Source: Clostridium cavendishii DSM 21758
GTDB lineage: Bacteria; Bacillota; Clostridia; Clostridiales; Clostridiaceae
NCBI RefSeq assembly: GCF_900141845.1
Contig: NZ_FQZB01000006.1
Location: 131,165 to 155,164 of the forward strand
Length of the DNA: 24,000 nt
Reading direction: 5' to 3'
Shown here: piece by piece, positions 1-24,000 of the stretch
How positions within the stretch are numbered: position 1 is the stretch's first letter
How the letters are laid out: every line of letters starts with the position of its first letter
The notes under the pieces: generated by a model
The model's database searches: none
Seen by the model: the letters and a program-made list of their open reading frames with translations, nothing else
What the model was told of the DNA's origin: nothing
Made by a program: the position numbers and the translations under genes

Positions 1-141
1 ATAGAACTCATATTTTTCTGATAAATCATCAAATTTATAATAACTTTCTTCTCTAATATAAAAATTATTTTTTTTAAAAACACTTATTACCTTTTCTCGT
101 GGAATATTCTTAGGAATCATATACAAATTTAATTGACACAT
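1..141 (-). CDS. hypothetical protein, N-terminal 47 codons only (gene runs off the left edge)
   Basis: ATG at 139-141 (minus) with GAGAGG at 151-156, 9 nt upstream. I translated all 47 codons to position 1 without a stop (MCQLNLYMIPKNIPREKVISVFKKNNFYIREESYYKFDDLSEKYEFY...). It is absent from the ORF track because it has no in-window stop. No motif recognised. Confidence 0.35.
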   Translation of the reverse strand, partial: MCQLNLYMIPKNIPREKVISVFKKNNFYIREESYYKFDDLSEKYEFY

Positions 142-186
142 AAAATATTACCTCTCTTTAGTTTGTTTCAAATTATTCATTTTTAA

Positions 187-756
187 CTAAATATAGCATT
201 CTACAATTAAAAAATTTAGGCCAAATTCTTTGCCTTTTTCAATAATAGTATTTACCTGATAACGACTAAATCTTCTGTTAAGTTCAACATTTTTATTACC
301 CCTACCTAATCTCAAAAGTTCTTCATTTGAATACTCAATCATCGGATATAAGTTTCTTAATTTTACTATTTGTTTTAATACTGGCATCTCATTATTCCAA
401 ACAAAAACTAATCTATATTCAGGTTCTATTTCAACCTTAGGATTTAGTTTTAATTCAACCTTAAAAGTCTCTCCAGTTGCTGCACATCTATATATTTCAT
501 ATCCTTCCTCAACCTTTATTAATGTTGGTATAGGTCGGCCTTTTTTTATATACTTAAGCAATTCATATTTAACAATTCTATTCCCATTTTTCAGCATAGC
601 ATCTTTAATCATCTTTTCTTCTTCACTGTCTTCAATAATTACTGCTGTAAAATCAATAATATTAAAAATCAATAACTTATCATAATTATCTATAAATAAA
701 ATATATCTGCTCTTTTCTAAAAAATTATTGTACTCATCCAAATTAATTTCTTTCAT
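187..756 (-). CDS. hypothetical protein (189 aa), probably co-transcribed with the upstream MFS transporter
   Basis: Long ORF in the track, starting 16 nt after the stop of the 773-2020 gene on the same strand. No catalytic or structural motif recognised. Confidence 0.6.
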   Translation of the reverse strand: MKEINLDEYNNFLEKSRYILFIDNYDKLLIFNIIDFTAVIIEDSEEEKMIKDAMLKNGNRIVKYELLKYIKKGRPIPTLIKVEEGYEIYRCAATGETFKVELKLNPKVEIEPEYRLVFVWNNEMPVLKQIVKLRNLYPMIEYSNEELLRLGRGNKNVELNRRFSRYQVNTIIEKGKEFGLNFLIVECYI

Positions 757-772
757 ATTAATATTTTTTCCT

Positions 773-2020
773 TTAACAATTTGATTTTAAAGATTGTTTT
801 AAGTTACGCTTTAGTAAGTATATACAAAACATTATAGTAATGGGAAATATAATAGCACTTAACAAGCCTATTTTTAATCCAAGCCCTGTTATAACATCAA
901 TATGTATCCAATTTTTAAACATCATATTTTTCTTTTCTACAAAACCAGAAACATAGCCAACTAAGCTTGGTCCTACAAAACAGCCAACATCCCCTGCTAA
1001 TGCAAGCAAAGCAAACATAGTTGTACCACCCTGTGGACAATGTCTTGCTGATAAACTAAATACCCCTGGCCACATAATACCAACAGACAAACCACATAAT
1101 CCACACCCAATTAGTGAGATAATAGGAATTGGTGCAAACACCGTAATAAGATAACTAATTACACAAAGTACGCTACTTAATTCAATAAATTTTTTCAAAT
1201 TAATCTTTTCACCAAATTTGCCATAAAATGCACGCGATATTCCCATAAGAATTGCAAATAAACATGGTCCTAGCAAATCCCCCTTAGTTTTTGAAACATC
1301 TAGCCCAGCTTCTGCAAAAATAGATGCCCATTGACTTATAGCTTGCTCAGCAGCGCCTGAACATATCATCAATATAAAAAATAGCCAAAAACTTTTAAGT
1401 TTAAATATCTTTTTAAATGGCAATTTTGTTTCCTGATCACCAAATGTATTAATTGGTACCTTCGTAAACCATATAGCATTACAAAGTGGAACAATAGCCC
1501 AAAACATGGCTAAATAATTCCATTTTGCCACACCAAATATCGTGAAATAAATAGTAGAAATAATCACAACAGATACATGTCCCCAACAATAAAATGAATG
1601 TAACAAACTCATTGCTGAAGATTTTGCATCATTAGGCAAAGCTTCTACAATTGGGCTTATAAGAACCTCAATTATTCCTCCTCCAATTGCATACAATGCA
1701 ATAGCAAATATTAACCCAGCAAAAGGACTAGGAAATATATAAGGAAATACAGCAAGTCCAATCAATCCCACCGCTGAAAAAATATGTGCTCCTACTATAG
1801 AAATACGATATCCAATCTTGTCCACAAATCGTGCTGATAAAAAATCCACCACAATCTGAGTACCAAAATTGAAAGTAACAAGTAGACTTATCTGTTCTAA
1901 AGATATTCTAAACTCTTTTTGAAAAGTCAAAAATAATAACGGTGCTAAATTATTAACAATTGCTTGAGTAATATATCCCACATAACTTGCGTACATAGTA
2001 TGCTTATAATTTTTATTCAT
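773..2020 (-). CDS. MFS-family transporter (415 aa, about 12 predicted TM helices)
   Basis: The translation is hydrophobic throughout, with about 12 helix-length segments. It has an MFS motif-A-like loop (SARFVDKIGYR) after TM2 and a central hydrophilic loop (FGDQETKLPFKKIFKLK) separating two six-helix halves. SD AGAGGTGG lies just upstream of the ATG. Confidence 0.85.
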   Translation of the reverse strand: MNKNYKHTMYASYVGYITQAIVNNLAPLLFLTFQKEFRISLEQISLLVTFNFGTQIVVDFLSARFVDKIGYRISIVGAHIFSAVGLIGLAVFPYIFPSPFAGLIFAIALYAIGGGIIEVLISPIVEALPNDAKSSAMSLLHSFYCWGHVSVVIISTIYFTIFGVAKWNYLAMFWAIVPLCNAIWFTKVPINTFGDQETKLPFKKIFKLKSFWLFFILMICSGAAEQAISQWASIFAEAGLDVSKTKGDLLGPCLFAILMGISRAFYGKFGEKINLKKFIELSSVLCVISYLITVFAPIPIISLIGCGLCGLSVGIMWPGVFSLSARHCPQGGTTMFALLALAGDVGCFVGPSLVGYVSGFVEKKNMMFKNWIHIDVITGLGLKIGLLSAIIFPITIMFCIYLLKRNLKQSLKSNC

Positions 2021-2112
2021 AAACCACCTCTACAAATCCTTTTCAATTGCTTATCGTCTATTCCTAAAGGGTGACCTACAAATGTACTCATAAGCCCCTA
2101 ATTATTACTTAT

Positions 2113-2121
2113 ATTATACCA
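2113..2121 (-). promoter_or_regulatory. candidate extended -10 promoter (TGgTATAAT on the minus strand) for the MFS operon
   Basis: The reverse complement of 2113-2121 is TGGTATAAT. It lies about 90 nt upstream of the MFS ATG and immediately downstream of the HNH-gene terminator hairpin. The -35 is poor (TTTTAG). TATAAT-like strings are common in this AT-rich DNA. Confidence 0.4.
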
Positions 2122-2137
2122 TATCCCTATAGTCCCT

Positions 2138-2176
2138 AAAAAAATACAATAACTATTAACTTGAATAGCTATTGTA
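2138..2176 (-). terminator. rho-independent terminator candidate downstream of the HNH gene
   Basis: 13-bp stem with one mismatch (2145-2157 tacaataactatt / 2164-2176 aatagctattgta) and a 6-nt loop. It is followed on the minus strand by a 7-U run (A-run 2138-2144). Lies 50 nt past the stop at 2227. Confidence 0.5.
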
Positions 2177-2226
2177 CAATAAATACTTATGAACGCTGAT
2201 ATGAAATTATCCTCTATATCTAAAGA

Positions 2227-4059
2227 TTACTCTCTATGATAAATTTTAGAATATATCTTTGGTAAATTTCTTACATCATAACCTCTGCTCTTTAAATATA
2301 CAGTTAATTCTTCCCGACTTGGATATGAAAATTCAAACTTCTTAGTTTTATCCCCTCTTAAACCTCTGTTAATTGTCTCTAAACATATTCCAAATTTATT
2401 TGCAAATTTATCTTTATTATCAGTTATATATGTGTTTAAATTTTTATCTATAGCTTTAAAATATTTATTAGAGCTTCTACTTAAAATTAGCTCTATATAT
2501 ACAACATCATTGCTAATATATTTTTTTGGATTATTTCTATAATCAGTTATCATTTTAAACTTTGATTCCGAAAAAAAAGGCTTCAATCTATACCATCTTT
2601 CAAATTTCTGCTTATCTTTATTTGAGTTACACCTTCTGCAACTTGGAAGCACATTCCCTATTTTAGTAGCACCTTTATTATTTATTGATACTATATGTTC
2701 AAGAGCTTCATTATTATTATTTAAAATAGTATTACAATATGCACACTCATATTCCCCTTTTGCACTTTTAAAAAGTTCTTGTATTTGTATATATTCTTCT
2801 AATGTAAGATTTCCTATCGCACCTTTTTTATTAGCCCTTCTGTTAGCAAATCTTATAGATACCTTATCTAAATCTATTTTATTAACATATAATTCAGGTA
2901 TATCAGACAAATCGGTTTTATCACATATATCATATTTTTCCCATAAATACTTTTGTGTTGTAAAATCATATTTTTTTTCTGCTTTTAATCTTTGTTTTAT
3001 TGCATCTGACATTTTATCATACAAACCTAGATTAACTTTCCTTCCATTTACATGTATATATGATTCATATTTATTTCTAAGTCTACTCACTCCTATAACT
3101 TTAGATTTGCTAACTGATATCCCTTTACCATTTTCTCTTTCTAATTTCACTTCTAAATATTGTTTTCTATTATCCAACTTATCTTTCTTTAAATTTTCAT
3201 CAAACTCAATACAATTCAAATGGTCTACAATATAATCAGAATCAAAACAATCCATTATATATCTATGCAAATATAGCTTTTGTCCATTTGCCTGAGTCTT
3301 TACATAATTTCCATCAAAACACCATTTGTATAATCTACACTTTTCAACATCATCAAAATCTATTTTAGTTCTACAAGCCTCTTGTCCTTTTTTATCATAA
3401 AGTATAATTTCTGCATAATCATCATGTAAAACTATCTCATTTCCATCTTTTTTGGTACGAGATAATATTTTTCCATGTCTCCTCATTTGCGCATTATGTT
3501 TTAAACATAAAAACATTTCATATTCCTTACAATAAAATACTTTACTATTAGAACTATCATTCTCACAACCTTCAACATTACAATGTTTTATAAAACTCTG
3601 TTTAGTTGTTTCTTCTATACTAGATATTTTTACATTTAAATACTCTTTTCTATTATCTAAATACCCATTAATATGTTTTATAATACATTTTTTATTATTA
3701 CATTCCATAATATACTTATCTAGTCTTACTTCCTTATTTGCTATCTTTGTTACAATATATTTCCCGTTCAACCCCCATCTATAGCCTTTACATTTTTCAA
3801 CATCCTCAAGATCTATAATTGCTCTATCTTTTTCCTTATTATTTTTATCATATAATATTATTTCTGCATAATCCTTATGTATATCAATCTCATTATTATC
3901 TCTTATAGTTCTTTCTAGTATGCATCCATTACTAAAAAACTGACTTCTATGTCTACTACATAAATACATATCTGCACCTGAACAATAATTTATACTAGTG
4001 TCTTCACTTGTTTTTTTACATCCTAGCACCTCACAACACCTTATGTCATCCAATTGCAT
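2227..4059 (-). CDS. multi-domain HNH endonuclease: two tandem Zn-ribbon + HNH_3-like modules, an AP2-like DNA-binding domain and a C-terminal canonical HNH
   Basis: Module 1 (aa 8-143, nt 3631-4038) and module 2 (aa 160-303, nt 3151-3582) are clear internal paralogues (DYAEIILYDKNNKEKDRAIIDLEDVEKCKGYRW vs DYAEIILYDKKGQEACRTKIDFDDVEKCRLYKW). Each has Cys/His clusters and a degenerate H-N...DNR motif (IKHINGYLDNRKEYL; VDHLN...LDNRKQYL). AP2-like segment is GVSRLRNKYESYIHVNGRKVNLGLYD (aa 322-364). C-terminal HNH is CAYCN...EHIVS...N...CRRCNSNK (aa 439-481, nt 2617-2745). Confidence 0.8.
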   Translation of the reverse strand: MQLDDIRCCEVLGCKKTSEDTSINYCSGADMYLCSRHRSQFFSNGCILERTIRDNNEIDIHKDYAEIILYDKNNKEKDRAIIDLEDVEKCKGYRWGLNGKYIVTKIANKEVRLDKYIMECNNKKCIIKHINGYLDNRKEYLNVKISSIEETTKQSFIKHCNVEGCENDSSNSKVFYCKEYEMFLCLKHNAQMRRHGKILSRTKKDGNEIVLHDDYAEIILYDKKGQEACRTKIDFDDVEKCRLYKWCFDGNYVKTQANGQKLYLHRYIMDCFDSDYIVDHLNCIEFDENLKKDKLDNRKQYLEVKLERENGKGISVSKSKVIGVSRLRNKYESYIHVNGRKVNLGLYDKMSDAIKQRLKAEKKYDFTTQKYLWEKYDICDKTDLSDIPELYVNKIDLDKVSIRFANRRANKKGAIGNLTLEEYIQIQELFKSAKGEYECAYCNTILNNNNEALEHIVSINNKGATKIGNVLPSCRRCNSNKDKQKFERWYRLKPFFSESKFKMITDYRNNPKKYISNDVVYIELILSRSSNKYFKAIDKNLNTYITDNKDKFANKFGICLETINRGLRGDKTKKFEFSYPSREELTVYLKSRGYDVRNLPKIYSKIYHRE

Positions 4060-4243
4060 CGTCCTCCAAATTCATAAATTCTCTACAAAACTTCCCCATT
4101 ACAAATAATAACTATTAACATAATTATAAAATCTGTATTAAAAATAATATTATTTAATCTTATTTTTAATTACTTTTCATTTAAAATCTTTTCAACTTTT
4201 TCAATACTTATATTTAATGCTTTAGCAATGCTCTCAGGTCCCA

Positions 4244-4444
4244 TTAGTGGTAAGTTTCAGGACCATACCAGTCAGTATAGCGATATACCTTTTCATTTGA
4301 ATAATATTCTAACAATCCCTCAGCGTCATCCAATCTTATCTTTCTTAATCTTATCCTTTCTGTTTCTATTACAGGAAACTCCTTAAATATCTTTGTTAGC
4401 TTCATTTTAATTCTCCTCATTTCTTTAATTTTTGCTTTCATCAA
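4244..4444 (-). pseudogene. truncated GNAT (RimJ/RimL-type) N-acetyltransferase, N-terminal fragment only
   Basis: The 66-aa ORF contains the typical N-terminal strand of RimJ/L-like GNATs (IETERIRLRKIRLDDAEGLLEYYSNEKVYRYTDW) but stops before any acetyl-CoA-binding motif. Its TAA overlaps (TAATG) a 24-codon ORF ending in an HTH-like tail, which suggests a rearrangement junction. Confidence 0.55.
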
Positions 4445-4508
4445 TTCTATACAATTTTATGGATAATCAGAAAAAGAATTTTCCTACCAGATAAATCCAT
4501 TTGAATAC

Positions 4509-4544
4509 AAAAAGACCATAAGAAGTTAAAGCCTTCTTACAGTC
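4509..4544 (-). terminator. rho-independent terminator candidate
   Basis: Stem 4514-4525 gaccataagaag / 4533-4544 cttcttacagtc (10 of 12 paired), 7-nt loop, followed on the minus strand by UUUUU (A-run 4509-4513). Lies in the long non-coding stretch downstream of the 261-aa GNAT gene. Confidence 0.4.
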
Positions 4545-4939
4545 TAAAATATTGCAACCACTATTATAATTATAAAAATTACATATAAACATAAGTAATG
4601 CCCATTAATTAAAGCATTATATTCTGCTCACACAAAATCTTATAACAGAAGCTTAATAAAAAGCTCTACTTAATATTTAAACTCTACAATTTAAAATATT
4701 ATATTATAATAATTAATTCTAGTAAAGCAAGTTATCTTCTAACCGCCATATTCATAAAAAGTACACCAAATAAACCTAAATAAAACTAGGCTTAGGAAAC
4801 TCCTTAAAAAATACATATTAATTTTTAACAATTCATATTAGCAATTAGTTGTTTACACAACTTACATTCCCCTTTCATCATTTTTTAATATTGTACTATA
4901 TTTTGTAACTTAACTAAATATTTGGAGAATTCTATCATA

Positions 4940-5725
4940 TCACTTTAAAGTAACATTTAAAATTCTATGCTTACTTACAAAACCAGACTTTTCTAGTGTA
5001 TTTTTAGACGCTATATTTTTTACATTGCAACAAGCCATTGGCTTTAAATTATTCCTATAACAATGTTCCTTAAGCTGGGTAACAATATAGATCCCGACAC
5101 CTTTTTTACGATATTCTTCTGTGACAATCATTCCAATATCACCATATTGATCATTTGACTTAAATATTCTAAACTCACCTATTCCTAACAGAATGTCACA
5201 ACTATATAGTACGAATAGTTGATTGTTTTCTACTAAATCTTCATAATAACCGTCAAATGCAGGGTCACATTTTATTTTTATAATTCCTATATCGTTTTTG
5301 TTAGCCAATCTGAAAGATATATCCTTAAAATTACTTAATTCATATTTAGTATTTTTATTATCACTAAAAAGATATTGATCTATTGATATACTCTTGTGAT
5401 AATCAAGACATAAAGCTAGAAATTCTTTCTCTTTAGTAGAAACAGCAGCATTTTCCACAATATCACTTTCAATAATATATTCAAAAATCTGGGGTGCATG
5501 TACAAAATATTGTGACAAAATATAGAATTGTACTAAAGTCTTATGGGAATCTACAAAAAAATGACCTGCTTTTTCTCCATCATAAATAATTACATAACAC
5601 TGAGCGTTACCTATCACTACATTTTCCCAATAACCATCTATTGGAGATTCTAAAGTTTTAATATACTCTTTAGCTAAAATAAATCTTTCTTCTGCTGATG
5701 TTACTTTTTCTAATTGTATCATCAA
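4940..5725 (-). CDS. GNAT-family N-acetyltransferase (261 aa; GNAT fold in the C-terminal half)
   Basis: The C-terminal half carries the acetyl-CoA motif A (R-x-x-G-x-G: EEYRKKGVGIYIV), followed by ...NVKNIASKNTLEKSGF, the usual GNAT C-terminal helix/strand pattern. Confidence 0.75.
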   Translation of the reverse strand: MMIQLEKVTSAEERFILAKEYIKTLESPIDGYWENVVIGNAQCYVIIYDGEKAGHFFVDSHKTLVQFYILSQYFVHAPQIFEYIIESDIVENAAVSTKEKEFLALCLDYHKSISIDQYLFSDNKNTKYELSNFKDISFRLANKNDIGIIKIKCDPAFDGYYEDLVENNQLFVLYSCDILLGIGEFRIFKSNDQYGDIGMIVTEEYRKKGVGIYIVTQLKEHCYRNNLKPMACCNVKNIASKNTLEKSGFVSKHRILNVTLK

Positions 5726-5855
5726 ATCCCCCCTTTTAATTTTTTCTTAATTATACAAATTATATATGTATAGTTTAATATTAGCAAACCAGAAAAACAA
5801 GATTAAAAGTAAATACTTCAAAGACTCTACTAATGCTTTTATTTATTACAATCTG

Positions 5856-6764
5856 TTATTTTAATGTATTAATAATATCAATTTTTTTAGCAAACCACTC
5901 ACATATTTCTTTATTTTGATTACTACTTGAAAGAAAATCAGATAATGGCTTTTCAAAATAATAAATATTTACACTTGTATCTTCAACACATCCATCAAAT
6001 ATATTTTCATTTTCCTTTATCTTATTTGTAATGTTCCCAAATTCACTATTGTTTTTTGCAATAACAAGACTAACAACCACCTTAGGTATTTTACCCTCAC
6101 CTCTAAACTCAAATCCAACGATAACTTCTGAATATCCATCTCCAATAATATTTTCACTCCACATAACATACTGTTCATTTAGACATATTTGTTTAAGTCT
6201 TTCATAATCACGTTCATAAGGCTTTCCAAAACACTCTGTTAATTTTGGCTTAACCATATCTAAACACTCATCCATTTTTGCTATTGTAGCATTAATATTA
6301 CTAAGAACTATTAAATCTTGAAAATTAAAATCTCCTGCACTTGACATACCTTCACCCCTTAAAAATTCTAAACATTCTTCTATAATCTTATTTTCTTTAT
6401 ATTGATTCAAAAATGCATATACATCACTCCACCTATATTGTTCAAAGTTAATATTTGAAATATCCTTTTTATCATAATACTTTGTACAATATCTTAAATA
6501 CACATTCTTATTATCATTTACTTTTATTTCATTTAAAACTTTTGAATATCGTCCTAACTGTCGTTCTCCCTCTGAAGAATTAACCTTATTCTCAATAAAA
6601 CAAATGCTTTCTTTATTCTTAACAACTATATCTATAATACAATCCATATCTCCTTGAAGATAATATTTTTCTTGAGAATCAATAGAAAATCCCGTACCCT
6701 CTATTAAAAGAAACTTATTAACAAACTTATCTAATAGTTTATTATCTTGCTCCAACGTTCCCAC
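5856..6764 (-). CDS. PD-(D/E)xK nuclease-family protein (302 aa as tracked; 5' end probably damaged)
   Basis: Core motif D...ExK followed by QLxRY: GDMDCIIDIVVKNKESICFIENKVNSSEGERQLGRY. The tracked start is GTG (6762-6764). The same frame stays open for 30 more codons upstream (to the stop at 6855-6857) with no ATG/GTG/TTG. See the finding on the 5' frameshift. Confidence 0.65.
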   Translation of the reverse strand: MGTLEQDNKLLDKFVNKFLLIEGTGFSIDSQEKYYLQGDMDCIIDIVVKNKESICFIENKVNSSEGERQLGRYSKVLNEIKVNDNKNVYLRYCTKYYDKKDISNINFEQYRWSDVYAFLNQYKENKIIEECLEFLRGEGMSSAGDFNFQDLIVLSNINATIAKMDECLDMVKPKLTECFGKPYERDYERLKQICLNEQYVMWSENIIGDGYSEVIVGFEFRGEGKIPKVVVSLVIAKNNSEFGNITNKIKENENIFDGCVEDTSVNIYYFEKPLSDFLSSSNQNKEICEWFAKKIDIINTLK

Positions 6765-6997
6765 TATTATTTCAGTTGTAAAGTCTTCTAATGGAGTCTT
6801 ACCTGAAGCCCCATTTTTGCTGTATAAAGATAATAACCTTTTATAAATACTAATTCAGAACACCCTCTTCCCTCTCAAATCCTTTCTTTTCCATGTTTAT
6901 ATACATTTAAATCGAATTATATCTATATTTTACCACTTTAGTATTAGTTTCAAATTATTATTTATAAATTTAAATATATTTTTAGCATAATAAAACG

Positions 6998-7018
6998 CCT
7001 TCCAAGTAAGCTTTTATT
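6998..7018 (-). repeat. orphan fragment of the Rpn gene leader / SD region
   Basis: ccttccaagtaagcttttatt matches 9035-9055 (ccttccaagtaggcttttatt) at 20 of 21 nt. The latter is the SD-containing leader just upstream of the Rpn start codon at 9025. No Rpn ORF follows this copy. Confidence 0.5.
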
Positions 7019-7103
7019 TAAAAGAAACTCTTCCTCATCAACATCCTTTGCAGTACCAAGCTGAAACATAACTGACTTTATGCCTACAAATAATTTTATA
7101 TAT

Positions 7104-7150
7104 AAAAAAATGATAGCTACCTATCTAAAAAATAAATAAGTAGCTATCAT
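7104..7150 (-). terminator. rho-independent terminator of the Nudix gene
   Basis: 11-bp perfect stem (7110-7120 atgatagctac / 7140-7150 gtagctatcat), extendable by A:U pairs, with a 19-nt loop. Followed on the minus strand by a 6-7 U run. Starts 5 nt after the stop codon at 7156-7158. Confidence 0.55.
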
Positions 7151-7155
7151 TTTCA

Positions 7156-7539
7156 CTATCTAGTCTTCAAAGCATCAACAACCAAAATATCAGCAGAAAC
7201 CCACTTTTGATCATCTAACTTACCAAAATCAATCCACTTAGCATCATTATGAGCATTCAAGCTTAAAGTTCCACCAGAAATCTCACAAATAAAACAATGC
7301 ATAGTAAGATGAAAATTTGGATAATCATAATCAACAGTAGTTAAAAACTCTAATCCATTAATATCAAGTTCTAGCTCCTCCTTAATCTCACGAACAAGAG
7401 CCTCTTCCCTAGACTCACCACTCTCAACTTTTCCACCTGGAAACTCCCACATATTAACGAAATCCCCATAGCCTCTTCTAGTAATAAATATCTTATCATC
7501 CTTCTTTAAAATAGCTGCAACTACCTCTATAGTCTTCAT
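7156..7539 (-). CDS. Nudix hydrolase, MutT-like nucleoside triphosphate pyrophosphohydrolase (127 aa)
   Basis: Complete Nudix box GX5EX7REUXEEXGU: GGKVESGESREEALVREIKEELEL. Size and the N-terminal beta-strand pattern (IEVVAAILKKDDKIFITRR) are typical of MutT-like enzymes. SD AGAGG lies 7 nt upstream of the ATG. Confidence 0.9.
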   Translation of the reverse strand: MKTIEVVAAILKKDDKIFITRRGYGDFVNMWEFPGGKVESGESREEALVREIKEELELDINGLEFLTTVDYDYPNFHLTMHCFICEISGGTLSLNAHNDAKWIDFGKLDDQKWVSADILVVDALKTR

Positions 7540-7584
7540 ATGCCAACCTCTATCTTAATAATAAATTTCTTAAACCATATTTTT

Positions 7585-7613
7585 ATTATATAAGTTTTGT
7601 AATGAGTTAACAA
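7585..7613 (-). promoter_or_regulatory. candidate sigma-A-type promoter for the Nudix gene
   Basis: On the minus strand: -35 TTGTTA (7608-7613), a 17-nt spacer, then -10 TATAAT (7585-7590), about 45 nt upstream of the ATG at 7539. Pattern match only. Confidence 0.45.
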
Positions 7614-7687
7614 ATTTTTTCTAGAATATAAACACACTTGACCTAATAAATCATAATAAAATATTTATTTATAAGCTTATACTGCGA

Positions 7688-7726
7688 CAATATTCCTTTC
7701 TATTTATTTTATAGAAAGAAATATTG
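7688..7726 (-). terminator. hairpin downstream of the 79-aa Rpn-C-terminal-domain gene (terminator candidate without a clear U-tract)
   Basis: 16-bp stem with one mismatch (7688-7703 caatattcctttctat / 7711-7726 atagaaagaaatattg) and a 7-nt loop, 25 nt past the stop at 7751. No U-run follows on the minus strand, so its function is uncertain. Confidence 0.35.
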
Positions 7727-7750
7727 TAAAAATATAATATTATTAGAGAT

Positions 7751-7990
7751 TTAAAAATACTTCTCTAAATCCTCTACTTTTTCTAAATCAAAAATATCTC
7801 CGCCTATTACATCTAATTTATCTGCTGGAAGACTTGAAATCTTTTTCTTATATTCTTCTGGAAGTTTTTCAAACTTCTTTATCAATTGTTTTAATAAGAG
7901 ATCTGCCTTCCATTTAGTCTCACCTATAGAAACTCCTTCTTTTCTTCCCTCTGCTTTATAATGCATTTTTCTTATTTCATCTATTGTCAT
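7751..7990 (-). CDS. stand-alone Rpn C-terminal domain protein (79 aa), RpnS-like
   Basis: Aligns along its whole length with the last 80 aa of the neighbouring Rpn protein (…EGRKEGVSIGET-KWKADLLLKQLIKKFEKLPEEYKKKI…GGDIFDLEKVEDLEKYF vs …EGKEEGISIGEANGETKGKADLLLKQLIRRFKKLPDGYREKI…AGDIFELEKVEDLEQYF). Has its own ATG with AGGTG 8 nt upstream (7999-8003). Confidence 0.65.
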   Translation of the reverse strand: MTIDEIRKMHYKAEGRKEGVSIGETKWKADLLLKQLIKKFEKLPEEYKKKISSLPADKLDVIGGDIFDLEKVEDLEKYF

Positions 7991-8088
7991 CTTAAATACA
8001 CCTACACTTCTATTCTTGTATTCTTCAAATCATACTCTAGTAATAAGTATGTCATCATTATCTTCTAAATAAATTGCCCGTATAATAC

Positions 8089-8125
8089 AACACTCCTTCA
8101 TACGAAATCCGTAGAAAGGAGTGTT
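8089..8125 (-). repeat. copy B of a conserved two-tier hairpin (also a terminator candidate for the Rpn gene)
   Basis: Outer stem 8089-8098 aacactcctt / 8116-8125 aaggagtgtt. Inner stem TACG/CGTA (8101-8104 / 8110-8113) with loop aaatc. Same architecture and identical inner core (tacgaaatccgta) as 9228-9266. Lies 16 nt past the Rpn stop. Confidence 0.6.
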
Positions 8126-8140
8126 TATATTATGAAAGTT

Positions 8141-8383
8141 TTAAAAATACTGCTCTAAATCTTCTACCTTTTCTAATTCAAAAATATCTCCAGCTATAAC
8201 CTCTATTTGCTCTAATTTAAGATTTAAAATCTTTTCTCTGTATCCATCTGGAAGCTTTTTAAATCTTCTTATTAATTGCTTTAACAACAAGTCAGCTTTT
8301 CCCTTAGTTTCTCCATTGGCCTCACCTATGGAAATTCCTTCTTCTTTACCTTCTTCATATATCATTCTTCCAACATCAGTCAT
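8141..8383 (-). CDS. possible internally initiated small protein (80 aa) in frame within the Rpn gene, RpnS-like
   Basis: In-frame ATG at 8381-8383 (MTDVGRMIYEEGKEEG…) preceded by a perfect AAGGAGG (reverse complement of 8392-8398) with an 8-nt spacer. The product would be colinear with the stand-alone 79-aa ORF at 7751-7990, whose own start codon aligns with this internal Met. Confidence 0.4.
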   Translation of the reverse strand: MTDVGRMIYEEGKEEGISIGEANGETKGKADLLLKQLIRRFKKLPDGYREKILNLKLEQIEVIAGDIFELEKVEDLEQYF

Positions 8384-9025
8384 GCTAACAACCTCCTTAA
8401 ATCTCTTCTTAGCTTTTTCATCTCCAAACTTGTCAAATAAAGCATATAAAAGAGTTAAACATTTAGTCTTCTCTTCTTCATTTTTAATATCCTTAGCTAT
8501 CTCTATACTATCTAATGTAATATCACTTTTACTCTTTTCACTTTCCATAAGTGGAATGAAACTTAATGTCATAATATCTTGTTCGGTTAGCTCTTCTCCA
8601 TTATCTACTTTAGTTTTAATTCTTTCATAATTTTCATCCCCATTTAGCTTACTCATATAAAAGCATTCTAATGTATAATTTATCGAACCACAATTAATAT
8701 TTGTAACTACGTCCTTTATATCTGATGAATACACTACTACGGTTCTTATATTTTTTCTACTCATATAATGAAGAGATGCATCATAATACAAAAATCTTGC
8801 TATATCATCCCTTTTATCAGTAGTTTGAAACTCAAAATGCAAATAATCATCCGTCTCTGTATAAAATAGATAATCCATAGCACTAGTCTTAATATCTATA
8901 TTCTTAATTTCCGTTTGTGCTGGCTTTTTTAGCTTAACATCTAAGTTAAAAAACTCTGATGCACTATCCTTAAAAATCTCCATGGCTTTCTTGAATACAG
9001 CATCTTCAACCTTATTATAATCCAT
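8141..9025 (-). CDS. Rpn/YhgA-family recombination-promoting nuclease / putative transposase (PD-(D/E)xK), 294 aa
   Basis: The N-terminal half has the YhgA/Rpn pattern (…DYLFYTETDDYLHFEFQTTDKRDDIARFLYYDASLHYMSRKNIRTVVVYSS…). The C-terminal G-rich repeat plus helical tail ends in EDLEQYF. I prefer the ATG at 9023-9025 (MDYNKVEDAVF…), which has GGAAGGAG 7 nt upstream. The tracked 315-aa form starts at a TTG (9086-9088) with no comparable SD. Confidence 0.8.
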   Translation of the reverse strand: MDYNKVEDAVFKKAMEIFKDSASEFFNLDVKLKKPAQTEIKNIDIKTSAMDYLFYTETDDYLHFEFQTTDKRDDIARFLYYDASLHYMSRKNIRTVVVYSSDIKDVVTNINCGSINYTLECFYMSKLNGDENYERIKTKVDNGEELTEQDIMTLSFIPLMESEKSKSDITLDSIEIAKDIKNEEEKTKCLTLLYALFDKFGDEKAKKRFKEVVSMTDVGRMIYEEGKEEGISIGEANGETKGKADLLLKQLIRRFKKLPDGYREKILNLKLEQIEVIAGDIFELEKVEDLEQYF

Positions 9026-9227
9026 TTTAAAACTCCTTCCAAGTAGGCTTTTATTAATATATTTGCCAATTTGGGAGGAGTTATGCAAATGTATATTCTG
9101 TTTTGAAAATTAATTTAACTCGTTGTGCTAGTTAAATTATTAACTTCATTCTAACCTATAACTTCAAATCATCTTCTAATATTAACCACCTCATCAGTAT
9201 CTCCAAAATAGATTACCAGTATAATAT

Positions 9228-9266
9228 AAAGACTCCTTCCTACGAAATCCGTAAGAAGGAGTCTTT
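9228..9266 (-). terminator. copy A of the conserved two-tier hairpin; terminator candidate for the ATPase-deaminase operon
   Basis: 12-bp perfect outer stem (9228-9239 aaagactccttc / 9255-9266 gaaggagtcttt). Inner TACG/CGTA stem (9241-9244 / 9250-9253) with loop aaatc. Starts 11 nt after the deaminase stop (9278-9280) and is followed on the minus strand by the U-rich UAUAUUAUAC. Confidence 0.55.
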
Positions 9267-9277
9267 TAAATATATTC

Positions 9278-11938
9278 TTATTTTGAATACTTATTAAGCA
9301 CTTCGCATAAGTATTGATAATATTGAGTGTTAGAAAGCTTATTATCTATAAACGAAGTTTCCATACCTGACTTTCTTAACTTTTCAATCCACTCTAAAGC
9401 CTTTTCTTTACCAAACCCTTTATTAAGCATTCCATAATACATGTATGCATATTCATTACTGATATTTGTGTTAAAAATTAAAGGATTATCTGAATTGATA
9501 TTTATAAGTACATTATTTTCTTCAAAGCCTTCAACATTATTTATATTGTAAGCTTGGCTGTCAAATACAGCATCTAATTCTCCTATACTAGTATTCGAAC
9601 TTGGATTTATTTCAACTACTATTCCTTTAGTTGAAAGTTCATTTACCAATTCTCTTTTTACTTCATTAATTATTTCCTTTTGAATGTTATTTGATTGTAC
9701 ATAAATAGGCTCACTAATCTTATCTAAATAGCATTTACAATTATATGCATGAGTTATTTTTTCTGCATTCCAAATAGAACTTTGATGTTTTTCTATTTTT
9801 ACGCAAAGAACCTCATTATTATTTTCAATCAAGTTTTCAGCTGATTTTTTATAGTTTTCATTTTTTTGAAATTTATTAAATCTTAATTGGTAAGCTTCAT
9901 ATAACATAGGAATATTTATTCCATTCATGTTTTTAAATATATCCTTTGCCAATGAATATATTTCTCTTTCTAAAAACAGATTAACTGCCACATTTTTAGA
10001 AATAGAATTTGTGTATACTCCCCATACCCATAACAAGTTATCAAGATATTCTCCTCTAGGAAGTATTACTACCGTATTTGCATTTACCCACTTATTTGGA
10101 TCAATTCCTAGAGCTATAGCATGCCCTATTCTATCACCAGAATGAAACTTACAAAAGGTTACAACTTCATGTATTCTTCTTAACCCTGATAATATATGTC
10201 TAAACTCTTCACCGGCGTGGAAGGTATAGCATAGACTTTTATATCTTACACTACTTCCATCTTTTCCTTGCTTAATTAGTGAATCAATAGAACTATCTCT
10301 AGCCCTTTTGTATATAGGTGCAAATACCTGTACCGGAGTGTTATTTTCAAGATTTGCAGCATCTATTCCTAATATAAAGTATGAGAGATATGGTGATTCA
10401 TTTCTTAGATTCAATAAATTTTGAATCAAAACATCATAATCTTCTTGAATCTTTTTAAAAGAAATTTCACTTGGGTTACTTTTACCATCAAAAGCAAGCC
10501 AACATTTTTCATCTCCATCTTCATCTTTTCTTTTAATTAAATGAAATACTAATCCGATCCTAGGAAAATCAACATTACTATCTTCATTTGTAGAATATTC
10601 ATCATCTATAACCTTTTTATAAGCTGAAAGTATACTTAGTAAATTTTTTTTAAAATCACTTTCATTTTTAGATATACTAAACCTTAATTCTAATCTTTTT
10701 AAATACTCATTTTGAAATAAAGTTCTAAACAATAGTTCATAATATGCTTCATCGCTTAATCCACTGCTGCCCAAAAATTTAGTTGCTCTATCAAAAAAGT
10801 TTGAGAAATTATCCAATCCTTTTATAGTTGAACTTTGAACCACTTGTTGATAAAATTCATTTTTAATCCTAATATATTTTAATAAAATTTTAAATAAAAA
10901 TGGTTCTTTTGTTTCTTCATATTTTGTAAAAGCCTTCATTAAAAATACATTCTCACCATAAGTATTGATTCCTTTGCATTCAGTAAATATCCTAAACACA
11001 ATATCTTCTTTTTTATCATTATCTTTTATCTGATATTGTTTGTTTAAGTCTTCCAACAATTTAAGCAATTCAATATTAGTAATCTCTTTTTCTTGTCCAC
11101 TCACTACTAATAATATATTTTTAATATTTTTTAACTCACCTTTGCAATACTCCTCTATTGTTATATCTGAGTCATTTTGATATTTCATATAAAACATAAC
11201 TATATTCCTATATATAGCTGCTAATATGAAATATCTGTGAGGATTTTCTTTGAATTCTCCTTCTCCATTTTTAAAGTACTTAACTTTTTTAATATTTTTC
11301 GCTTTTATCCTTTGATTCATAAGCTGTTCCCAAAGCAATATAAAGTTAAACCCAGAATTAGCATGTAAATGATTTTCAGCTACACCTTTCACAAGTAAAT
11401 CATCTAACTGAGAATCTGCCAAGCTTATATCTGAATAATAGCCATCCAATTCTCTAAAATCAACAATGTTATTTTTAATCATATATAATATTGTAAATAA
11501 ATCCATAGAAATTATTGAATTTATATTACGAAACACTTCAATTTTCTTATACTCTTCATAAGGCCCTATAAATTCATCATCCAAATTATTTTTCCAATAC
11601 TTGTACACTATCTTTCCATTTCTGTGAGATATCAAAGTAGTAGTAAATTTTCTTAAATTTTCATAATAGCATTCATAAACTTTGTCTTCATTAATTTCTC
11701 TTTCTCTTAAAAATGGATAATACTTATTAAGAATTAAATAAACCTCATCCAAGTTTTTTATTTCAGATGTTTCACTTATTTTATAAACTAATTCTTCCAA
11801 TAAAAAACTTTTATTTTTCTTCTCACTAGGATCAGCTATTTTTAAAAATGTATCTTCTTCAAAAAAGAACAAATCTTTAAATGGTATCAATGCAACATTT
11901 AAAATTTCTCTAATTTTAGTATTCATTTGCATCTGCAT
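9278..11938 (-). CDS. rdrB: divergent adenosine-deaminase-fold protein (886 aa), RdrB-like (RADAR deaminase)
   Basis: All adenosine-deaminase signature motifs occur in the canonical order. NH190LH192 (nt 11363-11371). G524IDAAN. H574AGE577 (nt 10208-10219). DRIGH606 (nt 10121-10123). E776INPSSN782. S816D817NP (D817 at nt 9488-9490). The protein is far larger than a housekeeping ADA and sits directly behind a ~940-aa ATPase gene, overlapping it. Three in-frame ATGs (11938, 11932, 11926); GAGGA spacing favours 11932. Confidence 0.8.
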   Translation of the reverse strand: MQMQMNTKIREILNVALIPFKDLFFFEEDTFLKIADPSEKKNKSFLLEELVYKISETSEIKNLDEVYLILNKYYPFLREREINEDKVYECYYENLRKFTTTLISHRNGKIVYKYWKNNLDDEFIGPYEEYKKIEVFRNINSIISMDLFTILYMIKNNIVDFRELDGYYSDISLADSQLDDLLVKGVAENHLHANSGFNFILLWEQLMNQRIKAKNIKKVKYFKNGEGEFKENPHRYFILAAIYRNIVMFYMKYQNDSDITIEEYCKGELKNIKNILLVVSGQEKEITNIELLKLLEDLNKQYQIKDNDKKEDIVFRIFTECKGINTYGENVFLMKAFTKYEETKEPFLFKILLKYIRIKNEFYQQVVQSSTIKGLDNFSNFFDRATKFLGSSGLSDEAYYELLFRTLFQNEYLKRLELRFSISKNESDFKKNLLSILSAYKKVIDDEYSTNEDSNVDFPRIGLVFHLIKRKDEDGDEKCWLAFDGKSNPSEISFKKIQEDYDVLIQNLLNLRNESPYLSYFILGIDAANLENNTPVQVFAPIYKRARDSSIDSLIKQGKDGSSVRYKSLCYTFHAGEEFRHILSGLRRIHEVVTFCKFHSGDRIGHAIALGIDPNKWVNANTVVILPRGEYLDNLLWVWGVYTNSISKNVAVNLFLEREIYSLAKDIFKNMNGINIPMLYEAYQLRFNKFQKNENYKKSAENLIENNNEVLCVKIEKHQSSIWNAEKITHAYNCKCYLDKISEPIYVQSNNIQKEIINEVKRELVNELSTKGIVVEINPSSNTSIGELDAVFDSQAYNINNVEGFEENNVLININSDNPLIFNTNISNEYAYMYYGMLNKGFGKEKALEWIEKLRKSGMETSFIDNKLSNTQYYQYLCEVLNKYSK

Positions 11939-14735
11939 TGTCCTCTTCTTCAGGTAATTCTAAATCAAATTCTTTATAGAATAATTCTTCCTCAGCTTTT
12001 GCTTTCTTAAATGCTTCCTCTAAAGCTTTTTTCATTGAATTCTTTTTTTGCTCTAAATTTATAATCATTTCTGTTTCAGCTGAATTAACATTTCTATATT
12101 TAATATACTCTTGGATAATAAAATTAAATACAGGTTCTTCTATATCTAAATAAGCTTCTTTCTGTAATGTTTCAAGTAAATTTCTCGCTTCAATAACACC
12201 ATACCAAGCTGTACTCTTATAACCAAGATAACGAAGTTTTTCAACAATTTTTATGTAATCACCAATTGAAACTTTCTCTTTTTCACTTCCATCTTCAACT
12301 ATTATACTTTTAATAAATTCATGTGTTTTTCTATATACTGTTTTAGAATTATATTCAACATTATAAAATTTTCTAAATTCTTCTTTGAAATTTTCATCAT
12401 TTATATCTATAATATTAATCATCCCAACAACTACATCTATTTTTTTGTGAACTTCATCTCTTAACAGTTCATCAATCTTTGTTTTATTATTTTTTACATT
12501 TTGATTATTATCTAATTTCTTTAAAATTTTTATTATAGATTTAGATTCATTATCTAAGTTCTTCAAGTCTTGATCATTATTAACCACTATAATATTGTTT
12601 TTATACTTTTCCTTATTTATATAATTATAAAATAATTGTTTTTTATAGTTTTCATAAACTTTATATGCTTTATTATTTTTTTCATCTTTTTTTTCTGGGT
12701 TTTGCAATAATTGAATCTGATTTTCTGTATATTCTATATTCATCTCATAATCTTTACCTTTTAAAAAACTATATTGATTCAATATTTTTTCAATCTTTTC
12801 ATTCTCAATAGGCTCTCTTGATACTGAATCTAGAAATTCTATTATATGTTTATACTTTTCTCTATCTAAATACCAATTTTTAATCATGTCTCCATTATCA
12901 TAATCTAAAATTAAATTACATAAAATCAAATAAATTTGACGTTTTTCTTTAACACTTAAATCTTTAACTTTTTCATCATCTATTTTAATAATATTTTTTA
13001 GCTTTTCCATGAAAAATAAGGCAAACTTAAAATCAGTATTAAAAATTATCTGATCAATCCAATCATTAATTATTGGATTTTTATCTTTCATAAAATCTTT
13101 AAATTTTTCATTATTAAAGTTTACTTTATCAACATCTACATTTAAAATATTTTCACCTATATTAAATTTATATAAATAGAAAAAATATTTTTTAGCCTCT
13201 TCATATCCTACAACATTTGCTTTTGGCAATAACTCTTTAGTTGTTTGTAATAATATAAAGAAAGTTATATATCTATTTATATACTTTCTCTTTTCTTCTT
13301 TATTATTATCTTCTTTATCATCTTTCTTTCCTTTATCTTTATCAGAATTTAATTCATTTTTAAAACTGTTACTTAGCTTCTTTGTAAAAAGTCTTTTAAA
13401 ATCTATTATTGTATTTTCCTCATTTGATCCCCATTTGATATGCTTTTCATAAATCTTACTTTGATCTTTTATTAAGTCACTTGAAGAATATATAATTGTA
13501 TCTATTAACGATTTAATAAATACAAATCTTTTTTCATCATCTACAAATTCCTCTTTATCATATTTACTTAAATAATAAAATACATTTATTAAACCTCTTG
13601 GTGTTTTATCAAAAATTACATATGGTATTTCCGAGAAAATCTCGTCACTTTTTTTATTTTTCCTCTTAAATATATTGTCTTCACCCATCAAATCATCTAG
13701 TTTTTTATGCAAATATATCGTTTCATTTCCACTTTTATCAACTTGAAATGAAAAATTAGGTATACTCTTAAAATTCCATTTTATAACATTATGCCTAAAT
13801 GCAGGTGGTAACACCTTTTTTAAATATTCATGTGCTAAATATTTTTTTCTACTAATTAAATTATGTTTACTATCAAATAATTCATTATTTTCTACAAGGC
13901 TTGTTGTTGCTAACTTTTCATTTTCTAATAATGCTAAAGTTATAGATTCACTTAATATTTCATAATCTCCAGATAAAAAACATATTATATTAGGATGGCA
14001 AGTATAAGCCATTACTGCATCTATCAATTCTCTACATTTATTTGTTTTTAAATCGATATCATCTATTGTTATAATAATTAATGGCTCTTCACCTTTATTT
14101 AAGTTTCTTTTTACACTAATTAATTCTTCTACGAAAGAATGTAATTTATTGTTAAATTCATAATCAGGTGCTAAAATATAAGAATATTTCTCCTTATAAG
14201 TTTCCATATCACTATAATTTTTCATTATTAAATTACGATATTCAGCATCTTTATAACAATAATATTCTAGAACTTCATTATAACTTCTACTTAACTCATT
14301 ACTTTCTTTAAACCTACATTGATTAAAAAAATCTGAGAACTCTTTATTATCAATTTCATTTTTTTCTATTTCATTTTCTAGAGCTTGCATTTCTTTTTTC
14401 AAAACACCTAATATTGCTCCTAGTATCTTTGTACTATCTCCATATATATCTGGTTCTATTATTGGAAGAACGATATCTTTATTTCCTTCAGCTTCTAAAC
14501 TATTTAAAATAGTATACATAGTTGAAGTTTTTCCTGTTCCCCTTTCGCCAAATAATCCAATAGTATTATTGTATTGCTTCTTACTACTATTATCTCTTTT
14601 TCTATTTATTAACTTTGCTTGTCCTCTTATTTCTTCAATTTGATTGATTATATTATCATATGTAGGAACTATTAATTTAACTTGTACATCACTTAAAGCT
14701 CTGGCGCCTATAAAAACTCCATTTTTATTTTTCAT
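11916..14735 (-). CDS. rdrA: large P-loop NTPase (939 aa), RdrA-like (RADAR ATPase)
   Basis: Walker A GLFGERGTGK69TS (nt 14523-14549) and Walker B PLIIITIDD225-226ID (nt 14052-14063), both in the first 230 aa. About 700 further residues are K/N/E/I-rich with no recognisable motif. Size, position immediately upstream of the deaminase and the 23-nt overlap match RdrA. The family call rests on architecture, not on sequence identity I can verify. Confidence 0.7.
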   Translation of the reverse strand: MKNKNGVFIGARALSDVQVKLIVPTYDNIINQIEEIRGQAKLINRKRDNSSKKQYNNTIGLFGERGTGKTSTMYTILNSLEAEGNKDIVLPIIEPDIYGDSTKILGAILGVLKKEMQALENEIEKNEIDNKEFSDFFNQCRFKESNELSRSYNEVLEYYCYKDAEYRNLIMKNYSDMETYKEKYSYILAPDYEFNNKLHSFVEELISVKRNLNKGEEPLIIITIDDIDLKTNKCRELIDAVMAYTCHPNIICFLSGDYEILSESITLALLENEKLATTSLVENNELFDSKHNLISRKKYLAHEYLKKVLPPAFRHNVIKWNFKSIPNFSFQVDKSGNETIYLHKKLDDLMGEDNIFKRKNKKSDEIFSEIPYVIFDKTPRGLINVFYYLSKYDKEEFVDDEKRFVFIKSLIDTIIYSSSDLIKDQSKIYEKHIKWGSNEENTIIDFKRLFTKKLSNSFKNELNSDKDKGKKDDKEDNNKEEKRKYINRYITFFILLQTTKELLPKANVVGYEEAKKYFFYLYKFNIGENILNVDVDKVNFNNEKFKDFMKDKNPIINDWIDQIIFNTDFKFALFFMEKLKNIIKIDDEKVKDLSVKEKRQIYLILCNLILDYDNGDMIKNWYLDREKYKHIIEFLDSVSREPIENEKIEKILNQYSFLKGKDYEMNIEYTENQIQLLQNPEKKDEKNNKAYKVYENYKKQLFYNYINKEKYKNNIIVVNNDQDLKNLDNESKSIIKILKKLDNNQNVKNNKTKIDELLRDEVHKKIDVVVGMINIIDINDENFKEEFRKFYNVEYNSKTVYRKTHEFIKSIIVEDGSEKEKVSIGDYIKIVEKLRYLGYKSTAWYGVIEARNLLETLQKEAYLDIEEPVFNFIIQEYIKYRNVNSAETEMIINLEQKKNSMKKALEEAFKKAKAEEELFYKEFDLELPEEEDNADANEY

Positions 14736-14776
14736 TTTTTCTTTCCTTCCAATTTTTAAAATTTGTTATCTTATAA

Positions 14777-15262
14777 TTATTTAGTTTTTTCATTTTTTTG
14801 TTCTATATGTTTATTCCAATTATCAACGTCAGCTTTAGAAATATTTTTTATTATCTGAAGCACTTCATCATCATAATTCTTTTTCTCACTAGATTCGCTA
14901 CATTTAATTAATATTTCCATCAATCCATCACCAATATTTTCAACTGCTTGTCTATATCTTAGCCAAGATAATTTATAATTTTTTAAATATGATACTGAAA
15001 TTAAAATATTTATTAATACTGCTATAGCTGAGTTTATAATCTTTGTATTATCATTAAAAACATTCACTAATGGTATTATTGCGGTAAGAATTATTATACT
15101 AATATTAAATAAATTATACCTAGCTCTCCCCCCGTCAGCTTTATTTATATACCATTCCAACTTATAAAATGCTATATCGGATGTCATTTTTGTAATATAT
15201 TCTTTATTAGTTAAATCATCTAATATATTCTTATAAAAATTCAGCTCTGATGATTGCTTCAT
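14777..15262 (-). CDS. small 2-TM membrane protein (161 aa), SLATT/DUF4231-like; RADAR accessory (RdrC/RdrD-type) candidate
   Basis: Two adjacent hydrophobic helices (YNLFNISIIILTAIIPLVNVF and IINSAIAVLINILISVSYL, nt about 14981-15118) are followed by SWLRYRQAVENI, the W-x-RYR-x-x-E pattern I associate with SLATT/DUF4231. AAGGAG lies 9 nt upstream of the ATG. First gene of the operon, 41 nt before the ATPase start. Confidence 0.6.
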   Translation of the reverse strand: MKQSSELNFYKNILDDLTNKEYITKMTSDIAFYKLEWYINKADGGRARYNLFNISIIILTAIIPLVNVFNDNTKIINSAIAVLINILISVSYLKNYKLSWLRYRQAVENIGDGLMEILIKCSESSEKKNYDDEVLQIIKNISKADVDNWNKHIEQKNEKTK

Positions 15263-15794
15263 TATTTTTATCTCCTTTTTTATCTAGTAATAATTTATAA
15301 ATATAATATAAAAACTTCTTTTATTTACTTATTATTACACTATTATTTTATCACATATTTTCTCTTTTTCTACAATTTTAGATATTCATATACAACATTA
15401 TTACTTTATAGGCTCTTATGAATTCTTAAAATATAATAGAATAATTATATCTACTGGATCTGTAAAGCACTTAATCTAAAAAACATATTAATCTATTTTG
15501 AATATCTTTATATCTCAACATATTTTATTAATATTTTTAGAGTATTTTTCAATAAATTTAGATAAGCTTTTAAAATATAAAATTTTATAAAAACAATATT
15601 GTCCTGTTATATGAATTTCTGTCATATAATCATATAGATGATTCTGTTATTGGTGAAATTCTAATAATCTTTATAGTATACACTGCTGTCTAATTATTAG
15701 TAAATTTTACAATATGATTGTAATGATATATACTTTTATTATAATCAAACTTATAATTTTATTAATACTATAATTGTTGAAAGGAGTATTACTC
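15263..15794. promoter_or_regulatory. 0.5-kb divergent intergenic/promoter region between the SLATT-ATPase-deaminase operon (-) and the 333-aa orphan gene (+)
   Basis: No ORF of note on either strand. One plus-strand candidate is TTGTAA (15718-15723), a 16-nt spacer, then TATAAT (15740-15745), about 50 nt before the TTG start at 15795. Several other TATAAT strings occur here, so individual promoter calls are weak. I could not pick a convincing minus-strand promoter for the operon. Confidence 0.35.
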
Positions 15795-16796
15795 TTGAAA
15801 AATCAAATACAAACACTACCAATAATTAAGTTAAGAAATATATCATATCCAGAAAGGTCATTAACTTTATTTATATCAGTATTTTCAAATTTTCACTTAA
15901 GTGAAATCTTTTCTCTAAGAGATACATATCCAAATACTAATATAAATATTTTCATAAATGAAAATAAACTTATGTTTTTATATAAAAATTCTATTGAATT
16001 TTTTTCATCTCTTAATACTCAAAAGATTAATATTATTTTCTCTAATAGCGTTAAATCGGACATGCTTTTTATTGATGAAAGAATTAGTATTCCTTTAGTA
16101 TATATTAATAAAACAATACATCTAAATACGGGTAAAGTTATAGAAACAACTTTATCGGATATCTCTACATCAAGCTGTAATACATTAAAAGGACTTTTTA
16201 CACACTCTGATAACTCATATATAAGTATTGTAAATAATTTAACAGTATTAGAAATTAACTCTATTATAGATTACATAAATTATTCTGATATTCAGTTAAC
16301 CTCTAATGATATTCTTCAATTTAGTAATTTTGACAATTCAACTATTAATCTTATTTCTGTTTTATCAAACATTGAGGAACCTTTAAATTATAATGATGTA
16401 GGTTTACTTCTTACCGAAGGTGATAAAAAACCAGGTGCCTATAAAAAATATGGTGAGAATCAATCTAAAACTGGAGAACTTCTTGAGCTAGTTTCTATTA
16501 ATTCATCTGTTCCCAAAACTGTGTCTTTAACTCCATTAGGAGAAGCTCTTCTTAATGTTAATAAAGAAGTTTTTGATAATATTATTTTCTTTGAAATTTT
16601 GAAATGTAACCTTCTTAAACACTTAATTTCATTATGTAAGTTTAATTGCCAAGTTAATGTTAAAGAAATATGTGTACCTACTATTTCAGAGAAAACTTAT
16701 TTACGTAGAAGATCTAATATCAAATATCTTGTTAATCTTTTAAAAGCTAAAAATATTGAATCTTTAAACATTCTTTTAGATAAATTATCTTTTTAA
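15795..16796 (+). CDS. hypothetical protein (333 aa from the preferred TTG; 340 aa in the track), possible C-terminal winged-helix region
   Basis: The only plus-strand gene. AAAGGAG (15780-15786) sits inside the tracked 5' end, 8 nt upstream of an in-frame TTG at 15795-15797, so I move the start there. The segment KKPGAYKKYGENQSKTGELLELVSINSSVPKTVSLTPLGEALL looks like a helix-turn-helix plus wing; this is a weak, pattern-only call. No catalytic motif seen. Confidence 0.55.
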   Translation: MKNQIQTLPIIKLRNISYPERSLTLFISVFSNFHLSEIFSLRDTYPNTNINIFINENKLMFLYKNSIEFFSSLNTQKINIIFSNSVKSDMLFIDERISIPLVYINKTIHLNTGKVIETTLSDISTSSCNTLKGLFTHSDNSYISIVNNLTVLEINSIIDYINYSDIQLTSNDILQFSNFDNSTINLISVLSNIEEPLNYNDVGLLLTEGDKKPGAYKKYGENQSKTGELLELVSINSSVPKTVSLTPLGEALLNVNKEVFDNIIFFEILKCNLLKHLISLCKFNCQVNVKEICVPTISEKTYLRRRSNIKYLVNLLKAKNIESLNILLDKLSF

Positions 16797-16799
16797 GTT

Positions 16800-16836
16800 A
16801 AAAAAATGAGCAACGTAAATGTTGCTCATTTTTTTA
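16800..16836. terminator. bidirectional rho-independent terminator between convergent genes
   Basis: Perfect 9-bp GC-containing stem (16806-14 atgagcaac / 16821-29 gttgctcat) with loop gtaaat. Flanked by A6-7 (16800-16805) and T6 (16830-16835), which extend the stem and give a U-tract in both directions. Lies between the stops at 16794-96 (+) and 16834-36 (-). Confidence 0.75.
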
Positions 16837-19800
16837 TTTATTCTTTTGCATTTCCATCCAAAAAGCATTATCTTGCATATAGATAACATCTTCAACATTT
16901 CCTAGCTTTACTAAACTCTTATGTTGTTCTAATGACTTTATCTTAGTAAACAGCTCATCTTCCTGTGTCTTATTCGTTGTATTATATATAAACTTTATGT
17001 CTTTTATTGAAAGGTCTGATACCTTGTGTACTATCCAAGTTAGGATATAGTTTGCATACTCATTATCTCCTGTAGAAAAATGGCTTAGTAGCTGTGTTGA
17101 TAGTATTGTTCCTACTCCAAACATTCTACCTTCTTTTAAGATCTTCTTTAAACTTTGGAAATTTTCACACAAGAAGTTATCAGCCTCATCAACTAATATC
17201 ATCTTACTCAACTGTCTATACTTGTCATCAAGTTTACTTTCTCCTAATACTTTCATTTGTGAATAGAAGATATCTAGTATTATACCTACAACTAAGTTTT
17301 GAATATCCGAATCACTGTTTGAAAGGTTTATTACTGTAACTCCATCAATCATATCATATAATGATTTAGAGTTATCCACATCTGGATCAAATATTTCAAA
17401 ATCATATAACTTATCTAAACATGTAAATAGTTTATCTTGCTTTACATCTTCATCATCAAAAAACTCTCTGCATACTTCTGCTATAGTTGGTGGTTTTTTA
17501 GTCCATGTATTTGGATCATTCTTTTTAATTCCACGTTTATCATATGCATTCATTATAAGTTCTTTTAATTTGTTCTCTTGGACTACACCTAAACCAAAAG
17601 CTGTAGTCATTGTATGTTTCAAAGCATTAGCAGTGTATAATGGTAATAAGTTTTTCTCCTTATTTCCCTGAACTAATTCTAGTGGATTAAATGGAAGATG
17701 ATATGTCTCATATACCTTAGCATTTGTAGCCTCAACAAATTCATTATCTATATAATCACCTTTATAATCAAATATTAACAATCCAATCTTTTTACCATCA
17801 ATATTTTGATAAGTATTTTTATTTAATTGATATATAAGAGATTTAGTAAACTGAGTTTTACCAGTTCCCATAGTTCCAATTATACCTGTATTAGTATGAT
17901 TATTTTGTATTGAATCAGTTGGATTCCAAATCACCTCACAATCTCTATGAATATCTCTTCCAAAAAGAACTGATAATGGCCCTTTAGTTTCTGCAACTGC
18001 CCCAGTATCTTCACCACTATTTCCATCATATATCGCACTTGATTCTTCATCATTTGAATTATCATTAATAGACGTTTCTTCTTTCATTTCACAAACTCTA
18101 CCTTCATATAGGTTATATAATAATGTATCACTCTTTATATCGCTCTTATCTAATATAAAATTGTTCTTTATTTCTTCAACACTTCTTAAAATATTTCTAT
18201 ATCCTGATGCTTCTGGGAATACTAATTCTAAAATCTTATTTCCCTTATCATATTCTTCCTGATTAAAAGCATCTCCTAATTCATCAACACCAATTGAAAC
18301 AAGTTCACCATTCTTTTCAAATGATATATCACTTTTAAAAGTAAATATAGCACCTCTTCCAATTATCTCATCTAAACTATTAGATATTCTATAATCATCA
18401 TTTAATAACTTTGCTCTTACATCAGTTTCTATAATAGAATCCCAATTTTGTTCATCCCACACATTATAAAGCTTTAATTTCTCGATGCTTACAAGAACTA
18501 ATTTAATTAGAAAATCTCTAAATATCTTTGCTTGTAATTTATCATTGATTTCTTTGCTTATATTCCTTTCTATATGATTTCTTGTTTTGTAAGCTTGTAG
18601 CTTCGCCTTTTTAGTTACATCCCCTTTAATTTGCCCAATCTTAACTTCAATTGGATAATAGTGAACATCTATATTACCATCAGCACAACATTCTATTCCT
18701 ACTAATAACAAGTCATCTGAATAAGCACCATCACCACTTAAATTTTTTACTGAGAACAAACCTTCTTTACTACTTAAACCACAACCTTTGGATACTCTTA
18801 GAATTTCCTCTAATGAAATTGGGACCCATACAATTTTTTTATTGTAAAAATATGACAAACTTAACTTTATAGTAGATACGATACTAAGCTTCTCTCTATC
18901 TTCATATCCATTACAAGAAATAATTTTTAATAACCAATCTCCATTTATCGCATTAAAACAGTTTATTACTTTAGTTATTGACTCTTCATCATTTCCTAAT
19001 AATACATTTTTATTTTCTAAGAAACTCTTTATTACTTCCTTATATTGCTTAGTCTTTTTAGTTACTGTAATAGAATCATATCCAGAAGATGGTGTATATT
19101 GATCACTATAATGTATAATAAGTAAATCTTTTTCTTCAATAGTATCTTTAAAAAATTGTAATCCAACCATTGGATTTATGAATGTTACCCAATTTGCAGA
19201 TTCATAAATACGATTTAATTGATCTTCTTTATATTCATCTATAGCGGTAGTTTTGCACCTACTATCATCAAATGGTGATTCATTTTCAGCAGAACAAATT
19301 AATGCATTCATTTTAGTAGCCATTTTTAGAAGTGTATTTTTAGAATGAATAAATTTAGTTCCATACCCTGTTCTATATGATTTAGATATTTCTTTAGAAG
19401 GAACTGATGATAATAATCCACCAAGTGATACACCCGTGTTTATATTATCCATTATCGTATTTTTATTAGAGAACTCATGCTCCATTTCGTAGAATGTTAT
19501 ATGACTATATTCATACTTAGTAGTATCATAATTTTTTATATAACAGCTAAGCTTTGAATTTACGATATCAAAAATATCATCCTTAGAATACTTCTTATTG
19601 CTAGATTTTATTGCAAATGATAAACCTAGCTTTTCCTCTGCATCCTCAACATGCACATAATTTTGAAGTTCCTCAAATACACTATCACCAGACTTATTGT
19701 ATATATTAATAATAAGTGGTCTTAACTTCTCAATTCCCTTACTCTTTAATCCTTCAGTATAATAGTCTATTATACCTTGTAAAATATCTTTAGAGTATCC

Positions 19801-22107
19801 TGTATTAATTAAATTAATCTTTAATGGCAGTTCTGTAGATAAAAATAAAGTCTTAAAGTGTTTTATAAATTCATTTATTTTTTCTCTAACTAACTTCTTA
19901 ACAAATCCTCTGTTTCTTTCATTAAAATCAATATCATTTATTACATATTGCTTCCACTCTTTAGAATGATTTTGTTCTAAAGATCTATAAAGCTTTTCTC
20001 CACCAAAAGATATATAAGGAATGAGGTTTGTTGAATCTAATTTATTAGCAATTTCTTTTTCTAAATCTTCCTCATCAGAAATCACTTTATCCTTTAACTC
20101 TTCTGTGATCATAAGTTGATATGACACATTAATAGGGTGTAATGGTGTTAGTAAGATCTGTCTAGCTGAACCCATTACTTCTATTGTCCCAACTCTTAGT
20201 AAATCAACAATTTCATCACACATATTGTCATTGTACTCAATCTTTTCCAATTTGGAATAGTATATATCAATATACGTTTTTAATCTTTCTTCTAAATCTT
20301 CATCAATATAAGCTAAGCTTGGTAAAACAACATTTGATTTATAGTATTCAAAAATTCTGTTATAAGCTTCTTTTAACTTATCACAAACTTTTAACTCTCT
20401 AATCTTTAGTTTTCCATTTGATTCTACGAAGGCCATTCCTCCATTTTTCAAGATAAATTCTTCTCTATCAAGATTAACTTTAAATTCATCATAAGCAAAA
20501 TTAACTTCACCATCTTTACTAATTTTGTTATCTAAAAATTTATAGCTCCCCTTATCTCTTAATTTATTTATCCAAATTTGTCTTCCACTAATACGTGTAA
20601 TCTTAGAATTGCTTCCAACAATATTAAAAGGAATTATTAGATTATCTAGCCTAAGATTAAATCTATATGCATCTTCATTTTCATCTATTTTTATCTTATT
20701 TTTCACCTTAAACTTATTAATAGCGTTAATAGGTACATTCTCATCTTGGAAATTCAAAGTTATTGATGATGTATCTTCACCATATGGATTTAACGTAAAC
20801 TCTGAATCCGATGTCATGAGCGTAATGTTTTGCTCTTTTTTAGTTATCTTTATAGTGTAATTAGTTCTTACAACTGTATCCTCAAATATAGCTTTATCCA
20901 TTGGAATAACGACGATCTTAAACTCATAATTACTCTTTCCTGAATAAGATACCTTACAAAAACTAACTTCGTCTTCCAATTCTTCTAATATAACATTAAT
21001 CTTCCTATTATTTATCTTAGCTGAAACATTCTGCCCAAAATCACATTTAACACCTTTACCTTTCATAGCTTCTAACTTATTATCAAAAACAAAAGATAAT
21101 TTGATAGTATCAACTTTATCTTTATTAAAAATAATTATGTTTCTCTTTCTTCTTTGTGCCTTAGTTGTACCTTCTTCCTTCTCCCAATAATCTTCCTTAG
21201 AGATATTTTCTATAGAACTACATTCATAGATGATATCCTTTTCCTCATAATTATCCATAGACTGCCTAACAACTTTATATTCTTCATTAAACCAGGCTTT
21301 ATTAGCTAATTTCTTTTTTCCTGTTTCATCTAAAAACTTTTCTAAATTACTCTCTATATCTCCACCATACTTATGGATATTGTCTATCTTTAAGTACGCT
21401 TGCGAGTTCTCATTTAACCTACTAATAGCTTCCTTCTCATCATTAATTGTATCTAGCTTAAGATCTCTAAATAATTCAAATTCTTTAAATTCAGAATCAT
21501 CTATATAGCCCTTATTTATTATAGATACTATATCGCTATACTGTAATATTGATTGACCTTCATCAGAATCTTCTCGCTCCCTTCTTCTTAGGTCAAACTT
21601 TAATACATATTTTGCACTTAATGCAAGATTACTTTTATCTATAAGATAATTTATATCATTTATTAATGTCTTAGAATGGAATGGCATACCTTCCTTTTGA
21701 AAGTTTATAACTCCATCTGTGATAGTATCTTTATTACTTGTATGAATGAATAATATTGCTGAATTCTTAAATTGCGACTTCATGTTGGTACTAACTTCAT
21801 TTCTTAATGTAGCTAAGAAATCTGGATTAACACCATCAATTGTAGCTGCAACAATTAATATAATATCATTAAACTTAATTGAATATGTTGTATATTCCTC
21901 ATACTTCTCATTAACTTGATATTTAAATAGTTTACTGTCAGAGACGTTTTTTATTTCTTCATATAAGTGCTTTACATCTGACTCTTTTTCAAATTGAATT
22001 TCATATCTATCACCATAATAAATTCTTGTCCCATCAAAATATTCAACAACCTTTTTAGCTAAAAAATTATAAAATTGATCTAACATATAATGCATCCCCA
22101 CTATCAC
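16834..22107 (-). CDS. 1757-aa multidomain protein: central PD-(D/E)xK-like nuclease motif plus C-terminal FtsK/HerA-type P-loop ATPase; DptH (DndH)-like by architecture
   Basis: Walker A GIIGTMGTGKTQ (nt 17851-17886) and Walker B MILVDEADNF (nt 17173-17202) lie in the last ~380 aa. Nuclease-like motif is SDDLLLVGIE…DGNIDVHYYPIEVKIG (nt 18640-18717). It is the last, largest gene of a coupled three-gene operon. The tracked start is GTG (22105-07); the ATG at 22084-86 has GGGGA 8 nt upstream and may be the real start. The CDS is near-certain; the DptH assignment is only moderately supported. Confidence 0.55.
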   Translation of the reverse strand: MIVGMHYMLDQFYNFLAKKVVEYFDGTRIYYGDRYEIQFEKESDVKHLYEEIKNVSDSKLFKYQVNEKYEEYTTYSIKFNDIILIVAATIDGVNPDFLATLRNEVSTNMKSQFKNSAILFIHTSNKDTITDGVINFQKEGMPFHSKTLINDINYLIDKSNLALSAKYVLKFDLRRREREDSDEGQSILQYSDIVSIINKGYIDDSEFKEFELFRDLKLDTINDEKEAISRLNENSQAYLKIDNIHKYGGDIESNLEKFLDETGKKKLANKAWFNEEYKVVRQSMDNYEEKDIIYECSSIENISKEDYWEKEEGTTKAQRRKRNIIIFNKDKVDTIKLSFVFDNKLEAMKGKGVKCDFGQNVSAKINNRKINVILEELEDEVSFCKVSYSGKSNYEFKIVVIPMDKAIFEDTVVRTNYTIKITKKEQNITLMTSDSEFTLNPYGEDTSSITLNFQDENVPINAINKFKVKNKIKIDENEDAYRFNLRLDNLIIPFNIVGSNSKITRISGRQIWINKLRDKGSYKFLDNKISKDGEVNFAYDEFKVNLDREEFILKNGGMAFVESNGKLKIRELKVCDKLKEAYNRIFEYYKSNVVLPSLAYIDEDLEERLKTYIDIYYSKLEKIEYNDNMCDEIVDLLRVGTIEVMGSARQILLTPLHPINVSYQLMITEELKDKVISDEEDLEKEIANKLDSTNLIPYISFGGEKLYRSLEQNHSKEWKQYVINDIDFNERNRGFVKKLVREKINEFIKHFKTLFLSTELPLKINLINTGYSKDILQGIIDYYTEGLKSKGIEKLRPLIINIYNKSGDSVFEELQNYVHVEDAEEKLGLSFAIKSSNKKYSKDDIFDIVNSKLSCYIKNYDTTKYEYSHITFYEMEHEFSNKNTIMDNINTGVSLGGLLSSVPSKEISKSYRTGYGTKFIHSKNTLLKMATKMNALICSAENESPFDDSRCKTTAIDEYKEDQLNRIYESANWVTFINPMVGLQFFKDTIEEKDLLIIHYSDQYTPSSGYDSITVTKKTKQYKEVIKSFLENKNVLLGNDEESITKVINCFNAINGDWLLKIISCNGYEDREKLSIVSTIKLSLSYFYNKKIVWVPISLEEILRVSKGCGLSSKEGLFSVKNLSGDGAYSDDLLLVGIECCADGNIDVHYYPIEVKIGQIKGDVTKKAKLQAYKTRNHIERNISKEINDKLQAKIFRDFLIKLVLVSIEKLKLYNVWDEQNWDSIIETDVRAKLLNDDYRISNSLDEIIGRGAIFTFKSDISFEKNGELVSIGVDELGDAFNQEEYDKGNKILELVFPEASGYRNILRSVEEIKNNFILDKSDIKSDTLLYNLYEGRVCEMKEETSINDNSNDEESSAIYDGNSGEDTGAVAETKGPLSVLFGRDIHRDCEVIWNPTDSIQNNHTNTGIIGTMGTGKTQFTKSLIYQLNKNTYQNIDGKKIGLLIFDYKGDYIDNEFVEATNAKVYETYHLPFNPLELVQGNKEKNLLPLYTANALKHTMTTAFGLGVVQENKLKELIMNAYDKRGIKKNDPNTWTKKPPTIAEVCREFFDDEDVKQDKLFTCLDKLYDFEIFDPDVDNSKSLYDMIDGVTVINLSNSDSDIQNLVVGIILDIFYSQMKVLGESKLDDKYRQLSKMILVDEADNFLCENFQSLKKILKEGRMFGVGTILSTQLLSHFSTGDNEYANYILTWIVHKVSDLSIKDIKFIYNTTNKTQEDELFTKIKSLEQHKSLVKLGNVEDVIYMQDNAFWMEMQKNK

Positions 22108-23479
22108 TTTTCTTTTCTAATACATTTAATCTTTGATAAAAATCAATTAATCTATTTCTTGAATCCTTATCTAGATAAACCCCTCTTCTTTCAAGTTCTT
22201 TTATAATGTATTGTAATCTAACCTTTTGCTCATCTTTTATACATAGTTTAGTTAATAGTATTACATATTCTTCTGTTAAGTTTAATGTCATCCCATTTCT
22301 TCCCCTATTTCTTAAGAAGTTATTTCTACAAAACTCAAAGAACCAATCGTAATAACGACGACTTAACTCTATGGCATTTGTAACCTTCGAATGATGATTA
22401 TGTATTAAGCCATATAATTTTTCAACTTCAACTAAAATATCATCCTCAGTATCAGAGTCAAATTCATACTCTGTCCAATATTCATTTTCATCTTTTATAG
22501 CAGCTTCGTACATAGCTACTACTTCAGATAAATTCTGCCATGTCTCTAGTTTCTCATCATCATTCATTTTGCTAACTAATTCTTTAAATTCCTTGTAAGT
22601 ATAGTTATTATGACCAGCTTCTGAACAGTTTAAAATATTTAGACATATTTCATGAGATCTTAAACTATTTATAGCATTTTCTACTAAGCACCATCCATTT
22701 TCATATCCTATACGCCCTTTAGAAACCTTTTCCCAATCAAACGTAAAGTATATTAGCGGTACTTCCTTTTCATCAAACATATTATTTAAATTACCAACTG
22801 CCCTTAATATATAAACTACATAATAGAACTTTAAAAGAGTTACTATTTGAGAACAAAAATTCCTCTTTCCTTTTAAAAGATATTTCAAATCCTCATTAAA
22901 AACAGACGTAATTTCTTCTGCGAAATTCTTATATTGTTTCTTTTTCTTTTCACTATTTATAGCTACCTCTGGTAGCTTATCTAAAATTAAATCAGTTAAA
23001 ACATTTCCTGTTTTGTTTTCAAACACTTCTTCAATACATTTTCCATAGTTCTCTTTTTCATCAAATAAAACATCATATAGAAAATTCCCCATTTCTATGT
23101 TTTCTTCCTCTGTCATTGAATAAACTAAAACTTTAGGATGAAACTTTGCAATGCCCTTATCTTCATCAAAGAAAATTGTTGAAACTACTTCTTTAAACTT
23201 TTCTTTATCATTTTCAGTCTCAAACTCTACTGAATTTATAATATCTGAAAAGAATACCTCTTTATTAAACTCAGTTACATTACAATTTAATAAGTTACAA
23301 CAAAAAGCTCCAATACACTCATCAAACCTTTTTATGATATCCTTATGCTCCTTTAATGGTCTAACATTATATGGAACTATTAATTTATCTTTAGTTTTAG
23401 GCTTATGCGTTGGTTTCTTAGTCGGATCCTTCATACTATAATCCTTCTTTACTTTGCTTATATCAATCTTATATCCCAT
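22067..23479 (-). CDS. 470-aa protein of unknown biochemistry; DptG (DndG)-like by size and operon position
   Basis: Its ATG (23477-79) shares one nt with the upstream gene's TAA (TAATG) and has GAGGTG 8 nt upstream. Its 3' end overlaps the 1757-aa gene by 20-41 nt. No catalytic motif recognised. The family call is positional only. Confidence 0.4.
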   Translation of the reverse strand: MGYKIDISKVKKDYSMKDPTKKPTHKPKTKDKLIVPYNVRPLKEHKDIIKRFDECIGAFCCNLLNCNVTEFNKEVFFSDIINSVEFETENDKEKFKEVVSTIFFDEDKGIAKFHPKVLVYSMTEEENIEMGNFLYDVLFDEKENYGKCIEEVFENKTGNVLTDLILDKLPEVAINSEKKKKQYKNFAEEITSVFNEDLKYLLKGKRNFCSQIVTLLKFYYVVYILRAVGNLNNMFDEKEVPLIYFTFDWEKVSKGRIGYENGWCLVENAINSLRSHEICLNILNCSEAGHNNYTYKEFKELVSKMNDDEKLETWQNLSEVVAMYEAAIKDENEYWTEYEFDSDTEDDILVEVEKLYGLIHNHHSKVTNAIELSRRYYDWFFEFCRNNFLRNRGRNGMTLNLTEEYVILLTKLCIKDEQKVRLQYIIKELERRGVYLDKDSRNRLIDFYQRLNVLEKKSDSGDALYVRSIL

Positions 23480-24000
23480 TATTTAATCACCTCAAATTTA
23501 TACTTACCAAACTTTTTAGTGAACTTAAATGTTTCTACCCCATCAGCTATGTTTTCTTTAATATAGATCTCTTTATTTTGCTCTCCATAATTCTTTATCT
23601 TTTCAATGGAATCAATAAAGCTAATAAAATCACTTCTTTCCTTTTTCTTTGGAATATACCCTTGTCTTACTTTTGTTAATAATTTATATAGCTTGTAATC
23701 AAGCTTAATAGTTAATCTATCACCCTTATTCTTTATAACAAAATCTAATATTATATTTGAAACAAACTTATCTAGCCTTCCCGTTAAAACTTTATTTTCT
23801 AATTCATCTTCTTCACATTCTAAATATAACTTTTCATATGTCTTAAACCTATTTTGCGATTTCCCCATATTTATTCTTATATTACTATCTGAAGATTTAA
23901 CATTGTCCAATTTATATATAGCTTCACTTACCAAATCATATAAATCTCCTAATTCTGTAATATTATTAGTATTAAAGACATACAAGTATTTAATAAATTC
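23479..24000 (-). CDS. C-terminal part (at least 173 codons) of the first visible gene of the operon; possibly DptF-like; truncated by the window edge
   Basis: The tracked start (23983-85) is a TTG, and the frame stays open to position 24000 (…EFIKY-L-YVFNT…), so the gene most likely begins beyond the window. No motif in the visible part. Confidence 0.35.
   Translation of the reverse strand, partial: EFIKYLYVFNTNNITELGDLYDLVSEAIYKLDNVKSSDSNIRINMGKSQNRFKTYEKLYLECEEDELENKVLTGRLDKFVSNIILDFVIKNKGDRLTIKLDYKLYKLLTKVRQGYIPKKKERSDFISFIDSIEKIKNYGEQNKEIYIKENIADGVETFKFTKKFGKYKFEVIK

Follow-up and report, generated by a model that had tools for sequence, protein, structure and literature searches.

A likely Rpn-type gene-within-gene toxin-antitoxin module with an additional stand-alone tail gene in a Clostridium defense island

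A locus within a 24,000-nucleotide stretch of Clostridium cavendishii DSM 21758 (referred to here as the window) raises the question of whether an Rpn-type nuclease gene might carry its own inhibitor twice, once as a short protein started inside the gene and once as a separate small gene immediately downstream. Rpn proteins of E. coli act as toxic nucleases whose activity is blocked by RpnS, small proteins made from translation starts inside the rpn genes (Zhong et al., PNAS 2023, PMC10400941). The same work reported that a C. difficile gene with an internal ribosome-binding site and start yields RpnS when expressed in E. coli, and it described separate downstream DUF4351 genes, designated rpnSs, namely ypaA after rpnE and a second rpnC-S after rpnC, with these small copies clustering with the tail of their own neighbor (PMC10400941). 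The original prediction for this locus had referred to this study; the paper says what was attributed to it, and it covers the downstream DUF4351 genes as well. Because both intragenic RpnS proteins and downstream DUF4351 genes are described there, the layout considered here is already published for E. coli, and the locus is a well-supported but ordinary further example of it.

The gene pair sits in a defense island. The SLATT-RdrA-RdrB (RADAR) genes are found immediately upstream of the pair (9278-15262), DndF/G/H occupy 16834-24000, and a NUDIX gene and a PDDEXK_4 nuclease lie downstream. Such a neighborhood is in line with the reported overrepresentation of rpn genes in defense islands (PMC10400941).

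The long gene (8141..9025) is read on the minus strand from an ATG at 9025 to a stop codon at 8143..8141, and its predicted product is an RpnL-like protein of 294 aa, with a putative, distant Rpn-type PD-(D/E)XK domain at the N-terminus followed by a DUF4351 tail. The ATG at 9025 is most likely the genuine start, because the ribosome site GGAAGGAG is located upstream of it and all homologs begin with MDYNK; for the same reasons, a 315-aa form initiated at a TTG codon was set aside. The tail matched the Pfam family DUF4351 (PF14261) at 45.4 bits, compared to a curated cut-off of 25, and the N-terminal 214 residues matched no Pfam nuclease family.

The long gene aligned with TIGR01784 ('Rpn family recombination-promoting nuclease/putative transposase') over nearly the full length of the model (positions 3-246 of 273, E 5e-5) and resembles its members in the D...ExQ motif, but differs from them in its score, which at 23.3 bits is far below the curated cut-off of 52.1 bits. 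Among the 35 sequences of the clade to which the long gene belongs, 27 matched this model at E <= 0.01, the best of them at 1.6e-9. When a profile of the clade (A2) was compared by hhalign with 10 canonical Clostridiaceae Rpn proteins, the two aligned over 193 columns (E 7.4e-5, probability 62%) with the D...ExQ motif in register, and D51, E65, and Q67 are invariant in all 35 clade sequences. The AF2 model of the long gene product (pLDDT 80) displayed an alpha/beta N-terminal domain, and the best, weak neighbors of this model detected by Foldseek in the PDB were the PD-(D/E)XK nucleases NucS/EndoMS (probability 0.82-0.96), with Cap4, Card1, and Kpn2I lower in the list at low probability. Based on the near-full-length, weak homology to TIGR01784, the aligned and invariant D...ExQ motif, and the weak PD-(D/E)XK fold neighbors, we infer that the long gene encodes a divergent Rpn-like nuclease, a distant relative within the Rpn-family PD-(D/E)XK enzymes. 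The original prediction had named it an Rpn nuclease without qualification. The relationship itself is borne out by the hhalign comparison and the D...ExQ motif, whereas membership in the family as defined by the NCBIfam threshold is not.

Relatives of the long gene carry only the NCBI label 'DUF4351 domain-containing protein', and no PADLOC model matches either the long-gene protein or the 79-aa protein encoded downstream. Where an organism is named for a near relative, it is almost always a Clostridium; homologs were also present on Clostridium tetani plasmids in a plasmid search, and a phage search recovered a weaker homolog in one Clostridium phage. The canonical Clostridiaceae Rpn proteins that were sampled (A5) have an HTH-like tail, in contrast with the DUF4351 tail found here.

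Inside the long gene, a Shine-Dalgarno (SD) sequence, AAGGAGG (8398..8392, minus strand), is formed by Lys-Glu-Val codons and separated by a spacer of 8 nt (8391..8384) from an in-frame ATG (8383..8381), as the original prediction had reported with coordinates that are correct when read on the minus strand. Translation from this ATG to the long-gene stop would produce an RpnS-like short protein of 80 aa (8141..8383). The internal SD pairs with the anti-SD at -13.4 kcal/mol, compared to -11.7 kcal/mol at the long gene's own start, and in 24 of 32 related genes the internal SD likewise has the stronger pairing of the two sites. Within the window, the pattern AGGAGG-N5-10-ATG occurs once against an expectation of 0.66, which is not above chance for a single sequence, and the significance of the internal motif was therefore judged from comparison with relatives.

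Codon usage at the internal site was compared across 50 related Clostridium genes taken from genome assemblies; these share 50-70% protein identity, so that their synonymous sites are largely independent, with some of the loci being close kin. The Lys codon at position -5 is AAG in 42/43 genes versus a background of 32% across the rest of these genes (P 5e-20), and the Glu codon at -4 is GAG in 48/48 versus 23% (P 1e-31). The start codon occupies a conserved column, which in these 50 genes consists of ATG (39), GTG (7), or TTG (4), and wherever Met is replaced, Val is encoded by GTG (7/7) and Leu by TTG (4/4), each against a background of 14%. Among 119 homologs compared at the protein level, the same column is occupied by M (103), V (13), or L (3). 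Moreover, 39 of the 52 GGAGG pentamers found across the 50 genes are located at the internal site. In the AF2 model, the long helix of the tail begins at residue 215, which is the internal Met.

These data bear directly on the alternative that AAGGAGG and the ATG are a by-product of a conserved Lys-Glu-Val...Met peptide, with no separate short protein being made. The residues concerned are indeed kept among homologs at the protein level, and in the single sequence the motif does not exceed chance. However, the synonymous codons that form the SD are fixed despite an AT-rich background, all replacements of the Met are alternative start codons, and experiments on E. coli genes and on one from C. 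difficile have demonstrated the same internal-start design, so that we regard this alternative as highly improbable. By comparison with relatives, the internal start is evidently under selection at synonymous sites. Given the fixed SD codons, the restriction of replacements to alternative starts, the strong SD pairing, and a helix that starts at the internal Met, we are highly confident in predicting that the tail would also be translated separately as an 80-aa product.

The first helix of the tail contains a tract of four-residue (xxxG) repeats (8300..8359, minus strand), identified from length variation in alignments of the homologs. Homolog lengths differ by whole units (278, 282, 286, 290, 294, 298, and so on), and the number of units is almost the sole difference between two tandem paralogs in C. 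hydrogenum (L038). In published RpnS proteins, repeats start 8-20 residues past the initiating Met and determine the specificity between long and short forms, and for E. coli RpnC a single extra four-residue unit abolishes neutralization (PMC10400941). The units here begin 9 residues after the internal Met, and the tract of the predicted short product matches this published hallmark. AF2 models of the tails consist of a first helix of 38-41 residues followed by three short helices. Foldseek searches of the PDB with both AF2 models, that of the long gene and that of the 79-aa gene, returned no significant match, with the RpnA-S structure 7TH0 absent from the list, and querying PDB sequences with the protein or its family profile retrieved nothing relevant.

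Following a spacer of 150 nt after the rpn stop, a free-standing DUF4351 gene of the rpnSs-like type (7990..7751, minus strand) encodes a protein of 79 aa. This protein matched PF14261 at 48.9 bits, compared to the curated cut-off of 25, and is 57% identical to the tail of the long gene (BLASTP E 2e-29), confirming the original proposal that the two are paralogous. In a DNA alignment of the two tails, both ATGs align, as had also been proposed, with the small gene containing a 2-codon insertion just after its ATG. The AF2 model of the 79-aa protein (pLDDT 80) consists of one long and three short helices; compared to the neighbor's tail, its first helix lacks one four-residue unit and has 3 additional residues at the head. 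An SD sequence, AGGTG (7999..8003, minus strand), is positioned 8 nt before the ATG and pairs with the anti-SD at -9.4 kcal/mol, which is stronger than at the nearby NUDIX and RdrB starts. A promoter scan detected 13 promoter-like sites versus 10.9 in shuffled sequences; none stands out for either short product, and the 150-nt spacer separating the rpn stop from the 79-aa gene contains no such site on its coding strand. The promoter/terminator scan also found no canonical terminator. There are no further copies of DUF4351 in the source genome, and no full-length homolog with a tail of the type found in the 79-aa gene (ORF79) was recovered.

The origin of the 79-aa gene is recorded in the DNA that surrounds it. 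Upstream of its start are 13 dead in-frame codons closed by a TGA (7991..8029, minus strand), and these are homologous to coding sequence in two relatives, P0170 and L102. Because of this homology, the 79-aa gene clearly descends from a longer gene. Directly upstream of the dead codons, a 111-nt segment duplicates the 5′ flank of rpn (8023..8133, minus strand; repeat families D2 and D3) and is composed of a 45-nt palindromic hairpin (8089-8133) and 68 nt. This copy is 78-82% identical to the original flank (9162..9273, minus strand), which repeat comparison placed between the RdrB stop and rpn and which has the same composition of a hairpin plus 68 nt. The hairpin at 8089-8133 also ends the rpn gene and folds at -23.9 kcal/mol (z -7.4). 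A weaker hairpin past the 79-aa gene (7689..7728, minus strand; inverted-repeat pair I2) is a diverged copy of the palindrome and folds at -12.3 kcal/mol (z -4.2). An orphan rpn leader, another scar, is present at 6986-7018.

The two ends of the 79-aa gene have different affinities. Its tail part groups with the neighbor's tail and with a further relative, P0122, in a single clade (support 99/94), while the dead codons together with the first ~20 residues produced a score of 122 to P0170 and 97 to L102 compared to only 60 to the neighbor. Since the head matches P0170 and L102 much better than the neighbor while the tail clusters locally, the 79-aa gene is, by these alignments, evidently a mosaic with a head from another tail lineage and a local tail. 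A simple tandem duplication of the adjacent rpn gene followed by internal deletion was considered and dropped as the whole story, given the better match of the head to the other lineage. It is further countered by the flank copies, which have diverged by 21%, less than the 41% at third codon positions of the two tails (P 0.005). The original prediction had offered, as its alternative, that the small gene is the remnant of a duplicated Rpn gene. As to origin, this is upheld by the dead codons together with the duplicated rpn 5′ flank, but a plain duplicate of the neighbor is not compatible with a head of another lineage. A functional antitoxin and an origin as a duplicated remnant are compatible with each other.

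Whether the 79-aa ORF is a working gene or merely what is left of a truncated Rpn-like gene in decay, untranslated or functionless, such that the locus would have the intragenic RpnS alone, was evaluated from its pattern of substitution. In a test of its own branch, with P0122 as the third sequence (43 synonymous and 185 non-synonymous sites), 13 synonymous and 18 non-synonymous changes were unique to the 79-aa gene, corresponding to an omega of ~0.32 (P 0.003 versus neutrality). Pairwise omega for the gene is 0.18-0.21, at a dS of ~1. The locus L102, from another genus, contains a collinear, gap-free 79-aa counterpart that is 53% identical over the 92 residues compared, with synonymous sites saturated, and by hand alignment the stretch from SD through ATG is identical at 16/18 nt. 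Decay would be in keeping with the origin of the ORF in a longer gene, as evidenced by the 13 dead codons and the joined flank copy, with the second scar left nearby by the orphan rpn leader, and with the failure of the promoter scan to find a promoter for the ORF. Truncated rpn copies with intact tails are, moreover, common debris in Clostridiaceae, with copies keeping the internal start and tail found in several genomes (L083, L103, L106, L107, L109, and L111). Omega is also somewhat raised for the 79-aa gene, being the highest of the three branches both by parsimony count (0.32 versus 0.26 and 0.18) and by branch-length estimate (0.38 versus 0.12 and 0.09). A near-identical contig, L084, has just two differences, both non-synonymous and both in the 79-aa gene. 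On the other hand, the frame is still open at a dS of ~1, non-synonymous changes are significantly depleted on the gene's own branch, the SD is stronger than those of neighboring real genes, and the counterpart in another genus has remained collinear, with a near-identical SD-to-ATG stretch, beyond saturation of synonymous sites. We consider decay unlikely on this balance. The 79-aa gene appears from these substitution patterns to be maintained as a coding gene, and because of this purifying selection it is most likely translated and functional. The proposal that the locus carries both an intragenic and a trans-encoded RpnS-like copy thus gains support from the conserved start, the four-residue repeats, the DUF4351 domain, the defense-island setting, and the purifying selection.

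L102 appears to be an Rpn-like gene from which the nuclease core was removed, and no nuclease adjoins its tail gene within the 1.5 kb of flank examined per side. A word-index search with the 79-aa protein had returned two relatives, suggesting that free-standing tails are rare, but this was overturned by exhaustive and six-frame genome searches. Tail-only ORFs are in fact common: in the exhaustive search, 65/149 best cluster representatives were <=100 aa, and 60 of the 65 start with Met. Given that the same length, head, and SD-to-start stretch recur in another genus, one could speculate that the 79-aa gene belongs to an independent tail-only lineage that outlives its nucleases for a role of its own, a notion to which we attach little credence. 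If true, such a lineage might provide immunity against incoming Rpn toxins, act as a decoy for phage anti-defense factors, or serve as a donor cassette that re-programs the specificity helix of a resident toxin by recombination.

A related alternative is that the 79-aa gene is functional but non-cognate, either as an orphan antitoxin against other Rpn toxins, whether incoming or lost, or as a spare tail cassette that recombines into the place of the resident tail and thereby alters specificity. Its mosaic structure, with the head of another tail lineage on a local tail, would fit this, as would a first helix that differs from the neighbor's by small indels, including one four-residue unit, given that repeat number determines specificity in E. 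coli (PMC10400941). However, no full-length homolog with the ORF79-type tail was found, and the longest exact match between the two tail copies is, by eye, ~14 nt, a poor substrate for homologous recombination. We therefore view a non-cognate function as improbable.

Taken as a whole, we think it likely that the locus is an Rpn-type gene-within-gene toxin-antitoxin module, accompanied by an extra stand-alone tail gene, in a Clostridium defense island. According to this explanation, the 294-aa RpnL-like long form would be a distant Rpn-family PD-(D/E)XK nuclease, as indicated by weak full-length homology and the D...ExQ motif, and ribosomes would also initiate at the internal AAGGAGG-N8-ATG to produce the 80-aa DUF4351 tail alone, as indicated by selection at synonymous sites. 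By analogy with E. coli RpnA, RpnB, RpnC, and RpnP2, the short form may use its long first helix to bind the identical tail of the long form and, bound in this way, would keep the nuclease inactive until phage infection. The 79-aa gene would descend from a longer Rpn-like gene, retaining the tail alone after deletion of the nuclease part; its start would be the internal ribosome site of that longer gene's own lineage, and its product is most likely a second, trans-encoded RpnS-type protein of the rpnSs type, like E. coli ypaA. Several observations were counted against this explanation: the strong hairpin between rpn and the 79-aa gene, the mismatch in the first helix between the 79-aa protein and its neighbor, the raised omega on the 79-aa branch, the two non-synonymous differences in L084, the absence of a promoter that stands out, an N-terminal domain under the NCBIfam cut-off, and the failure to retrieve 7TH0.

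The arrangement predicted here resembles E. coli rpnE-ypaA and rpnC/rpnC-Ss in that a long Rpn gene, whose tail has its own internal start, is followed by a separate small tail gene. The resemblance extends to the clustering of the small copy with its neighbor's tail and to variation of four-residue repeats in the first helix, and ypaA-type small copies are annotated as DUF4351 in some species, as is the 79-aa gene here. Unlike rpnE and rpnC, however, the long gene has an N-terminal domain that belongs to a divergent clade in Clostridium and scores below the TIGR01784 cut-off, and unlike ypaA and rpnC-Ss, the small gene is a mosaic with a head of another lineage and is preceded by a duplicated rpn 5′ flank. 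From its published description, the Clostridioides difficile RpnL/RpnS pair is also similar, being Gram-positive, with an internal ribosome-binding site and start and four-residue repeats. If the long form is a toxic nuclease that its own short form restrains, as proposed, the module may by analogy parallel the plasmid-borne RpnP2 L/S anti-phage system, which protects against phages.

The known picture of Rpn systems is left unchanged by this locus, and its main use is for annotation and as a test case. It would extend the published antitoxin-inside-toxin design of Rpn genes to a Clostridium clade that is labeled only as DUF4351, and, with the codon choice of a ribosome-binding site fixed in ~50 genes, it provides an unusually clean case for an internal start from sequence comparison. 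It also suggests a route by which stand-alone tail genes may originate, with the nuclease being deleted, the internal ribosome site becoming the start of the gene, and the tail that is left staying under selection. Finally, since the first helix of the intragenic tail is not the same as that of the free-standing tail next to it, the locus may offer a natural test of helix length as a determinant of toxin-antitoxin specificity.

The 294-aa Rpn-like gene, rpn, is bracketed by two copies of a 45-nt palindromic hairpin (window positions 9229-9273 and 8089-8133) that folds at -23.9 kcal/mol. At least 10 more copies, with 80-89% identity, occur elsewhere in the same genome (contigs C54, C31, and C12); the hairpin is a dispersed palindromic repeat. 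The 68 nt adjoining the hairpin are common only to the flank of rpn and that of ORF79, the free-standing 79-aa DUF4351 gene downstream. The non-coding flank copies (8023-8133 and 9162-9273) have diverged by only 21%, compared to 41% between the two tails at the third positions of their codons (7751-7990 and 8141-8383; P 0.005). This difference could stem from unequal ages, from gene conversion, or from constraint acting on the flank.

By-eye reading of the minus strand also located one mini-ORF in each flank copy, with identical register: 12 codons beginning MRWLILEDD at 9156-9194, and 18 codons beginning MMTYLLLEYD at 8002-8058. The 18-codon mini-ORF has a stop codon overlapping the ribosome site (AGGTG) of the 79-aa gene. 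These mini-ORFs might encode leader peptides, or they might be present by chance. A further fragment, an orphan copy of the ribosome site and start codon of rpn, 88% identical to 9023-9055, lies at 6986-7018 between the NUDIX and PDDEXK_4 genes, where it is followed by just 8 codons. This orphan start is another rearrangement scar.

A Logan contig of 3296 nt from a public run (L084) matches window positions 5777-9072 exactly except at two positions, 7903 and 7900. Both differences are non-synonymous and fall in neighboring codons of the 79-aa gene (D29Y and L30F), at the beginning of the conserved tail core. These two changes could represent true diversification or an assembly error.

In Clostridium hydrogenum (contig L038), two full-length rpn paralogues are arranged in tandem (728-1600 and 3001-3909), and their tails are near-identical except for the number of four-residue units (77 vs 89 aa). 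In Clostridium acetireducens (contig L045), the rpn gene is flanked by both members of a near-identical pair of paralogues on the opposite strand to it, each of ~409 aa. The pair belongs to another Rpn-like class that has DUF4351 tails (the matches to DUF4351 lie in minus-strand reading frames, at 930-1073 and 4004-4147), and its two tail repeat tracts differ by about one EKGI unit. Full-length homologues with 53% identity, annotated as 'DUF4351 domain-containing protein', are also carried on Clostridium tetani plasmids (plasmid records H1-H8), and a Clostridium phage record contains a weaker N-terminal match.

The closest relative of the tail encoded in the window is P0122, a protein of 88 aa with seven xxxG units (the four-residue repeats of the first tail helix), located on metagenome contig L083 (2286-2824). 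At this locus the AAGGAGG motif and ATG are intact, and the nuclease domain upstream has been reduced to broken fragments. The small gene has a 79-aa counterpart in another genus of the same family, on contig L102 (1498-1806, minus strand). There it adjoins an XRE-type HTH gene, and the 1.5 kb of flank examined contains no nuclease. Upstream of this counterpart, and one frame off, is a short stretch that, read by eye, resembles the extreme N-terminus of a long Rpn-like protein, an arrangement suggesting excision of the nuclease core at this locus.

Follow-up and report, generated by a model that had tools for sequence, protein, structure and literature searches.

The locus analysed here in Clostridium cavendishii DSM 21758 is very probably a SLATT-associated RADAR anti-phage system from a divergent Firmicutes clade, as judged from sequence profiles and predicted structures. 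It lies at the centre of a 24,000-nucleotide window (contig NZ_FQZB01000006.1, positions 131,165 to 155,164 of the forward strand), for which an earlier note had proposed a RADAR-type operon, consisting of genes for a SLATT-like membrane protein, an ATPase and a divergent adenosine deaminase, in a probably clostridial genome. The identity of the source organism bears out the second proposal, and profiles, folds and a published catalogue row agree on the first. The RdrA–RdrB pair of this strain is already known: Table S1 of Duncan-Lowey et al. 2023 (PMC9994260) lists C. cavendishii DSM 21758, 140442-145899 (-), with an RdrA of 939 aa and an RdrB of 884 aa, and the listed span of 5458 nt is identical to 9278..14735 of the window. 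Relatives that we recovered independently (P. uliginis, P. gorillae and Lachnospiraceae 3-1 and A4) appear in the same table. The discovery value is accordingly slight, given that RADAR as a type became known in 2020, that its structure and chemistry followed in 2023, and that the locus itself was catalogued in 2023.

The analysis makes small additions: the SLATT gene, which is unflagged in Table S1 (the C. cavendishii row does not carry the comment 'Has a SLATT domain'); the recurrent position of the system beside dptH in Dnd islands; and the observation that this Firmicutes clade slips under the PADLOC and NCBI thresholds. The Clostridium/Paenibacillus/Lachnospiraceae branch of RADAR escapes the PADLOC RdrA models and the NCBI naming thresholds, and therefore genome annotations name both genes 'hypothetical protein'. 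In addition, a natural SLATT–RdrA–RdrB three-gene operon from a Gram-positive anaerobe is usable for probing the contribution of the SLATT accessory.

Operon architecture

The three genes are co-directional, all on the minus strand in the list of open reading frames, and their coordinates are exactly those given in the earlier note. Gene 1, encoding a SLATT-domain protein of 161 aa, occupies 14777..15262 (-) and is separated by a 41-nt gap (14736-14776) from gene 2, encoding the 939-aa RdrA at 11916..14735 (-), which in turn overlaps by 23 nt (11916-11938) with gene 3, encoding RdrB at 9278..11938 (-), an 886-aa open reading frame when counted from the first ATG. A separate ribosome-binding site had been claimed for each gene, and SD-like sequences (AAGGAG, GGAAGGAAAG and GAAGAGGA) were found before the three starts. 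Gene 3 could begin at any of three starts: the first ATG gives 886 aa, the IMG start at 11932 gives 884 aa and the NCBI start at 11926 gives 882 aa, with the best SD spacing, approximately 9 nt, belonging to the 884-aa start of IMG.

Both proposed boundaries of the unit were recovered. Directly 3′ of the RdrB stop codon, folding revealed a stem-loop with a 17-bp stem at 9228..9266 (-), with a dG of -26.8 kcal/mol and a z of -5.5 relative to shuffled sequences, none of which (0/200) folded as well. This hairpin is likely the operon terminator; a terminator scan left it unflagged because its tail lacks a clean T-run. Upstream of the SLATT gene, 15263..15773 is an AT-rich stretch of 511 nt (GC of approximately 0.20) that contains no open reading frame of at least 60 aa, and Rfam scans detected no family there or anywhere else in the window. 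The stretch is presumably a promoter region common to the SLATT gene and a divergent 340-aa gene. Promoter-like hexamers in the region number 70, compared with 61 +/- 9 in shuffled sequence, which is not above chance, and therefore no promoter can be named.

The deaminase and ATPase genes

As read from its sequence and predicted fold, gene 3 has the hallmarks of a RADAR deaminase, namely a divergent adenosine deaminase sequence, a large size (about 750-950 aa), a zinc-binding histidine tetrad and a catalytic glutamate. The complete adenosine-deaminase motif set described in the earlier note is present (HLH at 190-192, HAGE at 574-577, GHA at 605-607 and SDNP at 816-819), and H190, H192, H574, E577, H606 and D817 are invariant among 37 homologues. 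Gene 3 matched the RdrB models of PADLOC (4e-36) and NCBIfam (2e-59, covering residues 186-861), and the PADLOC CARF_ADA model at 6e-6. Against solved structures, phmmer matched gene 3 to E. coli RdrB (8fnw_A) at 1.5e-18, and the family profile reached the same chain at 8.5e-48. The AF2 model (pLDDT 84) has the RdrB fold, an ADA/AMP-deaminase TIM barrel with a matching active site, and its best eight Foldseek matches were all RdrB, with TM 0.57-0.68 over about 890 columns. The predicted zinc-binding histidines H190/H192/H574/H606 and the catalytic glutamate E577 are the equivalents of E. coli RdrB H152/H154/H498/H530/E501, the active-site residues described in PMC9994260. The reading of gene 3 as RdrB is thus upheld by profile and by fold.

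How such an enzyme acts has been disputed, with RNA editing (Gao et al. 2020) set against mononucleotide deamination (2023; PMC9994260). We consider it unlikely that the C. cavendishii system works by A-to-I RNA editing, as in the 2020 model, instead of by deamination of free ATP/dATP. Editing was the first activity reported for C. rodentium RADAR, according to PMC7699616, and RdrA rings have been deposited in the PDB in an 'RNA-loading state' (8hra, 8hrb); however, in the work of Duncan-Lowey et al. (PMC9994260) more than 99% of adenosines stayed unedited while defence was effective, and ATP was robustly converted to ITP. The predicted structure of the RdrB studied here also argues against editing, as the nearest non-RdrB neighbours of its TIM barrel and active site in Foldseek were mononucleotide/nucleoside deaminases and Cad1, none of them ADAR-type.

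Gene 2 is a much more distant relative of its counterpart. Its sequence and model indicate an RdrA of the expected build (~800-1100 aa in length, Walker A and B in an AAA+ domain at the N-terminus, and a helical C-terminal lobe), that is, an AAA+/KAP-like P-loop ATPase followed by an alpha-helical C-terminal lobe. Walker A (GERGTGKTS, residues 63-71, including K69) and Walker B (IIITIDDID, residues 220-228, with D225/D226) lie where the earlier note had placed them. The NCBIfam RdrA model matched gene 2 at 4e-12 with 45 bits, far under its 600-bit cutoff, and the PADLOC RdrA models gave no match up to E = 10, only PifA and mad8 being reported, with PifA best at 2e-8. The PADLOC check suggested in the earlier note therefore succeeded for RdrB and failed for RdrA. 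A phmmer search of the PDB with the single gene 2 sequence returned nothing, and a 37-sequence family profile was required for the PDB search; its best three matches were all RdrA chains (E 2e-7). The AF2 model of gene 2 (pLDDT 78) led in Foldseek to RdrA chains exclusively among the best 20 matches (E 4e-10 to 6e-8), and the next match was at 2e-2. These RdrA alignments have TM of about 0.3 and cover ~600 of the 939 residues, and homology of the C-terminal lobe to that of RdrA is loosely supported, by the predicted fold only. The comparison with solved structures that had been proposed thus favoured RdrA for gene 2 as it favoured RdrB for gene 3, and family profile and fold both support the identification of gene 2 as a very distant RdrA.

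The weak profile scores raise the alternative that an RdrB-like deaminase has recruited a non-RdrA, KAP/PifA-type P-loop NTPase in a new pairing, which we regard as highly improbable. The PADLOC result, with PifA ahead and RdrA missing, the empty phmmer search and the presence of Pfam KAP_NTPase (PF07693) in some gene 2 homologues all fit such a pairing. Yet one of the three RdrA chains found by the family profile was itself deposited as a 'KAP NTPase domain-containing protein', known RdrAs are just 22-25% identical to one another, and in the ATPase domain alone, and the NCBIfam RdrA model does match gene 2. Moreover, the RdrA chains in Foldseek lead the next ATPase by six orders of magnitude, and the locus is catalogued as RdrA in Table S1 of PMC9994260. 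An unrelated KAP NTPase was rejected on the grounds that profile and fold searches of gene 2 point only to RdrA. The earlier note had held that a new ATPase–deaminase pairing should be concluded if no RdrA profile matched; PADLOC alone would trigger this fallback, yet the conclusion would be wrong.

Neither gene reaches the curated cutoffs, RdrA scoring 45 against 600 bits and RdrB 202 against 800 bits for the NCBIfam equivalogs, with no PADLOC RdrA match; NF041743/NF041744 and PADLOC RdrA are practical cut-offs and not biological defining features. Both genes are 'hypothetical protein' at NCBI because their scores fall under these automated thresholds.

Related loci and the SLATT gene

An RdrB-like gene directly follows the ATPase gene in all 48 related loci examined (36 genome loci and a further 12, from metagenomes or genomes, that were reached through homologues), and the rdrA-then-rdrB order that marks a RADAR operon is strictly conserved among them. 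The idea that gene 3 is a housekeeping purine-salvage adenosine deaminase, a chance neighbour of an unrelated ATPase and membrane protein, is barely conceivable and was refuted by this conserved linkage together with the RdrB profile and fold matches: Pfam A_deaminase does match the C-terminus of gene 3, but the protein has 886 aa compared with about 330 aa for a salvage ADA, has a match to RdrB that beats its match to ordinary ADA by 40 orders of magnitude, and is encoded within a Dnd/Dpt defence island.

In this island DptF/G/H lie immediately upstream of the operon, and the position of RADAR beside dptH recurs in Dnd islands. Scanning of the open reading frames upstream of 10 related loci revealed genes for GNAT, Nudix or UDG proteins, a weakly matching Csx27-like gene, or nothing, and no general third gene upstream of rdrAB emerged across these 10 loci. 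The Csx27-like gene lies upstream in two Lachnospiraceae relatives (weak match, E 1e-3). Genes for nucleotide sanitising or repair were also observed next to several related loci: a family-4 UDG at related loci L025 and L027, a Ham1-like ITPase at related locus L048, and a MutT-like Nudix (PADLOC candidate PDC-S07) that occurs both at two relatives and in the window.

Gene 1 is, by its sequence, a SLATT-domain protein (SLATT_1/DUF4231) with two adjacent TM helices. It scored above cutoff both for NCBIfam SLATT_1 (2.9e-14, 53 bits versus 41) and for Pfam DUF4231 (5e-10, 40 bits versus 24.7), which substantiates the SLATT-like reading of the earlier note. Two features recorded there were also found, the paired helices as hydrophobic stretches at ~50-70 and 73-93 and the W-x-RYR motif as WLRYR at 100-104. 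We consider gene 1 a putative RdrD-type accessory of a SLATT-associated RADAR; the support is positional, gene 1 being operonic with rdrA and having a syntenic orthologue. This full-length orthologue, 37% identical, is encoded directly upstream of an RdrA homologue in one metagenomic relative (L043/L044). Other searches with the SLATT protein were empty: PADLOC models gave no match to gene 1, tblastn against the 36 genome loci found none, a word-indexed homologue search returned only the query itself, and a 3-sequence SLATT alignment used to scan metagenomes yielded no relative. The SLATT–RADAR link thus depends on a single further lineage. With the SLATT gene found in only 2 lineages of the clade (about 48 loci examined), it follows that the core system does not need it. 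SLATT-associated (rdrD) and Csx27-associated (rdrC) subtypes of RADAR were described by Gao et al. 2020, as summarised in PMC7699616. The C. cavendishii operon resembles these subtypes in having a gene for a small membrane protein, here SLATT_1/DUF4231, attached to rdrAB, and the equivalent upstream position is taken by the Csx27-like gene in the two Lachnospiraceae relatives.

Proposed mechanism and closest known systems

The predicted catalytic residues are intact in both enzymes (Walker A K69 and Walker B D225/D226 in RdrA; H190/H192/H574/H606/E577 in RdrB). By analogy with the E. coli, C. rodentium and S. suis systems (PMC9994260), heptameric RdrA rings would dock on a dodecameric RdrB shell, and deamination of free ATP/dATP would poison the nucleotide pool and halt phage replication (abortive infection). 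The same comparison suggests that the ATPase activity of RdrA would be required and that its variable C-terminal lobe may be the sensor. The two-TM SLATT protein is predicted to be an accessory co-transcribed with the rdrAB pair, which may provide an added membrane-permeabilising or growth-arrest output or modulate the system. More speculatively, and with little expectation that it is correct, SLATT could be a second effector gated by RADAR activation, coupling nucleotide poisoning to membrane permeabilisation, with the Nudix/Ham1/UDG neighbours buffering the host against leaky ITP/dITP; neither idea was found reported for RADAR in the literature searched.

The closest characterized systems are the rdrAB RADAR of E. 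coli P0304799.3 and Citrobacter rodentium DBS100, which supplied the comparison structures (8fnt, 8fnv, 8fnw, 8hr7-8hrc). They share with the C. cavendishii operon a two-gene core in the same order, a defence-island location, an RdrA that has its Walker A/B ATPase at the N-terminus and a helical lobe at the C-terminus, and an RdrB of ~800-900 aa with HxH...HxGE...H...D and a full-length fold match (TM about 0.6-0.68). They differ in that identity in structural alignments is very low (13-16%), the C. cavendishii RdrB is ~90 residues longer and the C-terminal lobe of its RdrA has no detectable sequence similarity to theirs; in addition, the C. cavendishii operon has the extra upstream SLATT gene and comes from an AT-rich Gram-positive anaerobe. 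The RADAR of Streptococcus suis SS993 (RdrA 8fnu) is also from Firmicutes and was shown to give defence after transfer into E. coli. Its RdrA, which is among the profile and Foldseek matches of gene 2, shares <20% identity with E. coli RdrA and is thereby no closer to it than gene 2. The sequence match of this RdrA to the gene 2 family, however, is confined to residues 62-125 around Walker A, and the C. cavendishii clade (Clostridium, Paenibacillus, Lachnospiraceae) forms a separate branch. A weaker structural match of gene 3 (E 1.6e-4) is Cad1, the CARF–adenosine deaminase found in type III CRISPR systems. Like RdrB it is an ADA-fold defence enzyme, and it turns ATP into ITP; unlike RdrB it is activated by cyclic oligoadenylate via its CARF domain, lacks an RdrA partner, and is a much smaller protein that assembles into another oligomer.

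The rdrA-rdrB core of the operon

The operon consists of three ORFs on the minus strand, gene 1 (161 aa, 14777..15262), gene 2 (939 aa, 11916..14735) and gene 3 (886 aa, 9278..11938), with a 41-nt gap between genes 1 and 2 and a 23-nt overlap between genes 2 and 3, coordinates that agree exactly with those of an earlier note made from the sequence. An SD-like purine-rich stretch precedes each of the three starts. For gene 3 more than one start is plausible, giving 886, 884 or 882 aa, of which the 884-aa IMG version has the best SD spacing. The unit is flanked upstream by a 511-nt non-coding stretch (15263..15773) with no ORF of at least 60 aa and no Rfam match, and after the last stop codon by a stem-loop (9228..9266) with a 17-bp stem (dG -26.8 kcal/mol, z = -5.5). 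The SD-like sites, non-coding region and hairpin that the note had described were all recovered, as were the motifs it had listed in the three genes. Its reading of the genome as probably clostridial is also right: Clostridium cavendishii DSM 21758 has a hypothetical protein with 100% identity to the gene 2 product. Promoter-like hexamers occur at chance level in the AT-rich DNA of the operon, so no promoter can be named.

Gene 3 is RdrB, as established by profile matches, a conserved active site and the predicted fold. It is matched by the PADLOC RdrB models (4e-36 and 2e-33), by the NCBIfam RdrB model (2e-59; residues 186-861 against model positions 149-845 of 850) and, in a sequence search, by the E. 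coli RdrB structure (chain 8fnw_A, 1.5e-18). A profile of 37 homologues matched E. coli RdrB at 8.5e-48 and the best ordinary adenosine deaminase only at 3e-6. The deaminase motifs HLH (190-192), HAGE (574-577), GHA (605-607) and SDNP (816-819) are present, and H190, H192, H574, E577, H606 and D817 are invariant across the 37 homologues. In pairwise alignment the active-site residues align with the zinc histidine tetrad H152/H154/H498/H530 and catalytic E501 of E. coli RdrB (Duncan-Lowey et al., PMC9994260). The AlphaFold model is confident (pLDDT 84, pTM 0.87), and in a Foldseek search of the PDB its first eight places go to RdrB chains, at E 4e-24 to 2e-20 and TM 0.57-0.68 over about 890 aligned columns; ordinary ADA (5e-5) and the CRISPR deaminase Cad1 (1.6e-4) come after them.

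Gene 2, with GERGTGKTS at 63-71 and IIITIDDID at 220-228, was the core identity that might have come out otherwise, and RdrA HMMs differed on it: the PADLOC RdrA models gave no match even at E = 10 (best PADLOC match PifA, 2e-8), whereas the NCBIfam RdrA model matched at 4e-12. A PDB search with the single sequence returned no match; with a 37-homologue profile the best three matches were all RdrA (8hr7_A and 8fnt_B from E. coli, 8fnu_A from S. suis), at E of about 2e-7 over residues 59-325, which cover the ATPase domain and a conserved motif after it. Likewise, RdrA chains filled the first 20 places among the Foldseek matches of the AlphaFold model (pLDDT 78, pTM 0.73), with E from 4e-10 to 6e-8 over about 600 aligned columns; the ATPases that came next, ORC and ClpX, began at 2e-2. 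The low TM of these matches (about 0.3) and their 13-14% identity fit the published divergence of the family, in which known RdrAs share 22-25% identity limited to the ATPase domain and the S. suis and E. coli proteins less than 20% (PMC9994260). Profile and predicted fold thus identify gene 2 as an RdrA, though a highly divergent one, and its reading as the RADAR ATPase holds.

Conserved pairing and the published record

A scan for gene 2 relatives, covering one genome per species, found them at 36 loci in Paenibacillus, Clostridium, Oceanirhabdus, Saccharibacillus and many Lachnospiraceae. At all 36 a gene 3 relative follows directly on the same strand, as it does at 12/12 further loci reached via close homologues. 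The RdrA-RdrB core is already catalogued, since Table S1 of Duncan-Lowey et al. 2023 (Cell 186:987, PMC9994260), with 270 RADAR systems, carries this locus (EJ30DRAFT_scaffold00004.4, 140442-145899, minus strand; RdrA 939 aa, RdrB 884 aa), the 5458-nt span corresponding to 9278..14735 here. The same table holds Paenibacillus uliginis, P. gorillae and Lachnospiraceae bacterium 3-1 and A4, all recovered here independently of it. The RADAR identity of the locus is thus known, and homology, pairing and the catalogue row bear out the operon reading of the earlier note. Both core products (9278..14735) are named 'hypothetical protein' at NCBI, neither RdrA nor RdrB is the protein name of any of about 170 homologues recovered, the NCBIfam equivalog scores fall short of their cutoffs (45 bits where RdrA requires 600, 202 where RdrB requires 800), and PADLOC v2 gives no RdrA match in this span.

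Accessory genes and mode of action

Gene 1 scores above the curated cutoffs for both Pfam DUF4231 and NCBIfam SLATT_1 and carries two hydrophobic helices (about 50-70 and 73-93) and WLRYR at 100-104. Membrane effector roles are generally proposed for SLATT domains, and by analogy gene 1 may serve RADAR as a membrane effector or modulator. The SLATT gene is no regular feature of the clade: among about 48 loci it was found only at this one and in a single metagenomic lineage (L043/L044). The 164-aa orthologue of that lineage, with 37% identity along its entire length (E 8e-31), stops 5 nt ahead of an RdrA homologue 42% identical to gene 2. Csx27 is the known RdrC-type RADAR accessory; two Lachnospiraceae have, instead of SLATT, a 204-aa gene just ahead of the RdrA homologue (L017 6360..6974, L021 1485..2099) that resembles Csx27 weakly, below cutoff (E 1e-3 and 1e-2). 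In its accessory genes the clade therefore matches published RADAR, for which Gao et al. 2020, as summarised in PMC7699616, described SLATT-associated, standalone and Csx27-associated subtypes. The comment 'Has a SLATT domain' appears 27 times in Table S1 (PMC9994260) and is blank for C. cavendishii, so that the SLATT gene is the only small addition made here.

The locus itself shows the homology, the intactness of both active sites, the operon arrangement and a setting in a defence island; the steps of the mechanism are carried over from studied RADAR systems. By that analogy, RdrA heptamers would dock onto an RdrB dodecamer, the nucleotide pool would be poisoned and infection aborted, both active sites would be needed, and the RdrA C-terminal lobe might be the sensor. 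RNA editing, the earlier model of RADAR action, is a minority alternative, against which the predicted gene 3 fold groups with mononucleotide deaminases in Foldseek.

Genomic neighbourhood

Directly upstream of the RADAR operon (16834..23985, minus strand) lie DptH (1757 aa; PADLOC DndH match, E = 0), DptG (470 aa) and the C-terminal end of DptF. Together these make up the restriction half of a DNA-phosphorothioation (Dnd) system, whose dnd modification genes are absent from the window. In Clostridium sp. LY3-2 and C. perfringens (L039, L040) the RdrA-RdrB pair is flanked by dptH and dndA/dndE/dndD, and in LY3-2 it is accompanied there by a KAP NTPase and a GmrSD-like gene. RADAR in clostridia has thus inserted recurrently beside dptH, and the gap looks like a recurrent defence-cargo hotspot.

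A 340-aa ORF (15774..16796, plus strand, TTG start, 20% GC), divergent from the SLATT gene, has no match in Pfam, NCBIfam, PADLOC or PHROG. It is a real gene all the same, with 296 relatives at E <= 1e-3; residues 8-340 align with 1-333 of the best relative, which suggests that the true start lies about 7 codons further in. The last 180 aa or so form a domain common to many uncharacterised proteins of about 225 aa.

On the other side, an Rpn-family (PD-(D/E)XK recombination-promoting nuclease/transposase-like) gene with C-terminal DUF4351 (8141..9088, minus strand) is followed by a 79-aa DUF4351-only ORF (7751..7990, minus strand), possibly the remnant of a second copy. Next comes a 127-aa MutT-like Nudix hydrolase (7156..7539, minus strand; PADLOC candidate defence family PDC-S07, full length, 1.5e-47). 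One related Nudix gene ends 57 nt ahead of the RdrA homologue in Paenibacillus sp. H1-7 (L007 6471..6905), and another lies 3 kb upstream in Oceanirhabdus (L001 about 3596..3964). The Nudix gene may be in the defence island by chance, or it may sanitise the nucleotide pool in connection with an ITP/dITP-making system. Three more cargo genes (5856..6764, 2227..4059 and 4940..5725, minus strand) encode a PD-(D/E)XK nuclease-like protein resembling PADLOC candidate PDC-S26 (3e-9), a 610-aa HNH endonuclease-domain protein and a two-domain GNAT acetyltransferase.

Elsewhere, family-4 uracil-DNA glycosylase genes with 86% mutual identity adjoin the pair in two Lachnospiraceae MAGs (L025 6360..6914, L027 8091..8651), one upstream of rdrA and the other downstream of rdrB. 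At one metagenomic relative (L048 96..1673), a 78-aa C-terminal fragment of another adenosine deaminase lies directly upstream of RdrA-RdrB, together with a SIR2_2 protein (263 aa) and a Ham1-like ITP/dITP pyrophosphatase (182 aa); the latter, an enzyme of the type that destroys the RADAR product, is a single instance worth a second look.

What the first reader, a model, noticed from the sequence alone, without database searches (positions are those of the whole stretch)
9278..11938. The deaminase keeps every catalytic motif of adenosine deaminase but has roughly doubled inter-motif spacing and a ~190-aa N-terminal extension
Read directly from the translation: H190/H192 (HxH), G524-I-D, H574-A-G-E577, R-I-G-H606, E776-x-N-P-S-S-N and S-D817-N-P. 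In mouse ADA the equivalent residues are H15/H17, H214/E217, H238 and D295/D296. So HxH-to-HAGE is about 200 aa in ADA against 384 here. HAGE-to-(T/S)D(D/N)P is about 80 aa against 243 here. HAGE-to-RIGH is conserved (24 vs 32 aa). The catalytic barrel therefore looks intact, with large insertions between strands and an extra N-terminal domain. Such additions would fit oligomerisation or ATPase-docking surfaces. The second Asp of the DD pair is Asn (D817-N818).
Basis: partly seen in the sequence, partly recalled or inferred. Interest (0 to 1): 0.6.

Follow-up and report, generated by a model that had tools for sequence, protein, structure and literature searches.

The report
Known RADAR deaminase RdrB, already catalogued
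The oversized adenosine deaminase is RdrB, the ATP-deaminating enzyme of the RADAR anti-phage system; its N-terminal extension and stretched spacing are the three insertions already described by cryo-EM, and this exact locus is in a published RADAR catalogue.

Summary
The gene lies on the minus strand. Every listed motif is at the stated residue, and the spacings (384, 32 and 243 aa) are correct.

The interpretation also holds, but it is not new. The protein is a divergent Bacillota-clade RdrB, the ATP/dATP deaminase of RADAR.
- Sequence: NCBIfam RdrB E 2e-59, and E. coli RdrB structures 8fnw/8hr7 at E 1.5e-18 (4.7e-45 with a family profile).
- Fold: an AlphaFold model (pLDDT 87) matches E. 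coli RdrB over the whole chain (TM 0.70). Small adenosine deaminases match only about a quarter of it.
- Published basis: Duncan-Lowey et al. 2023 describe the N-terminal extension, the core-splitting insertion and the insertion after the last catalytic His. These build the RdrB dodecamer.
- Spacing: it matches E. coli and Aliivibrio RdrB.
- Partner: the upstream 939-aa gene is a divergent RdrA. An RdrA-like gene lies upstream on the same strand in about 75 of 80 related loci.
- Accessory: a SLATT (RdrD-like) gene heads the operon.
- Catalogue: Table S1 of that paper lists Clostridium cavendishii DSM 21758, 140442-145899, RdrA 939 aa, RdrB 884 aa. These are this window's coordinates.

Asn818 is a rare variant in RdrB relatives but common in ordinary clostridial adenosine deaminases, so it does not suggest inactivity. 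Interest is low.

The parts
9278..11938 (-). rdrB: 886-aa RADAR adenosine-deaminase-fold enzyme (P0001). Alternative in-frame ATG starts at 11932 and 11926; the published catalogue gives 884 aa.
11384..11938 (-). Residues 1-185: N-terminal extension, equivalent to RdrB 'insertion 1'. Mostly helical with a conserved beta-hairpin (R106, G108, K113, W115 invariant in the family).
   Evidence: AlphaFold secondary structure; invariant columns; published insertion scheme
11363..11371 (-). H190-x-H192 at the end of barrel strand 1 (E186-192): the first two zinc ligands, in the context A-E-N-H-x-H shared with Aliivibrio RdrB (A-D-N-H-I-H).
10703..11362 (-). [quoted passage not shown]
   Evidence: boundaries inferred from secondary structure
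10121..10702 (-). Residues 413-606: barrel strands 2-6, with G524-I-D, H574-A-G-E577 (zinc His and catalytic Glu) and R-I-G-H606 (last zinc His).
   Evidence: Direct alignment to E. coli RdrB H498, E501, H530; hhalign to the genome's own adenosine deaminase
9689..10120 (-). Residues 607-750: block after the last catalytic His, equivalent to RdrB 'insertion 3' (3-fold interface in E. coli). It includes a low-confidence loop at about 686-716.
9281..9688 (-). Residues 751-886: barrel strands 7-8 and C-terminal helices, with E776-x-N-P-S-S-N and S-D817-N818-P. This is the only stretch Pfam A_deaminase detects.
11916..14735 (-). rdrA: 939-aa divergent AAA+ ATPase (Walker A G63-T70, Walker B D225-D226). 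Its stop overlaps the rdrB start by 11-23 nt.
14777..15262 (-). SLATT/DUF4231 two-transmembrane-helix protein (161 aa), RdrD-like accessory, 41 nt upstream of rdrA.
   Evidence: RdrD described in PMC11482910

Best explanation
The gene encodes RdrB, the effector of a RADAR anti-phage operon (SLATT/RdrD-like, RdrA, RdrB) in a defence island next to DndFGH-type genes.

RdrB is an adenosine-deaminase-fold zinc enzyme. Its (beta/alpha)8 barrel carries three large additions: an N-terminal extension, a helical block between strands 1 and 2, and a block after the last catalytic His. By homology with E. coli RdrB, these additions build a hollow homo-oligomeric shell, and the RdrA AAA+ ring docks over each active site. 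On phage infection the complex would deaminate ATP to ITP and dATP to dITP, which floods the cell with inosine nucleotides and stops phage replication.

Shown here: homology, fold, motif conservation, the conserved RdrA-RdrB gene pairing, and identity of the locus with a published catalogue entry. Inferred from the E. coli and C. rodentium work: substrate, oligomeric state, docking and the defence phenotype.
For: - All motifs at the stated residues and invariant in 47 homologues.
- NCBIfam RdrB E 2.3e-59, aligned over residues 186-861 against profile positions 149-845 of 850. PADLOC RdrB E 4e-36.
- PDB E. coli RdrB 8fnw/8hr7 at E 1.5e-18, with H574/E577/H606 aligned to H498/E501/H530. A family profile gives E 4.7e-45.
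- hhalign to the PGAP-annotated Aliivibrio RdrB: probability 99.9.
- AlphaFold model pLDDT 86.9, pTM 0.89. The top eight Foldseek hits are all RdrB chains, with target TM 0.67-0.71 over about 890-920 columns. Ordinary adenosine deaminases reach a query TM of only 0.25-0.28.
- Spacing matches known RdrBs. Window: 189/384/32/243. E. coli: 151/346/32/250. Aliivibrio: 163/355/32/277.
- The upstream gene is RdrA-like: NCBIfam RdrA E 4e-12; best PDB profile hits are RdrA; hhalign probability 96.5. The top 20 Foldseek hits are all RdrA chains, followed by a 10^4-fold gap in E-value.
- An RdrA-like gene lies upstream of the deaminase on the same strand in about 75 of 80 genome loci, directly abutting it in most.
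- Table S1 of PMC9994260 lists C. cavendishii DSM 21758 at 140442-145899, minus strand, RdrA 939 aa, RdrB 884 aa. That equals window 9278-14735, given the window's contig offset of 131165.
Against: - The score is far below NCBIfam's RdrB equivalog cut-off (202 against 800 bits).
- PADLOC's RdrA models do not hit the partner, and no PADLOC model hits the SLATT gene.
- The first ~350 residues show no pairwise sequence similarity to E. coli or Aliivibrio RdrB. They match only by profile and by fold.
- The E595-E597 triplet needed for the E. coli 3-fold interface aligns to M-N-G here, so the assembly could differ.
- No activity, oligomer or defence data exist for this protein or its clade.
Confidence: 0.93

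Rival explanations
1. The protein is RdrB-like but catalytically impaired, because the second Asp of the (S/T)DDP motif is Asn818. It would act as a scaffold or binding protein only.
For: Asn at this position is rare in the family: 5 of 47 homologues and 2 of 76 genome-encoded relatives, against 73 with Asp-Asp. In mouse adenosine deaminase the equivalent Asp296 contacts the purine N7 (my own knowledge, not tested here).
Against: Every metal ligand and the catalytic Glu are intact. The Asn variant recurs in scattered family members (P0012, P0070, P0075, P0090, L009), so it is tolerated. Four of five canonical adenosine deaminases sampled from the same bacterial class, including both copies in this genome, naturally have Asp-Asn here. 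The ORF is intact and coupled to an intact RdrA.
Confidence: 0.04
2. RADAR here works by editing RNA (adenosine to inosine in transcripts), as first proposed for the system, rather than by deaminating free ATP and dATP.
For: This was the original interpretation of RADAR, as recounted in PMC9994260. RdrA structures in an 'RNA-loading state' exist in the PDB (8hra and 8hrb).
Against: The fold is that of mononucleotide and nucleoside deaminases, not of the ADAR/cytidine-deaminase superfamily. [quoted passage not shown]
Confidence: 0.05
3. It is a housekeeping purine-salvage deaminase (adenosine, adenine or AMP) with accessory domains, or a Cad1-type CRISPR-associated deaminase, and is unrelated to RADAR.
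For: Pfam sees only A_deaminase. There is a weak PADLOC CARF_ADA hit on residues 761-867. AMP deaminase and Cad1 appear among the lower Foldseek hits.
Against: The genome already has two canonical ~335-aa adenosine deaminases elsewhere. No CARF domain was detected. Cad1 and AMP deaminase match only the barrel (query TM 0.23-0.29). The gene is paired with RdrA in about 75 of 80 relatives and sits in a defence island.
Confidence: 0.02

Closest known systems
RdrB of the E. coli P0304799.3 RADAR system (PDB 8fnv, 8fnw, 8hr7; Duncan-Lowey et al. 2023, PMC9994260)
   Same: Adenosine-deaminase barrel with the His tetrad and catalytic Glu. Three insertions in the same places. Identical 32-residue HAGE-to-RIGH spacing, and similar overall spacing (346/32/250 against 384/32/243). 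An upstream, overlapping RdrA gene. Whole-chain fold match (target TM 0.70).
   Different: Only 15-16% identity in the structural alignment. The protein is 87 residues longer, about 38 of them in the N-terminal extension and about 38 in insertion 2. The E595-E597 interface triplet is not conserved (M-N-G). The motif is Asp-Asn instead of Asp-Asp. A SLATT gene is present upstream.
PGAP-annotated RdrA/RdrB of Aliivibrio salmonicida plasmid pVSAL840 (NC_011311.1; locus L091)
   Same: hhalign probability 99.9 for RdrB over residues 354-861 and 96.5 for RdrA over 47-318. Same A-(D/E)-N-H-x-H context and the same 32-residue spacing.
   Different: The Aliivibrio protein passes the NCBIfam equivalog threshold and the window protein does not. 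No sequence similarity is detectable in the N-terminal ~350 residues.
RADAR with RdrD ('RADAR2': RdrA, RdrB and the RdrD auxiliary membrane protein; PMC11482910)
   Same: A three-gene layout with a small membrane protein alongside RdrA and RdrB. The window's first gene is a two-transmembrane-helix SLATT protein.
   Different: No PADLOC model detects the window's SLATT protein. Among 80 related genome loci only one other (L067) has a SLATT gene upstream. Table S1 of PMC9994260 carries no SLATT remark for this locus.
Canonical adenosine deaminase (Pfam PF00962; e.g. Plasmodium vivax ADA 2pgf, and this genome's own P0182)
   Same: The same catalytic residues and barrel. Target TM 0.59-0.71. hhalign matches the strand-4 to strand-6 block. 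Asp-Asn at the strand-8 motif is shared with clostridial enzymes.
   Different: About 335-370 aa with none of the three insertions. Monomeric or dimeric. Acts on nucleosides. Not paired with an ATPase.

Membership tests
RADAR RdrB (as defined in Duncan-Lowey et al. 2023) | Adenosine-deaminase active site: four zinc-ligand His plus the catalytic Glu (E. coli H152, H154, H498, H530, E501) | tested here: met
   H190, H192, H574, H606 and E577 are present and invariant in 47 homologues. H574/E577/H606 align directly to H498/E501/H530. The HxH context is shared with Aliivibrio RdrB.
RADAR RdrB (as defined in Duncan-Lowey et al. 2023) | Three insertions: an N-terminal extension, an insertion dividing the core, and an insertion after the last catalytic His | tested here: met
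   Secondary structure of the model. Full-length Foldseek match to 8fnv/8hr7. Spacing compared with E. coli and Aliivibrio RdrB and with a canonical adenosine deaminase.
RADAR RdrB (as defined in Duncan-Lowey et al. 2023) | Encoded directly downstream of an RdrA AAA+ ATPase | tested here: met
   P0002 matches NCBIfam RdrA at E 4e-12. Its best PDB profile hits are RdrA. hhalign probability 96.5. The Foldseek top 20 are all RdrA chains. An RdrA-like gene lies upstream on the same strand in about 75 of 80 loci.
RADAR RdrB (as defined in Duncan-Lowey et al. 2023) | Listed in the published RADAR catalogue | tested here: met
   Table S1 row for Clostridium cavendishii DSM 21758: 140442-145899, minus strand, 939 and 884 aa. 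This equals window 9278-14735 at contig offset 131165.
RADAR RdrB (as defined in Duncan-Lowey et al. 2023) | Dodecameric shell held by the insertion-3 Glu/Arg 3-fold interface (E595-E597 essential in E. coli) | tested here: inconclusive
   The E595-E597 triplet aligns to M-N-G in the window protein, and the family consensus has no acidic triplet there. The oligomeric state itself cannot be tested with these tools.
RADAR RdrB (as defined in Duncan-Lowey et al. 2023) | Deaminates ATP to ITP and dATP to dITP; protects against phage | not testable with these tools
   Needs enzyme assays and phage challenge.
NCBIfam NF041744 RdrB equivalog (the narrow naming model) | Whole-protein score of at least 800 bits | tested here: not met
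   201.8 bits. The protein belongs to a divergent Bacillota clade outside this naming model. That explains the 'hypothetical protein' or 'amidohydrolase' names given to its relatives.
Canonical housekeeping adenosine deaminase (PF00962/TIGR01430) | Single ~330-aa domain covered end to end by the model | tested here: not met
   Pfam and TIGR01430 match only residues 762-869. The TIGR01430 score of 42 bits is far below its 216-bit cut-off.
Cad1 (CARF-adenosine deaminase, type III CRISPR) | N-terminal CARF sensor domain and a CRISPR context | tested here: not met
   No CARF domain in Pfam or NCBIfam. The PADLOC CARF_ADA hit covers only the deaminase C-terminus. Foldseek target TM is 0.34-0.39 for full-length Cad1 chains.

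The most novel reading that the evidence does not exclude
The Bacillota clade of RdrB (about 900 aa) lacks the E595-E597 triplet of the E. coli 3-fold interface. It also carries its own invariant N-terminal hairpin motif (R106, G108, K113, W115, K132). This clade may assemble through a different interface, or into a different oligomer, than the E. coli dodecamer. The conserved basic hairpin might contribute to triphosphate binding or RdrA docking rather than serving only as scaffold.
Probability: 0.2. Interest if true: 0.35.

Novelty: already known. Interest (0 to 1): 0.1.

Why it matters
It matters little as a discovery.

The practical points are three:
- Current automated models under-call this clade. 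It falls below the NCBIfam RdrB cut-off, PADLOC's RdrA models miss the partner, and no PADLOC model hits the SLATT gene. Relatives are deposited as 'hypothetical protein'.
- The clade is large. There are 206 loci among the 185,579 species genomes scanned and 2,908 clusters at 50% identity in the representative library.
- No member of the clade appears to have been characterised. I base this on the PDB search (no closer structure than E. coli RdrB) and on the paper read; I did not make a systematic literature search.

Tried and rejected
1. NUDIX association. A MutT-like gene lies near the RdrA-RdrB pair in the window and in the first three relatives inspected, which suggested an ITP/dITP-cleaning partner. 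Across 80 genome loci only 5 have a NUDIX gene within 10 kb. That is about what chance gives, so I rejected the idea.
2. SLATT as a core component. It is found upstream only in the window and in L067 among 80 loci, so it is an occasional accessory.
3. hhalign of the family profile against the genome's own adenosine deaminase. It aligned only the strand-4 to strand-6 block. Full motif-by-motif equivalence therefore had to come from the RdrB alignments, Pfam and the fold match.
4. BLASTP of the N-terminal 420 residues against the Aliivibrio RdrB N-terminus found nothing significant.
5. The promoter and terminator scan of 9000-15800 was uninformative in this AT-rich DNA (69 promoter-like sites found against 57 expected).
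6. PADLOC at E up to 10 gave no RdrA hit for the ATPase and no hit at all for the SLATT protein.
7. The literature search for RdrD and SLATT returned mostly unrelated 'radar' papers.
8. Model coordinates are not exposed by the tools, so I could not measure distances between the catalytic residues.
Full report
**Observation.** The ORF at 9278-11938 is open only on the minus strand and encodes 886 aa; the finding did not state the strand. A canonical 338-aa adenosine deaminase from the same genome (P0182) has 185, 24 and 81, with 15 residues before its HxH. So the 'doubled spacing plus ~190-aa extension' is real.

The motifs are not chance. Pfam A_deaminase passes its gathering threshold (E 2.5e-10). 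All listed residues except N818 are invariant in an alignment of 47 homologues sharing 32-54% identity.

**What it is.** The protein matches RdrB models:
- NCBIfam NF041744 at E 2.3e-59, aligned over residues 186-861 against profile positions 149-845 of 850.
- PADLOC RdrB at E 4e-36.
- The E. coli RdrB cryo-EM chains 8fnw/8hr7 at E 1.5e-18, or 4.7e-45 with a family profile.

In the alignment, H574, E577 and H606 fall on E. coli H498, E501 and H530. Duncan-Lowey et al. 2023 name these residues as zinc ligands and catalytic Glu (PMC9994260).

An AlphaFold2 model built on the 47-sequence alignment is confident (pLDDT 86.9, pTM 0.89). Its top eight Foldseek hits in the PDB are all RdrB chains, aligned over about 890-920 columns with target TM 0.67-0.71. 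Ordinary adenosine deaminases follow, with target TM 0.59-0.71 but query TM only 0.25-0.28, so they cover only the barrel.

The catalytic residues sit at the C-terminal ends of predicted strands, as expected for an amidohydrolase barrel: E186-192, E570-574, E603-605, E774-777 and E811-814. I infer it from these alignments.

[quoted passage not shown] Insertions 1 and 2 form the 2-fold interface and insertion 3 the 3-fold interface of a hollow dodecamer. RdrA docks over the active site.

| Protein | Before HxH | HxH to HAGE | HAGE to RIGH-His | HAGE to Asp | Source |
|---|---|---|---|---|---|
| Window RdrB | 189 | 384 | 32 | 243 | |
| E. coli RdrB | 151 | 346 | 32 | 250 | residue numbers |
| Aliivibrio RdrB (PGAP-annotated) | 163 | 355 | 32 | 277 | |
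| Median of 76 genome-encoded relatives | 194 (position of the first His) | 400 | 32 | 240 | |

In the window protein the extra length lies in residues 1-185, 193-412 and about 607-750.

**System context.** The 939-aa gene directly upstream (11916-14735, minus strand) overlaps the rdrB start. It is a divergent RdrA:
- NCBIfam RdrA at E 4e-12.
- A family profile finds E. coli RdrA as the best PDB hit, through the Walker A and D-D-I-D Walker B regions.
- hhalign to Aliivibrio RdrA gives probability 96.5.
- The top 20 Foldseek hits of its model (pLDDT 77) are all RdrA chains from E. coli and S. suis. The next hit is 10^4-fold weaker in E-value.

In 80 related genome loci, an RdrA-like gene lies upstream of the deaminase on the same strand in about 75, and directly abuts it in most. 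The loci without one are mostly cut by a contig end.

The first gene of the operon (14777-15262) is a two-transmembrane-helix SLATT/DUF4231 protein. This corresponds to the RdrD auxiliary membrane protein described for some RADAR systems (PMC11482910). It is rare in this clade: only one other locus of 80 has it. DndG and DndH homologues lie immediately upstream, so the operon sits in a defence island.

**Already catalogued.** Table S1 of PMC9994260 has a row for Clostridium cavendishii DSM 21758, scaffold00004.4, 140442-145899, minus strand, RdrA 939 aa, RdrB 884 aa. The window is contig positions 131165-155164 of its genome. Window 9278-14735 therefore equals 140442-145899 exactly, and the protein lengths agree. 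Several relatives I found are in the same table: Clostridium sp. ASF356, Paenibacillus uliginis, P. gorillae, and Lachnospiraceae bacterium A4 and 3-1. For strain 3-1, the table's fragmentation comment matches what I saw in L079.

**Asn818.** Most relatives have Asp-Asp. Asp-Asn occurs in 5 of 47 aligned homologues and in 2 of 76 genome-encoded relatives, with one Asp-Glu. It is scattered across the family. Four of five canonical adenosine deaminases sampled from the same bacterial class, including both copies in this genome, have Asp-Asn at this position. The substitution is therefore a tolerated natural variant of the fold and gives no sign of inactivation.

**Differences from E. coli RdrB.**
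- Identity is only 15-16% in the structural alignment.
- The first ~350 residues have no pairwise sequence similarity to proteobacterial RdrBs.
- The E595-E597 triplet, whose mutation abolishes E. coli defence, aligns to M-N-G here.
- The clade falls below the NCBIfam equivalog cut-off. PADLOC's RdrA models miss the partner, and no PADLOC model hits the SLATT protein.
- The clade is large: 206 loci among 185,579 species genomes, mostly Clostridia, Lachnospiraceae and Paenibacillus, and 2,908 clusters at 50% identity with E at most 0.001.

**Mechanism.** Taken from the E. coli and C. rodentium work and inferred here: RdrB oligomerises through its insertions, RdrA rings dock over the active sites, and infection triggers ATP-to-ITP and dATP-to-dITP conversion that blocks phage replication. 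The SLATT protein may add membrane permeabilisation.

**Verdict.** The feature is already known, and this locus is already listed as RADAR. Interest is low. What remains open is whether this uncharacterised Bacillota clade uses the same assembly interfaces.

Noticed in passing
L001 4123-16742 (same region as L008 7114-19903), Oceanirhabdus sp. W0125-5: Two RdrA-RdrB pairs lie in tandem on one strand (947+916 aa and 1123+927 aa), separated by one small gene on the opposite strand. L085 also carries a second RdrB-like gene about 6 kb downstream of the first.
   Followed up: no
window 7156-7539 (-): A MutT-like NUDIX gene lies 1.7 kb downstream of rdrB, and NUDIX genes were also near the first three relatives inspected. 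Across 80 genome loci only 5 have one within 10 kb, so there is no real association.
   Followed up: yes
L005 (G000 contig 42, 14933-15910, minus strand): The genome's second canonical adenosine deaminase copy has an in-frame TAA inside the Pfam match, so it may be a pseudogene or split gene.
   Followed up: no
L004, L005, L088, L089, L090: Canonical ~335-aa adenosine deaminases of this bacterial class mostly carry Asp-Asn (4 of 5) instead of the textbook Asp-Asp at the strand-8 motif.
   Followed up: partly
window 14777-15262 (-): Table S1 of PMC9994260 flags 'Has a SLATT domain' for some RADAR loci but not for this one, although a SLATT gene sits 41 nt upstream of rdrA.
   Followed up: partly
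window 9278-11938 (-), residues 103-132: The N-terminal extension contains a beta-hairpin with family-invariant R106, G108, K113, W115 and K132. This is unusually strong conservation for a region thought to be only an assembly scaffold.
   Followed up: no
L008-L087, RdrA-like ORFs: The partner ATPases vary widely in length (about 875 to 1342 aa), while the deaminases stay mostly within 864-954 aa (three outliers of 989-1092 aa).
   Followed up: no
window 16834-23479 (-): Full-length DndH (1757 aa, E = 0) and DndG homologues lie directly upstream of the RADAR operon. No modification genes were seen in the window.
   Followed up: no

Follow-up and report, generated by a model that had tools for sequence, protein, structure and literature searches.

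The literature describes DndFGH as a complex with DNA nickase and translocase activity. Within this family, DNA-binding domains are attributed to DptG and DptH and a P-loop kinase-like module to DptF, DptH combining a restriction-endonuclease domain with a HerA/FtsK motor. In canonical systems, host DNA is spared by the phosphorothioate marks of DndABCDE. Pbe/CxC systems are accompanied by DndCDEA or by cytosine methylases as modification genes (PMC10853773). For DndFGH and PbeABCD, the only mode of action demonstrated so far is the reading of phosphorothioate DNA, and the many copies lacking Dnd genes are explained in current work by calling them standalone. We report here on a DptFGH locus of Clostridium cavendishii DSM 21758, found in a stretch of 24,000 nucleotides (the window), and on its source contig (L001), which is 100% identical to the window across their overlap.

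Gene boundaries and identity of the operon

Positions 16834-24000 of the window (minus strand) encode all of DptH and DptG and the last 173 aa of DptF, in F-G-H order on a single strand and with overlapping junctions (Table 1). Full-length dptF, which extends past the right edge, encodes 592 aa (L001 6160-7938). The F/G overlap is 1 nt: in TAATG (23477-23481), read directly, the DptF stop TAA and the DptG ATG have one base in common. The G/H overlap is 20-41 nt, the DptG stop codon (22067-22069) lying 41, 29 or 20 nt into the DptH frame depending on whether translation begins at GTG 22107 (1757 aa), ATG 22095 (1753 aa) or ATG 22086 (1750 aa). The last of these is the start in the public gene call, and a GGGG Shine-Dalgarno-like run is placed 9 nt 5′ of it.

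Table 1. Features of the locus (window coordinates unless L001 is indicated)
Feature	Position	Strand	Product	Remarks
dptF, 3′ part	23479..24000	-	last 173 codons and stop	ORF open to the window edge
dptG	22067..23479	-	470 aa	ATG overlaps the dptF stop
dptH	16834..22107	-	1750-1757 aa	start ambiguous; stop codon ends at 16834
Terminator-like hairpin	16799..16836	.		17-bp stem flanked by T-runs; separates the 3′ ends of dptH and the convergent 333-aa gene; L001 14581-14618; consensus scan, pattern match only
Cassette gene 5	15795..16796	+	333 aa	convergent with dptH; ORF open from TTG 15774
Radical-SAM gene	L001 4176-5999		607 aa	just upstream of dptF, outside the window; motif CX3CXFC

DptH scored 652.2 bits against TIGR03237 (curated cut-off 620.65, residues 10-1261), DptG 177 bits against TIGR03236 (cut-off 20) and full-length DptF 214.1 bits against TIGR03238 (cut-off 50); the 173-aa window fragment of DptF alone gave 40.2 bits, below the cut-off. 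Matches to the PADLOC models were end to end, with 479.6 bits for DndF (full-length DptF), 387.6 for DndG and 1780 for DndH (residues 31-1751), and DptG is also the NCBI name for exactly this 470-aa protein of C. cavendishii DSM 21758. In DptH, a large N-terminal region bearing the restriction-endonuclease motif (YSDDL...YYPIEVK) precedes a HerA/FtsK-type P-loop ATPase at the C-terminus; Pfam TrwB_AAD_bind matches at 1402-1460. Key residues of its Walker A (GTMGTGKT), Walker B (ILVDEADN) and nuclease (YYPIEVK) motifs are invariant in five divergent DptH (30-50% identical), and those of the DptF P-loop, CGSAGDGKSH, are invariant across the three divergent DptF aligned. The operon almost certainly belongs to the DptF-DptG-DptH restriction modules; that it is functional in restriction is inferred from the profile matches and the intact catalytic motifs.

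An earlier note, made from the sequence alone, had described three coupled ORFs with the junctions given above, a first gene of unknown length (at least 173 aa), and proteins of ~470 aa and ~1750 aa (1757 aa), the larger with a C-terminal FtsK/HerA P-loop. All of this held, and the first gene is now complete. The resemblance to DptF-DptG-DptH, which that note had proposed, held as well, all three proteins passing both the curated NCBIfam cut-offs and PADLOC.

A five-gene cassette without dnd genes

Neither dnd, ssp nor methyltransferase genes were found in positions 1-24000 when all large ORFs were scanned with Pfam, NCBIfam and PADLOC; the earlier note had asserted this absence of dndA-E, ssp and methyltransferase genes, and tblastn with DndB, DndC, DndD and DndE gave no dnd gene either. 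That note had placed dndBCDE, if present, beyond the right edge. No dndA-E gene was detected by Pfam, NCBIfam, PADLOC or tblastn in the 7.4 kb available there up to the contig end, which contain the radical-SAM-like gene, a Stk2 kinase, an unknown 379-aa gene and a MazG-like fragment. Therefore, its other proposal, an orphan or modification-independent relative, is the better supported one, with a different conserved partner that was not visible to it. The DndB, DndC, DndD and DndE queries used in tblastn were taken from the canonical dptFGH-dndBCDE plasmid of Aliivibrio wodanis. No DndB, DndC or DndE was found with them in the window or in any locus of the cassette described below (with up to 10 kb of flank), and as a positive control DptF and DptH of the same plasmid detected their C. 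cavendishii counterparts. The search in C. cavendishii covered 31.4 kb (the window and the 7.4 kb), and genes elsewhere in the genome are not excluded. PbeABCD (PbeA HKD-SF2 helicase, small PbeB, PbeC CxC ABC ATPase, PbeD DndE-like) was absent from the window and the source contig.

DptFGH proved to be the core of a conserved cassette composed of the radical-SAM gene, dptF, dptG, dptH and a convergent gene for a 333-aa protein. All five genes are together in C. hydrogeniformans (L002) and in four metagenomic contigs (L004, L093, L094, L095); L003 retains the first four, the 333-aa gene being missing. Both flanks could be compared in C. hydrogeniformans: the five genes match the source contig, but the flanks do not. 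The 90%-identity clusters also take in C. botulinum H04402 065 and C. tetani. We concluded that the cassette is mobile, and that its five genes, with no dnd genes among them, move together between Clostridium species. No radical-SAM gene neighbours the more distant DptFGH of L005 (DptF 41% identity). The 356-aa gene following dptH in that locus is a borderline DndB candidate: PADLOC gave no match, and NCBIfam DGQHR scored 56.3 bits (cut-off 58.85).

In C. cavendishii, 160 nt lie between the radical-SAM gene and dptF; in a second DptFGH locus (L017), the interval is 206 nt long and includes an evident terminator and a promoter-like sequence, TGATATAAT. The two are therefore not part of one tight operon. 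We did not assign the radical-SAM gene to the neighbouring Stk2 system, because Stk2 is missing from the other cassette loci. The neighbouring kinase itself is a full-length Stk2 (644.4 bits), and RADAR-like and Stk2 systems are both present in the defence island to which the locus belongs.

The 333-aa gene adjoins dptH in L002, L004, L093, L094 and L095, with identity down to 43%. Its product has an N-terminal PLD-like fold without the HKD motif and a C-terminal winged-helix-type domain (AlphaFold model, pLDDT 88.8). Foldseek returned TrmBL2, PLD, phosphatidylserine synthase and BfiI with a probability of 0.96-1.0, but E values of only ~0.01-0.06. The C-terminal domain is homologous to the C-terminus of the radical-SAM family (hhalign probability 98.3%, E 1.4e-14, residues 156-327 in the numbering of the 340-aa ORF).

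The 607-aa protein is predicted, from its Cys motif, to be a radical-SAM-type enzyme with a C-terminal winged-helix-type domain; its activity is inferred. Residues C134, C138, F140 and C141 do not vary across 54 sequences, and their conservation is still at least 90% in 62 more diverse ones. Among the latter, 48 show a match to Pfam Radical_SAM (PF04055) at the Cys motif, which remains sub-threshold (best E 2.3e-5). The highest-probability Foldseek matches were the radical-SAM enzymes SuiB and BlsE, and the C-terminus resembled winged-helix proteins; profile searches of PDB sequences with the family gave no match even at E 10. QueE, SPL and YgiQ were ruled out, as none of their NCBIfam or Pfam models gave a match, and the UniRef label "YgiQ" is an automatic annotation.

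No Pfam, NCBIfam or PADLOC model exists for this family, of which at least 5,589 homologues were detected (1,894 clusters at 50% identity). The core of ~360 aa is either fused to the winged-helix-type domain (~240 aa) or accompanied by a separate one. Among 53 informative metagenomic loci, the gene was directly upstream of PbeABCD in 32, within a SNF2-helicase/ParB_N-like cluster in 13 and upstream of DptFGH in one, others placing it beside DUF262/GmrSD or NurA-HerA-ABC modules. The PbeABCD genes that adjoin radical-SAM relatives in other genomes scored 722.8 bits (PbeA) and 321.2 bits (PbeC) with PADLOC. In L017, a radical-SAM homologue precedes a DptFGH that is 30-34% identical to that of C. 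cavendishii and above all three curated cut-offs; this homologue shares 75% identity with a PbeA-linked one, and only 55% with that of C. cavendishii. Finally, 17 phage records contain the core alone, with the Cys motif intact, in replication/modification modules. The core gene overlaps a DNA methyltransferase gene in Oscillospiraceae phage NatCom_21982, and phage copies also adjoin ParB-like genes.

Self-marking and alternative explanations

A functional coupling of the radical-SAM gene to DptFGH is likely. We propose, from context only, that the radical-SAM enzyme would be a DNA-marking arm replacing DndABCDE. The C-terminal domain of the enzyme, perhaps together with the 333-aa paralogue, would direct it to DNA, and the enzyme would put a chemical mark on host DNA by which DptFGH is held off, while unmarked incoming DNA would be nicked and translocated by DptFGH. 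Self-marking is the weakest step: granted the coupling, we lean towards it by a small margin, both the role and the DNA modification being inferred from context alone. Taken as a whole, DptFGH with a radical-SAM marking arm is the best explanation we can offer, and it may prove wrong as readily as right.

A bolder reading would make the radical-SAM core the catalytic subunit of a DNA-modification chemistry that has so far gone unrecognised and that provides a self mark. It would serve modular, R-M-like systems with DptFGH, PbeABCD (the majority), SNF2/ParB-like, DUF262/GmrSD or NurA-HerA partners, and phages of anaerobes would have captured it as an anti-restriction gene. We judge this joint claim rather more apt to fail than to hold. 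If true, it would account for some of the DndFGH and PbeABCD copies that have long been noted as "orphans".

It remains possible that DptFGH is standalone, invader DNA being recognised and cut through its own DNA-binding and nucleotide-sensing domains without any host mark. The radical-SAM and 333-aa genes would then be accessory, regulatory, backup or merely neighbouring defence genes. All eight Dnd genes were found together in only 316 of 5228 taxa, and DndFGH was proposed to be a standalone counter-invader system (Rakesh, Aravind and Krishnan, PMC10853773). Moreover, no dnd gene is annotated within 15 kb of the DptFGH on a Bacillus wiedmannii plasmid, and in L017 the radical-SAM gene ends in a terminator of its own. 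However, this explanation does not account for the persistence of the radical-SAM gene next to DptFGH in two lineages sharing 30-34% identity, nor for the fact that the family almost always adjoins some restriction-like module.

Alternatively, DptFGH may depend on phosphorothioation, with dndBCDE/iscS (or ssp) elsewhere in the chromosome and the radical-SAM gene unrelated to self-marking. Only 31.4 kb of the genome were inspected, unlinked arrangements are reported in the literature, and the distant relative L005 has a DGQHR (DndB-like) gene just after dptH (56.3 bits, cut-off 58.85). We nevertheless consider it unlikely, given the lack of any DndB, DndC or DndE signal in the window or the cassette loci (up to 10 kb of flank), and the transfer of the cassette between Clostridium species as five genes without dnd.

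Lastly, radical-SAM antiviral enzymes that modify nucleotides, the prokaryotic viperins, exist, and DptF is predicted to sense nucleotides (PMC10853773), so that the enzyme might act on a nucleotide or small molecule (viperin-like, or a signal), read by the DptF P-loop kinase-like domain and the ATPases of the other partner modules, and arm restriction rather than mark DNA; this too is unlikely, as the family carries or pairs with a winged-helix-type domain, and its phage copies lie beside DNA methyltransferase and ParB-like genes, a host-arming signal enzyme being an odd thing for a phage to keep.

The self-marking proposal has the merit of being concrete and testable: a conserved radical-SAM enzyme that adjoins DptFGH in some loci and PbeABCD in others offers, as an alternative to standalone action, a different, oxygen-sensitive DNA mark. 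If true, a new enzyme class would enter the DNA epigenetics of anaerobes, including C. botulinum and C. tetani, and defence annotation would gain a family that its tools currently miss. Should it be wrong, the locus nonetheless illustrates cleanly a DptFGH that is decoupled, within an island of defence genes that includes RADAR-like and Stk2 systems.

Comparison with known systems

The canonical Dnd DptFGH modules (Salmonella enterica Cerro 87, E. coli B7A, and pAWOD_2 of Aliivibrio wodanis) have the same families, F-G-H order and overlapping junctions, and the C-terminal ATPase of C. cavendishii DptH is 45% identical to that of Aliivibrio. However, modification genes start ~130 nt after dptH on pAWOD_2 (DGQHR at ~750 nt, dndE at ~2.2 kb), whereas C. 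cavendishii has no adjacent dndBCDE or DGQHR and its conserved flanks are, unlike those of canonical Dnd, a radical-SAM enzyme and a PLD-like/winged-helix protein.

Weak PADLOC matches to MADS (methylation-associated defence system) were obtained for DptG (mad7, 26.3 bits), DptH (mad8, 59.6 bits) and the neighbouring kinase (mad6, 107.8 bits). Membership was ruled out, these scores being tiny compared with those of the Dnd and Stk2 models, and no methyltransferase being present. With SspABCD-SspFGH (PMC8092258), the likeness is that of a three-gene, F/G/H-type restriction arm on a non-Dnd modification arm; the match of DptF to SspF is weak (PADLOC, 26.4 bits), there are no Ssp genes, and the DndF, DndG and DndH models fit far better. 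DndCDEA-PbeABCD and the CxC-ABC-ATPase/DndE systems with cytosine methylases (Xiong et al. 2019, PMC6459918; PMC10853773) share the logic of a modification arm beside an exchangeable restriction arm. Compared with PbeABCD systems, C. cavendishii has DptFGH, and the proposed modifier would be a radical-SAM enzyme rather than DndC/DndA or a methyltransferase.

In gene content, the locus resembles the standalone DndFGH of Rakesh, Aravind and Krishnan (NAR 2024, PMC10853773), likewise a DptFGH without an adjacent Dnd modification module. Because such loci are published, the absence of dnd genes here is a further case of a known type; the Clostridium taxa considered here are not among the supplementary data of that work. 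A mosaic DptH, whose HerA/FtsK domain has a separate history, is also shared: in tblastn, the C. cavendishii C-terminus matches Aliivibrio, and for L017 and Bacillus the match is confined to the N-terminal part. What is apparently new is the five-gene cassette with a radical-SAM partner, and the position of that family as a hub across PbeABCD, a second DptFGH, other nuclease/helicase modules and phages. No radical-SAM partner is described in PMC10853773, where the term appears only in relation to DndC, whereas the C. cavendishii operon has a conserved two-gene accompaniment.

A DptFGH operon without Dnd partner in the 31.4 kb inspected

The three consecutive minus-strand ORFs found at 16834-24000 had been read in the earlier note, from sequence alone, as a DptFGH-like restriction module with no dnd modification gene in the window. 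Its description of the ORFs and of their junctions was accurate (Table). With the three possible starts of DptH, the overlap between dptG and dptH comes to 20, 29 or 41 nt; a GGGG run lies 9 nt upstream of the ATG at 22086, and the public gene call takes the same start.

The NCBIfam and PADLOC profile searches that the note had suggested matched all three proteins. DptH scored 652.2 bits against TIGR03237 (curated cut-off 620.65) and DptG 177 bits against TIGR03236 (cut-off 20). The DptF fragment contained in the window reached 40.2 bits against TIGR03238, under the cut-off of 50, and the full 592-aa protein 214.1 bits. The latter was read from L001, the source contig running past the right edge (Logan SRR4096532_41, 39,988 bp), whose overlap with the window is 100% identical. 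PADLOC matches were end to end, with 479.6 bits for DndF, 387.6 for DndG and 1780 for DndH. In an alignment of five DptH proteins, 30-50% identical, the YSDDL...YYPIEVK, Walker A (GxxGxGKT) and Walker B (DE) motifs were invariant, and CGSxGDGKSH is kept in aligned DptF. The NCBI annotation of the C. cavendishii DptG already reads DptG. We concluded that the operon is a genuine DptFGH and apparently a functional one.

The HerA/FtsK part of DptH is 45% identical to the DptH of Aliivibrio wodanis, whose best tblastn match is confined to that part. The DptH proteins of Bacillus wiedmannii and of L017, a metagenomic locus with a second, divergent DptFGH, match Aliivibrio solely over the N-terminal 1,100-1,200 aa. 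DptH is thus a mosaic, consistent with the repeated capture of HerA/FtsK proposed in PMC10853773.

Dnd modification genes were searched by family scans and by tblastn, using DndB, DndC, DndD and DndE of the canonical dptFGH-dndBCDE locus of A. wodanis plasmid pAWOD_2 as queries on the window and on all the loci retrieved. No match to DndB, DndC or DndE was found in any of these, and DndD matched PbeC genes only. As a positive control, DptF and DptH of pAWOD_2 did detect their C. cavendishii counterparts. The other ORFs of the window encode an MFS transporter, an HNH protein, a GNAT acetyltransferase, a PD-(D/E)XK nuclease, a NUDIX hydrolase, an Rpn-like protein, an RdrB-like deaminase, an RdrA-like ATPase, a SLATT protein and two unknowns. 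On the right flank, which the note had proposed to inspect, L001 extends 7.4 kb to the contig end and holds the rest of dptF, the gene of a 607-aa protein, a 500-aa kinase, an unassigned 379-aa gene and a MazG-like fragment, with no dnd gene. The absence of Dnd genes from the 31.4 kb inspected therefore also held, the remainder of the genome lying outside the search. Both the observation and the interpretation of the note are supported.

An orphan DptFGH is not new by itself, since decoupling is already published: all eight Dnd genes co-occur in just 316 of 5228 taxa, and DndFGH, often decoupled from DndABCDE, was argued to be possibly a standalone system (Rakesh, Aravind and Krishnan, NAR 2024, PMC10853773).

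Coordinates of the features discussed
Feature	Sequence	Position	Strand	Remarks
HNH protein	window	2227-4059	-	610 aa; Pfam HNH at residues 439-483, C-terminal
PD-(D/E)XK-family protein (PDDEXK_4)	window	5856-6764	-	
NUDIX hydrolase	window	7156-7539	-	
Rpn-family/DUF4351 recombination-promoting nuclease-like protein	window	8141-9088	-	
RADAR-like system	window	9278-15262	-	three genes below
Adenosine-deaminase protein	window	9278-11938	-	886 aa; RdrB 201.8 bits (cut-off 800); PADLOC RdrB 122.6 bits
P-loop ATPase	window	11916-14735	-	939 aa; weak RdrA match, 45.4 bits (cut-off 600)
SLATT/DUF4231 protein	window	14777-15262	-	
333-aa protein	window	15795-16796	+	convergent with dptH
dptH	window	stop codon at 16834; starts GTG 22107, ATG 22095, ATG 22086	-	1757, 1753, 1750 aa
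HerA/FtsK part of dptH	window	16858-18069	-	
dptG	window	22067-23479	-	470 aa
dptF/dptG junction	window	23477-23481	-	TAATG
dptF, 3' part	window	23479-24000	-	ORF open to right edge, 173 aa visible
Stk2-type Ser/Thr kinase	L001	2183-3685		full-length; ~3.7-5.2 kb past right edge; PADLOC Stk2 644.4 bits, residues 7-500
607-aa protein	L001	4176-5999		outside window
Repeats between 607-aa gene and dptF	L001	6040-6110		outside window
DGQHR (DndB-like) protein	L005	19297-20367		56.3 bits (NCBIfam cut-off 58.85)
Phage radical-SAM core gene	L098	6001-7125		
Phage radical-SAM core gene	L099	5986-7296		
Phage radical-SAM core gene	L100	6001-6876		

A conserved five-gene cassette

Scanning species-representative genomes for DptF yielded four loci. 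C. hydrogeniformans and two Clostridium MAGs share with L001 only the 607-aa gene, dptF, dptG and dptH, plus, in two of these cases, the convergent 333-aa gene; outside these genes the loci are different. The 333-aa protein has few full-length homologues, which share contigs with close homologues of the 607-aa protein. On two such contigs checked directly, the five-gene order was identical, with 333-aa proteins 43% and 60% identical. That the cassette moves between species follows from the 90%-identity clusters, which take in C. botulinum H04402 065 and C. tetani.

No match to the 607-aa protein was obtained in Pfam, NCBIfam or PADLOC at E < 0.01, nor by sequence in the PDB. Its family is large: a word-indexed search collected at least 5,589 homologues, and 1,894 cluster representatives at 50% identity were counted. 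The members have either ~620 aa or ~360-450 aa, the latter being the N-terminal core only. C134-x3-C138-x-F140-C141, the canonical radical-SAM cluster motif, is invariant in 54 sequences. Of 62 diverse members, 48 gave a sub-threshold match to the Pfam Radical_SAM profile at the position of this motif. AlphaFold modelled the 607-aa protein with confidence (pLDDT 88.6, pTM 0.84). With Foldseek against the PDB, the top-probability matches of the core were the radical-SAM enzymes SuiB and BlsE, and the C-terminus matched winged-helix proteins of the ROQ and MarR/ArsR types, all with weak E-values.

Residues 156-327 of the 333-aa protein (340-aa ORF numbering) resemble this C-terminal domain (hhalign probability 98.3%, E 1.4e-14). 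Its N-terminus is modelled (pLDDT 88.8) as a PLD-like fold similar to TrmBL2, phospholipase D, phosphatidylserine synthase and BfiI; the HKD motif is absent and the equivalent positions are unconserved. The conserved cassette combines DptFGH with a radical-SAM-type enzyme and a paralogous protein of winged-helix type.

The stretch separating the radical-SAM gene from dptF contains two copies of GGCTAGCTT, which includes the palindrome GCTAGC, spaced by ~50 nt on either side of an imperfect inverted repeat. Conservation of the pair extends to the three closest cassette loci and, in part, to the 72-75%-identical one. This arrangement might constitute an operator.

A divergent RADAR-like system lies directly downstream of the cassette; its scores, far under the equivalog cut-offs, indicate a distant variant. 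On the other side, the Stk2 gene is preceded by the 379-aa gene and, where the contig ends, the MazG-like fragment. Stk2, RADAR and DptFGH together form a defence island. The PDDEXK_4, NUDIX and Rpn genes, which separate the RADAR-like system from a left end of housekeeping appearance, could be additional island or mobile-element cargo. By eye, the 610-aa HNH protein carries two near-duplicate Cys-rich N-terminal modules of ~150 aa each.

The radical-SAM family in other loci and in phages

Two genomes, Clostridium sp. AWRP and one from JGI, have the radical-SAM gene 12-20 nt upstream of the gene for a 700-aa helicase, after which come genes for proteins of 59 aa, ~650 aa (an ABC ATPase) and ~150 aa; PADLOC identified PbeA (722.8 bits) and PbeC (321.2 bits) among these neighbours. 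PbeABCD has been recast as a CxC ABC-ATPase/DndE system, at times accompanied by cytosine methylases, not PT genes (PMC10853773). A metagenome scan gave 80 loci of the family, 53 with sufficient flank: the neighbour was PbeABCD in 32, DptFGH in one (L017) and something else in 20. With short-type radical-SAM proteins, a separate ~220-aa protein resembling the 333-aa protein usually intervenes before PbeA. Thirteen of the 20 other loci have a common cluster with a ParB_N-like protein, a SNF2 helicase (DpdE/ZorD-like) and further proteins clustering with the radical-SAM/333-aa-protein group. A DUF262/GmrSD protein was found at one of the 20, and NurA, HerA and an ABC ATPase at one.

The ParB_N-like/SNF2 cluster, the third recurrent one around the family (L066, L075, L078, L080, L083-L085, L088-L090 and others), is ordered as radical-SAM core (~450 aa), 337-aa ParB_N-like protein, 138-aa protein, 489-aa SNF2 helicase (PADLOC ZorD 135 bits, DpdE 129 bits), ~330-aa protein, and a 340-1100-aa protein with a winged-helix-type domain. 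No PADLOC system fits it as a whole.

The DptF, DptG and DptH of L017 are 30-34% identical to those of C. cavendishii and exceed all three curated cut-offs (254, 157.5 and 736.7 bits). Its radical-SAM protein is closer to the PbeA-linked protein of locus L014 (75% identity) than to that of C. cavendishii (55%). The partnership with DptFGH has therefore originated, or been swapped, on at least two occasions. The argument rests on these pairwise identities, the tree being a rough neighbour-joining one without support values.

The DptFGH of L005, a Clostridiaceae MAG locus (DptF 41% identical), has no radical-SAM neighbour and is followed by a gene whose DGQHR match falls narrowly short of the cut-off; a DGQHR gene is likewise placed in the canonical Aliivibrio locus. 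Given this shared arrangement, dnd genes may lie just past the flank fetched.

By tblastn, a core homologue was detected in 17 of 50,697 phage records. In Oscillospiraceae phage NatCom_21982 the core, 50% identical, overlaps a DNA methyltransferase gene at that gene's end, with helicase and HNH genes around; in a Methanomassiliicoccales virus its neighbours on the two sides are a helicase gene and a ParB-like gene, and in C. tetani phage phiCT453B it comes after replication/recombination genes. All three copies retain the Cys motif. Such placement and company are typical of phage orphan DNA-modification genes. The core alone, with CX3CX2C intact, occurs in phages of Oscillospiraceae, Methanomassiliicoccales, Clostridium tetani, Bacteroides/Phocaeicola and Marinitoga. 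A PAPS-reductase-annotated gene is found ~5 kb from the core in NatCom_21982.

Possible roles of the radical-SAM partner

Because of the repeated independent adjacency and the near-constant association of the family with restriction-like modules, the radical-SAM gene is likely to be functionally coupled to DptFGH. The literature searched in full text contained no paper linking a radical-SAM enzyme to DndFGH or PbeABCD; most subscription journals were outside this search, and novelty is unproven. That the enzyme marks host DNA is an inference which, to our mind, has as many chances of being wrong as right. It is supported by no chemistry at all, the radical-SAM profile and fold scores are sub-threshold, separate transcription signals stand between the radical-SAM gene and dptF, and the rest of the C. 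cavendishii genome was outside the Dnd search.

Among the alternatives, a truly standalone DptFGH, as argued in the literature for decoupled DndFGH, remains possible, against the recurrent adjacency. It is unlikely that the system is a canonical PT one with its dnd genes at an unlinked site: none was seen near the operon, and only the unsearched part of the genome could hold them. Least credible is that the enzyme is directed at a nucleotide.

The conserved radical-SAM partner offers a testable lead on the problem of orphan DndFGH and PbeABCD. In the DNA-marking reading, it would fill the role held by DndABCDE in complete Dnd systems, or by the methylases in CxC/Pbe systems.
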